A stretch of 64,000 nucleotides of DNA from a virus (IMGVR_UViG_3300025645_000067:2949-66948); one strand, 5' to 3'. Positions 1-64,000 are shown, counted from the stretch's first letter. Numbers and translations are program-made. Notes: a model not told the origin generated them from the letters alone.

Positions 1-2
1 AT

Positions 3-245
3 ACTCCATTAATAGCTAGGAGATGCCAGTATTTTAATGCCAATGCAGGAAAAGATGGTCTTTGGATGGTATTACCTTATGATAAAATGAGTCTAAAGGA
101 TTTAGCAGCCATTAGAGAGGATATTAAAAGACAGGAGGGGGAAGTTATCACTCATGCAGAGTTTGACCATCCAAATACAGGACAATTGATTAGAGTGGAT
201 TTATTAAACACAATTGATTTTTTCTTTTTAACGAGCAGTCTTTAG
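3..245 (+). CDS. tail assembly chaperone, C-terminal part (5' truncated by window)
   Basis: Open frame 3-245 ending ...LLNTIDFFFLTSSL*, directly upstream of the tape measure gene; contains slippery heptamer T TTT TTC at 218-224. Confidence 0.7.
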   Translation, partial: TPLIARRCQYFNANAGKDGLWMVLPYDKMSLKDLAAIREDIKRQEGEVITHAEFDHPNTGQLIRVDLLNTIDFFFLTSSL

Positions 246-391
246 TATGTTTTTGGGCGAATTGTGTTTTCGGTGGGATGACCTCTTTAACATTGACCGA
301 ATTAGAAAGGCTCTCGTATAAAGAAATGAATCAATTAGAGGAGATGCTACAGATGTATCAGAAAATGAAAGAAGAAGCATATAACAAATAA
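218..391 (+). CDS. -1 frameshift extension of tail assembly chaperone (G-T type)
   Basis: -1 frame is open from the slippery site to TAA at 389-391 (FLFNEQSLVCFWANCVFGGMTSLTLTELERLSYKEMNQLEEMLQMYQKMKEEAYNK*), ending 9 nt before the tape measure ATG. Confidence 0.7.
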   Translation, partial: FFLFNEQSLVCFWANCVFGGMTSLTLTELERLSYKEMNQLEEMLQMYQKMKEEAYNK

Positions 392-400
392 ATATCAATT

Positions 401-2305
401 ATGCCTTTAGGTAATTTTAACAGAGGTGGTTTAGGGTTCGGTTTAGCCTTTTCGTTGGATGATGAGTTTACTCAACCATCCAACGATATTAGAAATGCTA
501 TGAGGGGTCTAGATGCTGAGACTGATAAATTTACATCATCTATTACTAATAGCTTTAATCAAATTAAGATAGGTGCAGCTTTGCTAACAGCAGGGCTTTT
601 ATTCTTAATTCCAGCAGGTATGGGATTACAGGCAGCAGGAGAGTTAGAACAGATTAGAATAGGGTTTGACACTATGCTAAAATCAGCAGAAGTAGGAGGT
701 AAAGTATTGGCAGATTTAAAGCACTTTTCTGATGTTACCCCGTTTACCTCAGAGCAGGTAATTAATGGGGGTAGAGCACTGGTAAGTTATGACCAAGATG
801 TCAGTAAATTAATTCCTAGGATGCAAATGTTAGGAGATGTGGCAGCAAGTGGTATCATAAACTTATCGGATTTAATTGATATTTATGGAAAGAATTTATT
901 ACAGCCTTATTTAGAGCGTAGAGATATTATGCAAATGGCTAGTAGAGGTATCCCAATTATACAAGCTTTAGCGGATGTTATGGGAGTAGCTAGTACGGAA
1001 GTACTAGGATTAGCCTCTAAACAGAAAATTACAGCAGATATAATGGAGGATGCCTTTAAAAGGATGACTACAGGAGATGGAGTATTTACAGGATTAATGG
1101 AAAAACAAAGTCAGTCCATGAATGGATTAATAAGTACTCTAAAATCTTACTTGCATCAAGTAATTTTATCTTTTGGTGAGCCTTTGATACCACTAGTAAA
1201 ACCAGTAATTAGATTTTTTATAGATTTAGCTCAGAAAGTTAGAGACTTTATGAGAACGGACTTGGGAAAAGGAATAGCTTTGACTATAACAGCAATAGGA
1301 GGCTTGCTTACAATAGGAGGCGGTTTACTATTGTTTGTAGGAACAGCCAAGATAGCCATAGGAGGGCTAATGGCAACGGTAGGTTTGTCAATTCCAATGC
1401 TGGGGGCGTTGTTAGTTAACGTTCTTGCCGTTGTCGCTCCTGTAGCTTTATTAGGTTTTACAATCTATAAGGCGGTAAGGGCATTCCAAGACATGGAAAC
1501 ACCTGCTAATGGTTTCCTAGGATTTCTACAAAGATTAGGGGGCTATATTACAACCATTAATCAAGTTTGGAAAAGCTGGGATAGATTGACAGGTACTTTC
1601 AGCTTAACCAATGACTTGAAAAAGAAATTAGATAATTTGGGTATTTTAGATACTGCTCTAGCTATTGGTACGTGGGTTGTAAGGGTAAAAGAGTTCTTTT
1701 ATGGGGTATATGAAGGTATGAGTAATTTGTACGCTAGAATAAGCCCTATACTGACTAATTTGTATGAGGCATTCACAGGTACAGTTAATGGAATGTTTGA
1801 TTTATTTGATGTGACATTAGGTAAAAATACATCCAGTTTAGAAAGGTGGAGTATGGCAGGTCAAAATTATGCTGATTTAGTAGTTTTAGCCTTGACTCCT
1901 TTAATTTGGTTAATGGAAACGATTACCTATTTCCTTGATACGATGACTGAGGCAGTAGATGGATTCCAAAGTAAGAATTGGAGTCAATTACTTTTAGGAA
2001 ATACGGTAAGTGAATATTTAGGTTTAAGTGAAGAGCCTACTTCTAAAGTTAATAGGGGGAACTCTTCGAACTTCGGTAAACCTCAAAGTAGACTTAAATT
2101 AGCAGGAGGTTTAGATACTGGTATAGGAGCTACAGCAGTAAAGTTCCAAGGCAAAACGATGATGCGACCACCAGAGGTAGCACAAGTACAAGATAATATA
2201 GGAGGAGGGCAACCTATGGTAATACATACTTTTGTACAATTGGAAGGAGATACTATTGCCACAGCTATAAATAATGTAAATGAGTTCAACGATTCAAGAC
2301 AATGA
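401..2305 (+). CDS. tail tape measure protein
   Basis: 634 aa, Ala/Gly/Leu-rich and helical; tape-measure motifs (LEQIRIGFDTMLKS, TPF, GLMEKQSQSMNGLISTLK); position after the chaperone. Confidence 0.92.
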   Translation: MPLGNFNRGGLGFGLAFSLDDEFTQPSNDIRNAMRGLDAETDKFTSSITNSFNQIKIGAALLTAGLLFLIPAGMGLQAAGELEQIRIGFDTMLKSAEVGGKVLADLKHFSDVTPFTSEQVINGGRALVSYDQDVSKLIPRMQMLGDVAASGIINLSDLIDIYGKNLLQPYLERRDIMQMASRGIPIIQALADVMGVASTEVLGLASKQKITADIMEDAFKRMTTGDGVFTGLMEKQSQSMNGLISTLKSYLHQVILSFGEPLIPLVKPVIRFFIDLAQKVRDFMRTDLGKGIALTITAIGGLLTIGGGLLLFVGTAKIAIGGLMATVGLSIPMLGALLVNVLAVVAPVALLGFTIYKAVRAFQDMETPANGFLGFLQRLGGYITTINQVWKSWDRLTGTFSLTNDLKKKLDNLGILDTALAIGTWVVRVKEFFYGVYEGMSNLYARISPILTNLYEAFTGTVNGMFDLFDVTLGKNTSSLERWSMAGQNYADLVVLALTPLIWLMETITYFLDTMTEAVDGFQSKNWSQLLLGNTVSEYLGLSEEPTSKVNRGNSSNFGKPQSRLKLAGGLDTGIGATAVKFQGKTMMRPPEVAQVQDNIGGGQPMVIHTFVQLEGDTIATAINNVNEFNDSRQ

Positions 2306-2766
2306 TTTTAAACAACGGTAACTTATTAATTATTGGGTTAGAAACTTTAGAGCGTATTGAAATCCAATATATACCAGAGAATTTGAATCTATCTAGAAAT
2401 GCCTCTATAAATGAGATAGGAGTAATAGGTAGAAATACTCCTTTGTTCCAACACTCAGGAGGAAGTACAGACTTGACTATGAATTTAGATTTTCATTCAG
2501 TAGCCGAAAGTCGCACAGACGTTCTAAAGAAGGTAAATTGGTTAAGGTCACTAACTTATAATGATGGCTTTAATAGACCTGCTCAGAAGGTTAAAATCGT
2601 TTTTGGGGATATTTTTAGGCATGAGTTATGGGTAGTTAAAAGAGTATCGGCTAATTTGTCTTTATTTGACCCTCAATTTGAATACTTACCTAAACAGGCT
2701 TATGTAACGGTAACTTTTGGTTTAGACCCTCAATTAAATTTCACTTGGAACAATTTACTAAGATGA
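2302..2766 (+). CDS. tail tube initiator / baseplate protein (P2 gpU-like)
   Basis: 154 aa directly after the tape measure gene; QYIPENL...IGVIGRNTPLFQHSGG pattern. Confidence 0.65.
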   Translation: MILNNGNLLIIGLETLERIEIQYIPENLNLSRNASINEIGVIGRNTPLFQHSGGSTDLTMNLDFHSVAESRTDVLKKVNWLRSLTYNDGFNRPAQKVKIVFGDIFRHELWVVKRVSANLSLFDPQFEYLPKQAYVTVTFGLDPQLNFTWNNLLR

Positions 2767-3074
2767 TAGAAGTAAACAGTAACAATTTATTTAGAAATGG
2801 TAAGGTGCATCAATTTGACAATGGAGATGACTTACTAATTAGAGAACCTATAGAAAAGGAGGGTACTTTAGAGGATGAATACCATGTACTAGCTAAGAAT
2901 GAGGAGTTAGATTATTTAGCTTGGAAATTCTATAGATATAATGTACAAGACCCTAGTAAATTTTGGTGGATTATTGCGGATGTAAATAAGATAACCAATC
3001 CACTAGATTTAACCGATTTGATAGGAACGACTTTATTAATACCAAATATTACAAAGGTATTAATCGAACTTTAA
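2763..3074 (+). CDS. LysM-like baseplate protein (P2 gpX / T4 gp53-like)
   Basis: ELDYLAWKFY...WWIIADVNKITNPL...LLIP motif; ATG overlaps the upstream stop. Confidence 0.75.
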   Translation: MIEVNSNNLFRNGKVHQFDNGDDLLIREPIEKEGTLEDEYHVLAKNEELDYLAWKFYRYNVQDPSKFWWIIADVNKITNPLDLTDLIGTTLLIPNITKVLIEL

Positions 3075-3093
3075 TGATGTTTTTAATATGAAT

Positions 3094-3131
3094 AGGCGGT
3101 AAGAAAGTTCTTTGCATTCTTACCGCTTTTA
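3094..3131 (+). terminator. intrinsic terminator-like hairpin
   Basis: aggcggtaagaa...ttcttaccgcttt followed by T-run. Confidence 0.6.
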
Positions 3132-3145
3132 TAAAACTAAGTTTA

Positions 3146-4351
3146 ATGCAGACTCACTACCTCAAAGTGTTTATTGACTCCGATGGTAAAAAGGATATAT
3201 CCCACATGGTGGATAGCCTTACCTATGAGGACTCTATAAAAGAGGCTAATGTATTAGTATTGAATATTAATGTAAAGTTTATAGAAAATTTTAAATCAGA
3301 TGTAAACCTAAAAACAGGACAAACTTTAACTTTCCAATTTGGCTATTTAGCAGGTTTAGCCTCTAAATTTTATAAGGTCAGGGTAACAGATATTGAGTAT
3401 AGGTATGGTAAGATTATCAATCTAAGAGTAAAAGGATTAGATAAAGGAACAACTTTAAAGAAAGTAGCCTCTAGAAAAATATGGAAGGATAAAACTACCA
3501 AAGAAATTGTAACAGAAATAGGAGCTAAATATGATTTATCAATTATAACGGATAGTGATGGTAGAACATGGGATAGTTTACCACAGGGTGGATTAGATGA
3601 CTTTGAATTTCTTCAACAATTGGCTCTAAAGGAGAAGGATGGTAATTATATCTGTTTTATCCAATCAGATAACTTGCATTTTGTACGTAGAGGACTTGAC
3701 AAGGAAAGTAAATTGATATTTCTTTATGGTCATCCAGAAAGTGGTATACTTAGTTTTAATGTTGGATTGAAAGAAAGTACTACTAAATCAGAATCACAAA
3801 AAACGAATATAGTAGGGATTAAATCCAATAATGAAAAAGTAGCGGTAGAGACTACCAATAGTTCAGAATTAAATGATATTACCCTAGGTTCGTATAAATA
3901 TGTGTATGATGAGAATGGAGATGAAATAGGTAGAGTACCTTTGGTAAATAAGACCATACCAGTACCTCATAAGGATGCAGGAGTAGTAAGTAATATTTCC
4001 AACTCTCTTAAAAAATCGAATGCCTTAAGTAAGTTAAAAGCTAGTTTAGAAATTTATGGAAATCCTACTTTAGAATCTAATGAGATTATAACCATAGGAG
4101 GTGTATTTGATGCTCATAAAGGTAATTATCTAATTGAGAAGATTGTACATAAGATTAGCTCCACTTATATTAGTAGCCTCCAATTAAAAAAGAATGGTAA
4201 ACAAGTAACTACCTCTAAAGCAGCAGATAAAAAGAATGTTAAGCAGGGAAGTAATTTGACTAAAGAAAAGAAAATATCTTTGACTATTTTTGATGCCGAT
4301 GGTAATGAGATAGCTAATGTAGACAATAATTTATATCAACCACCACAATAA
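3146..4351 (+). CDS. baseplate hub (P2 gpD-like)
   Basis: 401 aa; QGGLDDFEFLQQLA and GNPTL...GNYLIEKIVHKI motifs; position before the spike. Confidence 0.8.
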   Translation: MQTHYLKVFIDSDGKKDISHMVDSLTYEDSIKEANVLVLNINVKFIENFKSDVNLKTGQTLTFQFGYLAGLASKFYKVRVTDIEYRYGKIINLRVKGLDKGTTLKKVASRKIWKDKTTKEIVTEIGAKYDLSIITDSDGRTWDSLPQGGLDDFEFLQQLALKEKDGNYICFIQSDNLHFVRRGLDKESKLIFLYGHPESGILSFNVGLKESTTKSESQKTNIVGIKSNNEKVAVETTNSSELNDITLGSYKYVYDENGDEIGRVPLVNKTIPVPHKDAGVVSNISNSLKKSNALSKLKASLEIYGNPTLESNEIITIGGVFDAHKGNYLIEKIVHKISSTYISSLQLKKNGKQVTTSKAADKKNVKQGSNLTKEKKISLTIFDADGNEIANVDNNLYQPPQ

Positions 4352-5031
4352 TGCTAGTACAATTTAAACAGATATTACAAAGATTTGGGCTAGAGTATTG
4401 GAATAAGTACTATGGAGTTTATAGGGGTTCGGTGTATGATAATAAAGACCCTGACAAACTAGGTAGGTTAAAACTGATAGTACCGCAAGTTTGGGAGCAA
4501 GACCATCATAATTATTGGTGTAATGCCGTTGGTACACCATCTGGTAATAATACAGGTCTTTTAGCTGTACCAGATATTGGTGAGACAGTTTGGGTAATGT
4601 TTGAGAATGGTAATCCAGAGTTCCCCGTATGGTTACATGGTTGGTTTAAGCCTACAGAAGGGATTACAGATGATTCTAGCAACTATCCAGAGACTATGGT
4701 ACTATCACATCGTTCGGGCAATAAAATAGTCTTAAATGGAGAATATTTGAGTTTGGTAAGACAAAAGAGAATATCTTTAGGGCAATTAGGAGGAAGTGCA
4801 GAACCAGTAGTATTGGGAGATAAGAACGAAATAGTATTAAATGAGATACTTTCAGAGCTAAAAATGTTAAAGACCCAAGTACAGCAACTAAGTACAGCCT
4901 TTCCACCTACACCAAGTGGGGTATCTGTAATAGCACAATCCCAAGCAGCATTAATACAATTAACTGTAGATATTGCAGCTACGGAAGCAAAAGTAAAATC
5001 TACTAAATCTAATAACGTAACTACAGACTGA
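4351..5031 (+). CDS. baseplate spike (gpV / gp5 OB-fold)
   Basis: YRGSVYDNKDPDKLGRLKL...VPDIGETVWVMFENGNPEFPVW. Confidence 0.9.
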   Translation: MLVQFKQILQRFGLEYWNKYYGVYRGSVYDNKDPDKLGRLKLIVPQVWEQDHHNYWCNAVGTPSGNNTGLLAVPDIGETVWVMFENGNPEFPVWLHGWFKPTEGITDDSSNYPETMVLSHRSGNKIVLNGEYLSLVRQKRISLGQLGGSAEPVVLGDKNEIVLNEILSELKMLKTQVQQLSTAFPPTPSGVSVIAQSQAALIQLTVDIAATEAKVKSTKSNNVTTD

Positions 5032-5420
5032 TGTTTTATAAATTTTTAGGAACAGCTTTAAAGGATGGAGTAGATATAGTAAATGGTAAATGGACTATAG
5101 CTTACGGTAAGACTGTAGTGGAACAGTCTATTAACCGATTGCTTAGGACTCCGATAGGGGAACGTTTCTTCCTTAGAGAATATGGTAGTAGATTAGACGA
5201 ACTACTATTTCAACCAAATGACCAAGTATTAAATAGCCTCCTTAGACAATTTATAAGAGAAAGCATTGATACGTGGGAGGGTAGAGCTAAATTTGTAGAT
5301 TTACAAATACATACAACTGATGACCCTCAAAAGTTAACTTGTGTGGTAGAGTATAAACTTTTACCATCCAATGAAATTAATAGTTTTGTATTTCCTTTTT
5401 TCAAAGAACTAATATACTAA
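5031..5420 (+). CDS. baseplate wedge / sheath initiator (gp25 / gpW family)
   Basis: QSINRLLRTPIGERFFLREYGSRL...LFQP...WEGR motif. Confidence 0.9.
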   Translation: MFYKFLGTALKDGVDIVNGKWTIAYGKTVVEQSINRLLRTPIGERFFLREYGSRLDELLFQPNDQVLNSLLRQFIRESIDTWEGRAKFVDLQIHTTDDPQKLTCVVEYKLLPSNEINSFVFPFFKELIY

Positions 5421-5424
5421 GAAT

Positions 5425-7083
5425 ATGCCATTACAAAATAAATGGGTTAAATATATCGACCGAACCTACACCCAAATTAAGGATTCGGTATTAGTCCGTA
5501 TGAAAACAGCCATACCAGAAATAACCGATTTAACAGAAGGTAATATTTTCGTTAAATTAATTAGTGTTTGGTCAGGACTAATGGAAATGATTGGCTATTA
5601 TATTGATAATGCAGCTAGGGAGTCTTTATTGTTAAAAGCAAGGCTGTATGAATCAGTAATACAAATAGCTAAGGCTAATAATTATAGGGTTAAAACAAAG
5701 AGTTATGCTAGTGTAGATTTATTGTTTACGTTGGATAACCCAGCAGCTACACCCGTAGTTTTTGGATTAAATAGTGAAGTTACGGATAGTAGCGGTACGA
5801 TTAGATTTTTTACAAGTGCCGTAGGTACTATAGGAGTAGGAGAAACCCAAGTATTAATACCATCCATCCAAGGAGTGCAACAAACTAATATTGCAGTAGG
5901 TACAACTACAGGCATTATCAATGAAAGTATGATTATTGGGGATATATTTGTAGCTGATAATACATTAGTAGTTAGGGTAGGAGGTGTAACATGGTCAAGG
6001 GTAGAAAGCTTAGGCTATTCAAATGGAACTGATACCCACTTTATACAGACTATTGATAAAGATAAAAATCCAATTATTCAATTTGGTGACGATGTGAATG
6101 GAGCAGTACCTACCAATGGCTCAGTTATTGAAGTAGATTATAAGACCACCTTAGGAGATTTAGGCAATGTACCTGCTAATACTATCACTACCCATGCAAT
6201 AACTCCACCAGTAGGCTATATTCTTACAATAACCAATCCTATAGCAGCTACAGGAGGAAGTGATTTTGAAAGTATAGAAAAGCTAAGGTATAGAGTACCT
6301 AGAGCAACCAGAACACTTTTAAGGATGGTTACTAGACAGGATTATATTGATGTCACAGAATTAGCTACAGGAGTAGCCTTAGTGGGAGTGGTACATGATT
6401 GCGGTAAGGATGTAGATATTTACATAGTACCAGAAGGAGGAGGTATAGCATCTACTCAATTGATTACGGATACAGGTAATTTTATTGAAGATAAGCGATT
6501 GATAGCGGTAGGTGTAAATGTGAAAGCAGCAGGAGAGGTTAACATCATTTTAGATATTGATGTGAAGGTAAATGCTAATGAGTCCAATGTAGTAGTGGCT
6601 AATAGGGTTACCAATAATTTAGCAGACTTCCTATCAGTACTTAATCAAAAGATTTTTGGTACAGTATATTTATCAGATATTTATAATGTGATAGAAGAAA
6701 CGGAAGGGGTAAGGAACTCAGTAATAAATTTAATTAATACTATACCTTTTGCAAGAGCAGTCACAACAACTACCGCTTTAGATTGGACTAGGGCGGTTTT
6801 AAGTCAATCCAATAGTATTGTTAAATGGAGAATTAGAATTATATCTGCCACTCAATATCAATTATTTAAGGACGGCTCTTTTATCGCAGCTTATGATTTA
6901 GATGTACTGGTAGTACAGAATGAAGTACAATTTACAGTAATAGATTCAGTTACTTATTCAATTAACGATGAATGGGAGTTTTATACCTACCCATACCAAG
7001 CTAATACTTTGGCGATTGTAGAGCCTAGTTTACCTGTTGCTATAGCTGATAATATTACTGTTAATGCTACAGGAGGTTTATAA
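5425..7083 (+). CDS. baseplate wedge protein J (T4 gp6-like)
   Basis: DRTYTQIK...PEITD; QFGDDVNG; ATGGSDFESIEKLR...RMVTRQDY. Confidence 0.9.
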   Translation: MPLQNKWVKYIDRTYTQIKDSVLVRMKTAIPEITDLTEGNIFVKLISVWSGLMEMIGYYIDNAARESLLLKARLYESVIQIAKANNYRVKTKSYASVDLLFTLDNPAATPVVFGLNSEVTDSSGTIRFFTSAVGTIGVGETQVLIPSIQGVQQTNIAVGTTTGIINESMIIGDIFVADNTLVVRVGGVTWSRVESLGYSNGTDTHFIQTIDKDKNPIIQFGDDVNGAVPTNGSVIEVDYKTTLGDLGNVPANTITTHAITPPVGYILTITNPIAATGGSDFESIEKLRYRVPRATRTLLRMVTRQDYIDVTELATGVALVGVVHDCGKDVDIYIVPEGGGIASTQLITDTGNFIEDKRLIAVGVNVKAAGEVNIILDIDVKVNANESNVVVANRVTNNLADFLSVLNQKIFGTVYLSDIYNVIEETEGVRNSVINLINTIPFARAVTTTTALDWTRAVLSQSNSIVKWRIRIISATQYQLFKDGSFIAAYDLDVLVVQNEVQFTVIDSVTYSINDEWEFYTYPYQANTLAIVEPSLPVAIADNITVNATGGL

Positions 7084-7106
7084 TTCATTGTTTTTAAAGT
7101 AAATTT

Positions 7107-7772
7107 ATGTGGAACTTAAAAGATAATATATTTTCATATTTTGGTAGGTATGAGAAGGAGATAGACCCCAACAAAGACATAAATAATAAAGGTACTTTGG
7201 AGAGGTTTAACGAGTCAATGGCAGAAGAGTTTGATGTCGTGTACGCTCCTCTAATTACAAACCTGTTTGATAATGTATTAAATCCTGTTACGAATCTAGA
7301 AGTTTATCTAGATTGTTTGTTAGAACAATTGGGAGGAGAAGAGGTAATAATTTCTTTGGATTTAACTATCCAAAGAAATCTAGTTAAGTACATCCATGAT
7401 TACTACAGGGTAAAAGGCACTATTTTAGGTTATCAATTACTTTTATCTCTAATAAGTTTGGAGGGAGTCTTTGTGGAGTTTGATAATGATTTTACTTTCG
7501 ATGGTGATACTACCATACTGGATGACGATGTTAGATTTTTAGATAGTGGTGCATGTAATGATTGTTTGGAATATGAGATAACTGTTAACAGGATAACAGG
7601 TGCAGGAGATTTGACAGAAGCCGAGACTACTGCAATAAAAAACATTATAAAATTTAATCAACCTATAAACGTAAAGATAAGAACATTGATAGATGGTAAT
7701 AGCGGTGCTCCAATTGAATTAGGAGATTTCGACCCTGTTGCGTACAATGTTGATTACTTCACATCAAATTAA
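7107..7772 (+). CDS. baseplate / tail protein I (P2 gpI-like)
   Basis: YYRVKGTILGY...IIKFNQPINV; lies between gpJ and the fibre gene. Confidence 0.7.
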   Translation: MWNLKDNIFSYFGRYEKEIDPNKDINNKGTLERFNESMAEEFDVVYAPLITNLFDNVLNPVTNLEVYLDCLLEQLGGEEVIISLDLTIQRNLVKYIHDYYRVKGTILGYQLLLSLISLEGVFVEFDNDFTFDGDTTILDDDVRFLDSGACNDCLEYEITVNRITGAGDLTEAETTAIKNIIKFNQPINVKIRTLIDGNSGAPIELGDFDPVAYNVDYFTSN

Positions 7773-7778
7773 AATAAT

Positions 7779-9509
7779 ATGGCTACAGGAGCAGCACAAG
7801 ATAGATTCCACGAATTTAAAGATAATGATACTACCCTTTGGATGAATTGGAAAAATAGTAGCTATCATCCAAAAGGAAGGTATGCAGGGTTTGATTACGA
7901 TAATACTAGTGCTAATTTAACTTTAAAGTTAAACCACGCCTCTAGTGGTTGGGCAAAGGTGGAGCTAGATACCGCAATAGTAAATAATAAGGGGGTTTGG
8001 ACAACCAATCAAGGAGTTAACATCGTAGAGCATGAAGGTATTACTTTGACAGTAGAGGCTAATGCTACAGGTAATTATAGAATTGATTTAATTATAGGTA
8101 CTCATGCCTATAATCAATTAATTGGCGGTCAACTAGGTACATACTCAGTAATTAAAGGAGTAGCAGCAGCTACACCAGTAGAGCCTAGTTTACCTAATCC
8201 TAATCAAGATGTAATTATAGGTAGGCTGTATGTTAGTCCTAATGGTGCAGCCGTTACAGACATGCAGTATATACCTGCTAGTGTACCTACGCTTAGTGCA
8301 GGTGTACGAACAGACAAAGAGAATACATTTACTGACAAGCAAACTATAAAGTCTCTACAAGGAGCTATGCTAGTGGCTAGTATTGATGAGAATACAAATA
8401 ACACCATAGTACTTGCTCCAATCAATCCAGAAGCAATACCTACTGAGCAAAAAATAGGTAACTTTTATGAGTTGGTTATTACCAATGATGCAGGAGGGGA
8501 TGATATAGTATTTGTAGATAATATTTTACCAGAAATTAATGTAGCAGATGGTTTTAGGGTCTGGATTAAGACACCTACTAGATTATGGTTTATCACTAAT
8601 GGTCTAAGTGGGATTATGTCGCCTAGGAATAACGCTGAATTTATTGTACATGAAGGAGAATTTTTTGAGGTAGTACGGATTAATGGTAAGTGGCTAGTAT
8701 CTGATAGTGGGGCTAGAACTTCCTTTTACCCTAATAAATTTAGAGGCATCCAAGCATGGAATGGAATACCAGTAAGCTTGGTAGATAATAAGCTAGGAGG
8801 GTTCAATTTAGATGGTAGTCTATTTGAATTAGGTAACCTTTGGGAAATTAATAATAGTGGTTCTGAAACCATCAATTATATCCATAGCCCTAAGCATGTT
8901 AGATTTGGAGAAGAGAGGGGAACAATGATAAATGTTTTTATTAAAAATGAAGGTACTATTACCTTTGCTCACGATGCAGCCAATGTACCTGTAAATTATA
9001 AACCTATTAAGATAGGAGCAGGTAAAGACTATATAATTAGTGGGGATGGTTTAATTATTCAATTGGTTGAGACTGAAACACATTGGTTAGTAGTTAACCA
9101 AGGAGAAAGCGGTAGTTTATCAGAAGATTGGATTAATGTAACAGGAGATTTAGATGGTAGTAAGTTTGCCTCTGCTCTGGTAGGTGTACCTCAGATTAGT
9201 TATAGGAAGGAAGGTAACTTATTAAGGCTTAGAGGAGTACTGAAAATTTTCCATGCAGGACAAGCAACAGGTAACCCTATTGGAGAAGTATTTACTTTGC
9301 CTTTGTCTCATAGACCCAAGCAGAATTGGTATAGGAAAATTAGAATATATCCCAATGCTGCTAATTTAGACTCTAGCAGTTTAACAGGAGATAGAGTGGT
9401 ACTAATAACCATAAGTACTTTAGGCTCAGTCTTTTTGTCAGGAGGTCAAGGAGATTTAACTGAGGACATGAGGCTATCTTTGGATGGTTTGATGATTGAC
9501 CTAAAATAA
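7779..9509 (+). CDS. tail fibre / receptor-binding protein
   Basis: N-terminal RIDLII...SVIKG anchor; C-terminal YRKEGNLLRLRG...VFTLPLSHRP head-type domain; last gene of the baseplate operon. Confidence 0.8.
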   Translation: MATGAAQDRFHEFKDNDTTLWMNWKNSSYHPKGRYAGFDYDNTSANLTLKLNHASSGWAKVELDTAIVNNKGVWTTNQGVNIVEHEGITLTVEANATGNYRIDLIIGTHAYNQLIGGQLGTYSVIKGVAAATPVEPSLPNPNQDVIIGRLYVSPNGAAVTDMQYIPASVPTLSAGVRTDKENTFTDKQTIKSLQGAMLVASIDENTNNTIVLAPINPEAIPTEQKIGNFYELVITNDAGGDDIVFVDNILPEINVADGFRVWIKTPTRLWFITNGLSGIMSPRNNAEFIVHEGEFFEVVRINGKWLVSDSGARTSFYPNKFRGIQAWNGIPVSLVDNKLGGFNLDGSLFELGNLWEINNSGSETINYIHSPKHVRFGEERGTMINVFIKNEGTITFAHDAANVPVNYKPIKIGAGKDYIISGDGLIIQLVETETHWLVVNQGESGSLSEDWINVTGDLDGSKFASALVGVPQISYRKEGNLLRLRGVLKIFHAGQATGNPIGEVFTLPLSHRPKQNWYRKIRIYPNAANLDSSSLTGDRVVLITISTLGSVFLSGGQGDLTEDMRLSLDGLMIDLK

Positions 9510-9555
9510 ATCGAAAATAATTTCAAAAGCCATAGCTGATAATCAAACAGTTATG

Positions 9556-9597
9556 AAATCTAGTAAATCTTTTATTAAATTTACTAGATTTTTTTTT
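9556..9597 (+). terminator. intrinsic terminator ending the tail operon
   Basis: 13-bp stem aaatctagtaaat/atttactagattt followed by T-run. Confidence 0.75.
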
Positions 9598-9607
9598 GTA
9601 AAATCCT

Positions 9608-9638
9608 TTTTATAACTATAAAATAATCGTATCTTTAC
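9608..9638 (+). promoter_or_regulatory. repeated promoter cassette (palindrome TTTTATAACTATAAAA + TATCTTTAC), copy 1
   Basis: Same motif at 20560, 34544, 38891, 45647 and 49588, always upstream of an ATG; TATCTTTA resembles the Bacteroidota -7 box TAnnTTTG. Confidence 0.8.
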
Positions 9639-9687
9639 ATCATCAAATAAAATAACTGAATAACTGTAAACTGAAAAATACCTAATA

Positions 9688-10362
9688 ATGTCAAATCTTA
9701 CTACCTTAGTACAAGAATCCCAACCTTTCTATAAAATTCAAAATTCTGGATTAAGAAATCTCACAAATACTGATTTATTGTCTTTTATCATTTCCCAATC
9801 AGGCAAGCAATGGTCACAGGTAGCAGCTAATGAAATATTATTGATGGCTAACGGTAATCTATCAGATGTGGCTAAACTATCCATTAAGGAGCTTACAAGT
9901 ATCCAAAATATAGGGGTTAAAACTGCACACATAATTTTGACAACTTTAGAGGCAGGAAGAAGAATGTCACATGAAGATAATTATCAGATGAAAGTGACTT
10001 GTAGCAGAGACTTTTACAAAATTCTAGCAAGTAGATTGAACGACCTAGCACATGAGGAAGTTTGGGTAATTTTCCTAAACAGAGCTAATAATTTATTAAA
10101 TGTGTACAAACATACTCAGGGTGGAATGGCTAGTTCCATAGTGGACAACAGATTGATTTTTAAGAAGGGTTTCGAGGTCGGTGCTACATCAATGTGTATT
10201 GCTCATAACCATCCATCCAAAAATTTATTTCCTTCCCCAGAAGATTTAAAAATGACTAAGAAATTAAAGGAGGCAGGAAATATAGTAGGTATCACATTAT
10301 TAGACTCCTTGATTATTGGAGAGAATAATTATTACTCCTTCGCTGATGAGGGAAAAATGTAA
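9688..10362 (+). CDS. radC: RadC / JAB-domain protein
   Basis: N-terminal HhH (IQNIGVKTA); EEVWVIFLNRAN; AHNHPS...PSPED...LLDSLIIG...YYSFADEG. Confidence 0.92.
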   Translation: MSNLTTLVQESQPFYKIQNSGLRNLTNTDLLSFIISQSGKQWSQVAANEILLMANGNLSDVAKLSIKELTSIQNIGVKTAHIILTTLEAGRRMSHEDNYQMKVTCSRDFYKILASRLNDLAHEEVWVIFLNRANNLLNVYKHTQGGMASSIVDNRLIFKKGFEVGATSMCIAHNHPSKNLFPSPEDLKMTKKLKEAGNIVGITLLDSLIIGENNYYSFADEGKM

Positions 10363-10388
10363 ATTTAATCACAAAAAATATTTGAATT

Positions 10389-10658
10389 ATGGAATGTTTG
10401 AACAAATTTAAATTAGAAGTAACCGCCAAGCATATTAGTAATGCTATTGTAGGTACACCTAATTGCCCCATCAAGTTAGCTTTTCAAGAAATGGGTTTTA
10501 TTTGCGTTGTTAGGCGTGGTTACGTAGATTTTTATACCTCTGAAATTAGACACACTAAAATAGTACTAGGTAGACTACCTACAGAAGCTAGAAGATTTAT
10601 TGATGCTTTTGATAGTGGTTCAACTGTCAAGCCTTTTGCCTTCATTATAGAATTGTAA
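10389..10658 (+). CDS. hypothetical early protein
   Basis: 89 aa ORF with A-rich leader; NCPIKLA and FIDAFDSG..VKPF pattern. Confidence 0.7.
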   Translation: MECLNKFKLEVTAKHISNAIVGTPNCPIKLAFQEMGFICVVRRGYVDFYTSEIRHTKIVLGRLPTEARRFIDAFDSGSTVKPFAFIIEL

Positions 10659-10691
10659 ATTTTATTTTTTAACTTCATAAATATATTGATT

Positions 10692-11585
10692 ATGACTACT
10701 TTAGTTAGTAAGCCTACCAAGAAGATTATTGAAACGACCTCTTTTATCGAACAAACGTCAAGTATTAGATTTGATGAGCGTCAAAAGCTTTTTGTACCAG
10801 TAAGACAGGTGGAAACGAAAAGATTGATTAACCAACCTGCAATGAGTTTAGACCATTGTACCAAGTTGAATGTAATCACTCATCCAGATGGACATGATTT
10901 AATTGTTAACGCTTGCTCTGATAAGTACGCCTTAACTCCATTACAAGCGATTTTAGAACCTTTTGAGGCTCTACTGGATAAACACTTCGAGTTTGAGGTT
11001 AAGTACACTCACAGGAACTTTGCAGAATTTTTTATTGATTACAAATTGATTGGGGAAACGATTGGTAGTAGTGTTGACCAACTTTGCCCTAAATTGAGAT
11101 TATGCCACTCCTATACTGGTTGTGTGAATTTTCAACTAGTTGCAGGAGTTTACAGATTCATTTGCTCTAATGGTATGGTAGGATGGGCTGAGGATGGTAA
11201 GGTAACTCATCTAAAGCGTAAGCACATGGGAGGAGTGGATGTTAATTGGATTATGGAGAACTTGACTTCTACAGTTGAAACCTTACTTACCAAGTTCCCA
11301 CAGTATAAGAAGGTTTATGAGGTCTTAAATGACCGAATGGTTGACAACCTTACAGAACGATTTGAAATTTGTTCCAAGGCTACTAAGTTCCCTAAAACGT
11401 TTTTAAAGGAGGTTTTAGAGCGTACTTCTTATGAGCAGCGTAGGTATGATATTCCTAACAATGATTGGTTATTATACAATGGTATGAATTTCGTACTGAA
11501 CCACAATTACAAGGAATTGAAAATGAAGGAAGAAAACCGCATGGTACTTGACCAAAAAGTATCAAGTTGGTTTATGAATAACTAG
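10692..11585 (+). CDS. DUF932 family protein
   Basis: HSYTG...GVYRFICSNGMV...RKHMG motif; ATG at 10692 preferred over TTG at 10686. Confidence 0.8.
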   Translation: MTTLVSKPTKKIIETTSFIEQTSSIRFDERQKLFVPVRQVETKRLINQPAMSLDHCTKLNVITHPDGHDLIVNACSDKYALTPLQAILEPFEALLDKHFEFEVKYTHRNFAEFFIDYKLIGETIGSSVDQLCPKLRLCHSYTGCVNFQLVAGVYRFICSNGMVGWAEDGKVTHLKRKHMGGVDVNWIMENLTSTVETLLTKFPQYKKVYEVLNDRMVDNLTERFEICSKATKFPKTFLKEVLERTSYEQRRYDIPNNDWLLYNGMNFVLNHNYKELKMKEENRMVLDQKVSSWFMNN

Positions 11586-11619
11586 AGGCTGTTCCAAACC
11601 GATAAGTATTTGAAACCTT

Positions 11620-11658
11620 TGGGGAGGTAGTGGATGATTAGAGTTGCTACCTCCACCA
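11620..11658 (+). terminator. GC-rich hairpin (terminator or processing site)
   Basis: ggaggtagtgg...ttgctacctcc; weak U-tail. Confidence 0.45.
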
Positions 11659-11685
11659 ATTAATTAAAATTTTAAATCTAGATAA

Positions 11686-11913
11686 ATGATTTATTATCAA
11701 GTGTATAAAACGACTGATTTAGAAAAGGGTGCAAAATGTAAGTGTAAACATTGTGGAAGAAATAGACCTTACTTTCATGCAGTACCTTTATGCTTTACTC
11801 CAAGTGAGAAAATTTGGAAACCTTTATGTAAGGTGGGAACAACGTTAGTAAGATGTACTTATGCAGATTCCCAATTTAAAGGAGAGAAAAAAGAAATTTT
11901 AACTGTATATTAA
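11686..11913 (+). CDS. hypothetical Cys-rich protein
   Basis: 75 aa ORF with CKCKHCG. Confidence 0.55.
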   Translation: MIYYQVYKTTDLEKGAKCKCKHCGRNRPYFHAVPLCFTPSEKIWKPLCKVGTTLVRCTYADSQFKGEKKEILTVY

Positions 11914-11927
11914 AACGTAAAATAATT

Positions 11928-12326
11928 ATGTATAAGACAATAGGAGATTTCAAAAATAAGAAGGATGCTGATACCTCTAAACTTTTCGCCAAATTTAAAA
12001 TATTTTTTGCCCTTAGTCCTGAGCAATTTGCAAAAGGTAAGGCTAAGTACCCAGAAGTAAAAGAATGGGTGAATATGTTTGGTGGAGGTATTTGTCCTAA
12101 AGGGCAAAAGAAAGCATTTTACGAAGCTTTAAGCGAATTGACTGATAAACATATTGAGGAGGAGAAGAAAGCATTTTCTAAGGAGCGTATCATCTGTTAC
12201 CATTTAGCAAATTATGAGTCTTGGTACTCCCATGATATTACAGAAGCATTAGCTATTTGTAAGGATTATGGGTATACGGAAGAAGAGGTAGTAGAAGTAT
12301 TTCGTAATAATGTACCTAATTACTAG
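11928..12326 (+). CDS. hypothetical phage protein
   Basis: 132 aa; FFALSPEQF...GGG...YHLANYE pattern typical of phage early genes. Confidence 0.75.
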   Translation: MYKTIGDFKNKKDADTSKLFAKFKIFFALSPEQFAKGKAKYPEVKEWVNMFGGGICPKGQKKAFYEALSELTDKHIEEEKKAFSKERIICYHLANYESWYSHDITEALAICKDYGYTEEEVVEVFRNNVPNY

Positions 12327-12361
12327 ATTTAAAACAAGAAGTAAATTAAAACTAATTTAAA

Positions 12362-12766
12362 ATGATTAAGACAAAACAGGATTTCTTAGAATACCTTAAA
12401 TTTAGAGGCTTTATAAAGGGATTCGATTTCTTCGATTTTGACGAGCCAAAACATAGGTATAGTAATTCCATACAAGAGGATGAAGAGAATTTTTATTTAC
12501 ATCAATTACCTCCTTTACTAAAGTCTAGATATTTTACAGGGGTTAGTATCAAAAAATCCTTTTATACCCTATCCAAGTGCCCTAAGGAGCAGAAAAAAGT
12601 AATTGGTGACTTTATACCTTTGTCAGCTAAAACAGTCACAGGAAAGAGCCTAATAATGGTGGAAGTGAATTTTAAGTTTGATAACGAGGGCGAGAAAACA
12701 AAATTTATTAATCGGATGCTAAGTAAGGATAGAGTTACCAAGTTTAGTATCACAGAAATTAAATAG
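12362..12766 (+). CDS. hypothetical protein
   Basis: 134 aa ORF with A-rich leader. Confidence 0.65.
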   Translation: MIKTKQDFLEYLKFRGFIKGFDFFDFDEPKHRYSNSIQEDEENFYLHQLPPLLKSRYFTGVSIKKSFYTLSKCPKEQKKVIGDFIPLSAKTVTGKSLIMVEVNFKFDNEGEKTKFINRMLSKDRVTKFSITEIK

Positions 12767-12768
12767 TT

Positions 12769-13083
12769 ATGATTAAGTGTAAATTTACTTTAAATAGTTG
12801 GTGTGATGAAGAAAGTTATCACATGTTAAATGCCTACCTAAATAATACATTATTTAATCTACCTTGTAAACCCGATGTTTGGGATGATATAGATTTATAT
12901 AGTTGGTTAAATGAGTCTGATAATAAAACTGAACAGCTATTTGAAATTTTACAAAATCATACTTTAATTGTAGTCAGAACTACAATTATGAAAAATTCCA
13001 TACTTATTTATTTAAGTCCTGATGAATATTGCCATAGAGATATAGTATCTTGGAGAAGTAAAAATAGTGACGAAAAAGATTAG
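12769..13083 (+). CDS. hypothetical protein
   Basis: 104 aa ORF starting 2 nt after the upstream stop. Confidence 0.65.
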   Translation: MIKCKFTLNSWCDEESYHMLNAYLNNTLFNLPCKPDVWDDIDLYSWLNESDNKTEQLFEILQNHTLIVVRTTIMKNSILIYLSPDEYCHRDIVSWRSKNSDEKD

Positions 13084-13084
13084 T

Positions 13085-13143
13085 AAAAAAAATACCTCTA
13101 AAATCTTACGACTTTACAGGTATATATTAAATAACTTTTCTGA
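13085..13143 (-). ncRNA. candidate small RNA (~60 nt)
   Basis: Minus-strand TATCTTTG box at 13149-13156; terminator with GUAA loop (13093-13122) and U8 tail on the minus strand; no ORF. Confidence 0.55.
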
Positions 13144-13148
13144 CCGTA

Positions 13149-13180
13149 CAAAGATAGTATATTTTAATTAGTTATAAAAA
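13149..13180 (-). promoter_or_regulatory. leftward promoter
   Basis: Reverse complement reads TTTTTATAACTAATTAAAATATACTATCTTTG, a cassette variant with a perfect TAnnTTTG. Confidence 0.6.
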
Positions 13181-13182
13181 CA

Positions 13183-13215
13183 TTTGCCCGTTTAATTAAA
13201 AAATATTATCTTTAC
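13183..13215 (+). promoter_or_regulatory. rightward Bacteroidota-type promoter
   Basis: TTTG-N20-TATCTTTAC. Confidence 0.55.
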
Positions 13216-13240
13216 GGCTAATTATTATTTAAAACCTTAA

Positions 13241-14080
13241 ATAACTGTTCTGATAAAATCATTCACACATATAAATAATGTTACCCTTACCTACTTCGCC
13301 AACCAAGGCAAGTTTTCGGCATTAAGAGTATATGTTTTGATTCAGTCTTTATATAGTGGGAATATCCACACCAACCAAGTTATAGAATTAGCAAGCATCT
13401 TAGGTACTTCCAAATACAATATACAGCGTATACTGAAACAACTGATTAAAATGGATGTAGTAAAGCATCCTACTGAGAACTGGTATCATATTTCATCTTG
13501 GAGGAATAGACCTAATGTTATCACTAATCCTATCACTAATAAACCACTCAAAAATTATGTATTCGATGTAGATATTAACCAACTTATCCAAAAGGACGGT
13601 TTAAAATACCTACGTGCTATTTATTGGACTTATTGCCATAAGGTAGCTATCAAATATTCCAAAAGAAACCAAAAGACAAAACCTTTAGATACCCTAAAGA
13701 TTAAGACAACTTATCCACATATTGATAAAACCCGTCTCCGAACATTTGCAGAGGTATCCAGCAGTTTTGTAAAATCAGTACTAGATTTAGATAAATCACT
13801 CACTACTATTGCTAGAGGGGCTAAGTTAGCGGCTAAATATGGACTTTTAACCATATTGCCTAACTTTTCCTATTTTCGTACTAAATGTAAAGATGGTATT
13901 TTACGTCCTATCTTCTATGATTCCTTAAGTCAGGCTCAGGCAGTCTTACTCCATATTCATAGAACTAGTCAAGTATGCTACTCCGAACACTATGTTACTA
14001 GGAAATCTCTCAATATTAAAACAAATAGTATTAATTACTCCATAGTAAAGTATGAAAGTAATTACATCAGTATTATCTAA
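13241..14080 (+). CDS. winged-helix DNA-binding protein (possible replication initiator or regulator); start uncertain
   Basis: ELASILGTSKYNIQRILKQLIKMDVV helix-turn-helix, and a second one at SLTTIARGAKLAAKYGLL; frame open from 13241 with no ATG upstream of the first HTH (TTG at 13337). Confidence 0.6.
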   Translation: MTVLIKSFTHINNVTLTYFANQGKFSALRVYVLIQSLYSGNIHTNQVIELASILGTSKYNIQRILKQLIKMDVVKHPTENWYHISSWRNRPNVITNPITNKPLKNYVFDVDINQLIQKDGLKYLRAIYWTYCHKVAIKYSKRNQKTKPLDTLKIKTTYPHIDKTRLRTFAEVSSSFVKSVLDLDKSLTTIARGAKLAAKYGLLTILPNFSYFRTKCKDGILRPIFYDSLSQAQAVLLHIHRTSQVCYSEHYVTRKSLNIKTNSINYSIVKYESNYISII

Positions 14081-14238
14081 AACCTCCAAACCTTAGAAAG
14101 CCTTAGCCTTTTTGCCTACTGCCTTTCTTTTTTCCTAGGAGGACTATTTATCTGCAAATTTTGTAAATTATTTGCTTGCGTTTGGAAGGACGTATGGGAA
14201 TTTATTGTTTAATAAATAAAATAATAATAAAAATAAAA

Positions 14239-15015
14239 ATGGAGAATTTATTGATTGAAGGAGATTGTCTAGTAGAACTAAAAACTATCGAAAGTAATAG
14301 TATTGATATGATACTAGCGGATTTACCTTATGGAACAACTCAAAATAAATGGGATTCAATAATACCATTAGATTTATTGTGGGTGGAATATAAAAGAATT
14401 TTAAAACCTAATGGAGTAATAGCGTTAACCTCACAAGGTATTTTTACTGCTAAACTTATATTAAGTAATGAAAAGTGGTTTAAATATAAATTGTCTTGGG
14501 TTAAATCTAAAGCTACTAATTTTCTGAATGCTAAGAAGCAACCACTAAGGAAGCATGAAGATGTCTGTATCTTTTACAATAAAAAACCTACATATAATCC
14601 TAAAATGTCTTTAGGTGATGCTTACGATAAAGGAGTTAGAAAAAATCAATTGACAGGTAGTTATGGTGTATTTAAACAAAGTCATGTAAAAAGTGATGGA
14701 TTAAGATACCCTACGGATGTTATCTATTTTAAAACCGCAGAGAGCGAAGGACAAGTATATCATAGTACACAAAAACCTATAGAATTAGGTAGGTATCTAA
14801 TAAAGACTTATTCTAACGAAGGTGATGTAGTATTAGACAATGTTTGTGGTAGTGGTAGTTTTCTTGTGGCAGCGGAATTAGAATATAGGAAATATATCGG
14901 TATAGACTTAAATGATGAGTCTATGAGGTTTAAAAAAGAACCTATAGATTTAATAGGTATAACTTCTAAAAGACTATTGGCAATAGGTAGTAAATTTAAA
15001 ACTGTTATCAAATGA
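14239..15015 (+). CDS. DNA methyltransferase, N6A/N4C beta class
   Basis: GDCL...DLPYG motif IV; HSTQKP; VVLDNVCGSGS motif I; ATG at 14239 after an A-rich leader. Confidence 0.92.
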   Translation: MENLLIEGDCLVELKTIESNSIDMILADLPYGTTQNKWDSIIPLDLLWVEYKRILKPNGVIALTSQGIFTAKLILSNEKWFKYKLSWVKSKATNFLNAKKQPLRKHEDVCIFYNKKPTYNPKMSLGDAYDKGVRKNQLTGSYGVFKQSHVKSDGLRYPTDVIYFKTAESEGQVYHSTQKPIELGRYLIKTYSNEGDVVLDNVCGSGSFLVAAELEYRKYIGIDLNDESMRFKKEPIDLIGITSKRLLAIGSKFKTVIK

Positions 15016-16409
15016 TTAAAGAATATCAACTAGAGATACTAAAATTTCTTTGCACCGATAAGCAAGGAAAAATCCATTTGCCAAGATTAGATAATACATT
15101 ATTTGATTTTGAAGAATTGAAGGTAATTTTCAATTTATTATTTGAATACTTTGAGAAGTGGGAAAGGTTACCTACCAAAGTAGACATGTTACAACATTTA
15201 CAGGAGTTCGGTAAGAAGAAAGATTTAAAAAGTGCAGTTGTAAGGACTTTAAAAATATCGGTCAATAGTGTTTATGATAAGGAATTAGCAGCTAATGTAG
15301 AAAAGATTGAGGCAGACCTAATTAAATATGCTCAGTATAAGATGACTAAGAAACTCTTTACAGAACACGCTAAGGAATTGAAGGATGCAGACATGGGTTT
15401 ATTTGAAACTATCTCAGATAAAATGCTAAAGATAGTAGATTTACCAAAAAACACCAACAAGCAGGTAATTGGTACAGGGTTTCTTTTAGCGGATGCAGAT
15501 AAGCCAGAAAAAAGAAATGATACTATTTACCATCGTACATTCTTACCGAAGCTGAATATGTTGTCAGGTGGTAAAGGGTGGGCATCGCCAGAGCTTATAA
15601 TCTTTGCAGGGGAGCAGAAAATTGGGAAAACCGCAGTAGTGGTTAACCTTGCTAAAAACTTTGTTCTAAGCGGCTTAAAAGTGTTCGTAGCGGATGCAGA
15701 GAATGGCAAGTACCAATGGAAATCCAGAGTAAAACAATCAATGTTAGATTGTAAGGAGTCAGAGATAACTACAGAAGAAAATAAAAAGTTATATAAACAA
15801 CTGGTAGAGACTTACAAATTATTGGGAGGAGACATGGTAATAGAATTTTATCCAGCAGGTACAGCAAGTGCTAGAGATGTAGAAAATGACCTAGACATCT
15901 TAGAAGATAAATTTGGATGGATTCCAGATGTAATAATATGGGATTACCCTGACTGGTTTGTAGCGAATGATAAGTACAAGCGGAGAGAAAAGCGTATTAA
16001 CATCCAGCATGTTTATATGGACATCGTAGCTTTAAATGATTCAAAGGGTTGTTTTAGTGTTGGTTTATCGCAAATAGTTAGAAGTGCTATAGGTAAACCT
16101 TCCTATGATAATACGGATTTAGATGAGGATTTTGCTAAGACAAAAAATGCTCACAGGGTATTTGGTATCTGCCAAACCAAGCATGAGATTAGGAACAAGA
16201 AAACCAAGGAGATTATTTATGCTAATGAAGAAAAGCTAGGCATCTTAAGATTAGAACCAATTGCACAACGTCAAGGCTCGTCAAGAGGAGCATGTACTGT
16301 TAGGATAAATAAGGAGCATAGTTACATTGAGCCTATGACTATTGAGGAAGTCAGAGCAATTAGGGGGCAACGCCCTAAAGTGGATATTAAAAATGTTAAA
16401 GACGAATAA
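15012..16409 (+). CDS. DnaB-like (SF4) replicative helicase
   Basis: Walker A GEQKIGKT, catalytic DAE, IIWDYPD, LSQ. Confidence 0.88.
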   Translation: MIKEYQLEILKFLCTDKQGKIHLPRLDNTLFDFEELKVIFNLLFEYFEKWERLPTKVDMLQHLQEFGKKKDLKSAVVRTLKISVNSVYDKELAANVEKIEADLIKYAQYKMTKKLFTEHAKELKDADMGLFETISDKMLKIVDLPKNTNKQVIGTGFLLADADKPEKRNDTIYHRTFLPKLNMLSGGKGWASPELIIFAGEQKIGKTAVVVNLAKNFVLSGLKVFVADAENGKYQWKSRVKQSMLDCKESEITTEENKKLYKQLVETYKLLGGDMVIEFYPAGTASARDVENDLDILEDKFGWIPDVIIWDYPDWFVANDKYKRREKRINIQHVYMDIVALNDSKGCFSVGLSQIVRSAIGKPSYDNTDLDEDFAKTKNAHRVFGICQTKHEIRNKKTKEIIYANEEKLGILRLEPIAQRQGSSRGACTVRINKEHSYIEPMTIEEVRAIRGQRPKVDIKNVKDE

Positions 16410-16413
16410 ATAT

Positions 16414-16445
16414 CTTTATAACTGTAAAAAATATTGTATCTTTAC
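16414..16445 (+). promoter_or_regulatory. degenerate promoter cassette upstream of primase
   Basis: CTTTATAACTGTAAAA...TATCTTTAC. Confidence 0.55.
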
Positions 16446-16473
16446 AAAAACTTTTAAAACTGAAAAATGTACG

Positions 16474-17466
16474 ATGAGTGATATTTCAAACTTATACTCC
16501 TATTTTCAAGAAACACACCAAATAAAAAAATCTAGTAAAAATTGGTGGATTTTTTCTTGTCCTTTTTGCGACCGAAACCGCCTAAAGAAGAAATGTGCAG
16601 TTAGATTTGATTGGAATAGGGTAAAGTGTTGGTCATGTAATTACTCTGCTACTGTTCTTGGGTTCGTACTAGATTTGGAGAGCCTTGATTATAAATCAGT
16701 ACATAATTTTTTGACAGGGTATACCCAGCACAAGTTTAAATTAGAGGCTTCGGAAGAGGTACAGCCATACAGTAAAATAACTTTACCAGTAGGTTTTAAG
16801 AATATTTTGGATGGAGATTCTTTATTAGGAAATAAAGCTCGAAAGTACCTCAGAAAAAGAGGTTTTAATATTGAGCACCTTAGTAAAATGGGTTTTGGTT
16901 ATTCAGATGAGCATGATACGAATGATGAGCCCCTAGATTACTTTGGTTATATCATAATTCCTTTTAAGATAAAAGGGATACTACAATACTACATAGGAAG
17001 GGATTTTATAGGGAATTTTCTGAGGTATAAAAATCCACCAGCAGAAATGTTCGAAGTATCCAGAAAAGATATATTTTTTAATGAGGATGCCTTAAGTATC
17101 TGTAAGGAGGTAGATATAGTAGAGGGTTGGGCAGATGCTATGACGATGGGTAATACTGGTATATCTGTTCAAGGCTCAATTTTTAGTGATACCCAAACTA
17201 ATAAACTTATAAATGCTAGATGTGATAATTATGTATTTATTCCAGATAGCGGAGTAGATGGTAAAGGAGAAACCTTTTACCAAAAAACGATACAATATGT
17301 TTTAGATTTTTTAATTGAGCACAAAAATGTTAAGGTAGTAAACCTTAACATTACAAAAAGAGAGGGAAAGGATATAAATGAGTTAGGTAAACATTATATT
17401 GATTATTTAAAACACCAGACTCCCTATCTCACTTTTTCTAGTGCTATGCAAATATTAATGATATGA
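16474..17466 (+). CDS. DNA primase (Zn finger + TOPRIM)
   Basis: CPFC...CWSC; YLRKRG; IIIPF; VEGWADA; KDINE; ATG 16474 follows the promoter and leader. Confidence 0.9.
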   Translation: MSDISNLYSYFQETHQIKKSSKNWWIFSCPFCDRNRLKKKCAVRFDWNRVKCWSCNYSATVLGFVLDLESLDYKSVHNFLTGYTQHKFKLEASEEVQPYSKITLPVGFKNILDGDSLLGNKARKYLRKRGFNIEHLSKMGFGYSDEHDTNDEPLDYFGYIIIPFKIKGILQYYIGRDFIGNFLRYKNPPAEMFEVSRKDIFFNEDALSICKEVDIVEGWADAMTMGNTGISVQGSIFSDTQTNKLINARCDNYVFIPDSGVDGKGETFYQKTIQYVLDFLIEHKNVKVVNLNITKREGKDINELGKHYIDYLKHQTPYLTFSSAMQILMI

Positions 17467-17732
17467 AAGTACCTAGGTTAAGAATGAAAACCCAATATAC
17501 TAAATGTGCAGGTTGTGTAGGTCTAGCAATTTCTGAGAGTGGTAAAAGTTATAAATGTAAGTTAGGACATACTATACATTATACATTTGACCAAGAAGGG
17601 CAATTTCCCTTCGCACCCAAACCTGTTGAACTTTGCAGGAAACCAAAGACGAAGCAGCATTTAGATGTGATAATTGAGCACCGAAAAAATAAAATCTATG
17701 CAAAGAAATCCAACAATAAAGATAACCCATAG
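17463..17732 (+). CDS. hypothetical Cys-containing basic protein
   Basis: 89 aa; CAGC...CKLGH...CRKPK. Confidence 0.6.
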   Translation: MKVPRLRMKTQYTKCAGCVGLAISESGKSYKCKLGHTIHYTFDQEGQFPFAPKPVELCRKPKTKQHLDVIIEHRKNKIYAKKSNNKDNP

Positions 17733-18516
17733 TGATTTTTTAAAAGTTTGTAAGGATTATGGACTAACTGCTACAATAGCTAGGAAATTGTTTAAGGAAT
17801 GCGGTAAATTTAATATTGTAGATAGGATAGCGGTAGGAGGCGGTAAAGCTAAACTTGCTTTAATCTCTAAGGAGATAAGTATCGAATCTAATACAAAAGC
17901 TATCAACCAATTGAATCAATGTTTAACCTCAGTAAGAGCTAAGATTACAGGTATAAATTATGTAAAGGTTGTTACAAAAGGTACTGCTCAGTACAAGCAA
18001 TTGGATTCCATCCTACCATTAGCACAAGCATTTTGTATGAATTTTAGAATGACTCAAATGGATGGTTTTACTGAATATCTAAGAATAGGTATCGGTCTAA
18101 TGGGTAAAAAATATGGATTAAATAAATTCCAGTACTATAATGATAAGATATTTTCCATATATAAATACAAGCAAGAATTAGATAAGGATACCGATAAAAT
18201 AAGTACTATTGATTTCTATAATTTTTATAGGGAGATTTTAATAAGCAGGATAGGAGTAGAATACAGTATAGAAGAAAGTGATTGGGAAAGGAAAATAGAT
18301 TTCCTCTATGGCAAACAGGAGGCAGACGATAATAAAGCATTATATAGAGATTGGATAAATGCTCAATTTGATGGACTTTCCTTTTTAGATGTAGTACCAG
18401 AGCCTAGTCAATTATATGGCGGTAAATCTAAAGAGAGGTATATATCTTATATGAGTAGTGAAAATTTAACCTCCGATAAGTCTAATGATTTATTGGAAAG
18501 TTCACCATACGAATGA
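17698..18516 (+). CDS. hypothetical replication-region protein
   Basis: Long ORF between primase and SF2 helicase; ATG 17698 preferred. Confidence 0.7.
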   Translation: MQRNPTIKITHSDFLKVCKDYGLTATIARKLFKECGKFNIVDRIAVGGGKAKLALISKEISIESNTKAINQLNQCLTSVRAKITGINYVKVVTKGTAQYKQLDSILPLAQAFCMNFRMTQMDGFTEYLRIGIGLMGKKYGLNKFQYYNDKIFSIYKYKQELDKDTDKISTIDFYNFYREILISRIGVEYSIEESDWERKIDFLYGKQEADDNKALYRDWINAQFDGLSFLDVVPEPSQLYGGKSKERYISYMSSENLTSDKSNDLLESSPYE

Positions 18517-19997
18517 AATTAGTAATTGGAAATGTAAAAAGTAGGGCAATACTAGGAGGTAATGACCTAGTATTAAAGTTGGATAAGGAATTGAAAAAAT
18601 ATCTAAGAGTTAGAAGAGATGGGTATGATAGGTCACAAGCTTATAGGGAGCATAGATGGGATGGTTATACTAGTTTGGTAACTTCTAAATGGGAGTTCGC
18701 TACAGGTTTCGTACCCAATGTGCTAAATTTAGCAAAAAGTCTAGGATGCTCCATAACAATAGGGGATGAGCGAATTAATTTACCGACATTTGTAAAAGAG
18801 CCTGTTTTAGGTATAGGTAACGATGAGGGTTGGGAATTGAGAGACTACCAATTAGAGGCAGTACAAGCAGTAAATAATTTTATTGATGTGGAAGGTGTAA
18901 AATTATATTTTCCTAGAGGTATACTAGATGCAGCCACAAATGCAGGTAAGACCTCTATTATAGCAGGATTGTTAAATAATTTAGAGGAGTTCAACTGCTT
19001 GTATTTAGTAGATAGGCAAGTAAATTTTACAGGTACTTACCATTTTTTTAATCAATTGTATGATGTTGGGATAATCTGCTCCACCGCTTTAGCTAGGGAA
19101 TGTGGTAAGACAGGTAAAGAGAATTACCAGCCTACTAGTGAATTTACTTTAGCTATGATTGGTACTATTAAAGGACACCTACCCAAAGCTAATTTCCTAA
19201 AGTATATGAATAAGAAAACAGTAGTTATTGTAGATGAAGCTCATAGAGGAGCATCCGATACCTACATAAAAGTTTTGAGGAAAATTAATGCAGGTATGAG
19301 AATTTTTATGTCAGGTACTTCTATGGATATAAAGAGTAAGTATAAGAAACTTATGCTAGTGGCTCAGTCAGGTACAAAATTAGCTACAATTGAAAACAAG
19401 GAATTAATTGATAAAGGAGTATCCCTACCTCCAATTGTTAACATTTATTTGAATGATAGTCATGTATTTGCGCAAGAATACCACTCTAATTATAAGAGTA
19501 ACCTAGTTTATTCTGATCCTAGGATGGTTACAGTAATAGAAGATTTGAAAAAAGACTCAGATGGTGTAGTAGTTGTAGTAAAATTTCTAGAGCATGGACA
19601 GTTATATTATGATGCTATTTGTCAAGTGTTGGGAGCAGAGAACGTAGAATTTATTCATGGTAGTGATAAGCAGAGGTTTGAAAAGATACAGGATTTTAAA
19701 GACAAGAAATTTCCTGTAATTGTATCCACCTCAGTACTTCAAGAATCTGCCAATGTGCCAAGGATAAGAAAAATATGGTTTTTGGCAGGAGGTAAGGACG
19801 TAGTAGCAATTAAGCAATGGTATGGCAGGAGTGCTAGAGAGGATGGAGAAAATGACCATGTAGTATTTAATGATTTTTTCGATGGTTACGATGTTTTAGC
19901 AAAACATTCTAGAATAAGGATTAAAGCCTTAAAAAAACAAGGCTTTGATATTAATTTTCATTATGAGTGTAATGCTCACTTCACACCTACAAAATGA
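18513..19997 (+). CDS. SF2 DEAH helicase (UvsW-like)
   Basis: LRDYQ, AATNAGKT, VDEAH, MSGT, QWYGRSAR. Confidence 0.92.
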   Translation: MKLVIGNVKSRAILGGNDLVLKLDKELKKYLRVRRDGYDRSQAYREHRWDGYTSLVTSKWEFATGFVPNVLNLAKSLGCSITIGDERINLPTFVKEPVLGIGNDEGWELRDYQLEAVQAVNNFIDVEGVKLYFPRGILDAATNAGKTSIIAGLLNNLEEFNCLYLVDRQVNFTGTYHFFNQLYDVGIICSTALARECGKTGKENYQPTSEFTLAMIGTIKGHLPKANFLKYMNKKTVVIVDEAHRGASDTYIKVLRKINAGMRIFMSGTSMDIKSKYKKLMLVAQSGTKLATIENKELIDKGVSLPPIVNIYLNDSHVFAQEYHSNYKSNLVYSDPRMVTVIEDLKKDSDGVVVVVKFLEHGQLYYDAICQVLGAENVEFIHGSDKQRFEKIQDFKDKKFPVIVSTSVLQESANVPRIRKIWFLAGGKDVVAIKQWYGRSAREDGENDHVVFNDFFDGYDVLAKHSRIRIKALKKQGFDINFHYECNAHFTPTK

Positions 19998-20533
19998 TGT
20001 ACCCTAAACCTAAGAAGTCGGAAAAGAAGAAGCCTAAACCTATCAGAAAAAAATCTAATAAGGTAGCAGTTAGGGATAAGAAGATGAATGAAGTAAAAAG
20101 ACAAGTAAGATTAGAAAGAACTGAGTTTGGTTGTGAAGGTACAGGAGTTACAAATGAGAAGTTAGAAGTTAGTCACACCTTATCCATACGTAGAAGAGAA
20201 GATTTAGCTTGCGACCCAAATAATATGCTATTGGTTACTAGAGACGTACACCTAAAAATAGAATCTTGGGATATAGTAGGTTTGAAATGTGAAGATAAGA
20301 TAAGAGAGTACGTATTAGAGCATGATGAGGAGTATTATAAGGAGATGGAGCACAAGCAGAAAAGAGCCTATATTATAATTGAAAAGCTCCACCGCTACAC
20401 CACCAATGGATTAACCTTTAATCATTATAAGGATTGTAAGGCAGGTTTAATACTAATTGTAGACTTAGAAAATTTAAGTGTTTTAAATTTGGATGGTGAG
20501 GTACAAAAGTTATCTCACAAAATAAGTACCTAA
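19994..20533 (+). CDS. NinG/HNH-like nuclease
   Basis: Basic N-terminus; CEGTG...VSHTLS...DPNNMLLVTRDVH. Confidence 0.55.
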   Translation: MMYPKPKKSEKKKPKPIRKKSNKVAVRDKKMNEVKRQVRLERTEFGCEGTGVTNEKLEVSHTLSIRRREDLACDPNNMLLVTRDVHLKIESWDIVGLKCEDKIREYVLEHDEEYYKEMEHKQKRAYIIIEKLHRYTTNGLTFNHYKDCKAGLILIVDLENLSVLNLDGEVQKLSHKIST

Positions 20534-20559
20534 AAGCGGAAATTAACTATGAAAAAACT

Positions 20560-20590
20560 TTTTATAACTATAAAATATCCCTATCTTTAC
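20560..20590 (+). promoter_or_regulatory. promoter cassette copy 2 (polymerase operon)
   Basis: TTTTATAACTATAAAA-N6-TATCTTTAC. Confidence 0.8.
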
Positions 20591-20612
20591 ATCAACAAAT
20601 AAAAATCTAATA

Positions 20613-21032
20613 ATGAGCAGAAAAAAACGAGAAAGTAAAACTAATGTAGATTTGTTAGTACCTGTAACTGATTATAAAGACGATGGTAGTTGTTTCGGTA
20701 AGATGTGGAATATGAAAAATACTACTTGTAGTAGTTGTGCTGATAGGATATTATGCGGTGTACATTTCCAAAACAATATAAAGAAAGTCATAAGTAAAAA
20801 AGAATCTCAAAAAAAGTTTATTGACCTTGAATGTTTTGACTCTATACCCCTAGCAAAAATTAAAAGTTTGTTGGTTAAACATTCTGGGCAATATTCCCAA
20901 AGTGATTTGTTACAGTTAATTTTAGCTAAAAGTAAATCTAAGAATAAGCGTCTAGCGAATGCTTATATCAAAAAGAATTTTTATACTACTAATGAATTTA
21001 AGGTTATAAATGAATTAATTGTAAAACTGTAA
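20613..21032 (+). CDS. hypothetical metal-binding protein
   Basis: CFGK...CSSC...LC cluster; precedes the polymerase. Confidence 0.7.
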   Translation: MSRKKRESKTNVDLLVPVTDYKDDGSCFGKMWNMKNTTCSSCADRILCGVHFQNNIKKVISKKESQKKFIDLECFDSIPLAKIKSLLVKHSGQYSQSDLLQLILAKSKSKNKRLANAYIKKNFYTTNEFKVINELIVKL

Positions 21033-21034
21033 AA

Positions 21035-23272
21035 ATGAAGAATAAGGATTGTACGTTTTGTACTCGCTATCAAAAATGTAATGTAGTTTGCCAAATACCT
21101 CCATTTAAAGAGTCAGAAGTATTGATGATTTTAGGTGATTCTCCATCTAAGGAATCAGATAATGGACTTTCCTTTATGAGTGGTAAATATGAAGTATTGA
21201 AATCAGTATTAAAACAGGTATTAAAAGTAGATTTTGACAAGATTTATTTTACTCATGCTGTTAAATGTTATGATTCTGACATTATTACAGATACCCAAAT
21301 AAAAGCTTGTAATGATTATTTAGCGGAGGAGATAAATTTAATAAAACCTAAAGTAATTTTAACCTTAGGAAAAACTGCTACTTTAGCCCTGTTGGAAGAG
21401 CAAGATTTAAAAGGGGCTACCTTCAATAAAGTAGTAGGTAAGAAATACCATCAGATTGATAATATCACTAAGTTAGAATTTACTATTATCCCTATCTATT
21501 CCCCTAAGTATATTTCTTATAATAAAGGGGCATTGAAGAAGTGGGCAAAAGATATTTATACTGCCTACAATTTAGCGACCGATACCAAGGTAATTTATGA
21601 GCAGACCAAAATACAAGTAGTAGATACACCAGAGCTACTAAACCAGCTAATAGCTTATACTAAACTTAGTGGGTGGATGTCACATGATTTTGAAACTACA
21701 GGACTCAATACCTTTGCAGATGATTTTAAATTAACCTGTTTTAGTTTATCATTCCAGCATGGAAGTAGTTGGGTAATACCTCTCCACCATAAAGATTCCC
21801 CAATATTAGAAAATTACAAAGAGTATTTAGAAGTAATCAATAAAGAATTACTCCAAGACCCAAATGTAATTAAGATAGCTCATAATATCCAATACGAAAA
21901 AGATTGTTGGGCTACAGTAGGAGTAAAATCTTTTAAGGGTAGGATTATGGATACCATGTTACAGCACTACCTATTGTACAATGATAAGCCTCATGGTTTG
22001 AAGATGATTATTCCTACTTATTTTCCAGAATACGATGGTTATGATGTGGAAGTAAATAAGCATAATTGGGATAATTTGCCTTATGATGTATTAATAAATT
22101 ATTGTGGTATTGATTCCGACCTTACGTTAAGATTGGCGGTACAATTTGAAAATGAGTTACTACAGCAACCTAGGCTATACGCTATTTTCCGTAACCTTCT
22201 TATGCCAGCGTTGCATACTTATTGGACAGCCCACAATGGAGGTATTGATATTGATGTGGATTATTTAGATAATGCGATTATAGAAGTAGATAAATTAATA
22301 TCTACACAAGAAGGTATCTTAAGAGAAATTCCTACTGTGTATAAATATGACTTACATAGGGCAGAAAAAGAGCAGGAGGCATTTATAAAATCGTTGGAGA
22401 GTAAATACAAAGTAGCGGAGCTTAAATGGGTGGAAAGTACAGATAAGATGCGAGCGGAAGAAAAGGGTAAGATACAAGATTGGTACGAATCTCAATTTAA
22501 TAAAGGTATTGACGATGATGTTTTAGAGGATAAACGTAAGGCTAAATTATCCAAACTAGAAGAAAAATTATGTAAGCGTATTGAAGGTTCAGTAAGGATG
22601 AATAAATACTTGAAGCAGATAGCGGACATTAGAGCAGGATTAATAGAACCTATTGAGCCTTTAAATTTCGGCTCACATACCCAATTAGGGGGCTTACTTT
22701 ATGACAAGCAGGGGTTTGGTATGAAAAAACCAATTGACTGGAAAACAGGTAAGGAGGGAGGTACAGGTGTAGCGATACTAAAAGATTTTGAAGGGGTAGA
22801 AATAGAGGAGTTTGTAGGGAGTCTTTTATTATTAAGGTCACTAAGGAAAACTCAGTCCACCTACTTAAGAGGCATCCATAAAGTTTTAGATAAAGATAAT
22901 AAAGTACATCCATCTTTTTTACTTCATGGTACAAGCACAGGTAGGTTATCTTGTGTAACTAAAGACACTTTATTGAAAACTGATATAGGTCTAATTGCCA
23001 TTGGTGATTTAATACCAGATGATTATGGGATAGTAGAATTAGATAATGAAATCAATGTTTTAACTCATACGGGGGAATATCAAAAAATAACTCACGGTAT
23101 AAATAAGGGGTACGAGCAGATGTATGAGGTAGAGTTAGAGAATGATGCTACAATAGAATGTACTGAGGAACATAGATTTTTAACTAACGAGGGATGGTTA
23201 ACTCTGAAAAGTATTTTATCTTTGCGTTCAAAACGTACCATAAAGATAAAATATGAAATTAACGACATTTAA
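21035..23272 (+). CDS. polA: DNA polymerase A, N-terminal part (family-4 UDG-like domain + 3'-5' exonuclease + thumb) fused to split intein N-half
   Basis: CxxC...GDSP...AVKC...C...PKVILTLG (UDG); DFETTG, AHNIQYE, DTML, YCGID (exonuclease); HPSF...GTSTGRLS then intein Cys1. Confidence 0.92.
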   Translation: MKNKDCTFCTRYQKCNVVCQIPPFKESEVLMILGDSPSKESDNGLSFMSGKYEVLKSVLKQVLKVDFDKIYFTHAVKCYDSDIITDTQIKACNDYLAEEINLIKPKVILTLGKTATLALLEEQDLKGATFNKVVGKKYHQIDNITKLEFTIIPIYSPKYISYNKGALKKWAKDIYTAYNLATDTKVIYEQTKIQVVDTPELLNQLIAYTKLSGWMSHDFETTGLNTFADDFKLTCFSLSFQHGSSWVIPLHHKDSPILENYKEYLEVINKELLQDPNVIKIAHNIQYEKDCWATVGVKSFKGRIMDTMLQHYLLYNDKPHGLKMIIPTYFPEYDGYDVEVNKHNWDNLPYDVLINYCGIDSDLTLRLAVQFENELLQQPRLYAIFRNLLMPALHTYWTAHNGGIDIDVDYLDNAIIEVDKLISTQEGILREIPTVYKYDLHRAEKEQEAFIKSLESKYKVAELKWVESTDKMRAEEKGKIQDWYESQFNKGIDDDVLEDKRKAKLSKLEEKLCKRIEGSVRMNKYLKQIADIRAGLIEPIEPLNFGSHTQLGGLLYDKQGFGMKKPIDWKTGKEGGTGVAILKDFEGVEIEEFVGSLLLLRSLRKTQSTYLRGIHKVLDKDNKVHPSFLLHGTSTGRLSCVTKDTLLKTDIGLIAIGDLIPDDYGIVELDNEINVLTHTGEYQKITHGINKGYEQMYEVELENDATIECTEEHRFLTNEGWLTLKSILSLRSKRTIKIKYEINDI
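22952..23272 (+). mobile_element. split intein N-fragment (106 aa)
   Basis: Block A CVTKDTLL; block B IECTEEHRFLT..GW; followed by a stop codon. Confidence 0.9.
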
Positions 23273-24230
23273 AAAATTCGGTGTAGATGGGGATCCTAAG
23301 AGATTTATATCTATCATAACTAAGGAGGTATTCGATTATTATTTCCTAGAGTCAGATTACACTAGAGAGGATTTTAGATTAAAATTAAAAGTTTCTAATC
23401 GCACCTTTAATAATAGTTATTGGTATCATTATACAAGAGAAGAGAGGGTAGTATTTGCAGGAAGAAAAATATCAAAATCCCAAAAAAGAAGGAATAGTAA
23501 TGCGGTTAATACAGGAAAACCTAGAAAACTATTAGATAAGGAGAAATTAATTTACTATTTAATCGAAAATAATAGGTCAGTTGAGTGGGTAGCTAAAAAG
23601 TTAGTGTGCGCTCCGCAGACAGTTAGAAAGAATATTGATTATTATAAATTAGATGTTATAGACACTAAAAATTTACCTTATTTCTTAGGACGGTCTGAAT
23701 TATTAGATTTACAAAAACTAGATGAGTTTTTCGGTACGAACTTACTACATGAATTTAAACAAACTACTAGAGACGTACAAAGTATAGAGGATTACTGTTT
23801 TCTTATAAATGATTCTTTAGAAGATTTGAGAATTATAATGAAGAAGATTAAGAAGAATAATAGAAGTTACGCTAGAGATAATAATATACCGTTTACCAAA
23901 TTAATGCAAGCAGGGAGTATATTAAATCATAATGTAGGTAATGCTTTTAAGGACTTAGGTTATGATTTAGAATTTGAGTATGAATTAAAGGGTAAATTTT
24001 ACGATATAAGGTTAATAGGCTATAATATTCTAATTGAGGTAGATTCAAGATACTATCACAATACACCAAACCAATTAGCTAATGATAAATACAAAACGAC
24101 TTTAGCAAAAAATGAAGGATTTTATTTAGTAAGATTATTTTCTGAAAAAGAGAAATATCCAACAATAGTAAAAAAAGTTAAATTATGTTTAAAGAACTTA
24201 GTATCAAACGGATTACTCCAACCCAAATAA
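23253..24230 (+). CDS. free-standing homing endonuclease, Vsr/DUF559-like PD-(D/E)XK
   Basis: C-terminal EFEY...YDI...LIEVDSRYYH...NDKYK...GFYLVRL; N-terminal HTH-like repeats; overlaps both intein halves in a different frame. Confidence 0.8.
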   Translation: MKLTTFKKFGVDGDPKRFISIITKEVFDYYFLESDYTREDFRLKLKVSNRTFNNSYWYHYTREERVVFAGRKISKSQKRRNSNAVNTGKPRKLLDKEKLIYYLIENNRSVEWVAKKLVCAPQTVRKNIDYYKLDVIDTKNLPYFLGRSELLDLQKLDEFFGTNLLHEFKQTTRDVQSIEDYCFLINDSLEDLRIIMKKIKKNNRSYARDNNIPFTKLMQAGSILNHNVGNAFKDLGYDLEFEYELKGKFYDIRLIGYNILIEVDSRYYHNTPNQLANDKYKTTLAKNEGFYLVRLFSEKEKYPTIVKKVKLCLKNLVSNGLLQPK

Positions 24231-24298
24231 AACAAGTTTGCGATATAACAGTTGATGTTGACCATTCTTACGTAGGTAACGGTTTTGTGAATCATAAC
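24185..24298 (+). mobile_element. split intein C-fragment (38 aa)
   Basis: Own ATG; block F VCDITVDVDHSYV and block G GFVNHN, followed by +1 Cys. Confidence 0.9.
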
Positions 24299-25210
24299 TG
24301 TGTGAATCCAAATGTGCAAAATATAACGCAACCCGACCGAATTAAGAACCCTATAGCCAAGAGTGCTGCCACTCACGTAAAAAAGATATTTGCAGTACCT
24401 AAAGGTTATACATGGGTACAATGTGACTATTCCCAATTAGAATTAAGATTGATAGCTTGGTATTCCCAATGTAAATACATGCTAGATGCTTATGATAAGG
24501 ATATTGATTTACATTCACTCACAGCAGCAGATGTAGCAGGTATAAGTTTAGAAGAGTTTTTCACATGGGATAAGAAGAAAAGAAAGTTAGCTAGATTCCA
24601 AGCCAAGGCGGTAAATTTCGGATGGAATTATGGACAATCTCCCAAAGGTTTCCAAGAGTATGCTAAAAATAATTATGGTTTGGAGTTTACTTTAGCCTAT
24701 TGTGAGGAGTTAAGGGAAATTTACTTCGATAAACGACCCGAAATATTAAGTTACCACGATTTATATTTAGCTAAGGCTAATCAATTTAAATATGTGCGTA
24801 CTAGGTTCGGTAGTAAGATACATTTGGAAGATATTGATAGTTGGGAGAAATTTAAGGTGGGTAGTGCGGAGAGATTGGCTATTAATGCCCCTATACAAGG
24901 CTCAGGAGGGCAAATAAATACTTTTGCTGCCTTACAGATACAAAAATATTTAAATCCTTCCACACGCTTTATATTGAGCGTACACGATAGTAATAACTAT
25001 TATATCAAAAATGAATATTTGGATGAGGAGATAGGTAAAATAAAATACTTATCTGAAAATTTGCCTATAGAGGAATATTTTGGAGTAACTTTTGACTCTA
25101 CAGATAAAAAGAGGGGGGTAAAATTGAAAGTGGACATCGAAACAACCACTACCACGTGGAAGGATTTACAAGAATTACCAAAAGATTATAAGTATCAAAA
25201 TATTTTTTAA
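24185..25210 (+). CDS. polA: split intein C-half fused to DNA polymerase A C-terminal part
   Basis: NPNVQNI; motif A DYSQLELR; motif B RFQAKAVNFGWNYG (Phe at the E. coli 762-equivalent position); NAPIQG; motif C VHDS. Confidence 0.93.
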   Translation: MFKELSIKRITPTQIKQVCDITVDVDHSYVGNGFVNHNCVNPNVQNITQPDRIKNPIAKSAATHVKKIFAVPKGYTWVQCDYSQLELRLIAWYSQCKYMLDAYDKDIDLHSLTAADVAGISLEEFFTWDKKKRKLARFQAKAVNFGWNYGQSPKGFQEYAKNNYGLEFTLAYCEELREIYFDKRPEILSYHDLYLAKANQFKYVRTRFGSKIHLEDIDSWEKFKVGSAERLAINAPIQGSGGQINTFAALQIQKYLNPSTRFILSVHDSNNYYIKNEYLDEEIGKIKYLSENLPIEEYFGVTFDSTDKKRGVKLKVDIETTTTTWKDLQELPKDYKYQNIF

Positions 25211-25245
25211 CTGTATTATTTTTTAACTGTAAAAACTGTATTATT

Positions 25246-26184
25246 ATGGGTTTAGATTGGAATGCTTTAGAAAAATTAAGTAAAGAAGTAGAAAAAGATG
25301 CTAAGGGAGCATCGGGTAGTATTATTGCTGAGTGGGCAATCCTAAAAGCAGGGGAAGAAGTAGCAATAAAATTGTTACCTCCTACCGATGGTATGAATGG
25401 GTCTTTCTTCCAAAAGAAAATGACTTACAAAATTGGAGGGAAGTACTGTACTAGTAAGGCAAGTTTTGGAGATAGTTGTATTATCGCCGAAACTATTGCA
25501 GACTTCGGTAATTTGAATGACCCAGATGTAGACAAATTGATGGACAACTGGAAAGTATTCTCTAGACGACCGCAAGTCACCTACTTGCTACCTGCTTTGT
25601 TATTAAAAGCGGATGGTGACACCTACACCGTTAATGAGCCTATCATTTTAGAATTGAAACCAGACACTTTACAGGCTATTTTATTGATTGTTTCCAATCC
25701 TAAAATGCGGAGAAAATGTGGAAATGATGATTCTATTATGAGTAGAGAACGTGGGTATCCAGTAATCTTGACACCGAAAGGGAAAAAGAAATTATTGGTT
25801 ACTAACGACATCGAACCTTTTGACACTAGTGGAGAAGAATTCGAGAAGTACTACGAGAAGCCACCGAATGTATTAAGATTTATTTATGCTCAGATGAAAA
25901 GTGATGCTCACTTAGAATCTATTGTAGCTAACTTCTTTGATGAAGAGGATATTATTGACGATGACGGAAGTACTAAAAAAGAGTACTTGGATAGATTGGC
26001 GGCAATAATCGAAGCGGCTGCACCAGAGGGAGAAGAGGAGGAGAAAGAGGAGGAGGATACACCACCAGTTAAGAAGAGAAAAACTACTAGGAGAGTTAAG
26101 AAAGTTTTGGAGGGTAAAACTCTGCCAGACACTAAGGGTAAAACTAGGAATTTGATGGATGATGTTGAAAACTTAGACGATTAG
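25246..26184 (+). CDS. single-stranded DNA-binding protein (gp32-like)
   Basis: IKLLPP...YC...CII; acidic C-terminus; follows the polymerase. Confidence 0.65.
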   Translation: MGLDWNALEKLSKEVEKDAKGASGSIIAEWAILKAGEEVAIKLLPPTDGMNGSFFQKKMTYKIGGKYCTSKASFGDSCIIAETIADFGNLNDPDVDKLMDNWKVFSRRPQVTYLLPALLLKADGDTYTVNEPIILELKPDTLQAILLIVSNPKMRRKCGNDDSIMSRERGYPVILTPKGKKKLLVTNDIEPFDTSGEEFEKYYEKPPNVLRFIYAQMKSDAHLESIVANFFDEEDIIDDDGSTKKEYLDRLAAIIEAAAPEGEEEEKEEEDTPPVKKRKTTRRVKKVLEGKTLPDTKGKTRNLMDDVENLDD

Positions 26185-26187
26185 ATT

Positions 26188-26796
26188 ATGGCATCAGGTA
26201 TGGAGAAAGAAATAATCCTACCTGTTCAATTAAAGCAGGTGTTAAGATTAACAACTAATGAAACTTTTGTAGCTTGTAAGGTACTTTTAGAAAAAGGTAC
26301 GCTAGGCATAACAGGACAAAAGAATTTATTTAAATTGTTAGAACAATCTGAAACACTTGCTTTACTTCCTGCTAAAAGTAAAGTACTTAGTAGGTATATC
26401 AATAAGATGAAAGATGATGAGGGAAATATACAAGCCATTTTGAAACCTATCAGATATAAATTATCAGATGCGCAGCGTAGGTTTTATTTTGGAGTTTGTT
26501 GTATAACGGTAATGAGTTGGTATAAGAACAATCAAGGAGAGCGTATTACAAAGGATGAGGTTTATGCTATGGATTTAATAAGTTATGGTACGAAACCTGT
26601 TATTAAATCCATACTAGACCCAACCAAAGGAAAGAGGGTGGATATACTAGTAATGGAAGGTAAAACCTTATCACAAATGAATACTTTAGAGGGAACGGAC
26701 TTTTTAGAACACGTTCTCAATAAGTGGGCAAAAGTAGGGTGTTACATTCCAGAACCTAGAAAACATAATTTCATAACTGAATTTTTAGACGATTAG
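26188..26796 (+). CDS. NinB-like recombination protein
   Basis: LSDAQRRFYFGV...TLSQMNTLEGTDFLE...IPEP. Confidence 0.6.
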   Translation: MASGMEKEIILPVQLKQVLRLTTNETFVACKVLLEKGTLGITGQKNLFKLLEQSETLALLPAKSKVLSRYINKMKDDEGNIQAILKPIRYKLSDAQRRFYFGVCCITVMSWYKNNQGERITKDEVYAMDLISYGTKPVIKSILDPTKGKRVDILVMEGKTLSQMNTLEGTDFLEHVLNKWAKVGCYIPEPRKHNFITEFLDD

Positions 26797-26800
26797 AATT

Positions 26801-26992
26801 ATGCAGAAAGTTAGTATAAATGCTCCTAATGAGTATCATCTAAATAAAATATACGCAATACTCCATGCTTTAGATATACCTTATAAATTCGATGGTAAAA
26901 CTATAATTACTTTCGATAAACCAAAAAGGCTTAGTGAGTCTAATATCAAAGCTATATTTAGTGGTTATATTTTTAAAATTATCAAGATATGA
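26801..26992 (+). CDS. hypothetical protein
   Basis: 63 aa; stop overlaps the next start (ATGA). Confidence 0.6.
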   Translation: MQKVSINAPNEYHLNKIYAILHALDIPYKFDGKTIITFDKPKRLSESNIKAIFSGYIFKIIKI

Positions 26993-27969
26993 AAATAGCA
27001 GTATTCACCGACCCACACGTACACAACTACAAGCAATTCAATATTGACGATTCGAGATTAGATAATAGCATCTCCGCTATTAATGAAGTTTTCTTCTATT
27101 GTGAAAAGAATAATATTAAGTCAATCCTTTTTTGTGGTGACTTATTCCACAATCAAAAATTATTGCCTACAGTAGCAGTAAACAAGATTACACATTTATT
27201 TAAATACTGGGAGCATAGGGGTATTGAGTTTATAGCGATTAGTGGGAATCATGATTTTGCTACTAAGAGCCTATATGATAATGGTGAGTATACAGGACAA
27301 AGTGCTTTAGTCCATCTATATCACTCTATATCTTATTTTACCTTGCTGGATGGTAAGGCAGTAGTATTAGAGGGAGCTAACAATATAGTATGTTTTGGAA
27401 TACCTTATTTAGACTACCCAGAACATTTTACAGATGCGGTAGAACATTTGTCAGAAAGTACAAATGATACTGATTTCAATATCTTACTAATCCACCAGAC
27501 ACCTAGCGGATTAATTGATTTTGATATTCCTTTTGATTGTGACCCTAATTCTAAAATATTTGATAAATTTGATTTAATATTATGTGGGCATATTCATATA
27601 AAGAGGAAGTTAAACGATAAATTTCATTTAGTTGGTAACTTACTGCCTCAAAACTTTGGGGATAACCAAGATGCAGGTTTTATACTTCTTGATATTGAGG
27701 ATGATTTTGGTAGTTCTGTTGGTTATGAATTTATACCTTTGAATTACCCAAGATTTGAAAAGGTATTAGAAGGAGAGCAGCCGACCCACTCTAAAAACTA
27801 TATAAAAATTATTCCTAAGATTACTAGTAAGTTAGATTTAGGAGATAAGGGAGATATAGCAGATTTCCAAGTAAATCTAACTAAGCAGGAGCTAGTAAAA
27901 AATTATTGGACAGCAGTTGATGGACAAGATAAAGAACTATTAGAAATTGGACTTAAATTTATTTCATAA
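26989..27969 (+). CDS. SbcD/Mre11 (T4 gp47-like) nuclease
   Basis: DPH, GDLFH, GNHD, GHIH metallophosphoesterase motifs. Confidence 0.92.
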   Translation: MKIAVFTDPHVHNYKQFNIDDSRLDNSISAINEVFFYCEKNNIKSILFCGDLFHNQKLLPTVAVNKITHLFKYWEHRGIEFIAISGNHDFATKSLYDNGEYTGQSALVHLYHSISYFTLLDGKAVVLEGANNIVCFGIPYLDYPEHFTDAVEHLSESTNDTDFNILLIHQTPSGLIDFDIPFDCDPNSKIFDKFDLILCGHIHIKRKLNDKFHLVGNLLPQNFGDNQDAGFILLDIEDDFGSSVGYEFIPLNYPRFEKVLEGEQPTHSKNYIKIIPKITSKLDLGDKGDIADFQVNLTKQELVKNYWTAVDGQDKELLEIGLKFIS

Positions 27970-27986
27970 CTTTTAAACTGAAAAAT

Positions 27987-28814
27987 ATGTCTACTGAAAA
28001 AGGCACAAGAAAAGACAGCTACAAAGTATTACCTGAAAACATCAAGATTAGGGAAGGATTCAATATTAGAATTGATTATGGGAATATAGAGGAGTTAGCA
28101 CAATCCATCTTAGAAAATGGTGTAAAAGTACCTCTAATAGCTATGTGGATAGCTAAAGATAATTATTGGTTATTAAATCAAGGTCATCGGAGATTAAAAG
28201 CGGTACAACTATTGCATTCTAGAGGGCATACAGATGTAAGATTACCTGTATTACCAGAGCCTAGGAAGTATGAAGATTCCGACCGCTACTTTGATATGAT
28301 TACTACCAATAGCGGTAAGAATTTAACTATATTGGAAGAGGCTTATGTCTACCAAAAATTATCAGAGTTAGGTACGTTGGATGCCGATATTGCTAGAAGG
28401 GTGGGTAAGAGCCATACTCACATTGTAAACTGTAGTATTTTATTAACTGCTTCTGATAGTACCCAGCAAATGGTGATAGATGGTAAGGTAGCAGCTACTA
28501 CAGTATTAGACATGCTAAAGAACGGAGGTACACCAGAGGAGGTGGAGTATACTTTAAAGCATACGTTAGAAACTACAGGTAAAGATAAGGTTACCAAGAA
28601 ACACATTGAACCGAAAAAGGAAAAGGCTAAACCTACTGTAGATGAAAAATCATTAGAGTGGGTATGGAGCAAAGTAGTAGAAGAAGAACAAGCAGGTACT
28701 AAGATTGATGAGTGGTCTAAATATTTCCTTAAGCGAATTTGGGAATACCAAGCAGGGGATATTAACCTAGCTGAATTAATGAATGATTTAGTAGAGGGAG
28801 AGATAAATGATTAA
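27987..28814 (+). CDS. ParB/Spo0J-like protein
   Basis: FNIR...ELAQSILENG...GHRRLKA; HTH IARRVGKS. Confidence 0.85.
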   Translation: MSTEKGTRKDSYKVLPENIKIREGFNIRIDYGNIEELAQSILENGVKVPLIAMWIAKDNYWLLNQGHRRLKAVQLLHSRGHTDVRLPVLPEPRKYEDSDRYFDMITTNSGKNLTILEEAYVYQKLSELGTLDADIARRVGKSHTHIVNCSILLTASDSTQQMVIDGKVAATTVLDMLKNGGTPEEVEYTLKHTLETTGKDKVTKKHIEPKKEKAKPTVDEKSLEWVWSKVVEEEQAGTKIDEWSKYFLKRIWEYQAGDINLAELMNDLVEGEIND

Positions 28815-30708
28815 ATTTGTAAGTATTACAGTCGAGGGGTTTGGTTCAATATGTAACCAGACCCGATTCGATTTTACTAATGGTTTGCATATTATAAAGG
28901 GGCACAATGGAGCAGGTAAAACTACTATTTTTAATGCTTTATATTGGTGCTTGTTTAAGGATACTTTGAAAAATGTAAACCTTAGTAAAATTCCTACTTG
29001 GGCAGATAATAGAACAGAAAATTACAGGGGTACTAGAGTAGTTTTAATATTGAGCATAGATGGAACTACCTACATGATTGCTAGACATTATAAATTTAAG
29101 GGTAAGACTAAGGGCATTAAATATGGTAGTGAGGTAGTAGTACTAAAACATACGGATGCAGGTTTTACAGATGTAGGAGAAAAATACAAAAAAGACATTC
29201 AGATTTATATAAATACATTGTTAGGTTTTGATAAGAGTATTTTCCTAAATTCTGTTTTGTTTGGTCAAAGGCTAAACCGCTTTACCTCTCTAAAGGATGC
29301 AGAGAAGAGAGTATTTTTTGAAGGTATCTTTGAACTAGAGTTTGTAGGACAAGCCAAAGAGAAAGCGGTATTAGTTCAAAGCGAGCTATTTGAGGAGATT
29401 GATTTAATAGATAGGAAATGTGAGAAATTGGAGCACAAGAGAAAAATGATATTACAACGTATTGAAGATTCAAAGGAGGCAGAAGATAGATTCCTATTAG
29501 ATTTGAGTGAGAGGAGAGAAAAGATACAAGCTAAACTTACTTTAAACCAACAGAAATGGGATACTTGTTCTAAAGAACTGACTGTACTAAATGTACAGCT
29601 ATCACAGTTACCAGAGCTTCAAGATTATTCTAATTTGACCAAGGCTAGAGCAAAACAAGATAAGTTATATAGAGAGGTTTCAAAAGAAATAAACCAAGTA
29701 ACCTCAGATATTAGGAATGGTGAAAATACTATTGATACATCAAATAGGAATATAGCCAAACATCAAAAAGTATTAGATTCTGATCATAAATGCGGTGCTT
29801 GTGGTCAACCACTCAAAAAGGAGGATATTACAAGTATCAAAAAGGAGGCTATAAAGAAAATTAAATTGGAGGAGCAAGCACAAGAGATTGTTAGGAATAT
29901 GATTGAATCTTGTAAAAAAATATTACCTAACTATATACAAAAGAGGAGTAATTTTGAAACCGAAATTAAATCCATTAATACAGATATTAACGAAATAGAA
30001 AATCTAAAAAAGAGGCATAGTGATTTAGATTACAAGATTCATAATAAGACTAGTGATATAGCTAATTTAAAATTGAATGTTGAATTGAATAAAGATGATT
30101 TATTCGAGTTAGAAACCAGAAAATTTAAAGGTATTGATATTGCACCCTTAACTGTAGAGTTATCCACCATCAAGGATAAGTTAGAAACTTATCAATTAGA
30201 GCATAGCCAGCATTGTTCCAAGCATAAGAAAATTGGTTGGTGGATTAAAAAGGGTTTTGGCTCATCTGGTTTAAAGTCTTTTGTTTTTCAATCCATGTTA
30301 GGTAAGTTAAATTCTTACATTTCTAATTATGCAGTAGTGTTGGGATTCAATGTGACCTTTGGTATCGACTTTTCTAAGGATTCCAAACCATTTACCACGT
30401 CAATCACTAAAAACAATATTATCGTTGATTACAATGAGCTCTCAGGCGGTCAAAAGCAACGAATTGATATAGTTATTGCCTTTGCTATACATGATTTGAT
30501 TTCTCAAACATCTAATGTTAATATTTTAATCTTAGATGAATGTTTTACTGATTTGGATGCAGAGGGTATAGAACTTATTTTTGAACTGGTAGCTATGAAA
30601 AATAAGCAGTCAGTTTATGTTATCACTCATAGAGAGTATTTGGATATTTTGAATGCTAATATAATTGAAGTATCTTTGGATGGTAACAATAACACTATAA
30701 TAAATTAA
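28807..30708 (+). CDS. SbcC/Rad50 (T4 gp46-like) ATPase
   Basis: GHNGAGKTT, coiled coil, CGACGQ zinc hook, LSGGQ, ILDE. Confidence 0.95.
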   Translation: MIKFVSITVEGFGSICNQTRFDFTNGLHIIKGHNGAGKTTIFNALYWCLFKDTLKNVNLSKIPTWADNRTENYRGTRVVLILSIDGTTYMIARHYKFKGKTKGIKYGSEVVVLKHTDAGFTDVGEKYKKDIQIYINTLLGFDKSIFLNSVLFGQRLNRFTSLKDAEKRVFFEGIFELEFVGQAKEKAVLVQSELFEEIDLIDRKCEKLEHKRKMILQRIEDSKEAEDRFLLDLSERREKIQAKLTLNQQKWDTCSKELTVLNVQLSQLPELQDYSNLTKARAKQDKLYREVSKEINQVTSDIRNGENTIDTSNRNIAKHQKVLDSDHKCGACGQPLKKEDITSIKKEAIKKIKLEEQAQEIVRNMIESCKKILPNYIQKRSNFETEIKSINTDINEIENLKKRHSDLDYKIHNKTSDIANLKLNVELNKDDLFELETRKFKGIDIAPLTVELSTIKDKLETYQLEHSQHCSKHKKIGWWIKKGFGSSGLKSFVFQSMLGKLNSYISNYAVVLGFNVTFGIDFSKDSKPFTTSITKNNIIVDYNELSGGQKQRIDIVIAFAIHDLISQTSNVNILILDECFTDLDAEGIELIFELVAMKNKQSVYVITHREYLDILNANIIEVSLDGNNNTIIN

Positions 30709-30713
30709 AACTA

Positions 30714-30953
30714 ATGCAGGGTATAAAAAATAATGTAGATAGCTTAGAATTAAAACTAAAGGAGTTAGGAGAGGAGTTAAAGCAGTTAAATGAGAGGCTA
30801 GAAGAGCAAGAAAAGCATTATGAAGATTTAATCTATTATGAATATATTAAAGTAGATGATTCGGAAGGATTATGGGGAAATCAATTACATGATTTATTAA
30901 CAGAATTGATAGAAAAAAAAGGGGCTAAGTTTATTTATCAAAAATTAATCTAA
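30714..30953 (+). CDS. hypothetical coiled-coil protein
   Basis: 79 aa ORF in operon. Confidence 0.6.
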   Translation: MQGIKNNVDSLELKLKELGEELKQLNERLEEQEKHYEDLIYYEYIKVDDSEGLWGNQLHDLLTELIEKKGAKFIYQKLI

Positions 30954-31483
30954 TGCTTGAACATGACATCTTTGGTACTAAACCAAGGAAGAAGTCCATC
31001 AATTCTAAAAAGAAGGGGAATAACAATGAAGTACAAGCGGCTAAATGGTGGGCATCTTGGACAAGTTATGAATTTCAAAGAGTACCACAAAGCGGAGGAT
31101 TACGCTGGAAGGACACTAGAGGCATTACAGGAGATTTATTTTGTTCTGAGGACAATTTCCCCATTTCTATAGAAACAAAGGCTTACAAGAGCTTATCTAT
31201 CCCTAAAATATCTAAGAGGCTTAGAAATGATTCTAAGATTTACCGCTTTTGGGAGCAAGCTTTAGCAGATGGTAAAAGGGCAGATAGAGAACCCTGCTTA
31301 TTTGTTAGAGAAAATGGTATGAAAGCTAATACTTGGTACTTTGTAGTAAAATCTAATTTGGGAGTATATATGAGGATGATGAACAAGAAGTTAAATTTTT
31401 ACATGGGTAATGGGATAATGATTTTTAAATCTGAGGATGTTATTAAGTTAGATTGGATAAAAATAAAGAATTTCCTTTTATAA
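30953..31483 (+). CDS. Holliday junction resolvase (Hjc-like PD-(D/E)XK)
   Basis: NSKKKGNNNE...RVPQSGG...GDL...IETK. Confidence 0.8.
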   Translation: MLEHDIFGTKPRKKSINSKKKGNNNEVQAAKWWASWTSYEFQRVPQSGGLRWKDTRGITGDLFCSEDNFPISIETKAYKSLSIPKISKRLRNDSKIYRFWEQALADGKRADREPCLFVRENGMKANTWYFVVKSNLGVYMRMMNKKLNFYMGNGIMIFKSEDVIKLDWIKIKNFLL

Positions 31484-31507
31484 CTGCAAAATTAATCGTA
31501 CTTTTAC
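31477..31507 (+). promoter_or_regulatory. degenerate promoter cassette, possibly giving a leaderless mRNA
   Basis: TTTTATAACTGCAAAA...TACTTTTAC ending 3 nt before ATG 31511. Confidence 0.55.
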
Positions 31508-31510
31508 CGT

Positions 31511-31807
31511 ATGAAAAAACTAGTAACAACACAAAAGAAGGGGAAATTAGGAAAATGGGATAACCCTAATTTACATCAACCGATCAAGCATAGTCAAATA
31601 TTCAAGATACGTATCTATACCGTATCTCAGTATATAAAAAAGTTTAAGCTAGGTGTTAGCAACCAAGCTATAGGTTATGCAATGGATAAAGGTTTATTAG
31701 ATTATGTTAAGATTGGTAGAGATAGATTTGTAGTAATGACTAAACTTACTAAAACCTATGTGCCTAGTAACTCAGGCAGGAGAGCAGTAATGAGCGTAGC
31801 AGTATAA
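31511..31807 (+). CDS. small basic DNA-binding protein (excisionase / MerR-like HTH)
   Basis: YTVSQY...VSNQAIGYAMDKGLLDYVKIGRDRFV. Confidence 0.65.
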   Translation: MKKLVTTQKKGKLGKWDNPNLHQPIKHSQIFKIRIYTVSQYIKKFKLGVSNQAIGYAMDKGLLDYVKIGRDRFVVMTKLTKTYVPSNSGRRAVMSVAV

Positions 31808-31829
31808 ATTGTTAGTCAGTATATTAACT

Positions 31830-31869
31830 TTAGGAGGGAATAGTAAGTACACTATACCTCCTAATTTTT
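31830..31869 (+). terminator. intrinsic terminator
   Basis: ttaggagg...cctcctaa followed by T5. Confidence 0.6.
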
Positions 31870-31904
31870 AAACCTATAGCTTTATAATTATAAAAATAAA
31901 AAAA

Positions 31905-32036
31905 ATGCTATTGAAATCTCAAGGCATGTTAACCCCAGACGAAAGAATTAGTACTATCCAATTTAAAGGTATTGCAGCTAGAGCAGGGTATATAGTAACT
32001 GTTAATAACGATGTATGGACTTTGACAAAATTGTGA
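31905..32036 (+). CDS. small hypothetical protein (43 aa, not in ORF track)
   Basis: MLLKSQGMLTPDERIS...WTLTKL* after an A-rich leader. Confidence 0.45.
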   Translation: MLLKSQGMLTPDERISTIQFKGIAARAGYIVTVNNDVWTLTKL

Positions 32037-32428
32037 CCATTAATTTCGATGGTGCTTGTAACAATAGGGGAGATAAGATAATGGGTATAGGGGTTGTAGC
32101 ATACGAAGATGATGAAATACTTTGCGAGTCTGCCAATTATTTTAATTTTCAAGGTACATCGAATATAGCAGAATGGTTAGCATTAATTGAGGGGCTAACA
32201 GTCCTAAAAGAATTACAGGTTAAAAATGGTATCTTGTTAGGAGATTCCCAATTAGTAGTAAAACAATTTAATGGTATATACGATACCAGCTATAAATTTA
32301 TTGATTATTATAATGAGGCTTGGAAAATTGCTAAGTATCTAAATGTAGAGGTTAGATGGATACCGAGAGAGCAGAACACTTTAGCCGATGAGTTATCAAA
32401 GGAAGGATTGAATCAATTTTATAAATAA
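32015..32428 (+). CDS. rnhA: ribonuclease HI
   Basis: FDGAC, TSNIAEW, GDSQLVV, WIPREQN..ADELS. Confidence 0.93.
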   Translation: MDFDKIVTINFDGACNNRGDKIMGIGVVAYEDDEILCESANYFNFQGTSNIAEWLALIEGLTVLKELQVKNGILLGDSQLVVKQFNGIYDTSYKFIDYYNEAWKIAKYLNVEVRWIPREQNTLADELSKEGLNQFYK

Positions 32429-32442
32429 CATAAACTGAAAAA

Positions 32443-33882
32443 ATGAAAGTAGCGAGCGATATAAGGCAGGTAATATTTACCCTGCCTAATTTATTAGAGG
32501 TAGCAGAGATAAAGAAAAGACCTCTTAAAAATCCAGACTTAACCTTTTTGACTAGTGGGCAAAATGAAGGATTTACAGAAATGTTAGATTATCTAAAGTT
32601 GGAAGATAATAGCCTAATGATGTTTTTATTGACGGGGTATGCTGGTACAGGAAAAAGTACTCTAATCTCCACTTTAATTGAGTGGGTACTTTACAACAAG
32701 CCTATAGGTCAAATAAGGATAGCTATGACTGCTCCCACTAATAAAGCGGTCAAGGTTCTAAGGTCTATGGCAGAGTATGAGCATGGGAACTTAAGTTACT
32801 CTACTATTCACAGCCTGTTAGGGCTAAAACACAAAATTAATTTTAAAACAGGAGAAGAAGAATTTTCTAGGGATTTCGATACACCTTCTAGAATTGAGAC
32901 TATTGACGTACTGGTATTGGATGAGGTAAGTCAATTGAATGATGAGTTAATGGATTATATCCAACCCTATGTAGCTATGGGTATGAAATTGATTTTTATT
33001 GGAGATTCAGCACAAATACCACCAATTGGAAAAACTCAATCACAGCCATTAAAAAGAAAATGGAGGGAAAAGAATAGGGTAGGGCATTATAATTTGTCGG
33101 AAATAATAAGACAAGCAGCAGATAACCCTATTATCAAAGGCTCAATTAAGATTAGAGAGAACCTATGGGAGGATAAAGTAGTGTTGAAGGATGAAATCAA
33201 AGGTACAGGAGGCATTTACAATTTATATAGAGATGATAGGGAAGGAAATAGGGAGTTATTAAATCATTATTTCACATCTAAAAATTTTAAAACTAATCCA
33301 GATTTTTGTAAGGTAGGGGCATGGACTAATAGAATAGTCGATAGTTATAATAAATTGATTAGAGGCATGATTTTTGGACAGAACCAGCCTAAGATGGTAG
33401 TAGGAGATTTACTATTAGCAGATTCCCCTATAATGGATGGGGATGAGATTATATTTGCTACTAATAGTGAGTTTGAGGTTACCAGTATTAGGTATGAAAC
33501 AAGAGAGTTACAAGATTTACAACTCCAATTTTATATTTTAGGTGTAGTTACCAGAGATGGAGATAAGAACTTTATCAATGTGATACATGAGGTATCGGAG
33601 CAGCCCTACAAAAAATTATTAAAAAAGATTGTGGATACCGCCAACAGAAGTAAGGGAAAAACTAGGACGGACGCATGGAGAATGTACTGGACTCTAAAAA
33701 AACATTTTGCGGATGTTAAATACAATTATGCTTTGACTATTCACAAGATGCAAGGCAGCACTTATGGAAATGTTTTTATTGCTACAGGAGATATTGACCG
33801 CAATAATAATTTAGTAGAAAGAAATCGAATTAAGTATACAGCAGTAACTAGACCAAAGAACTATTTATTTATCATCAATTAA
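32443..33882 (+). CDS. Dda/RecD-like SF1B helicase
   Basis: GYAGTGKS, APTNKA, DEVS, GDSAQIPP, YALTIHKMQGSTY, YTAVTRP. Confidence 0.93.
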   Translation: MKVASDIRQVIFTLPNLLEVAEIKKRPLKNPDLTFLTSGQNEGFTEMLDYLKLEDNSLMMFLLTGYAGTGKSTLISTLIEWVLYNKPIGQIRIAMTAPTNKAVKVLRSMAEYEHGNLSYSTIHSLLGLKHKINFKTGEEEFSRDFDTPSRIETIDVLVLDEVSQLNDELMDYIQPYVAMGMKLIFIGDSAQIPPIGKTQSQPLKRKWREKNRVGHYNLSEIIRQAADNPIIKGSIKIRENLWEDKVVLKDEIKGTGGIYNLYRDDREGNRELLNHYFTSKNFKTNPDFCKVGAWTNRIVDSYNKLIRGMIFGQNQPKMVVGDLLLADSPIMDGDEIIFATNSEFEVTSIRYETRELQDLQLQFYILGVVTRDGDKNFINVIHEVSEQPYKKLLKKIVDTANRSKGKTRTDAWRMYWTLKKHFADVKYNYALTIHKMQGSTYGNVFIATGDIDRNNNLVERNRIKYTAVTRPKNYLFIIN

Positions 33883-33892
33883 AAAAAGCTAA

Positions 33893-34207
33893 ATGATTTT
33901 AACATCTAAAAAAGGTTTCGAGGCTAATTTACAAATAATCAACCATGATGCTTTATGTCAAACCAATAAGGAGAATTTGGAGAGGGGCTTTAGTGCTTTT
34001 GTTTATGTAACCAGAAAGGGGGATAGGCAAGCTTTAGGCACTTTGCATACCTCCCTAATCGCTAATTTGATTAAAGAACCAGAGGCAGTCGTACAATTAC
34101 AGGTAGATAAGTCTACAAGAGATAACTCTCAATATTACTTTGATTTAGAAAAGTTATCTTGGAGATGTTATAAAACCATTAATCTATTAGCTATTATAAA
34201 CCAATAA
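33893..34207 (+). CDS. WYL_2 / SH3-barrel-like protein
   Basis: FVYVTRKGDRQALGTL...YYFDLEKLSWRCYK. Confidence 0.6.
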   Translation: MILTSKKGFEANLQIINHDALCQTNKENLERGFSAFVYVTRKGDRQALGTLHTSLIANLIKEPEAVVQLQVDKSTRDNSQYYFDLEKLSWRCYKTINLLAIINQ

Positions 34208-34212
34208 AAACA

Positions 34213-34509
34213 ATGCAGTACCTCACAATAGTATTAACCTCGTTAAACCAATCTCAATATGTTGTAGAACTCCCTAGAGTGTTTGCTGATTATATTAAAA
34301 ATTGGGTGCAGGAGTATATGGAAAATTATGGTATGGTTTCTCTTGATATTTTATTATCTAAGTTAGAAACTGTACCTACTAATATAATACCTGAGCAGTA
34401 CAGATGTTCGGATGACCCTATGGACTATGTAACTTACCAGAAGAAGGGTATTGAACAGACTGATATAGGAACAGATTCTATAGAAGATTATAGATTCTCA
34501 TTGAACTAG
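34213..34509 (+). CDS. hypothetical protein
   Basis: 98 aa ORF with A-rich leader. Confidence 0.65.
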   Translation: MQYLTIVLTSLNQSQYVVELPRVFADYIKNWVQEYMENYGMVSLDILLSKLETVPTNIIPEQYRCSDDPMDYVTYQKKGIEQTDIGTDSIEDYRFSLN

Positions 34510-34522
34510 AGAAAAATAATTT

Positions 34523-34594
34523 AAAAATAAATTGCTAAAAACTTTTTATAACTATAAAATAATCGTATCTTTACATCATCAAACGAAATAAAAA
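34523..34594 (+). promoter_or_regulatory. promoter cassette copy 3 (long form)
   Basis: About 70 bp matching the 45.6 kb copy; palindrome 34544-34559, TATCTTTAC 34566-34574. Confidence 0.85.
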
Positions 34595-34624
34595 TATTTT
34601 TTAAACTTTTAAAACATCTGAATT

Positions 34625-35074
34625 ATGAAAATTTCTGAAATGAGTTACAACGAATTACGTGCAACGGCAAAGCAATTAAATATCAAATTAGATAGAAATC
34701 CTAAGAAAGAGGTATTACTGGATTTGATTACATTGTATGCAGAAGCCGATGAGTTTAATTTAACTATTTATCCAGATATGGATGCGGATGAGGTCAGAGA
34801 TGCGCTTACAGAGCATAAAAAGGTTTTAGCGGATACACCTAAACCAGAGCCTAAAAAAAGAGCCTCTAGTACGCATAAGAAGCCTCTAGTACCTATCATC
34901 TCCTTATCTAAGGGGGCTAAATTAAAAACGGCAAGTGGTAAGTTTGAATGGACAATTACGGAAAGAGTTGAAAGAGATGGAAAAATCATCAGAATCTTGA
35001 TGGTAGATAATCAAGGTAAACCTTGGAATTGCACAAGTGTAAAAGATTTGGCGAAAAATGTAGTAGCCATCTAA
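34625..35074 (+). CDS. hypothetical protein with Rho-N/HeH-like N-terminus
   Basis: ISEMSYNELRATAKQLNIK...KKEVLLDLI. Confidence 0.6.
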   Translation: MKISEMSYNELRATAKQLNIKLDRNPKKEVLLDLITLYAEADEFNLTIYPDMDADEVRDALTEHKKVLADTPKPEPKKRASSTHKKPLVPIISLSKGAKLKTASGKFEWTITERVERDGKIIRILMVDNQGKPWNCTSVKDLAKNVVAI

Positions 35075-35096
35075 GATAGTTCATGGGATTATGTAG

Positions 35097-35133
35097 AGGG
35101 GTTGGGTATATAATGGCTCAACTCCTTTTTTTT
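35097..35133 (+). terminator. intrinsic terminator
   Basis: aggggttgggt...gctcaactcct followed by T-run. Confidence 0.75.
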
Positions 35134-35140
35134 ACCAATT

Positions 35141-35461
35141 ATGTATATAGAAACACCATTATCAAAAATAAAATTTCGCACTATGTCGAAACCTGCTAAT
35201 AATTATACGACAACCACCTATAAGTTTAATAAGTACCACCATGATAGAGGGATTAGAATTGCTACTTATTCAAAAGACTCCTATCAATTGCTTAATAAGC
35301 AGGGAGGTAGGATTTTAATACCGAAAAGTCTTGTTGCTTATGACCAACAGGATGACGGTAATATTTTGGTAAGTATTCCAGATTGGTTGTTAGATTCTCA
35401 CAACGGCTTTTTGGAGACTACCAATAGAGAATTTGTAATGAAATATTGGATAAATCTATAG
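35141..35461 (+). CDS. hypothetical protein
   Basis: 106 aa; LIPKS...SIPDWL pattern common in small phage proteins. Confidence 0.65.
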   Translation: MYIETPLSKIKFRTMSKPANNYTTTTYKFNKYHHDRGIRIATYSKDSYQLLNKQGGRILIPKSLVAYDQQDDGNILVSIPDWLLDSHNGFLETTNREFVMKYWINL

Positions 35462-35530
35462 AGGCATTGTTTATTATTTTTTATTTTCAGATGTTTTTAA
35501 TTGGGGAGGTGTTTGAGCCTCCTCTCTTTT
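35462..35530 (+). ncRNA. candidate 3'-UTR antisense RNA plus terminator
   Basis: 35465-35482 and 35490-35500 are exact reverse complements of 49651-49668 and 49640-49650; followed by hairpin ggggagg...cctcctc and tttt. Confidence 0.5.
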
Positions 35531-35550
35531 AACCTCTCTAAAGCTTAATT

Positions 35551-35823
35551 ATGAAGATATTACCTTTATATACGGATGAACAAATAACTACCACCTTAGC
35601 TGACCTAAGGAAGCGGATGGAGGAAGGAGAGCCTATTTTAATATTGAAAGCCTCTGATAAAATTTCTCACTATGCTTTAGATAAGTACCTTTGGTTATCG
35701 GTACAGGAGGCAGCAATGGGTTTAGTAACCTGTAAATTTAAGGCATCAATTTTGTCTAAATGTGCTAAGTTCTCAGATTGGGCTAGATTAAATAACGATA
35801 AGTTAAAATATCCTAAAATATGA
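35551..35823 (+). CDS. hypothetical protein
   Basis: 90 aa; EPILILKASDK motif. Confidence 0.65.
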   Translation: MKILPLYTDEQITTTLADLRKRMEEGEPILILKASDKISHYALDKYLWLSVQEAAMGLVTCKFKASILSKCAKFSDWARLNNDKLKYPKI

Positions 35824-36236
35824 AACCTGTAATGTTTGAAGGCTGTAATGCGGAAATAGCCAAAAATCAACCGCAATTTAAAACCCTACCTGCTATGGCT
35901 ACCATAGGTACTACTTTTTCCTGTTGGGAACTATCTCAAAAGGAGATAGAAAGAGTTTTAAAAACTAAGAAAATTTGGGTGAATCAAATTAATGGCGGTA
36001 AGCCGATGCAGCCGATTTGTCTGACTAGTGAGAATTTGCTTACTGTATCTAAGGAGGGAGGCGATTGTATTTGTAAGAATTGTGGAGATATAGTAACGTT
36101 AATAAAATTTAACCCTAAGGATTATAAGTATTGGGCTTGTCCTACCTGTAGGCATACTAATGAAATAATCTTAAGAAGGGGCAAGAAAAATAAATTTGTT
36201 AGTTGGTTAATAAAATCATTAGTCAAGTTTCTTTGA
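35820..36236 (+). CDS. hypothetical protein with Zn ribbon
   Basis: NQPQFKTLPA...SCWELS..E..RV; CKNC...CPTC. Confidence 0.7.
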   Translation: MKPVMFEGCNAEIAKNQPQFKTLPAMATIGTTFSCWELSQKEIERVLKTKKIWVNQINGGKPMQPICLTSENLLTVSKEGGDCICKNCGDIVTLIKFNPKDYKYWACPTCRHTNEIILRRGKKNKFVSWLIKSLVKFL

Positions 36237-36262
36237 ACGGTACAATAATTTATGTATTATTG
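36232..36262 (+). promoter_or_regulatory. Bacteroidota-type promoter
   Basis: TTTG-N19-TATTATTG. Confidence 0.45.
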
Positions 36263-36294
36263 TATCAATTAATCAATCATAAAAATCTTTTAAA

Positions 36295-36819
36295 ATGAAA
36301 TCAGCAAAGCAATTAGGCTTTTTATTTATAGGCTTGTCCTTTTTATTCCTACCTTTTGGGGGCAATAGTCAAGAACCTCTTACAAAAGATACTGAGCCTA
36401 AGACAGAGGCAGCACAATTAAAAATAGCTATGCAGCCTACAGCAGACCCTACATTAGAAGAAGCTATAGACGCTTTAAGGGGCGGTGATATATCTGCTAC
36501 TTCTTATGTATACGAAGGACTATTAGCCTTATTTACTTTTCTAAGTGGTCTTTTATTAAAGTGGTTTAATATAAAGTGGCAGTTGCCTAGTATAGCTTTA
36601 CCGTTAGTAGTTGTAGCTATCATAAGTATTGGAGTCGTAGTATCCCTAGGTTTAGCTAATGCCTTACCTGCTCTCTTATCGGTCTTGTCAACAAGTGGAA
36701 TATTTGGACTGTTAAAAGGTATCAATAAATTTACTAAACCTACCGAAACTACTAATGATAAATTACAAAGCTTGGAGAGACAAACTTTAGAATTAAAACA
36801 AAGTCTAGGCATAGCATAG
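36295..36819 (+). CDS. membrane protein with signal peptide (holin or superinfection-exclusion candidate)
   Basis: Signal peptide ending GNS-Q, three hydrophobic segments; has its own promoter and terminator. Confidence 0.65.
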   Translation: MKSAKQLGFLFIGLSFLFLPFGGNSQEPLTKDTEPKTEAAQLKIAMQPTADPTLEEAIDALRGGDISATSYVYEGLLALFTFLSGLLLKWFNIKWQLPSIALPLVVVAIISIGVVVSLGLANALPALLSVLSTSGIFGLLKGINKFTKPTETTNDKLQSLERQTLELKQSLGIA

Positions 36820-36840
36820 TAGTATTTTCCATATTAAATT

Positions 36841-36878
36841 AAATGGGGGATAGGTAAAGTACCTCATCTCCCATTTTT
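36841..36878 (+). terminator. intrinsic terminator
   Basis: aaatgggggat...atctcccattt followed by T. Confidence 0.65.
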
Positions 36879-36899
36879 AATTAAAAATAATTGAATAAG

Positions 36900-37556
36900 A
36901 TGATAAACTTAAATCCTTTTGGTTTTACATTACTAGAAATTACCTTGACTGATATTAAGGCTAATGTTAAAAACCCTAGAAAAATAAATGCTAGAGAGAA
37001 AAAAGAATTAAAGGCAAGTATCAATAAGTTCGGTCTTATTGATAAACCGATTTTAAACAAACAAAATAAGGATAAAACCTATGATTGTATAGGTGGTCAT
37101 CAAAGACTTGATTTATTAAAACAGGCAGGAGTAGAAACCTGTCTTTGCTATGTACCCACCAAAAGATTAAGCCAGCCAGAAGTAGAGGAGCTATTATTGA
37201 GAGTTAATAAAAATACTGGTACATTCGATAATGATTTGTTAAGGCAGAACTTCAAAGCAGAAGATTTATTAGCTCATGGTTGGGCTAAATCAGAGCTAGA
37301 CAATATTTTCATTAAAATTGATTTGGACACCAAGGAGGCATCCTACCCAATTGTGCCTAAGATGGGAGAAAAATACGGGTGTATCATCATTGTTTATGAA
37401 AGTGATGTAGAAGAAGCCAGCCTAAGGACCATATTAAATACTGCTAGGGCAAAAGATTATAAATCTAATCGTGTTGCAGAGTCCTCAGTAATTACCTTTG
37501 ACCACTTCCAAAAAGCTATAAATGAAAGAATTACCTTTAATAATATTGAGTCATAA
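36900..37556 (+). CDS. ParB/Srx N-terminal domain protein
   Basis: NPRKI...LKASINKFGLIDKPILN...IGGHQR...N..G.FD.DLL. Confidence 0.85.
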   Translation: MINLNPFGFTLLEITLTDIKANVKNPRKINAREKKELKASINKFGLIDKPILNKQNKDKTYDCIGGHQRLDLLKQAGVETCLCYVPTKRLSQPEVEELLLRVNKNTGTFDNDLLRQNFKAEDLLAHGWAKSELDNIFIKIDLDTKEASYPIVPKMGEKYGCIIIVYESDVEEASLRTILNTARAKDYKSNRVAESSVITFDHFQKAINERITFNNIES

Positions 37557-38277
37557 AAGAGCAGACAGGGTAGATACTTTGAAAATTGTATCTAACTGCT
37601 CTATATGTATTCCAGAAAGTCAGGCAAAGGATTATAAACACTTTAATCCTAATACGCCTTTAATCGTTCACCCAGACGATGTAAGAGGGCTAACAGCTAA
37701 AATTAAATGGGTATATGATTTGTACCCTAATGTAGTAATGTTAGACGATGACCTTAATAAATTCAATAGAAATTTCGTAGACGACACCTTTGAGTTAGGG
37801 CAGCATGTAGATGACCCAGATTTAGTTTATGAGATTATACAGCATACAGGGTGGATAGCGGAGCAAATGAAAGTCAAGCTTTTTGGTTTTGCGGCTAATG
37901 CTGTACCTGTAACCTATCAATCTCATAACCCTTATAAATTAAGCGGTTTTGTAATTGGTGGGATATTTGGTTTATTAGAAGGATTCCGTTTGGATATAAT
38001 GCCCGAAGATTCTACAGCAGCTTGTGATTATTTTATTAGTGGTATTAGTGCTTACTTTGAAAGAAAATGCTTATTAAATAATAGGTATGCAGTTACCTCT
38101 AAAGAGGGTACATTTAAAAGTAAGGGAGGTACAGCCGACTATAGAACTCCAGACACCGAAAAAAAAGATCTCCAACTTTTAAAGGAATACTTTGGGGATG
38201 CCATAGTAAGAAAGAAACCGTCAAGGGTAAGAAAGGAATTATACGAATGGGAAAAAACTCTCAAAATTCCATTTTAA
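37522..38277 (+). CDS. GT-A glycosyltransferase, TAGT/GREB1-like
   Basis: IIILSHKRA...IPESQAKDY...VVMLDDDL...CDYFIS...KGG. Confidence 0.7.
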   Translation: MKELPLIILSHKRADRVDTLKIVSNCSICIPESQAKDYKHFNPNTPLIVHPDDVRGLTAKIKWVYDLYPNVVMLDDDLNKFNRNFVDDTFELGQHVDDPDLVYEIIQHTGWIAEQMKVKLFGFAANAVPVTYQSHNPYKLSGFVIGGIFGLLEGFRLDIMPEDSTAACDYFISGISAYFERKCLLNNRYAVTSKEGTFKSKGGTADYRTPDTEKKDLQLLKEYFGDAIVRKKPSRVRKELYEWEKTLKIPF

Positions 38278-38302
38278 TTTTTAAACTAAAAATAATTGGT
38301 TA

Positions 38303-38884
38303 ATGAGTAACAAGGCATTTTATTTAGACAAGTTAAAAACAGAAGTAAACCCAGTTAAAAAAGTAGGGTGGGATAATGTAGAACGTGCTCAACTAAGGTA
38401 TGAGCATACAGCAGGACAATTAAGATATTTGGGATGTACCTCAGTATTAGATTATGGTTGTGGTATTGGAGGGCTTTATAAATATGTGAAGAATGACATG
38501 TACTATGTAGGTTACGATATTGTAGAGGAGTATAAACAAGATTTACTTATCCCATCAGAGCAATTTGTAACCAAGTTTCCTTATACCTCAGTATTCGATG
38601 CCTCAGTTTTATTAGGTACGTTTACACTAAACAAGGAGGAGTTAAGCAATGATGCTTTTTTTGCGGAGTTTGCTAAGGTTATAGAAAATAATATAACTTC
38701 TAATACAGATTATTTAGTTATGACTGGATTCCATGAAGGAGTAGATAAAAAAGACCCCAAATTATACTACTTCAATATAAATCAACTAGTTAAATATTTG
38801 CATTCAATTGGTTATGTAGATATTAAAATAACTTTTCCTATTTCTCCTTATGAAATATTCCTAAAAGCTAAACTTTCTTTGTAA
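38303..38884 (+). CDS. class I SAM-dependent methyltransferase (small-molecule / sugar type)
   Basis: VGW...AQLRY...SVLDYGCGIGGL...YVGYDI...GTF. Confidence 0.85.
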   Translation: MSNKAFYLDKLKTEVNPVKKVGWDNVERAQLRYEHTAGQLRYLGCTSVLDYGCGIGGLYKYVKNDMYYVGYDIVEEYKQDLLIPSEQFVTKFPYTSVFDASVLLGTFTLNKEELSNDAFFAEFAKVIENNITSNTDYLVMTGFHEGVDKKDPKLYYFNINQLVKYLHSIGYVDIKITFPISPYEIFLKAKLSL

Positions 38885-38890
38885 AAAACT

Positions 38891-38921
38891 TTTTATAATT
38901 ATAAAATAATCGTATCTTTAC
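38891..38921 (+). promoter_or_regulatory. promoter cassette copy 4 (perfect palindrome)
   Basis: TTTTATAATTATAAAA-N6-TATCTTTAC. Confidence 0.8.
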
Positions 38922-38956
38922 TTTAAATATTAAATAACTGAATAACTGAAAAATTT

Positions 38957-39595
38957 ATGGCACAGTACTTGAACTTAGAGTCTGGAAAAAATTTCTTTGT
39001 AGTATCTTCTTTATTTCAAAAATCCATTAGGAGAGGATTAGAGGAAGAAGCTATATGGTGTGCGAGTGAGTTTTACATCTCAGGGTATGCTAATTATGCT
39101 TGGAAGAGGATGTTAATTATGGTATCGGAGGATGTAGGTTTAGCCAATCCACAATTACCACAGCAAATGAGTAGCTTGTATGAATTGTACACCACTTTAA
39201 AAAGTATGAAAGATAAGGGGCTACCAGAAAAACTACCTTTCGTACAAGCAGTATTAATGTTAGTACGTTCTCCTAAATCTCGATTGGTAGATAATAAGTT
39301 ATGTGCTTATTTCGACTGTAGAGAGGAGATGGAAGAGCCAAACTTTCAAGATTTTAAAAAGTACGATTGGGTTTACGACATGCACACCAGTAGAGGCAAA
39401 AGATTAGGAAGAGGGAATAAACACTTTTTTGAGGTAGCAGGGCATATTGAAAATGATAACTTACAAGAAGTACCAGACGAATATAAATTTAGGGATTTTG
39501 TGGCTAAACTCTATGAGAAAAAGGACGAGGCAGAAAAACAACAGGTGAAGGTTAGAAAGAGTAATCAGACTACACTTGATTTAACCGATGATTGA
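38957..39595 (+). CDS. stand-alone RarA/MgsA C-terminal-like domain protein
   Basis: SLFQKSIRRG...WKRMLIMVSEDVGLANP...LVRSPKSR...DMHT..G; no Walker A/B. Confidence 0.75.
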   Translation: MAQYLNLESGKNFFVVSSLFQKSIRRGLEEEAIWCASEFYISGYANYAWKRMLIMVSEDVGLANPQLPQQMSSLYELYTTLKSMKDKGLPEKLPFVQAVLMLVRSPKSRLVDNKLCAYFDCREEMEEPNFQDFKKYDWVYDMHTSRGKRLGRGNKHFFEVAGHIENDNLQEVPDEYKFRDFVAKLYEKKDEAEKQQVKVRKSNQTTLDLTDD

Positions 39596-39605
39596 AACAT
39601 TTATT

Positions 39606-39740
39606 CCCCTCCCATTTGGGGCATTAAGCAGCCTGACATTTATTTGTCAGGTTGCTAATGTGTAAAGAAGGTAGGCGATACGTTGTATCGTCATAGTGCG
39701 GTGTATCCCTAGTCAGAGATGATTAGGGGTACTCTTTATT
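39606..39740 (+). ncRNA. candidate structured RNA (three hairpins)
   Basis: Stems 39627-38/39645-56, 39674-81/39685-92 and 39703-15/39720-32 (GAGA loop); G-U pairs favour the + strand. Confidence 0.45.
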
Positions 39741-39752
39741 AAAAAAGAAATT

Positions 39753-40412
39753 ATGTGGCATGATAAATCAGTATTGGTAGTGGTAGCTCATCCAGACGAT
39801 GTGGTTTTAGGATGCTCAGGTTTAATATGTAAACTAAAATCTTTGGGCTGTACTATCCATCTTTGTTATCTTAGCGGAGGCTATAATGGAAGAGCTAAGA
39901 GAACCAAGATGGAAAGTTACGTAGAGACAGTAGCCAATAGATTAGGAACAACTAGTTTTGAAATATTAGATTTCCAATCTTCTAAATTTGACCAATACCA
40001 TCAAAGCGTTTTGAATGATGCTATATATGGTGCTATTGTGCGTACTAATGCGGAGATAGTATTAACCCATGATAGTAACGACCTTCACAATGACCATTTA
40101 ATGGCTTTTAAGGGGGTTATGGTTGGATGCCGATACAAACCGACCTCTACAGTAAAACAAGTCCTTACATTTCCTGTAATTAGCTCTAGTGACATTTCCC
40201 CTACCTATAAATTCAAGGCAGACCTCTACACCGATATAACCGAGTACATTGATTTTAAATGTAATTTGATGAAGGTATATAAAGAAGAATTTGAAGCTAT
40301 GCCTAAAAAGAGGGGAGGAGAGCATATTAAAATACATGCAGCTTATTGGGGAAGTCACATTAATGTAGACTATGCAGAACCTTTTAAAATAATTAGGTTA
40401 ATCCTAAACTAA
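39753..40412 (+). CDS. PIG-L/LmbE family N-deacetylase
   Basis: VLVVVAHPDD, DLHNDH, YAEPF. Confidence 0.9.
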   Translation: MWHDKSVLVVVAHPDDVVLGCSGLICKLKSLGCTIHLCYLSGGYNGRAKRTKMESYVETVANRLGTTSFEILDFQSSKFDQYHQSVLNDAIYGAIVRTNAEIVLTHDSNDLHNDHLMAFKGVMVGCRYKPTSTVKQVLTFPVISSSDISPTYKFKADLYTDITEYIDFKCNLMKVYKEEFEAMPKKRGGEHIKIHAAYWGSHINVDYAEPFKIIRLILN

Positions 40413-40769
40413 GTATAATGCTAACAATAATTTTAATAAGTATATTTAGGAAAGACTACCAAAAGACTAAGACTATCATCTCAGGAGAGTTGCACCTAAT
40501 TATAATTTTATTTTTGACAGCATTATTCATTGATATATTTTGTTTATCCCTTATCCCATGCTAATATTAACTTTGTCCATAATTATAGTAGGTAGCGGTA
40601 TATACGCTGACACTAAAAAACAAATAACCAATGGTAATAAATTTACAAGATGACATTTATTGCGTTTGTATCCCTTCTTTTGATACAAGTACTGTTTATG
40701 TTTGTCCTAATTGTAACACTAGTTTTATACTAAAAACTAATAATTTAGTAACAATCAGAATTAAAAATA

Positions 40770-41252
40770 ATGAAAGTACCTAAAAGATTAACAGAAGATT
40801 TAATAGCAGTAGCTAAAGACCCCTGCACTAAACAGGAGGCATTAAACTTATTCAAAAAGAATAAGATTATCTTAACTATTAAAAAGATAATGAAGGATAT
40901 AAGCTTAGTTAGGAAGGAAGGAGATGAAATAAAAACCCTTCTCCACAAGAATAGGGAACAAGAATTAAAAATGGAGGCTAAGTTAGAAGAGACAAAACAA
41001 AAATTAACCTACCTAGCCAAGTACCGCTTAGGAGATACCGTATTTATTAAAAATAAATACGGTTGGGGAGGTGGATACCTAAAAGGTAAGGTATCCAAAG
41101 TATGTGCTACAGTACCTTTAGATAAATTGACTTTTATGTATAAAGTCAATAAGGTATTAAAAAATGGGGGCATGGGCAAATATGCTATAGAGCATAGTTA
41201 TAAGAATTATAAAGAAGAGGAGTTATATCCAACAGACCCACAAAACAAGTAA
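40770..41252 (+). CDS. hypothetical protein
   Basis: 160 aa; coiled coil, then KYRLGDTVF SH3-like end. Confidence 0.65.
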   Translation: MKVPKRLTEDLIAVAKDPCTKQEALNLFKKNKIILTIKKIMKDISLVRKEGDEIKTLLHKNREQELKMEAKLEETKQKLTYLAKYRLGDTVFIKNKYGWGGGYLKGKVSKVCATVPLDKLTFMYKVNKVLKNGGMGKYAIEHSYKNYKEEELYPTDPQNK

Positions 41253-41253
41253 T

Positions 41254-42063
41254 ATGAAATTAGATCATAAAGGAGCTAAGATATACGAGAACCTAGGGGA
41301 TGTACCTACTTATGATTCAACACCCAAAAAAGTGTTTATATCCCAACCAAGATACCTACCTAATCTATCTTATCTCAAAAAGATATTAGATTCAGACATC
41401 TTTATTATACTGGATGATGTACAGATAAACAAGAGAGCCTACCAGCATAGGAATAAGATGGTAAGAAAAGGACACCTACCCAAATGGTTAACTATCCCAT
41501 TAGCTACAGGTAATAGAGAGGAGATAAGGAGTAGTATGATAGAAAAGACTTTTAGCTTTAATCTCCATTTTAATACAATTGATAATTGGTACAAACCTAT
41601 AAAGGGCGGTTATGATGATACTTACTATTTAGAGTACATGAATTACCTCTCTTCTATCTTAGAGGATGATGATAATCATAATTTAGGAGAAGTATTAGCT
41701 TTTGGATTACATAGGTTACTAACCGATTTAGGATATAAAGGAAAGGTAGTATACTCCTCAGATTTATCTCAAATTATTAATGATAGGCTAGGAATTATTG
41801 TTCAGGGTAAACAAAAACTAATGTTACTTTGTAGAGAAGTGTATGGTAATGGTTTAATAGTGGGAACAGGAGCAGCAGATTATGGATTGACTGCTAATTA
41901 TGGTAATTTGTATAATATTGACGTAGATTTAAGAGATTATGAGGTAAAGGGGTACGAAGGAACACCAGAGCAGCATTTACCATTTGCCCACTTTGAATTG
42001 ATTGGGGAAAATGTAAAAGATTTGCTAGAGAATAAAATGATTAATTATGGAATTAAAAGATAA
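41254..42063 (+). CDS. WbqC-like protein
   Basis: QPRYLPNLSYLKKILDSDIFIILDDVQ...QHRNK...WLTIP...SSDL...KLMLLC...GTGAADY. Confidence 0.85.
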   Translation: MKLDHKGAKIYENLGDVPTYDSTPKKVFISQPRYLPNLSYLKKILDSDIFIILDDVQINKRAYQHRNKMVRKGHLPKWLTIPLATGNREEIRSSMIEKTFSFNLHFNTIDNWYKPIKGGYDDTYYLEYMNYLSSILEDDDNHNLGEVLAFGLHRLLTDLGYKGKVVYSSDLSQIINDRLGIIVQGKQKLMLLCREVYGNGLIVGTGAADYGLTANYGNLYNIDVDLRDYEVKGYEGTPEQHLPFAHFELIGENVKDLLENKMINYGIKR

Positions 42064-42565
42064 GGACGGCAAGATAATTAGTAATAGAGGTAACCGTACA
42101 GGTAATAGAGTAAGTGATATTGAGATTATAGAGAGGATAGGTGCTGTATATCAAGGACTTATGAAAGGTTGGTCAAGAACTAAATTAATTCAGTATGGTT
42201 CAAATGTATGGGGTGTAGGTACTAGACAGGTAGATAATTACATTAAAAGAGCTAGGGGTATTGTGCTTGGGGAGGTTACTAAAAACATGGTTTATGATTA
42301 TAAGTTAGCCATACTCAGGTTAACTGAATTATACTCAAAAGCGCAAGCAGAAAATAACTATTTAGCTTGTAGATTTATTTTAAACGATTTACACAAGATT
42401 CAAGGTCTTTACACAACTAAGGTTCATGTACAAATTGACGGTGAAGTAAATGTAACGCATGAGTTAGCCAAGAAATCTCCAAAAGAGTTGAAAGACCACA
42501 TTAGAAAGTTACGAGCAGCTAACAAAAAGCGTAGAAAAGAGCTAGGTTTACCTGACATAAAGTAA
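42047..42565 (+). CDS. terminase small subunit (putative)
   Basis: HTH WGVGTRQVDNYIKRAR; L.KIQGLY; directly upstream of the large terminase. Confidence 0.65.
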   Translation: MELKDKDGKIISNRGNRTGNRVSDIEIIERIGAVYQGLMKGWSRTKLIQYGSNVWGVGTRQVDNYIKRARGIVLGEVTKNMVYDYKLAILRLTELYSKAQAENNYLACRFILNDLHKIQGLYTTKVHVQIDGEVNVTHELAKKSPKELKDHIRKLRAANKKRRKELGLPDIK

Positions 42566-42665
42566 CTATAAATATTTTTGGTACTACATGAGTGGGGGGG
42601 GTAGACTAAGGTATTGGTAATCAAGTGTTTAGAAAAATCGTATTTTTACTAGAAAATAAGTTAAA

Positions 42666-44333
42666 ATGGTTACTAAAGATGAGACATTACAGCAGATAGA
42701 GCAGGACTTAGCAGCAGCCTTAGAATATGAGTTTATAGATGAGCAAAAGAAGTATTGGCAATTACATCCTATCAAGTGGTTATCAGAACGTTTTGGGGAA
42801 GAGGAGTATTTTGCGGAGTGGTCACAATTACCAGAGTATAAGAAACACGAACACGATGGAGATAAAGACCCTTTAGCGCAAGCATGGCGTTCTTTAGCAG
42901 CTAGGGAATGGACATCAATACAAGCAGCTACAGCTACAAGTAAGACTTTTATGGCGGCTAGGATTGTACTTTGGTTTTTAGATTGTTTCCCCAACTCCTT
43001 AGTTGTAACGTCTGCACCTAAGGAATCTCAATTAAAATTACACCTTTGGGCAGAGATAGGTAAGATATTCCCCAAGTTCAAGAAATTAAATCCAAAAGCA
43101 AAACTTTACTCCTTACGTTTAGTAATGGATGATACCGATGTAAATACGGTGGAGGAGGATGTAGCTAATTCAGCATGGCAAGCAGTAGGATTTGTTTGTG
43201 GTACAGGAGCAGATGAGCAATCAGCAACAAAAGCGCAAGGATTCCATAGAGAGGACATGCTCATCATAACCGAAGAAACTCCCGGGATGAATAAGGCAGT
43301 TTTGACAGCTTTTGAAAATACCTCAACTGGTGACAATAACCTAATTTTGGCGATGGGTAACCCAGATAGTGAGTTTGATACTTTGGGGCAATTTAGTAAG
43401 TATTCAAATGTAAACTCCTTTAGAATTTCAGCGTATGACTATCCTAATGTAGTCTGTAAGGATTCTAGTCTAATGGCAGGTGCAGTCACCCAAACTAGTA
43501 TAAATAGAAGAGCCTTGATGTACGGAGAGGAGTCTGGTTTATTTAAGTCAAGGGTAAGAGGACTATTTCCAAAACAATCAGAAGATAGTTTAATTAAGTA
43601 TGAGTGGGTAGAAAGGTGCGTTGATGCTGATCCATTAGATTCTAATGATGCTGATGTAAAAAGAGATTTACGACCTTCTTACAATGCTGTAGGGGTAGAT
43701 GTAGCTAATTCGGCAACAGGAGATAAAGCGGCTCTAGCTTGGGGGGAAGGACATTGCCTAATGAAGATTGTAGAATTTCAATGTACTAATGCTAACCATT
43801 TAGCTTATAATTTAATTTATACCTCAGAGCAATTAGAAAAGAATAATTGGACTGATTATGATACGGCAACAATAACCGATTATGATGTAATGCCCGAAAT
43901 GATAGGAGTGGATAGTAATGGTTTAGGTATAGCTACTCTTAATACTCTAATGGATTTCCCATGCAATTGTTACCCAGTACCCCTACATGGTGGAACATGG
44001 AAGGAAGTCATCCCAGAAGATGAAGGAGGTAGACCTATGTATAAATTCCAAACCTTAAGAGCACAAATGTATTGGGAGGCTAGAGAGGATTTAAGAAAAG
44101 GGCTAATAGGTATTTTTATTAGCGACCCATCAGTATTGCTACAGTTGAAAAAGGAGTTATGTATACCGAAATTTTGGGTGAAGGATACTTATACAGTAGT
44201 GGAGAGTAAGGAAGCTATTAAAAAGAGGCTAGGCGGTAAATCTCCTAACTTAGCAGATGCCTTTATTTATTGGAATTGGACAAGGAAGGGGTATAGATTT
44301 GAAATGGAAGCTCCTATAGCAGGAGGTATTTAA
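42666..44333 (+). CDS. terL: terminase large subunit
   Basis: Variant Walker A AATATSKT, IITEE, MGNP, GVDVA, SPNLADA. Confidence 0.92.
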   Translation: MVTKDETLQQIEQDLAAALEYEFIDEQKKYWQLHPIKWLSERFGEEEYFAEWSQLPEYKKHEHDGDKDPLAQAWRSLAAREWTSIQAATATSKTFMAARIVLWFLDCFPNSLVVTSAPKESQLKLHLWAEIGKIFPKFKKLNPKAKLYSLRLVMDDTDVNTVEEDVANSAWQAVGFVCGTGADEQSATKAQGFHREDMLIITEETPGMNKAVLTAFENTSTGDNNLILAMGNPDSEFDTLGQFSKYSNVNSFRISAYDYPNVVCKDSSLMAGAVTQTSINRRALMYGEESGLFKSRVRGLFPKQSEDSLIKYEWVERCVDADPLDSNDADVKRDLRPSYNAVGVDVANSATGDKAALAWGEGHCLMKIVEFQCTNANHLAYNLIYTSEQLEKNNWTDYDTATITDYDVMPEMIGVDSNGLGIATLNTLMDFPCNCYPVPLHGGTWKEVIPEDEGGRPMYKFQTLRAQMYWEAREDLRKGLIGIFISDPSVLLQLKKELCIPKFWVKDTYTVVESKEAIKKRLGGKSPNLADAFIYWNWTRKGYRFEMEAPIAGGI

Positions 44334-44342
44334 AAAACTATT

Positions 44343-45119
44343 ATGACTACTTTTATAAAATTTCTTCTATATTTGTACGGACTTCTTAATATAGAAAAGC
44401 CTACTACTATAGAAGAGGATAACAAGCCAGTAGAATTTATTGAGCCTACTCATTCAGATGAGGATGAGATAAGACAAGGAGATGATACTAAGGTTAAGGC
44501 TGGTTACTTGTGGCATCTAGATTCAGGGCATGGAGAAATGACTTTAGGTAAACGTTCTCCAAAGTTCCCAGATGGTTCAAGGTTCTATGAATGGGAGTTT
44601 AATAGAGATATAGTAGAACTGGTATCACAAGGATTACAAGAAAGGGGTATAAGCTTTAATATAGTAGTACCAGAAAATAGGGAAGGCTCTAATGCTTATG
44701 TAGGCAATATCCTAAAAGAACGAGTAAGGAGAGCCAATACTTTTGTATCGGATAAAACCCAAGTATTCTTATCCATCCATGCTAATGCTTATGGTGATGG
44801 AGTGAGATTTACAAGTGCTAGAGGTATCGAGACATGGATACATCATGGTAATGAGTTAGCTAGGAGGGTAGGACAAATATTCCAGACCCATTTACTAAAT
44901 GCCTATGATACAAGGGATAGGGGTATTAAGAGTAAAGAAAATAAACAGTTTTATGTGCTAAGGAATACCAACATGTTAGCTATTCTACTAGAGTGTGGTT
45001 TTTATACTAACTTGGAGGAGTGCAGTCTATTAAGGTCAAAAGAAGTAAAGATGGAGATAGCCTTCGCTATAGTTAAGGCTATTACCAAAATAGAGATAAA
45101 CGGATTATATCAAGTATAA
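44343..45119 (+). CDS. N-acetylmuramoyl-L-alanine amidase (Amidase_3), endolysin
   Basis: LDSGHG, YE, LKERV..AN, LSIHANA, YVLRNT...ILLECGFYTN. Confidence 0.93.
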   Translation: MTTFIKFLLYLYGLLNIEKPTTIEEDNKPVEFIEPTHSDEDEIRQGDDTKVKAGYLWHLDSGHGEMTLGKRSPKFPDGSRFYEWEFNRDIVELVSQGLQERGISFNIVVPENREGSNAYVGNILKERVRRANTFVSDKTQVFLSIHANAYGDGVRFTSARGIETWIHHGNELARRVGQIFQTHLLNAYDTRDRGIKSKENKQFYVLRNTNMLAILLECGFYTNLEECSLLRSKEVKMEIAFAIVKAITKIEINGLYQV

Positions 45120-45150
45120 AAGGCATTAATAAACAAAAAAAAAGTAACTT

Positions 45151-45252
45151 ATGTTTTACACTCTCATCATTTTGGTATCAATATTGGTATTAGATATATT
45201 GTACAAGATTTATAAATATTTCAAAAATAGGTATAATGGAAAGCATCTTTGA
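45151..45252 (+). CDS. 33-aa single-TM peptide (not in ORF track)
   Basis: MFYTLIILVSILVLDILYKIYKYFKNRYNGKHL*, directly after the endolysin. Confidence 0.45.
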   Translation: MFYTLIILVSILVLDILYKIYKYFKNRYNGKHL

Positions 45253-45553
45253 TTTGGTTGGTACATTGTTCGCTGTAGTAGATAACCTAGAGCCTACCAG
45301 AGGAACAAAAGTACTAAGAGAAAACAGGCGTTGGTTAAGATTCATCAAGAAAGTGAATAGAGATGTACGCAAGGGTAAGATTTCCCCACTCGTAGCGGAG
45401 CGTATGTTAAACCCTAAATTAAACACCATAGGCATTGAAGAGGCAGTAGAAGTTAGGGAGTTTATGAAATACCTACTCTCCACCGATTTAGCCGAAAGTA
45501 TCAATACTAAGTATAGAGAGTTCCAAAATGTAAGGGAGGAGTACAAAGATTAG
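45236..45553 (+). CDS. hypothetical protein
   Basis: 105 aa ORF before a terminator. Confidence 0.65.
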   Translation: MESIFDLVGTLFAVVDNLEPTRGTKVLRENRRWLRFIKKVNRDVRKGKISPLVAERMLNPKLNTIGIEEAVEVREFMKYLLSTDLAESINTKYREFQNVREEYKD

Positions 45554-45580
45554 TACTATTACATACTATGTAGCCTATAA

Positions 45581-45615
45581 AAAATCTGTTAGCGAAAGTT
45601 AGCAGGTTTTTTTTT
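45581..45615 (+). terminator. intrinsic terminator
   Basis: aaatctgttagc-GAAA-gttagcaggttt followed by T-run. Confidence 0.8.
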
Positions 45616-45718
45616 GGTTTATAGTAAAAATAAATTGCTAAAAACTTTTTATAACTATAAAATAATCGTATCTTTACATCATCAAACGAAATAAAATTTT
45701 AAAAACATCAAAAAATAA
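45612..45718 (+). repeat. 107-bp direct repeat containing promoter cassette copy 5 and leader
   Basis: Matches 49553-49659 with two mismatches by eye. Confidence 0.9.
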
Positions 45719-45723
45719 GAAAA

Positions 45724-46116
45724 ATGAAAAAGGTAATCAGTAATGAAGATTTAGCTAATCTATTTGAGTCAGGCAGTCTTTTTAAGTTGTTCAATAAGAC
45801 TATTAAGAAGCTTATTAAGAACGATAGCATCAAATGTGTGGGATATATTAATTTAGACTTGGATAAGGGCTTATATGCTCCTATGACCCATTTAATGTAT
45901 GATTCTATAGGTAAGGCAGGAGTGGTTTATTTAGTGAGTCGAGAAGGTGATATAACCAAGATAAGTGAGGAGCAGGAAGGAGAGGTAACATTAGGCAATA
46001 TCTTTGAGCCTATTGAGGTAGAAGAAAATAAAGATTTGATACTACGTACAAATGGTATTACAGTAGTAGCAGGGTTAAAAGGTGAAGGATTAAGAGAATT
46101 AGAACTTCCTTTTTAA
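45724..46116 (+). CDS. hypothetical protein (moron-like cassette)
   Basis: 130 aa ORF after promoter cassette. Confidence 0.7.
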   Translation: MKKVISNEDLANLFESGSLFKLFNKTIKKLIKNDSIKCVGYINLDLDKGLYAPMTHLMYDSIGKAGVVYLVSREGDITKISEEQEGEVTLGNIFEPIEVEENKDLILRTNGITVVAGLKGEGLRELELPF

Positions 46117-46190
46117 GATTAGCAAAAGTTAAGAGCAAGTGGGATGTTAGGTATCCCTACTATATAAAGATATTTCATAGTGTTTGTTTT

Positions 46191-46230
46191 TTGGGGGGTA
46201 GTTATAATTACTGCTCCTCAATTTTTTTTT
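46191..46230 (+). terminator. intrinsic terminator
   Basis: ttggggggtagt...actgctcctcaa followed by T9. Confidence 0.7.
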
Positions 46231-46251
46231 AAATTCCCTTAAAATAATGGT

Positions 46252-46494
46252 ATGAATAATACACCTAAAGTCAATCAATTACATGTTGATATTTTTACTG
46301 CTGCTGTAATGGGTACACAAGCCTTTAAAGACGGTAAGGTCAAAGCGGCAGGAGCTAATTTAGCTTTAATGAAAATAGTCTATGCTTACAAGACAGATAG
46401 CGGTTATGACCACAAATGTAGATGTAAAATAATGCGTACTTATACTAACAATTGGATATTAGCTAAGGAGGAAGCTGAAAAATTAAAAGTATGA
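46252..46494 (+). CDS. hypothetical protein
   Basis: 80 aa ORF. Confidence 0.6.
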   Translation: MNNTPKVNQLHVDIFTAAVMGTQAFKDGKVKAAGANLALMKIVYAYKTDSGYDHKCRCKIMRTYTNNWILAKEEAEKLKV

Positions 46495-46655
46495 ACGCTA
46501 AGGATAAGCACACCCTTACTTTAAAGTTATTTTTCGATGGTATCCAATTTGAACCAATCACTACGGATGGTTTATTGAAAGTGCATCAGAACAGTATTTT
46601 TAAATTAAGTTCTATCTTGGCAGATTTACCAGAGTACCTAAAAAGAGTAAAATGA
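46491..46655 (+). CDS. small hypothetical protein (54 aa, not in ORF track)
   Basis: ATGA overlaps with both neighbours. Confidence 0.55.
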   Translation: MNAKDKHTLTLKLFFDGIQFEPITTDGLLKVHQNSIFKLSSILADLPEYLKRVK

Positions 46656-46846
46656 CTATATTTAAAAGCGGAGAAAATTTAAAAGTAGGAAATAGCCTTT
46701 TGTACTGGTATACTCCTACACCTATTATAAGAATAGGGGCTAGATTTTTACATAAAAGTATCAATCGTTATTGTAGGGTAGCTTATTTTGCAGAACGCCC
46801 AGCAATGACTATTATAGAAGATGATATTTATAAAATAAATGTATGA
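46652..46846 (+). CDS. hypothetical protein
   Basis: 64 aa; ATGA-coupled. Confidence 0.5.
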   Translation: MTIFKSGENLKVGNSLLYWYTPTPIIRIGARFLHKSINRYCRVAYFAERPAMTIIEDDIYKINV

Positions 46847-46936
46847 AAAAGAAATTTAAAGAAGTAGGTTTTAGTAAATGTTAACGAGTTAAAGAAGAAA
46901 ATAAGAATATAGAGATATATTCAATTGTTAACCATT

Positions 46937-46967
46937 AGAGATGTCCAATCATTTGGGTATCTCTTTT
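46937..46967 (+). terminator. intrinsic terminator
   Basis: agagatgtccaa...ttgggtatctct followed by ttt. Confidence 0.7.
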
Positions 46968-46994
46968 GTATTGTTTGTTAAACTCCTATCTTTG
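46965..46994 (+). promoter_or_regulatory. consensus Bacteroidota promoter for the portal gene
   Basis: TTTG-N18-TATCTTTG. Confidence 0.6.
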
Positions 46995-47011
46995 TCTAAA
47001 AACTAAGTTAT

Positions 47012-49450
47012 ATGAATATCTTCCAACAGTTTTATAATAGAATGTTTGGTAGTACCTCAACTATAGTTAAGGACACTACCACTACCATAGCGAACAGGTC
47101 AGGCAATGATGGTAGAAAAGCTTTAGAAACTAGTATGCCAGTAGCAGGTGGGAGGCAGACCCAGCCCAAGTATGGTAACCTAATGAATGTGGTACTAGAT
47201 GAGTTAAGCTTTGTTAATGCCGATTTCCCTTTTGAACTATTACCTGTATTGGAGCATCTAGCGGCATTTAACTCAGATTTCTCCTATGGAGTAGATAACT
47301 TAATACAGCTAGGTAACACTTCCTATTTAATTGAATTTGATAAGGATGTAAGCGAGGAGGCAGCAGCCAAGATGCAGGACGAAATAAGCAGTTGTGAGGC
47401 ACTTTGGTATAAAGGGGGAATAAACAGTTTAAGAAATGATTTATTTGCACAGGTAGCGGTAAAAGGGGCTCTATGTGCAGAAATTGTACCTACTCTTTCT
47501 TTGGATGGTGTAGAGAAGGTAGTACTAGTAGATAATAAAACTATTAGATTCAAGTATGATAGTATTGGAGAAGATTACCATCCATATCAAGATATAGCTT
47601 TAGCAGCCTCTTCCAATAAGTCTGCCAATACAACACAAGTAAAATTGAATACAACTACTTTTAAGTATTACGCTCACAGGAGATTTAATGAGAAGCCTTA
47701 TGGTATGCCTCCTTTCCTATCATCATTAGAATCCATCCAAATTGAGCAGGAGATGATTTGCGGATTAAAGAACGTAGTAAGTAAGTTGGGAGTATTCGGA
47801 TTTCTTCATGTATTGGTGAAAGCTCCAAAAGCTACACAAGGAGAAAAGCCTAGCGAATACCAAGCTAGATTAAAAACTTATCTAACAGACCATATTAACC
47901 CAGAGTTAGAAAAAGGATTAAATAAGGGTTTTGTATCTGGTTTCAAGGATACCCACGAATTTAAATTGGAGAACACCATAGCGAATATGGCAGGTATTAA
48001 GGATTTAGTAGAGCTAATTACCATCAATAAGCATAGCGGTATGAAGCAAGACTCTATTATGTTCTCTAGGAACTTCACCACTACTGAGACACTAGGAAGG
48101 GTAGTGCTTGCTAAAATGACCAACCAAGTAAGAAATTATCAAAAACTTATTGATACATTTATTAAAGATTTGGTTTTTCTCCACCTGTTTTTAAAAGGGT
48201 ATCCTATTAAACATGTTAAGGTAACCTCAGAAGCACCGATGGTACAGGATAGAAAGAATGTAGCAGATGCTAGGAACATGGAGATAATGAATGCTAAAGA
48301 GCTTTACTATGAGGGTATCATTAGTCAAGCACAGCGAGCAGAACTTCTAGGATTTGATGAGCCTTTTGCCAAAGAGCCTATAGAACGCCCTGAGAATAAA
48401 GTACCTGAGGTGAAGAAGGAAGAGGATAAAGGAAACAAAAAGTCAGACCTCCCAAAGTCTACAGCCGTCAATAGCTTAAGTTGGATGGATGCAGCAGTAG
48501 GATTAGGTAGCAATTATGATACTTTTCGATACCATTCTAATTGTGGGCATGTCCATACTAAAGAATCTTGGGGCATTACAGAAGATATTAATCAATTCTT
48601 TTCTCAATACTTCGGAAAAATAAACGAAGGTTATAAGAAAGCTGTAGATAAGGCTATGAATCGTATAGGTACTGCTCTACTAGCCTTGGATGCTAGGGCA
48701 AGTGTAGAATTAGTAATAGAAACCGTTCTCTACTCCCTTTATGTTAATTGGCAGACTGATTTTACCAGTAAGCAAGGGGAAACGATTGGTAAGTTTATCA
48801 ACTTGATTTATAACAGGTTCAGAAAAGATACTAGAATTTTTAAGGCATTCGACCCTAACAACATTCCAGATGCAGTATTCGACCAATTAGATTTAAGAAC
48901 TTTGCAATATTTCAAGAAATCAGATAACCTGTACCTAGGTAAATTCATTACAGATGATGATACAAGGAAAAAGGTAATTACTTTCATTAAAGATAAGTTC
49001 GTAGTAGAGGGGCTACCTATAGGCGATAATAAGCAAGTTATTAACGAATTTAAATCTACATTCTCTAAACTAATGTTAAATGAGGATTGGAAGATTAGAA
49101 GGATAATAGAAACTACCATCAACCAGATGCGTAACTATGGAGCTGTTAATTACATGCAACAAGCGGAGGTATCAGAGTTTGAAAGGTTAGAGATAATCGA
49201 CCAAAAGACTTGTGGATGGTGCAAAGAACTAAACGGTAAAAGATTCAAAGTAGATAAGGCGGTAGGCAGCATTGACCAATTAATGAGAAGTGAGCCACAA
49301 CTGGTAGGAAGCATTTCACCATTTATGACATCGTTGTACAAGAAGCCAGAAGATTTAAAAGGGGTGACTGTAGAGGAGTTACAAGATAAGGGATTAGGGT
49401 TCGGCTCTACCCATCCACATTGTAGAGGTCAAAATATCGCAGTCTTGTAA
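47012..49450 (+). CDS. portal protein fused to MuF/SPP1 gp7-like head morphogenesis domain
   Basis: Portal-like N-terminal ~450 aa (KPYGMPPFLS; GIISQAQRAELLG), charged linker, C-terminal RRIIETT...DQKTCGWCKELNG...HPHCRG. Confidence 0.8.
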   Translation: MNIFQQFYNRMFGSTSTIVKDTTTTIANRSGNDGRKALETSMPVAGGRQTQPKYGNLMNVVLDELSFVNADFPFELLPVLEHLAAFNSDFSYGVDNLIQLGNTSYLIEFDKDVSEEAAAKMQDEISSCEALWYKGGINSLRNDLFAQVAVKGALCAEIVPTLSLDGVEKVVLVDNKTIRFKYDSIGEDYHPYQDIALAASSNKSANTTQVKLNTTTFKYYAHRRFNEKPYGMPPFLSSLESIQIEQEMICGLKNVVSKLGVFGFLHVLVKAPKATQGEKPSEYQARLKTYLTDHINPELEKGLNKGFVSGFKDTHEFKLENTIANMAGIKDLVELITINKHSGMKQDSIMFSRNFTTTETLGRVVLAKMTNQVRNYQKLIDTFIKDLVFLHLFLKGYPIKHVKVTSEAPMVQDRKNVADARNMEIMNAKELYYEGIISQAQRAELLGFDEPFAKEPIERPENKVPEVKKEEDKGNKKSDLPKSTAVNSLSWMDAAVGLGSNYDTFRYHSNCGHVHTKESWGITEDINQFFSQYFGKINEGYKKAVDKAMNRIGTALLALDARASVELVIETVLYSLYVNWQTDFTSKQGETIGKFINLIYNRFRKDTRIFKAFDPNNIPDAVFDQLDLRTLQYFKKSDNLYLGKFITDDDTRKKVITFIKDKFVVEGLPIGDNKQVINEFKSTFSKLMLNEDWKIRRIIETTINQMRNYGAVNYMQQAEVSEFERLEIIDQKTCGWCKELNGKRFKVDKAVGSIDQLMRSEPQLVGSISPFMTSLYKKPEDLKGVTVEELQDKGLGFGSTHPHCRGQNIAVL

Positions 49451-49517
49451 GCCTAACAAAGTACGCTGCGTACCACACCTAGGGAGAGAAGAGACTAAAT
49501 TACTGATAATCAAAGAT

Positions 49518-49556
49518 TTACGGAATTAGTACTTAACAGACTGATTCCGTAATTTT
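49518..49556 (+). terminator. intrinsic terminator
   Basis: ttacggaattagt...actgattccgtaa followed by tttt. Confidence 0.7.
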
Positions 49557-49659
49557 GGTTTATAGTAAAAATAAATTGCTAAAAACTTTTTATAACTATA
49601 AAATATTCGTAGCTTTACATCATCAAACGAAATAAAATTTTAAAAACATCAAAAAATAA
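49553..49659 (+). repeat. 107-bp direct repeat containing promoter cassette copy 6 and leader
   Basis: Matches 45612-45718. Confidence 0.9.
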
Positions 49660-49665
49660 TAAACA

Positions 49666-49974
49666 ATGTCAATACTAGAAAAAGTACTTTTAGGCTACGG
49701 TAAAAACACCGATATTAGCAGAATTAAAGTAGACCTGTTCCATCGAAATGATGATTCACCTACTTACATTTTTGAGTTATGGGCAGATAATGGACATAAG
49801 TACAGAACCCACCCAGATAAAGAAAAGACCCTAGTACAGGTGGATGTAGAGACTTTGGAGATGATAAAATTTTACCCTTATGATGTAACCCCTATTTTTA
49901 ATACTCTTGTCGATTTAGACAATGGTCTAGAAAATTTGAAGGTTTCTAGAGAAGTAACAGTTAAATTTTTATAG
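49666..49974 (+). CDS. hypothetical protein (moron-like cassette)
   Basis: 102 aa with own promoter and terminator, between portal and protease. Confidence 0.7.
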   Translation: MSILEKVLLGYGKNTDISRIKVDLFHRNDDSPTYIFELWADNGHKYRTHPDKEKTLVQVDVETLEMIKFYPYDVTPIFNTLVDLDNGLENLKVSREVTVKFL

Positions 49975-50035
49975 TTCTTAGATATATGTAAGAAATCGAA
50001 ATAAAGAATCTTTTCATGTGGATGTTTAGCAAATT

Positions 50036-50066
50036 ACCTTAGTTGTTTCGACAATTGGGGTTTTTT
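50036..50066 (+). terminator. intrinsic terminator
   Basis: accttagttgt-TTCG-acaattggggt followed by T5. Confidence 0.75.
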
Positions 50067-50067
50067 A

Positions 50068-50097
50068 TTGCCTAGTGGTTAAGTTTTTGTATATTTG
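50068..50097 (+). promoter_or_regulatory. consensus Bacteroidota promoter for the head operon
   Basis: TTG-N19-TATATTTG. Confidence 0.6.
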
Positions 50098-50114
50098 TAT
50101 AAAACTTACCAAAT

Positions 50115-51737
50115 ATGTTATTGAATACTATAAAACTATCCAAAGGTAATTATCGCTCTAAGATGTCCTACGACCTGTTTAGTGGCTCAGAGCAGAACAA
50201 ATTGGATTTAGGTATGACAGGAGTTAATTACCAAGTAGATAGGAATTTTCTCTCAACGACTCAGGATAAAGTTAGAAAATTAGCAGAAGATTCCTTACAG
50301 TTTTTTGGTACTAGAGGAGCAGCAGGATTAGATTCTACTATTGAATCCATTTTACCCAAGCCAGAAGATTTCGTAGGTGTACCTTTTAGACAACTCTCCT
50401 CCACTATCGTAGCTCCTAATACTTGGAGGGCTACAGATTTCTCCAAGGGTAACATCCTAAGAAATTCTACTCAGAGGTTAAATAATAAGCCTGTTTATAT
50501 TAACCACGATACCTATACAGTAAATAGTTGGGTAGGTTTAGTAACTGAGCCTAAATGGTCTAAAGCATCGGAGCAGAACGGGGTAAAAGTACCAAGCGGT
50601 ATTGATGCTATGATTTTGATTGATGCTAAAAGTAACCCTAAGATTTTGAGAGGTGTAATGTCAGGAGGTATTTTTTCTATGTCAGTTACAGTAGTTTTTG
50701 ATTGGAAACCATCCCATCAATTTGATAATGAAAGAGACTTCATAAATTCGATTGGGAATAAGGCAGAGGACGGCTCAATGTTTAGGAGAATTGTTACCAC
50801 CATCCATGATTATTATGAGTCTAGTTTAGTATGGTTAGGAGCAGACCCCTTCGCTAAATTAATTGGAGAAGATGGTAACTTAGTACACGTTGACCATGCC
50901 CAAGCGGCACAAAGTTCTTTTGAAAAAGAGACAGAAAAGGTAAAAAGGGGGTATGATGTGGGGAAAAACTACTATGTTGGTTGCGCTATTGACAGAAATA
51001 TTTTAAGTTTGGCAAAAAGTAATTATATTTGTGATGACTTCACAGATAAGCATAATGTAAATCAAATCATTCCTAATATGAATCAAGAAACTTTTTTAGC
51101 CTTATTAACCTTGTTAGGTTTACCTACTGATACAAAGCAGGAAGCTTTAACGACTGAGCAATTAACTTCTTTGAAGTTAGTAGATAAGGCAGTAGAAACG
51201 GAAATTACTGAGAAGGTAGAAATGTTTGGTAAAGTTGCTGATAGCTTTAAAGCTTTGGATGAAACCTTAGAATTATCAGAAGATAATTTAAATAAGGTAA
51301 TTCTCCTAAAGGTGGAAGAGCATGCCACTTTAGTAGCCAATGCTGCAAAAGTACCTACTCTAGTGACTGAAAAGAATATTTTAGTAGCAGAAAAAGAAGC
51401 TTTAGCAAAGGAGGCGCAAGTAGGTAAAGCCTTTATTGCAGCCAAACGAGTAGAGGCTATTCGATTATATAAGGCTAAGAACATGGAGAATGTGGATGAG
51501 GCGGTCATCGGTTTATTTAATAAGGCTAACTCTGAGGAGTTGGATGGACTTATTAAGAATTATACTGAGGGGGTTACTTTAGCTTTTAGTGGTAAATGTA
51601 AGGATTGCGGTTCAACTGAATTTACTTTCCAAAATTCTGTTAATAGTCTTGCGGCTAATGCAGAGGAGGATAATGATGAGGGGTTTGATTTTGAAACTTA
51701 CAGAGATGCGAAATTAGCCAAGGCTACAGGTTTCTAA
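50115..51737 (+). CDS. prohead protease + scaffold
   Basis: PVYINHD...VG...FSMSV...YESSLVWLGADP protease part; acidic helical C-terminal half; position before the capsid genes. Confidence 0.8.
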   Translation: MLLNTIKLSKGNYRSKMSYDLFSGSEQNKLDLGMTGVNYQVDRNFLSTTQDKVRKLAEDSLQFFGTRGAAGLDSTIESILPKPEDFVGVPFRQLSSTIVAPNTWRATDFSKGNILRNSTQRLNNKPVYINHDTYTVNSWVGLVTEPKWSKASEQNGVKVPSGIDAMILIDAKSNPKILRGVMSGGIFSMSVTVVFDWKPSHQFDNERDFINSIGNKAEDGSMFRRIVTTIHDYYESSLVWLGADPFAKLIGEDGNLVHVDHAQAAQSSFEKETEKVKRGYDVGKNYYVGCAIDRNILSLAKSNYICDDFTDKHNVNQIIPNMNQETFLALLTLLGLPTDTKQEALTTEQLTSLKLVDKAVETEITEKVEMFGKVADSFKALDETLELSEDNLNKVILLKVEEHATLVANAAKVPTLVTEKNILVAEKEALAKEAQVGKAFIAAKRVEAIRLYKAKNMENVDEAVIGLFNKANSEELDGLIKNYTEGVTLAFSGKCKDCGSTEFTFQNSVNSLAANAEEDNDEGFDFETYRDAKLAKATGF

Positions 51738-51813
51738 TTGGTATAAGTTTGACCATTAATAACTAATATTTTTTATTGCTCCTTTAAAATTAGAGCGCAA
51801 AAATTTAAAATTT

Positions 51814-52254
51814 ATGTATACATTAGATAATACAGCAGATACTAAGTTAACTCACCAAATGGAGCGTATTATCGCTTTGCATTTTGATACTGATGTAACT
51901 GATTATGTTGAGGGTGCAGTAGTAGCCCTAGACCCATCCACTAGTAAATTAGTAGATATTGCTACAGGAGTTTACCCAATAGGGTTTATTACTTCTAATG
52001 CTAATGCTAGGTACAAGGAAGGAGGAGCTACAGTACATACCAATTTTGCAGCAGTTGTAAAAGGTAAAGCTGATGGAGCTATAGCTGTAGCAGATTTATT
52101 AGAAGCTACTAGTTGGGATGAAGTGAATGGTTATACTGCCTATAAGGTAGCAGCAGCAGGTAAATACGCTTGTGCCTTTGCTTTAACGGCTGTATCTGAT
52201 ACAGAAGTAGTAAAAGTAGGTATTTTGAGAAGTCCTGTATCTGTTCCTGTTTAA
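51814..52254 (+). CDS. capsid decoration / cement protein
   Basis: 146 aa Ala/Val/Gly-rich protein between scaffold and major capsid gene. Confidence 0.7.
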   Translation: MYTLDNTADTKLTHQMERIIALHFDTDVTDYVEGAVVALDPSTSKLVDIATGVYPIGFITSNANARYKEGGATVHTNFAAVVKGKADGAIAVADLLEATSWDEVNGYTAYKVAAAGKYACAFALTAVSDTEVVKVGILRSPVSVPV

Positions 52255-52318
52255 TTAAGGAGGAAGGGAGATAGAGCATTATTTGATAATCAATAAAAAA
52301 TAACTAAAACCATATAAA

Positions 52319-53569
52319 ATGGCAGAATTATTGAAAGAGTCCTTTGTTAAAAAGGCTATCATAGAGAACAAGGGTAAGGCATTATCCAGTAACCAGACTG
52401 TAGATGTTTCTTTGAACAAGGGAGCACCTCAATCAGTAAATGCTAAGTCGGTACAGAAAAGTATGGTAAATGACTTGAAAGGGGCTATGTCTCAATTAAG
52501 GTCTTTACGAGCAGGTTCAGCCGATGCTCCACCTGTTGATATTTCTTTAGCGGAATATGCACAAGAACGATGGGGATTTGCTCCTATGGGAGAAAGTCAG
52601 ACACCAGACTCTTTTTATAATGCGTTAGGTCTTAAATCAACTTATACCATTGACAAATTGATGACGTTGGGAGAAATTGATGAGGGATACCGTTGGTTGA
52701 TTCCAGAACTTTTCCGAGAAGCGGTAAGATTAGGTATGCGAAAAGACCCTATCTATCCATCTTTTACTAGGGAGTCTATCCCAGTATCACAAGTAAAGGT
52801 AACCATGCCAGATATTAAAATGTCTGAAATGGGTTTGAGAACTGTAGGGGAAGGAGAAACCATTTCAACTGGTAGCATGTCTTTTGGTACTAAGGATGTG
52901 AAGATTAATAAGTTGGGTAGAGGTTTCAAGATTACAGATGAGGCAGTAAGATATACCCAATTGAATATGGTATCTATCGCTTTTGAGGATGCAGGAGTAA
53001 AGTTGAGAATGGGGTTAGATGCTTTAGGTATTGATACCTTAATCAATGGTGACCAAACGGACGGTAGCGATTCTTGTGCAATAATTGGTACAGCCAATGG
53101 TACAAGTTTTGCTTATCGAGATTTGTTAAAAGCATGGATTAGATTACAGCGTTTGGGAATGCGTCCAGATGTTATGTTATCGAATGAAGATCCAGCCATT
53201 GATATTTTAGAATTAGCAGAATTTAAGGGTTTTGCAGGAGAGACTAGAACCGCTAATTTGAGTTTAAAAACTCCTGTACCTCAATCACAGGATTTCTACA
53301 TTCATGGAGCTATGCCTAATGCTAATTACCTATTGATGGTAAATAAGGCGAATGCTTTAATCAAATTGGATGCAGTAGCTTTGACTGTAGAGAGTGATAG
53401 AATTGTTAATCGCCAATTAGAAGAGTTTTATGTAACTTTGACAACTGGTTTTGCGACCATGAAAAGAGATGCTAGGCTAATTATGAATAGAGGCGTTGCA
53501 TTTTCTGGTAATGGATTCCCTACATGGATGGATGTATCTGCTCACGAAAATATTAATTTTAACCGATAA
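52319..53569 (+). CDS. major capsid protein (HK97 fold)
   Basis: WLIPE...VGEGETI...KLGRGFKITDE...LINGD; 416 aa. Confidence 0.9.
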   Translation: MAELLKESFVKKAIIENKGKALSSNQTVDVSLNKGAPQSVNAKSVQKSMVNDLKGAMSQLRSLRAGSADAPPVDISLAEYAQERWGFAPMGESQTPDSFYNALGLKSTYTIDKLMTLGEIDEGYRWLIPELFREAVRLGMRKDPIYPSFTRESIPVSQVKVTMPDIKMSEMGLRTVGEGETISTGSMSFGTKDVKINKLGRGFKITDEAVRYTQLNMVSIAFEDAGVKLRMGLDALGIDTLINGDQTDGSDSCAIIGTANGTSFAYRDLLKAWIRLQRLGMRPDVMLSNEDPAIDILELAEFKGFAGETRTANLSLKTPVPQSQDFYIHGAMPNANYLLMVNKANALIKLDAVALTVESDRIVNRQLEEFYVTLTTGFATMKRDARLIMNRGVAFSGNGFPTWMDVSAHENINFNR

Positions 53570-53636
53570 TTTTCACCTTACTCAGGTAAATAGTAATTAG
53601 TGATTTTATTGTTTAACTAAAAATAATTTTTTTGTT

Positions 53637-53948
53637 ATGAAAATATTTGTGACTTTAACGCACCCGCAAGGCTCATTCTACGACCCTAGTTGTAAGGAGA
53701 ATGAAAATGTGATTGTGACTAATCAGATACCTGCATACCTTTCTAAAAGTAGGGCGGTATCGGTAGCCTTGAACAACAATCGTTTAAAGGAGATAAAGGA
53801 AGCCGATGCTAAGAAGTATTGGAAAGAGAATAACATTAAGCCAGAAAGCTTTAGTTGTATTGATATTCCTAATCCAATGCTTGTAGTTAAAAAGAAAGTA
53901 GATACTACCGCACCTGCAAAAAAGCGCAGCAGTAGACGAGGTTTATAA
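53637..53948 (+). CDS. hypothetical head-region protein
   Basis: 103 aa after the capsid gene; basic tail. Confidence 0.65.
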   Translation: MKIFVTLTHPQGSFYDPSCKENENVIVTNQIPAYLSKSRAVSVALNNNRLKEIKEADAKKYWKENNIKPESFSCIDIPNPMLVVKKKVDTTAPAKKRSSRRGL

Positions 53949-53982
53949 AGATATACCTAAAAAGTAAATCAATTCAAAGTAT

Positions 53983-54022
53983 AAAAAGCCTTTGCCCACA
54001 ATTTGAGGGTGGGGGCTTTTTT
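53983..54022 (+). terminator. intrinsic terminator
   Basis: aaaaagcctttgccc...gggtgggggcttttt. Confidence 0.75.
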
Positions 54023-54033
54023 AATTATAGAAT

Positions 54034-54597
54034 ATGCTAGTAGACCACACATTAAATGATATGAGCGTTTTTCAAATGCTCTTAGACCGTTTACCCTTCT
54101 TAGTAAATGATTATGTAGCAGTACCTACTGAGGAGATTCCCCAAGGTGTTAATGCTTTAATTAGTAGTAGATTCACCTTTGAGGTAATGACTGATTTACA
54201 ATGCTGCTTAAATATCGACCCAGAAGAGGGAGTAGGAATAGAGACTAATTATAGTCAAGCGGAATTATCTTTGATAGCTGATATAGTAACACTCCACTTT
54301 TTACTAAGGCTATCCTTAATTAATACGGATGGTACAGCCGAAGAGGTAGCGTCAAGTACTTTCCTTAAAAAGGCTAAAGCAGGAAGTACCGAAGTAGAAT
54401 ATGCTCAGATAGATGTTAAGAATGAAGCAGCAGGTAAATTGACCTTAGATGGATTGTTTGATAAATTTACTTCATCGGCTGTAAGACGGGGAAGAAAGCT
54501 AGGTTGTTTATTCCAAATTTTACCAGATGCTAGTATTGAATGGTATATGGGAGATGTGTTACCTTTTTCTACGGATTTTAGTAGTTATTGTTGTTAA
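54034..54597 (+). CDS. head-tail adaptor (putative)
   Basis: LKKAKAGSTEVEY hairpin typical of adaptors; synteny. Confidence 0.6.
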   Translation: MLVDHTLNDMSVFQMLLDRLPFLVNDYVAVPTEEIPQGVNALISSRFTFEVMTDLQCCLNIDPEEGVGIETNYSQAELSLIADIVTLHFLLRLSLINTDGTAEEVASSTFLKKAKAGSTEVEYAQIDVKNEAAGKLTLDGLFDKFTSSAVRRGRKLGCLFQILPDASIEWYMGDVLPFSTDFSSYCC

Positions 54598-54612
54598 AAT
54601 AAAATTAATCCA

Positions 54613-55059
54613 ATGGCAGATTTATTAAGTGATGTTCAGCATTTAGAAATTAGAGCAGCTTTACAGGATGTATTAGATACTTTCCATGATACACCTGTAT
54701 TTCTCCATATCCCTAGTGAGGATTATGTGCAAGAGTTCATGGAGGATTTAGCTCCTGCTACTACAGTCTATGAAGTGAACGCTTTAGTAGAATACCCTAA
54801 TTTGACGCAAAGTACTGTAACCAATACTGAGGATGGAAGTATTTTACATTTTGAAGTCAAGGCTCAAATTGGTATAGATGACATGGATGAGGTAGGTTTA
54901 ATCAATGGAGATGGTTTACCTATATTCGTACCTAAAAATGGTCACATGGTAATTAATGAGGAGAAGTATGAGATTGTTTATTTCAATATAGATGGTGCTT
55001 TTGAGCAGAAAAATATTTTATGTTACATTTATGGTAAGAAATTTGCAAAAACATTATAA
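54613..55059 (+). CDS. head closure / stopper (putative)
   Basis: 148 aa, beta-rich, INEEKYEI; synteny. Confidence 0.55.
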   Translation: MADLLSDVQHLEIRAALQDVLDTFHDTPVFLHIPSEDYVQEFMEDLAPATTVYEVNALVEYPNLTQSTVTNTEDGSILHFEVKAQIGIDDMDEVGLINGDGLPIFVPKNGHMVINEEKYEIVYFNIDGAFEQKNILCYIYGKKFAKTL

Positions 55060-55539
55060 ATGGCACTTAGAAAAGCAGGTAATTGGGGGAGAGTAACTAA
55101 TCTTATCCATCGTTTAGGCAAGGAGGCAGAAAGAGCACAAGCATTATCCTTAAAAAGGTTTGGGCTAAAAGCAGAAGGACAAGCTAAAGGGCACATAAGT
55201 AAACAGGATTTACAATGGCGACCTCTTAAGCCTAGTACGATAGCTCAGAAAATAAGAAAAGGGTATTCTACTAATATCCTAGTAGCCACTTCTAGTTATT
55301 TTCAAGCGATTACAAGCTACGTAAGTGATGATACTGTATATATCGGTGTAAGGAGGTCTGCTAGGAGCAGCGATGGAGTAATACTAGCTAATATTGCAGC
55401 AATACATGAATTTGGTAGTACGTCTGGTAGTATACCTGCTAGACCTCTTTGGAAACCTACCTTTCTAGAGACTTTAGCTTGGCATAGTAAGAATAACCGA
55501 CCTGAGATAATTTTAATCAAGAATCTAAGTAAATACTAA
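55060..55539 (+). CDS. neck / tail completion protein (HK97 gp10 / P2 gpS-like)
   Basis: WRPLKPSTI..K...IAAIHEFG....IPARPLWKP. Confidence 0.8.
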   Translation: MALRKAGNWGRVTNLIHRLGKEAERAQALSLKRFGLKAEGQAKGHISKQDLQWRPLKPSTIAQKIRKGYSTNILVATSSYFQAITSYVSDDTVYIGVRRSARSSDGVILANIAAIHEFGSTSGSIPARPLWKPTFLETLAWHSKNNRPEIILIKNLSKY

Positions 55540-56261
55540 TGACCATAACTCAATTAGATAGAACGATAGAAAAGCTGATTAAAGACACTATAATTAGTAA
55601 AGGGTACTTATCTGCCTATACAGGTGATAAAGTTGCGTACAAGGCGGCAAATGATGCCATAAGAGCTGGTGGAGATAGTCTTATCGAAGTCTTTGGAGTA
55701 GGTAGTAATTCAGATAGAAAAGATTTACAACCAAATAGGATTACTGTAAATAGGGAAAGCTTACTACCTAGCTTGTCAGGAGGCTTTGACATTGGTACAT
55801 CTCCACTAGGAGGGTTACATACAACTTCTTATGAAGAGTATGTGGATGGTGGAGCAATGACTAAATTTAGGAAGTTAAAAAATGTGTCTAGAACAGTTAA
55901 TATAATTTACCATATTCGCACCTTGACCAATACAACCAAGTATGAAAGAATATGCTTAGAGGCATTACTAGAGACTTTTGACATTCATAGTTATGTGCCT
56001 GTTTTGAATAGCGATTATACAGCGTTAGATAATGATACTTTAGTACTGGTAGAAGTAGATAATTACAGCGATTTAACTACTCGAATGGATTTGAAGGAGA
56101 TGTTATTAATTATACATGCTAAGGATGTTTGTTTACAGTACGGAAATAATGTACTTTTGGATGACATAGCCCCTTTAACTGAGGTACATAATATCGTACA
56201 TGACCAATTACCAGACGATGAAACTTTAGTAGACACCATAACCTATAGAACAGATGATTAA
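55539..56261 (+). CDS. tail terminator-like protein (putative)
   Basis: 240 aa; synteny after the neck gene. Confidence 0.5.
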   Translation: MTITQLDRTIEKLIKDTIISKGYLSAYTGDKVAYKAANDAIRAGGDSLIEVFGVGSNSDRKDLQPNRITVNRESLLPSLSGGFDIGTSPLGGLHTTSYEEYVDGGAMTKFRKLKNVSRTVNIIYHIRTLTNTTKYERICLEALLETFDIHSYVPVLNSDYTALDNDTLVLVEVDNYSDLTTRMDLKEMLLIIHAKDVCLQYGNNVLLDDIAPLTEVHNIVHDQLPDDETLVDTITYRTDD

Positions 56262-56946
56262 GACCACTATAAAGACAGTCCTTTCCAACTATGTCGATAC
56301 AAACATAAATACCAATAATGCCCAAGCAATTACAGGCAGTATTATGAATGTCTTTTTAAAGGATTTTTTAGATGCTATTGAATCTTCTATGATAAGGAGT
56401 AATACACCACCCACGTTAGATACTGATAAAAGATTTTGGTATGACTTGGATAATGATGTATTAAAGGTAAGGAATGCAGCCGATAATGATTGGGTAACTA
56501 TTGGAGGCTTGGCAGGAGCAGTATTGGATTTAGGGGATGGGTGTATCGTAGAAGTATTAGGAAATACTACCGTAGGGGATTGGAGCTATACCAAGGCTAA
56601 TGGTCAAGGTACTATAATCATACCTCTCAACTCTTTTCTTTTGAATGGTACGATTAGAGGCAGTATGGCTGATGGTAATTATGCCGATGGTAATTATGTA
56701 AGTGCTTTTAGATTAAATATTAGGAATACAGGAGGGGGTTATAATTTGAATTATGCTACAGCTTTAATTAAGAAAATGGACATCGTAGATGCGACAAACC
56801 AAGGGCAAATAAATGTCAATACTCCGATGGTATTTGACCAAGGATTAATCCAAAAATCTATTTGCGGTATTACTAGTAATGAGATTGGTATAGGCTTTAA
56901 TAGAATTAGTCAATTTTATACCGCGGGATGGATGATAACCTTTTAA
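56254..56946 (+). CDS. putative virion fibre/adaptor protein (no signal peptide)
   Basis: N-terminal I.TN....ITG..MN..L.D and FWYDLDNDVLKV....WV modules typical of phage fibres. Confidence 0.55.
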   Translation: MIKTTIKTVLSNYVDTNINTNNAQAITGSIMNVFLKDFLDAIESSMIRSNTPPTLDTDKRFWYDLDNDVLKVRNAADNDWVTIGGLAGAVLDLGDGCIVEVLGNTTVGDWSYTKANGQGTIIIPLNSFLLNGTIRGSMADGNYADGNYVSAFRLNIRNTGGGYNLNYATALIKKMDIVDATNQGQINVNTPMVFDQGLIQKSICGITSNEIGIGFNRISQFYTAGWMITF

Positions 56947-56955
56947 CCCTAAGAA

Positions 56956-57849
56956 ATGAGAATTTTATATACAGTATTCTTCTTCCTATCCTTAGGAGCT
57001 AATTTAATAAGCCAAGACTCATTACATCAAACATTTAATGCTTTGATTACTATTGAGTCCAGTAGTGGATTTGAACCTAGCTATAGAATAGTAGGGAATG
57101 TGAACAACCCGTCAGGTAAGTTTTTACCAACTGCTCAGAGTATTACAGAAGGTATGTTTATCACAGCCGAATATGCCCAAGGAATAAATAGATTTACAGC
57201 AAGTTTTGAAATAGATTCAGTAGTTAGTGTAGTAGGGAGTAGGGTTACATTGGATTTGACTAATAGAAGTGGTAAGCCTGTTTACTCTTTTCCTGTAGGT
57301 ACTCATGGTATTGGGGGAAGGGCAGGAGTATTTATAGCGGTCACTACAGCCGAGCCTCAGGAGGAGAGGGTAAGTAAGATTAATGACGTGTTTTATAGGC
57401 TAAGAAACTCCTTAGATACTTTCTACATAAATAAGAATTTAGATACAACTATTATTTGTTATTCATTTATAAAAAATGATAGTGTTTTGTGTGATACCTT
57501 ACTAGATGTTTCTTTGCATCCATTATTGAAAGATACTGTCACAATTTCAGGTTTCGTACCTACTTTATATGCTCCTTTACATTATAATGGCGCAGATTTT
57601 GAGTTAGCTGATACTAGTAAATTAGCCTCAGTATTAATTGTAGATATATTAGATGCCACAACTGTAGTTATAACCCATGAGGGTACTTACGAGAACATTT
57701 TTAGTATACCCTCAGGTATTTATTTTTTAGGGGCGACTATAGGAGTAGCCACTACTACCATATTTGATAGAAATAAACAATTTCTATATGAAGTCTATGG
57801 GAATAGAATACATATAGATATAGGCGATATAATATTGAATACAAATTAA
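56956..57849 (+). CDS. secreted-type protein, beta-rich
   Basis: Signal peptide MRILYTVFFFLSLGANLIS-Q. Confidence 0.7.
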   Translation: MRILYTVFFFLSLGANLISQDSLHQTFNALITIESSSGFEPSYRIVGNVNNPSGKFLPTAQSITEGMFITAEYAQGINRFTASFEIDSVVSVVGSRVTLDLTNRSGKPVYSFPVGTHGIGGRAGVFIAVTTAEPQEERVSKINDVFYRLRNSLDTFYINKNLDTTIICYSFIKNDSVLCDTLLDVSLHPLLKDTVTISGFVPTLYAPLHYNGADFELADTSKLASVLIVDILDATTVVITHEGTYENIFSIPSGIYFLGATIGVATTTIFDRNKQFLYEVYGNRIHIDIGDIILNTN

Positions 57850-57890
57850 TCTCTCTATTTCAAATTTTTTCAACTTTGTAAACAGGCTAT

Positions 57891-58286
57891 ATGATGGACA
57901 TAGACCTTTTAATGGTTAAGGAGGGGTTAACCCAATTATTAATGGTTACGGGAAGTGTAGGGTTAGCCGTATCAGAAAAGACACAAATAAGCCTACTTAA
58001 TATTTTATATGTATTAGTACTTACTTTATGTTTTATATTATTTATTTCTCCTTCTGTATGTGGTATTACTGAGGCTATAAAATGCGAGGCTATAGAATTT
58101 ATAGTAGGAGCATCTAGTTTAAGATTAGTTAGTATTTTTCAATTATTATTAGAGGGTACTATTAAAATAATTACTAAGACAATAGTTAAAATAACCGAAC
58201 AACCTTTACAATTTTTATCTAAGATTTTTGGAATAGATTTAACTTTAAATAATAAAGATGGAAAAAATAATGATGATATTAACTAA
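57891..58286 (+). CDS. small membrane protein (holin-like)
   Basis: 2-3 hydrophobic segments, FIVG motif, charged C-terminus. Confidence 0.55.
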   Translation: MMDIDLLMVKEGLTQLLMVTGSVGLAVSEKTQISLLNILYVLVLTLCFILFISPSVCGITEAIKCEAIEFIVGASSLRLVSIFQLLLEGTIKIITKTIVKITEQPLQFLSKIFGIDLTLNNKDGKNNDDIN

Positions 58287-58881
58287 ACAATTTACTCCTC
58301 TAAAAGAAAGTAAGGGGTTAGATTTAAATTTAAATATGAAAGGTATATTCAATGTAATTGTACCTTATGTTTTAATTATTTTAGGAATAGTTATTATGTT
58401 AGGTTGGCTCTGCGAGTGGGAGTGGGTAATTAAGGACGAAGTAGGTATGAAATTCCAAACCGCTTTATACTTTTTTATAATTGGGATAGTGTTTATTAGG
58501 TCAGAGAAGAAACGCTCCCAACATTATTTTTTAGGTTGGATTAGTGGAGTACTTATTTGTTTTGTTATTAGTGTTTTATTAGGTAAAACTGTATCTTTTC
58601 TCCCTCCCTTTGCTCTTAGTACAGGTGTAGAAATTCCTACTGTAATTATTCCTTCCTACTTAGCTATATTCCTAGCTGTAACATCTATAGCAGGAACTTA
58701 TTTCCAACTTTATAAAATGAGTTTAATTATTATTATCTTTGCTATAATTGCTCTCTTAGGGCATACTCTACAAGTACCTATATTATACGGCTACTTACCT
58801 CAGTTAAGTAAAGGTATGGCGTTTACTACTTCTATTGGTATGCTACACGTAGGAGCATGGATGTATCATAAATACAAATAA
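58258..58881 (+). CDS. multi-pass membrane protein resembling a histidine-kinase/GGDEF N-terminal membrane domain
   Basis: MLGW...MKFQTALYF..IG...LLGH..QVPILYG....GMAFTTS; about 6 TM segments, no output domain. Confidence 0.6.
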   Translation: MEKIMMILTKQFTPLKESKGLDLNLNMKGIFNVIVPYVLIILGIVIMLGWLCEWEWVIKDEVGMKFQTALYFFIIGIVFIRSEKKRSQHYFLGWISGVLICFVISVLLGKTVSFLPPFALSTGVEIPTVIIPSYLAIFLAVTSIAGTYFQLYKMSLIIIIFAIIALLGHTLQVPILYGYLPQLSKGMAFTTSIGMLHVGAWMYHKYK

Positions 58882-58884
58882 AGC

Positions 58885-59850
58885 ATGAGGTTATTAGTTA
58901 CCATCATTTTTAGTTTACTCTCCATTGTATGTATGGGGCAAAGTAATAATAGGAAACAAACTATTAGTGCTGATAAATATGTAGTATCGGTTATTTATAA
59001 TGACTCATCTACTATATTTAAGCTTAGTGATAGTACAAGCTTTGAGGTCGCTATTAATGAGGTATCCATAGTCAATGGAGTACCTATAGGAGTGATACCT
59101 AATGTAGAAATTGTAGCAGATACATCTAGTGGCATACCTATTTTTTATATGGATTTGGGAGGTACAGGTAATTGGATAAAAGCTTTTGGTGGTATAACAG
59201 GAGGAGAGGTAAAGACAGATACTTTAGTACTATATGGTATAGGTAGTGATTCTATTAAGATAACTATACCAGAAATAAACCTAAGTGGGGATATAGGTAC
59301 TGGTAAACTAGGGTTGGGAGATACTTTAAATTTTAGGAGTGGGAAAAATGTAACGGTATTAGAAGTTATAAACGATGGTAATAATAATTTGAGGTTGTTA
59401 TTGAATCTAAATTTTAGTAACTTGGATAGTACCGATACGGGGAATATAGCTACTAAATTAATGACTGATTCAGTAGCTAATAGACTCTTTAAAGACAGTT
59501 TACACATTGACTCTATCCAATACCTTTTAGATAATTCTATTGACTCTATTAAGTTTATAAATGATAGTATTAGTATCTATTGGCATAGGAAGGAGGTGGA
59601 TAGAATAAGGTCAGGTATAGGGCTTATTACAGTAGATACGGTAACGATAGGTAGTAGTAGTTTTATTGATGTAGCTTTTGACCTTCCTACTACCAATATT
59701 GAAAATGAACTAGAAATAGTACGGGATGGTTTTAGTTGTACTCATGGTAGGGATTATACCATAGGATTGAATGGAGTAGGTTTGAGGAGAAGGATTACAT
59801 TTATTATACCTCTCTTAAATGAGAGGGTAAGAATAGAATTAAGATTATGA
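58885..59850 (+). CDS. secreted-type fibre-like protein
   Basis: Signal peptide ...IVCMG-Q; GDIGTGKLGLGDTLNF fibre segment; C-terminal VRDG...GRDYT...ITF module. Confidence 0.7.
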   Translation: MRLLVTIIFSLLSIVCMGQSNNRKQTISADKYVVSVIYNDSSTIFKLSDSTSFEVAINEVSIVNGVPIGVIPNVEIVADTSSGIPIFYMDLGGTGNWIKAFGGITGGEVKTDTLVLYGIGSDSIKITIPEINLSGDIGTGKLGLGDTLNFRSGKNVTVLEVINDGNNNLRLLLNLNFSNLDSTDTGNIATKLMTDSVANRLFKDSLHIDSIQYLLDNSIDSIKFINDSISIYWHRKEVDRIRSGIGLITVDTVTIGSSSFIDVAFDLPTTNIENELEIVRDGFSCTHGRDYTIGLNGVGLRRRITFIIPLLNERVRIELRL

Positions 59851-60434
59851 AGTATTTACTTTTATGTATTTTGGCACTATGCTCTATTAGGACTTCTGCT
59901 CAGGTATCTTGTGTAGTAGATAGTATAGGTATCGCTCCTTGTGTTTTTGACCAAAAGGTCTATGTAATACCTGTTCATGTAGCTTATACAGGTACACCAG
60001 ATAGTGTTTTGATTGAAGTTACAGGATTAGACTATACCTTCCAGCCACAATATTTTAGGATGTTCCAACACTTCACTAATCCAAGCAGTACAAATACTTT
60101 TAATTTTCCGATATATGATAAGGATGTTTATACTGATAGCGTTGATGTTAAAATTACTTTAATCGGTCATACTTGTAATAGTGTTACTGACTTCCTTATG
60201 GAAACATTAATTGTTGATGACCCAATATGTTTTTGTCAGGAATATTATGTTTTGAGTGGACAATTAAATGAGGATAAAAACTACATTGTATCTACTTATA
60301 TAGAATCAAGCCAAGAAATATTAACAGGAAATAATGTATTATATTCAGCTAAAACACATATAGAGTTAACCGATGGATTTGTATTAGAAGATGAGTCCAT
60401 TTTAGAAATAAACCATATAGGATGCGATTTATAA
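59847..60434 (+). CDS. secreted-type protein with Bacteroidota-like C-terminal beta domain
   Basis: Signal peptide ...RTSA-Q; IESSQEI..GNNVLYSAK.HIELTDGF...GC resembles the 3-coathanger stack domain. Confidence 0.65.
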   Translation: MKYLLLCILALCSIRTSAQVSCVVDSIGIAPCVFDQKVYVIPVHVAYTGTPDSVLIEVTGLDYTFQPQYFRMFQHFTNPSSTNTFNFPIYDKDVYTDSVDVKITLIGHTCNSVTDFLMETLIVDDPICFCQEYYVLSGQLNEDKNYIVSTYIESSQEILTGNNVLYSAKTHIELTDGFVLEDESILEINHIGCDL

Positions 60435-63400
60435 TTATAGTAATATTAGGTTTATTCCCTTTTCTCCTTACAGCACAAAATGAGGGGCTAAATTATTATT
60501 TAATTAAGCCTGCTACTGGTGAGGGTTTTGTACTTTATAGTACCGACTTAGGAGGCAGATTTTCTCCTGTTTTATTATCTACTTTAATAGATACTACAGG
60601 AGTAAATACTGACTCTTTAGTGGCAAGTAATCAATTAATATCTATCTCTCCTTTCCTTTCGCCAAATGGAGATACTATAGGAACAATATTTATGTTGTCA
60701 GGTAGTGGAGGGCAATTATATTATAAAAATGGTTACGGTATGAGCATTCAAACCGATGGATTAAGTACTATTTTAAATACAGATACTTCTACATTAGATA
60801 ATAGATATTTTAAATTGCTTGAAGGATTAAGAGTATTAGACACCTTAGGGTTTCATGCAGATACACTATTAGTTTTCAGAGATTCCATTGATAGCCATTC
60901 TGACCGATTAGATAATATAGAGGCAAGCAGTAGCGATAATCAAACATTAAGCTTTATTTTTCCAGACCTCAGTATCCTAAGGGGGAATAGTGTAAGTTTG
61001 TCAGCATTAAGAGAGTGGGCAAATATAACAGGTAAACCTACTACTTTTCCTGCCACTTCTCACAATCATGTTGAAAGTGAAATTAGTGATTTAGTGCATT
61101 ATACAGATAGTGACATTGATGGTAATGAAACCGCTTTTACTGGTTGGGATAAGAACGTATCTGATGATTTTAGTGGAGATTATAATGACTTAGCCAATTT
61201 ACCCACCATACCTACAAATAATAATGAGTTGACCAATGGAGCAGGTTATTTTAATACTACTAATGATGGTAGTGGTAGTGGGTTAGATGCTGACTTTTTA
61301 GATGGTTTAAGTAGTGCTTATTATTTAGATTATGGGAATATTACAAATCCTCCCACAATTCCAGATAATTATGTAGGCTTGGTTAGTTTTACTAATAATA
61401 TCCTAAGTTTTACAGGAGTAGGAACAGGTTTCAATAATACAATATCTTTAGCAGGTATTTCCCCAACTTGGAATAATATAACAGGCAAGCCTACTACTTT
61501 TCCTGCTACCCCTCACAACCACACAGAAAGCGATATAAGCGACCTTAGCCATTATACGGATTCGGATATAAATGGTAATGAAACCGCTTTTACTGGTTGG
61601 GATAAGAACGTATCTGATGATTTTAGTGGAGATTATAATGACTTAGCCAATTTACCCACTATTTTAAATTCTAAATGGACTAATAGTGGTAATAATACCT
61701 ATTTAACCGAAACGGGAAATTTTGTAGGTATAGGAGTTACTTCTCCAAGTTTTAAATTAGAGGTAGAAGAAAACTCGTCTAATGCTTTACCTGCTACTTC
61801 TGGTACAACCCAAACAGGAGGAATAATAAGATTAGGGGCAGTAGGACAAACAGCTTTAGATATTGGGCTTTATGGTACAGGAGGAAAAGCTTGGTTGCAA
61901 GCAGTAGATAAAAGTAACCTTTCAATAAATAAGTCTATTCTAATTAATCCTAATGGTGGGTTTGTAGGGCTAGGTACTGTAACACCTACCCAAGAACTAC
62001 ATATAGGTGCAGACATGCGGTTAGAAGGGGGGCTATACGATGTTAATAATCAAAAGGGTACAAATCTACAGATACTAGGTTCTACAGGAACTAGTGTAGA
62101 TTGGGTAGACAATGTACATTATACTGATAGTGATATTGATGGTAATGAATCTGCCTTCACAGGGTGGGATAAAGATGTATCTGATGATTTTGACGGTGTT
62201 TATTCTAGCCTAACAGGTAAACCAACGACAATCAGTGAAGCTCAGGCGAGTGCCATAACAGCGAACACGGCAAAGAATACCTACCCAAGTGCAGATGCTT
62301 CCAAGCTGGCAGGGATTGCAGCAGGGGCAGAAGTCAATGTACAGAGTGATTGGAATGCAGTTTCAGGAGACACTTATATAATGAACAAACCTACTACTAT
62401 AAGCGGTGTGGGTTTAGGTTTAGATCTAGAATCTGGTAATACAGAAGTGCACTTGAACTTTTCAGAGTTACCTATAGATGCTAGCCCAATAAGTACATCT
62501 AACTTTGTTTACTCTGATGCAGCAACAGAGAAGATAATTACTTTTGCTGATCTAGATGCAGCTATAAACAATACAACTAATACGTCTGTATCTGTAACAG
62601 GCACGACTACAAAAACATTAACTCTTTTTGACTCAGACGGGAATGATGTTGCTACAACTTTTACAGATGAAAATGATATACCTAATAGTACTACTATTAC
62701 ACTAAGTACATCTGGATTACTTACTGGTGGCGGTACATTCAATACTAATCAAGGAACGCCTTCTAGCCTTAGTTTTAATGTAGATCCGTCGATAGAGTCT
62801 AAGTGGACATTGTCTGGAAATGCTATAGAAAATAATAATTCTGGTTCAGTTAAGATAGCAGATGAATTGGAAATAGCAAAAGGATTGTCAATACCTCTTG
62901 AAACAAGAGCTAATGGAGATGTAATATCTTTAAATACTGCCACCAAAAGCAGATTTAGACTACAAGGACATATAGGACTGACTAGTGGAACTACAAATAC
63001 TAGTGGTTATGAAATAGAATTAACTTGTGAGAGATTGGCTGGATGTGTGGTTTCTCCAGATATTTTCTTTGGTACTCTTAGGTTAGGTAACACTAACATA
63101 TCGAGTTTGTCGCTAGTTAATGGAGAAACTGTCAGAATAAAGAAAGATAATTCTGTTTGGATTGTACTAAAAGCTGCAGCAGTTACAGCAGGGACAGAAG
63201 TAGATCCTACAGTTTCTGCTACAGTAAAAGCAATAACAGGAACAGATGTATCTAATTGGAATACTGCTTATGGTTGGGGCAATCATGCTAGTGCAGGTTA
63301 TATAACTACGGACTTAAATAATTATCCTACAACTCTTAATGTAACAGGAACAACAACAAAAACAATAACCATTCAGCGAAATGGCTTATCTGATTTGACC

Positions 63401-63871
63401 GCTAATTTTACTGACTTACAGGGAACAGGTCAGCAAGGTCAGCAAGGTCCGCAAGGTCCAGAAGGTCCAGAAGGTCCAGAAGGTCCGCAAGGTCCGCAAG
63501 GTCCAGAAGGTCCAGAAGGTCCAGAAGGTCCACAAGGACCAGCAGGAACTTTGGTTGATGATTCAGCTTCAGAAGTATTAGTAGGTTATGATAACATAGA
63601 CGGTGATGCTGTTTATAAGCTAACTTTAGATTATGGTTCGGTAGCTGCAAATACAACTGAAACTATAGCTGTTACTTTAACTAACTTAGAAGATATAAGG
63701 TTTAGAGCTGTAACAGGTAGTGCTCAGTATGTAGGCACATCATCAATTCAAATGAGTACAGGCGATACTTCACTTATTAGGTGTTGGTATTCATCAGGTT
63801 TATTAAGAGTACAAAATCACTCAGGTTCTACATTTTCTAGCGTAAAAGCTACAATATTTTATACAAAATAA
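60422..63871 (+). CDS. secreted-type long fibre protein with internal repeats and collagen-like segment
   Basis: Signal peptide ...LLTA-Q; WxNITGKP..HNH repeats, [36 protein letters not shown], (Gxy)13. Confidence 0.85.
61016..61660 (+). repeat. internal duplication in the fibre gene (61016-61207 and 61469-61660)
   Basis: 88-bp identical core at 61119-61206 and 61572-61659; diverged third copy at about 62117-62195. Confidence 0.9.
63428..63544 (+). repeat. 9-bp tandem repeat x13 encoding collagen-like G-P-Q/E
   Basis: ggtcagcaa, ggtccgcaa and ggtccagaa units. Confidence 0.95.
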
Positions 63872-63877
63872 CATAAC

Positions 63878-64000
63878 ATGAAAAATATAATTTTAGTTTT
63901 TCTGCTATTTGCCTTATGGCAAACATCTTATGCTCAATTAAAAGTCATCAGTGGTGATGTCCACATAGGTGGTTCTAGTCCAACCGAAAAGCTGACTGTC
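63878..64000 (+). CDS. secreted-type fibre-like protein (3' truncated by window)
   Basis: MKNIILVFLLFALWQTSYA-QLKVISGDVHIGGSSPTEKLTV. Confidence 0.7.
   Translation, partial: MKNIILVFLLFALWQTSYAQLKVISGDVHIGGSSPTEKLTV

What the first reader, a model, noticed from the sequence alone, without database searches (positions are those of the whole stretch)
36900..42063. Putative sugar-hypermodification pathway beside the terminase: ParB-N, TAGT glycosyltransferase, SAM methyltransferase, PIG-L deacetylase, WbqC
Seen: these five genes, plus a RarA-C-like gene, lie co-oriented directly upstream of terS/terL. Known: TAGT/GREB1-like GT-A enzymes are linked to DNA base glycosylation, and ParB-N proteins often accompany phage DNA-modification loci near terminases. 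PIG-L enzymes de-N-acetylate N-acetyl sugars. WbqC proteins come from O-antigen/glycan loci and are proposed glycyl transferases. Inference: a pathway of HexNAc transfer, then de-N-acetylation, then N-glycylation and/or methylation, giving an amino-acylated sugar on DNA (anti-restriction) or on virion/secreted proteins. No TET/JBP, C5-methyltransferase or hydroxymethylase is visible in the window, so the acceptor is unexplained and could be new. I do not know of this combination as a described phage system.
Basis: partly seen in the sequence, partly recalled or inferred. Interest (0 to 1): 0.85.

Follow-up and report, generated by a model that had tools for sequence, protein, structure and literature searches.

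The report
Terminase-side ParB-docked sugar-tailoring gene module
A freshwater phage carries, just before its DNA-packaging genes, a conserved gene set that looks built to attach an amino sugar to a target, most likely its own DNA, and then trim and redecorate it, although the phage has none of the enzymes known to prepare DNA for such sugars.

Summary
The genes are linked by more than adjacency. ParB-N and TAGT sit side by side in 77 of 80 IMG/VR loci and 36 of 38 bacterial-genome loci, and an MgsA_C-like gene follows in 61 and 32. A reverse scan seeded on PIG-L finds WbqC in 44 of 80 loci and TAGT in 40 of 80, in two different gene orders. So the RarA-C-like gene belongs to the core, and methyltransferase, PIG-L and WbqC are an accessory set. 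TAGT models as a GT-A fold with the R/DDD/DY motifs of phage DNA glycosyltransferases. PIG-L keeps its metal and catalytic residues. A complex model docks an unnamed C-terminal domain of the ParB-N protein onto TAGT (ipSAE 0.61, best control 0.00). No ThyA-like or Tet/JBP gene was found in the contig or in 45 related records. My best reading, at confidence 0.45, is a late, ParB-guided HexNAc transfer to DNA, then de-N-acetylation and N-decoration, on an unknown acceptor. Virion-protein glycosylation is not excluded. A similar cluster sits before terL in Stenotrophomonas phage DLP3, whose DNA resisted 15 of 15 restriction enzymes.

The parts
36891..37556 (+). ParB-N (ParB/Srx CTPase-fold) protein, 221 aa, with an unnamed conserved C-terminal domain (about residues 150-215). 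The true start may be the ATG at 36900. Its end overlaps the TAGT start by 35 nt.
   Evidence: Pfam ParB_N 3.5e-8. Alignment A5 of 44 sequences: N28, G69 and R72 (the GxxR box) are nearly invariant, and a C-terminal 'EYPIVP..EKY..IIV..NE.D' block is conserved. Only ParB_N matches in Pfam, in 15 of 44 members. The gene sits next to TAGT in 77 of 80 loci and 36 of 38 loci.
37522..38277 (+). TAGT-family GT-A glycosyltransferase, 251 aa
   Evidence: Pfam PF20691 and phrog_842. In alignment A6, D76 is invariant and R13, D75, D77 and D169 are nearly invariant. AF2 model pLDDT 92.7, pTM 0.90. Foldseek PDB gives 27 hits at E<=1e-3, including WrtF (TM 0.52), TarP (0.45) and K4CP (0.49). BFVD gives TAGT-domain proteins at TM 0.72-0.78, including a beta-glucosyl-HMC-alpha-glucosyltransferase.
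38303..38884 (+). Class I SAM-dependent methyltransferase, 193 aa (accessory)
   Evidence: phrog_3382 6.8e-5. A VLDxGCGxGG stretch aligns to a solved methyltransferase; that this is SAM motif I is recalled. Protein atlas score 0.96 and TM 0.86-0.88 to Methyltransf_11/25 clusters. Directly follows TAGT in 11 of 80 loci and occurs in 16 of 80 PIG-L-seeded loci.
38957..39595 (+). Stand-alone MgsA/RarA C-terminal-domain homologue, 212 aa (core member)
   Evidence: Pfam MgsA_C 1.9e-9. Profile A3 hits PDB 2r9g at 2e-14 and RarA 3pvs at 1.6e-9. Thirteen invariant residues across 48 sequences. Present in 61 of 80, 32 of 38 and 41 of 80 loci.
39753..40412 (+). PIG-L/LmbE-family de-N-acetylase, 219 aa (accessory)
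   Evidence: Pfam PIG-L 2.3e-19. PDB 1uan at 2.6e-9 and diacetylchitobiose deacetylases. Closest NCBIfam model is BshB1 at 7.3e-17, below its cut-off. H13, D15, D16, D110, D114 and H115 are invariant in 11 of 11 sequences.
40413..41253 (+). Lineage-specific insert between PIG-L and WbqC, holding orf50 (40631-40783) and orf160 (40770-41252). Probably not part of the pathway.
   Evidence: No Pfam, PHROG or NCBIfam hit. The protein atlas gives only scores of 0.80-0.82. No tblastn match in 80 + 38 loci. In relatives PIG-L and WbqC abut or overlap.
41254..42063 (+). WbqC-family protein, 269 aa (accessory); catalytic activity unknown
   Evidence: Pfam WbqC 3e-23. 2394 relatives at E<=1e-3 among 1.84 billion representatives, the best at 36% identity. 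AF2 model pLDDT 84.6, pTM 0.85. No PDB fold match at E<=1e-3. Lies beside PIG-L in 44 of 80 PIG-L-seeded loci.
42047..42565 (+). Putative small terminase subunit, named from position only
   Evidence: No Pfam hit; phrog_34910, of unknown function, at 2.6e-4. It overlaps the WbqC end and precedes terL.
42666..44333 (+). Large terminase subunit
   Evidence: tblastn to annotated terminases of Arthrobacter and Clostridium phages: 110 records, about 25% identity, best E-value 2e-26. 51% identical to the terL-like ORF of L081.

Best explanation
This is a terminase-adjacent glycosylation module, so probably expressed late, whose most likely target is the phage's own DNA after replication. The core has three proteins. 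The first is a ParB/Srx-fold protein with no recognised DNA-binding HTH. The second is the TAGT GT-A glycosyltransferase, which the ParB-like protein is predicted to hold through its own C-terminal domain. The third is a stand-alone MgsA/RarA C-terminal domain of unknown role. By analogy with ParB-like activators of phage thymine dioxygenases, the ParB-like protein would bring or activate the transferase on DNA. In this clade the transferred sugar is probably an N-acetylhexosamine taken from a host UDP-sugar. The PIG-L enzyme would then remove the N-acetyl group. The freed amine would be modified by the SAM methyltransferase, the WbqC-like enzyme, or both. Shown here: gene identities, the GT-A fold, retained catalytic residues, co-occurrence in two gene orders, and a passed complex model. 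Inferred: DNA as target, HexNAc as sugar, the order of steps, and what WbqC adds. The acceptor in DNA is unknown, because no hydroxymethyl- or hydroxy-pyrimidine-forming enzyme was found.
For: 1) Linkage. ParB-N sits beside TAGT in 77 of 80 IMG/VR loci (57 of 80 by tblastn) and in 36 of 38 bacterial-genome loci. MgsA_C-like follows in 61 of 80 and 32 of 38. Of 80 loci seeded on PIG-L, WbqC is present in 44, TAGT in 40, MgsA_C in 41 and ParB-N in 38. Two gene orders recur: ParB-TAGT-MT-MgsA_C-PIG-L-WbqC and PIG-L-WbqC-ParB-TAGT-MgsA_C-terL. 2) TAGT has a GT-A fold with R13, D75-D77 and D169-Y/F. These are the R...DDD...EDY/F motifs reported for phage GT-A enzymes that put Hex, HexNAc or heptose on 5hmC (preprint passages). 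The T6 TAGT is proposed to add a second glucose to glucosyl-hmC DNA (passage). 3) The complex model supports ParB-N binding TAGT: ipSAE 0.61, best of 3 controls 0.00. That mark was reached by 58 of 80 solved complexes and 2 of 110 mismatched pairs. The runs agree in at least 74% of contacts and the partner pLDDT is at least 69. My own alignments were used, so these counts hold only roughly. The interface is the conserved C-terminal domain of ParB-N. 4) Precedent: ParB-like proteins lacking a DNA-binding domain activate phage T-dioxygenases on dsDNA (abstract and passages). 5) The module sits before terminases of at least three Pfam types plus the window's own, so before different packaging and head genes. 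This fits a universal substrate such as DNA. Genes inserted in the same slot elsewhere are N6_Mtase-like (14 loci), a DUF4942/MTS methyltransferase, and an ArdC-N-like protein. 6) PIG-L keeps H13, D15, D16, D114 and H115 in 11 of 11 sequences. GT+WbqC+LmbE also form one operon with ProRSx and tRNA-ProX in a published figure legend. PIG-L lies within 15 kb of 13 of 72 WbqC genes in 60 Bacteroidota genomes. This is a hand tally with 58 PIG-L rows unlisted; rough expectation is about 2. 7) TAGTs linked to PIG-L/WbqC form one clade (6 rows, SH-aLRT 99). 8) Cultured analogue: Stenotrophomonas phage DLP3 has PIG-L, WcaG, WecE, a methyltransferase, a GT and ParBc directly before terL. Its DNA resisted 15 of 15 restriction enzymes (passage). 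It has no ThyA, Tet_JBP or TGT match.
Against: There is no direct evidence that DNA is modified. No enzyme that makes a known acceptor was found. Tet_JBP matched 0 of 45 related records, but the control rang nowhere, so that negative is weak. ThyA matched 0 of 45 with a working control. Two generic 2OG-oxygenase families matched 0 of 5 records. G001, a 36.5-kb record rated 100% complete, showed no polymerase or nucleotide-metabolism family among the 25 Pfam families listed for its 40 other ORFs. TAGT-domain enzymes can act on proteins: GREB1 O-GlcNAcylates ER-alpha (abstract). The closest solved GT-A folds act on glycans or teichoic acid. HexNAc as donor is inferred only from the PIG-L neighbour. 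The ParB-N protein has no recognised DNA-binding domain. The window's contig is rated 79% complete, so a gene could be missing. In the tree, labels shared by close kin inflate the clustering. DLP3's GT has a different annotation and does not match the TAGT profile, and its resistance to restriction has not been tied to this cluster.
Confidence: 0.45

Rival explanations
1. The module glycosylates phage proteins, such as virion or packaging proteins, with a tailored amino sugar. The ParB-like protein serves only as a scaffold for the transferase.
For: GREB1, whose glycosyltransferase domain belongs to the TAGT family, O-GlcNAcylates a protein (abstract). The module lies at the head of the structural and packaging block. 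No DNA acceptor-forming enzyme was found. Virion glycosylation by phage GTs with methyltransferases is known in mycobacteriophages and chloroviruses; this is recalled and comes from no call.
Against: The module is joined to at least four unrelated terminase types, and so to different packaging and head genes. A protein substrate would have to be conserved across them. Its constant partner has the ParB CTPase fold, whose known roles in these papers are on DNA. Neighbours in the same slot are DNA methyltransferases and an ArdC-N-like gene.
Confidence: 0.2
2. It is an ordinary DNA hypermodification on 5hmC, 5hmU or 5hoC. The hydroxylating enzyme is present but too divergent for the family models, lies on the missing part of the contig, or is supplied by the host.
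For: The PNAS 2026 paper reports thousands of contigs found by phage 5mYOX profiles that lack a TET/JBP Pfam annotation (passage). My Tet_JBP search had no positive control. The contig is rated 79% complete. Three window ORFs of 247-312 aa have no hit in any family library used.
Against: 0 of 18 related records rated at least 90% complete has Tet_JBP or ThyA. Generic 2OG-oxygenase models matched 0 of 5 records with controls ringing. G001 (36.5 kb, 100%) holds the full module and nothing resembling such an enzyme among the 25 Pfam families listed for its other 40 ORFs. The conserved core across more than 100 loci contains no candidate oxygenase.
Confidence: 0.15
3. The genes remodel a host glycan or make a small glycoconjugate during infection, for example a bacillithiol- or mycothiol-like GlcN conjugate or a cell-envelope sugar. 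They do not modify a phage macromolecule.
For: The closest NCBIfam model to the PIG-L gene is the bacillithiol deacetylase BshB1 (7.3e-17, below cut-off). WbqC genes are common in Bacteroidota genomes, in 60 of 121, and are reported from O-antigen and EPS loci (passage). TarP, a prophage wall-teichoic-acid GlcNAc transferase, is among the solved structural neighbours. Many carriers are proviruses.
Against: The genes sit in the terminase-proximal block, not in a lysogeny or moron position. They are translationally coupled to a ParB-fold protein predicted to bind the transferase. No membrane, export or NDP-sugar synthesis genes accompany them in the window.
Confidence: 0.1
4. The accessory genes (methyltransferase, PIG-L, WbqC) are unrelated passengers that happen to lie near a ParB-TAGT pair.
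For: They are absent from most ParB-TAGT loci (69 of 80). 24 of 80 PIG-L-seeded viral loci have none of the other genes.
Against: PIG-L, WbqC, ParB-N, TAGT and MgsA_C recur together in two different orders and beside different terminases. PIG-L/WbqC-linked TAGTs form one clade.
Confidence: 0.05

Closest known systems
Phage GT-A (TAGT/JGT-like) DNA glycosyltransferase gene clusters acting on 5hmC (Pyle et al. preprint 10.1101/2023.12.21.572611, passages read) and the TAGT of T6-like phages, proposed to add a second glucose (PMC13390438, passages read)
   Same: Same Pfam family, the same GT-A fold, and the same R...DDD...(E)DY/F motifs. Neighbours of the kinds listed in the preprint: ParB-like, terminase, epimerase and methyltransferase genes.
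   Different: No C5-methyltransferase, 5mYOX/TET or ThyS-like gene in this contig or in 45 related records. A constant MgsA_C-like partner. Amino-sugar tailoring genes PIG-L and WbqC, which returned no phage paper in my searches.
ParB-dependent phage thymine dioxygenases (5mYOX + ParB-like activator; PMC13229309, abstract and passages read)
   Same: A short ParB-fold protein with the nucleotide-binding domain and a C-terminal domain but no evident DNA-binding domain, encoded next to a DNA-modifying enzyme in a phage. Here a complex model supports binding to the neighbouring enzyme.
   Different: The partner is a glycosyltransferase, not a dioxygenase. The C-terminal domain matches no Pfam family. 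No activation has been tested.
GT, then PIG-L/LmbE-type deacetylase, then N-substitution pathways: bacillithiol (BshA/BshB/BshC), mycothiol (MshA/MshB/MshC) and Nod factor (NodC/NodB/NodS/NodA). These pathways are recalled and come from no call.
   Same: The same chemical logic: transfer GlcNAc, remove the acetyl group, then put a new group on the amine. The PIG-L gene is nearest to BshB1 among NCBIfam models. One atlas structural neighbour of the methyltransferase aligns to the NodS family (a lead only).
   Different: The transferase is a GT-A TAGT, not a GT-B (GT4) or GT2. The enzyme in the third position is a WbqC-family protein of unknown activity. The acceptor is not a small molecule as far as the context suggests.
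Bacterial ProRSx-GT4-WbqC-LmbE-tRNA(ProX)-murG operon (PMC10404621, Figure 2 legend only)
   Same: A glycosyltransferase, a WbqC protein and an LmbE/PIG-L deacetylase in one operon.
   Different: The bacterial operon also carries an aminoacyl-tRNA synthetase and a tRNA. The window has no tRNA gene and no synthetase. The GT families differ.
Stenotrophomonas phage vB_SmaS_DLP_3 (MT110073) genes 096-106
   Same: PIG-L deacetylase, a methyltransferase, sugar-modifying enzymes, a glycosyltransferase and a ParB-like protein directly before terL. ParBc matches my ParB-N profile at 2e-19, and its PIG-L is 24% identical at 6e-8. Its DNA resisted 15 of 15 restriction enzymes (passage). No ThyA, Tet_JBP or TGT match.
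   Different: [quoted passage not shown] There is no MgsA_C-like or WbqC match. It has WcaG and WecE instead. Its modification chemistry is unknown, and none of the 11 listed titles on its genus concerns DNA chemistry (listing only).

Membership tests
TAGT (PF20691) glycosyltransferases | Matches the family model above the curated cut-off | tested here: met
   41.5 bits against a cut-off of 27.5. All 16 metagenomic relatives carry PF20691.
TAGT (PF20691) glycosyltransferases | GT-A fold with a DxD-type motif | tested here: met
   AF2 pLDDT 92.7. PDB GT-A and NDP-sugar-transferase hits. BFVD TAGT proteins at TM 0.72-0.78. D75-D76-D77 conserved.
TAGT (PF20691) glycosyltransferases | Genomic association with a TET/JBP dioxygenase, or with a thymidylate-synthase-type hydroxymethylase | tested here: not met
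   0 matches in the contig and in 45 related records. The Tet_JBP search had no positive control.
TAGT (PF20691) glycosyltransferases | Transfers sugar to a modified base in DNA | not testable with these tools
   Needs nucleoside mass spectrometry or an enzyme assay.
PIG-L/LmbE de-N-acetylases (PF02585) | Family match plus the AHPDD and (H)xDH metal and catalytic residues | tested here: met
   70.6 bits against a cut-off of 28.2. H13, D15, D16, D114 and H115 invariant in 11 of 11 sequences. Aligned to 1uan and 3we7. The roles of these residues are recalled.
Bacillithiol deacetylase BshB1 (TIGR04001 equivalog) | Score above the equivalog cut-off | tested here: not met
   61.8 bits against a cut-off of 182.5. 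It is similar to BshB1 but is not a BshB1.
WbqC family (PF08889) | Matches the family model above the cut-off | tested here: met
   83.2 bits against a cut-off of 21.3. 2394 relatives at E<=1e-3.
   No solved fold relative. The only paper passage I read on its function calls the domain uncharacterised.
ParB-dependent DNA-modification systems (ParB-like activator + enzyme) | ParB nucleotide-binding fold with the box II arginine, and no HTH | tested here: met
   ParB_N hit. G69 and R72 nearly invariant. ParB_N is the only Pfam family, so no HTH_ParB.
ParB-dependent DNA-modification systems (ParB-like activator + enzyme) | Physical or functional coupling to the neighbouring enzyme | tested here: inconclusive
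   The complex model passes (0.61 against 0.00), the genes overlap by 35 nt, and adjacency holds in 77 of 80 loci. There is no experiment.
ParB-dependent DNA-modification systems (ParB-like activator + enzyme) | The partner is a 5mYOX dioxygenase | tested here: not met
   The partner is a GT-A. No Tet_JBP or generic 2OG-oxygenase match.
MgsA/RarA AAA+ proteins | AAA+ ATPase domain followed by the MgsA_C domain | tested here: not met
   Only the C-terminal domain is present in a 212-aa protein. It is a domain homologue, not a RarA.

The most novel reading that the evidence does not exclude
The ParB-docked TAGT glycosylates ordinary, non-hydroxymethylated DNA directly, on a base, the backbone or a packaging-generated end. 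The MgsA_C-like protein helps. PIG-L, the methyltransferase and WbqC then turn the HexNAc into an N-substituted hexosamine. This would be a DNA modification route that needs no TET, ThyA-like or transglycosylase step. It would be spread among temperate and virulent phages of Bacteroidota and beyond.
Probability: 0.25. Interest if true: 0.92.

Novelty: new variant of a known kind. Interest (0 to 1): 0.72.

Why it matters
[quoted passage not shown] Here a DNA-type glycosyltransferase family travels with a ParB-fold partner through more than a hundred phage and prophage loci that lack any recognisable way of making such a hydroxyl. One preprint had set aside about 65% of its roughly 25,000 GT contigs as less likely to act on DNA for that same reason. 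If these modules do act on DNA, the known chemistry of viral DNA modification is incomplete. Tools that predict restriction or CRISPR evasion from genomes would then miss a common class. If they act on proteins, the result is a ParB-fold adaptor for a glycosyltransferase, which is also new. Either way the question is testable, with five or six small genes that can be co-expressed and with one cultured phage, DLP3, that has restriction-resistant DNA. It would also give a first functional context to the WbqC family and to the stand-alone MgsA_C domain.

Tried and rejected
- Megablast of 36000-45000 against cultured phages found no match.
- tblastn of WbqC against cultured phages found no match. 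tblastn of PIG-L found one unannotated 4.9-kb record.
- Single-sequence scans of IMG/VR with WbqC and with TAGT found no relatives. The word-indexed search with WbqC found only the protein itself.
- Foldseek of the WbqC model against PDB gave 0 hits at E<=1e-3. The best rows (E 0.1-2, TM about 0.3) include class I aminoacyl-tRNA synthetases. I treat that only as a faint lead to a nucleotide-binding fold.
- The VIA-align libraries were not on the machine.
- orf160 stays unexplained, and I dropped it from the pathway because relatives lack it.
- No tRNA genes in the window.
- The promoter and terminator scan was not above chance: 39 promoter-like sites against 47.9 +/- 7.6, and 8 terminator-like against 5.8 +/- 2.1. 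I make no operon claim from it.
- Sequencing runs: 17 rows hold part of the stretch, 10 of them half or more of its words. All 10 are labelled freshwater metagenome and 5 are flagged as possible sources. Seven are RNA rows with shares of 0.07-0.51. I could not lay them because read laying was unreachable five times. I therefore claim no expression, and no habitat beyond the label.
- Iyer et al. 2013, which defined TAGT, is not held. What I say of it is recalled.
- Supplements are closed. Table S4 of the Pyle preprint and Dataset S10 of the PNAS 2026 paper may already list contigs of this kind.
- I considered and rejected reading the MgsA_C-like gene as the small terminase, because a separate HTH-type terS-like ORF follows it in 28 loci.
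- I considered and rejected reading TAGT as a sugar nucleotidyltransferase despite the CMP-KDO synthetase hits. TM scores are higher to true GT-A enzymes, and the viral matches are TAGT proteins.

Full report
WHAT IS THERE. The window is bases 2949-66948 of a single 66,948-base virus record, linear, rated 79% complete by CheckV. Nearly all long ORFs are on the + strand. The 2.9 kb outside the window holds a 506-aa and a 151-aa ORF. I read these as tail sheath and tube only from their place before the tape-measure gene. The rest of the genome shows a contractile-tail-type structural set and a replication block. These include a tape-measure protein, baseplate V and J, RadC, DUF932, an N6_N4 methylase, DnaB-like and primase-like proteins, an SF2 helicase, a UDG-exonuclease-PolA gene interrupted by an intein or endonuclease-like segment, Mre11/Rad50-like proteins, a second HTH-bearing ParB, a PD-(D/E)XK nuclease, RNase H and an SF1 helicase.

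The finding's genes are as described:
- ParB-N, 36891-37556
- TAGT, 37522-38277, overlapping the ParB-N end by 35 nt
- a 193-aa class I SAM methyltransferase, 38303-38884
- an MgsA_C-only protein, 38957-39595
- PIG-L, 39753-40412
- an 840-base insert with two unassignable ORFs
- WbqC, 41254-42063
- a positional terS, 42047-42565
- terL, 42666-44333

IS IT A UNIT? I searched IMG/VR with an alignment of TAGT relatives, which gave 80 loci. By blastp clustering of neighbouring + strand ORFs, a ParB-N-like gene lies directly upstream of TAGT in 77 of 80 loci, and an MgsA_C-like gene lies downstream in 61 of 80. By tblastn with the window proteins the counts are 57 and 61. The methyltransferase and PIG-L occur in 11 of 80 and WbqC in 10 of 80.

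In one-genome-per-species bacterial contigs, 38 loci were found. Most are in Cytophagales genomes such as Hymenobacter, Spirosoma, Larkinella and Flectobacillus. ParB-N is present in 36 of 38 and MgsA_C in 32 of 38. The nearest locus is L081, a 70-kb contig of a Flavobacterium MAG. It has the full set and a terL-like ORF 51% identical to the window's. That scan used only one peptide pattern, so its taxonomic spread is biased.

The reverse test seeded IMG/VR with a PIG-L alignment and used profile searches. Of 80 loci, WbqC is present in 44, MgsA_C in 41, TAGT in 40, ParB-N in 38 and the methyltransferase in 16. Twenty-four loci have none of them, and 12 have WbqC only. About 11 of these loci are the same contigs as in the first scan. 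A second order, PIG-L-WbqC-ParB-N-TAGT-MgsA_C-terL, recurs in at least a dozen new contigs. A Cloacimonadota MAG contig shows TAGT-PIG-L-WbqC-MgsA_C-terL.

The same genes therefore occur in three arrangements. The core is ParB-N+TAGT+MgsA_C. PIG-L+WbqC, with or without the methyltransferase, is one accessory set. Other clades carry an NAD-dependent epimerase/dehydratase (14 loci), an N6_Mtase-like gene (14 loci), an unknown 226-aa protein (18 loci), or an ArdC-N-like gene plus a DUF4942/MTS methyltransferase in the same slot.

On a TAGT tree of 47 rows, the PIG-L/WbqC-linked TAGTs form one clade of 6 (SH-aLRT 99), and 5 of 6 epimerase-linked ones form another. I left out 15 metagenomic proteins because their context is unknown. 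Close kin share labels, so this is weak support.

THE PARTS.
- TAGT. The AF2 model has pLDDT 92.7. Foldseek against PDB gives 27 hits at E<=1e-3 in the GT-A / NDP-sugar-transferase fold, including WrtF (TM 0.52), TarP (0.45), K4CP (0.49), COLGALT1 and CMP-KDO synthetases. Against viral models, TAGT-domain proteins match at TM 0.72-0.78, including a beta-glucosyl-HMC-alpha-glucosyltransferase. R13, D75-D77 and D169-Y/F are conserved. These correspond to the R...DDD...EDY/F motifs that a preprint reports for phage GT-A enzymes installing Hex, HexNAc or heptose on 5hmC, and for trypanosome JGT.
- PIG-L. H13, D15, D16, D110, D114 and H115 are invariant in 11 of 11 sequences. It aligns to solved LmbE-type deacetylases. 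It is nearest to BshB1 but far below that model's cut-off.
- WbqC. It is a clear but distant family member. A confident model (pLDDT 84.6) has no solved structural relative. Its chemistry stays open.
- MgsA_C-like protein. It is a true homologue of the RarA C-terminal region, with 13 invariant residues that are mostly charged or polar. That suggests a conserved binding or catalytic site of unknown role.
- ParB-N protein. It keeps the NPR and GxxR elements of the nucleotide-binding fold. It also carries a conserved C-terminal block of about 70 residues that matches no Pfam family.

PARTNERSHIP. The complex model supports binding of ParB-N to TAGT. It scored ipSAE 0.61, 0.63 and 0.61, with 0.00 as the best of 3 controls. 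That mark was reached by 58 of 80 solved complexes and 2 of 110 mismatched pairs. The runs agree in at least 74% of contacts, and the partner pLDDT is at least 69. I used my own alignments, so these counts hold only roughly. The contacts fall on ParB-N residues 150-200, which is exactly the unnamed conserved domain. This is the model's own confidence and not a measurement.

THE MISSING ACCEPTOR. No match was found in the contig for Thymidylat_synt, Tet_JBP or C5 DNA_methylase. Of 45 related whole records, 18 of them rated at least 90% complete and many of them proviruses, none has Tet_JBP. That control rang nowhere, so this negative is weak. None has Thymidylat_synt either, with the control ringing in 10 of 14 genomes. 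Two generic 2OG-Fe(II) oxygenase families and TGT/DpdA-type models also found nothing in the window's record, three complete relatives or DLP3. G001 is 36.5 kb, rated 100% complete, and carries the full module. Among the 25 Pfam families listed for its 40 other ORFs are DnaB, ERF, YqaJ, DUF932, portal, protease, a lysis-type peptidase and HTH proteins. There is no polymerase and no nucleotide metabolism among them. Pre-replicative base replacement is therefore very unlikely there. If DNA is the target, the module must act after replication on ordinary DNA, or on host-made marks.

WHY DNA IS STILL THE BEST GUESS.
1) The transferase family and its motifs are those of DNA glycosyltransferases.
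2) Its constant, probably physically bound partner has the ParB fold. A 2026 paper shows ParB-like proteins without a DNA-binding domain activating phage thymine dioxygenases on dsDNA. A 2025 survey finds phage ParB folds fused mainly to DNA methyltransferases and DUFs, and the word glycosyltransferase does not occur in its main text.
3) The module sits before at least four unrelated terminase types.
4) The slot also collects DNA methyltransferases and an ArdC-N-like gene.
5) Stenotrophomonas phage DLP3 has PIG-L, WcaG, WecE, a methyltransferase, a glycosyltransferase and ParBc immediately before terL. Its ParBc matches my profile at 2e-19. Its DNA resisted 15 of 15 restriction enzymes, and the type of modification is undetermined. 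It lacks ThyA, Tet_JBP and TGT matches.

None of this shows DNA modification. GREB1, an animal protein whose glycosyltransferase domain belongs to the TAGT family, glycosylates a protein, so protein glycosylation stays a live rival.

THE TAILORING LOGIC. GT, then PIG-L/LmbE deacetylase, then N-substitution is the logic of bacillithiol, mycothiol and Nod-factor synthesis; that is recalled. A GT4-WbqC-LmbE operon with a dedicated prolyl-tRNA synthetase and tRNA is drawn in a 2023 paper (figure legend only). That hints that WbqC may put an amino acid on the freed amine. The window has no tRNA gene. In 60 Bacteroidota genomes with WbqC, out of 121 searched, a PIG-L match lies within 15 kb of 13 of 72 WbqC genes, and 2 are directly adjacent. 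This is my hand tally; 58 PIG-L rows were not listed, so it is a lower bound. The rough chance expectation is about 2.

NOVELTY. The core association was partly seen before. The Pyle preprint lists ParB-like, terminase and epimerase neighbours of GT-A genes. It reports that about 65% of roughly 25,000 GT contigs lack a neighbouring 5mYOX or ThyS, and it calls these less likely to act on DNA. Three things turned up in none of my searches for WbqC, for phage + DNA hypermodification + deacetylase + glycosyltransferase, for PIG-L + bacteriophage + DNA modification, or for TAGT + ParB + glycosyltransferase:
- the ParB-N C-terminal docking domain
- the constant MgsA_C-like partner
- PIG-L+WbqC tailoring joined to a TAGT

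Supplementary tables that I could not open may list such contigs. I rate this a new variant of a known kind.

Noticed in passing
window 21035-25210: The family A DNA polymerase is in pieces. A 745-aa ORF carries UDG-like, 3'-5' exonuclease and PolA N-terminal parts, plus a weak Intein_splicing match at its end. A 325-aa ORF with a weak endonuclease-like match follows. Then a 341-aa ORF carries the rest of PolA (1.1e-44). It looks like an intein or homing-endonuclease insertion, or a split polymerase.
   Followed up: no
window 26989-30708: A second, canonical-type ParB (HTH_ParB + weak ParB_N, 27987-28814) sits between an Mre11-like phosphoesterase and an SMC/Rad50-like ATPase whose start overlaps its end. 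This is an odd place for a ParB.
   Followed up: no
window 40413-41253; L010 12496-13802: The junction between PIG-L and WbqC is an insertion hot spot. The window has orf50 and orf160 there, and L010/L011 have two other unassignable ORFs (152 and 284 aa). In most relatives the two genes abut or overlap.
   Followed up: partly
window 39703-39732: A 13-bp-stem hairpin followed by T-rich sequence lies between the MgsA_C-like gene and PIG-L. Terminator-like sites in the region are not more numerous than in shuffles.
   Followed up: no
window 44343-45119: An Amidase_3 (N-acetylmuramoyl-L-alanine amidase) gene lies directly after terL, inside the packaging and head block rather than in a lysis cassette.
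   Followed up: no
window 9688-10362; clusters in L006-L061: RadC-like JAB genes recur near the ParB-TAGT module in 17 of 80 IMG/VR loci, and one is present elsewhere in the window.
   Followed up: no
L017 2871-4327: Two TAGT paralogues in tandem. This recalls the sequential GTs that build di- or trisaccharides on DNA in the Pyle preprint.
   Followed up: no
L013 11328-13431: Between TAGT and the MgsA_C-like gene this provirus carries an ArdC-N-like ORF (8.1e-7) and a 552-aa DUF4942/MTS methyltransferase (4.8e-22). These are anti-restriction-flavoured cargo in the same slot.
   Followed up: partly
L070-L080 (e.g. L070 882-4119): In a distant group (TAGT about 25% identical), ParB-N and the TAGT-like gene lie immediately before a GpA-type large terminase, with no other small-terminase candidate between them and no MgsA_C-like gene.
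   Followed up: no
L148-L150, L153, L163, L188 and others: Twelve PIG-L-seeded loci, several on contigs of about 80-105 kb, have PIG-L and WbqC a few kb apart without TAGT, ParB-N or MgsA_C. The pair may serve other glycosyltransferases there.
   Followed up: no
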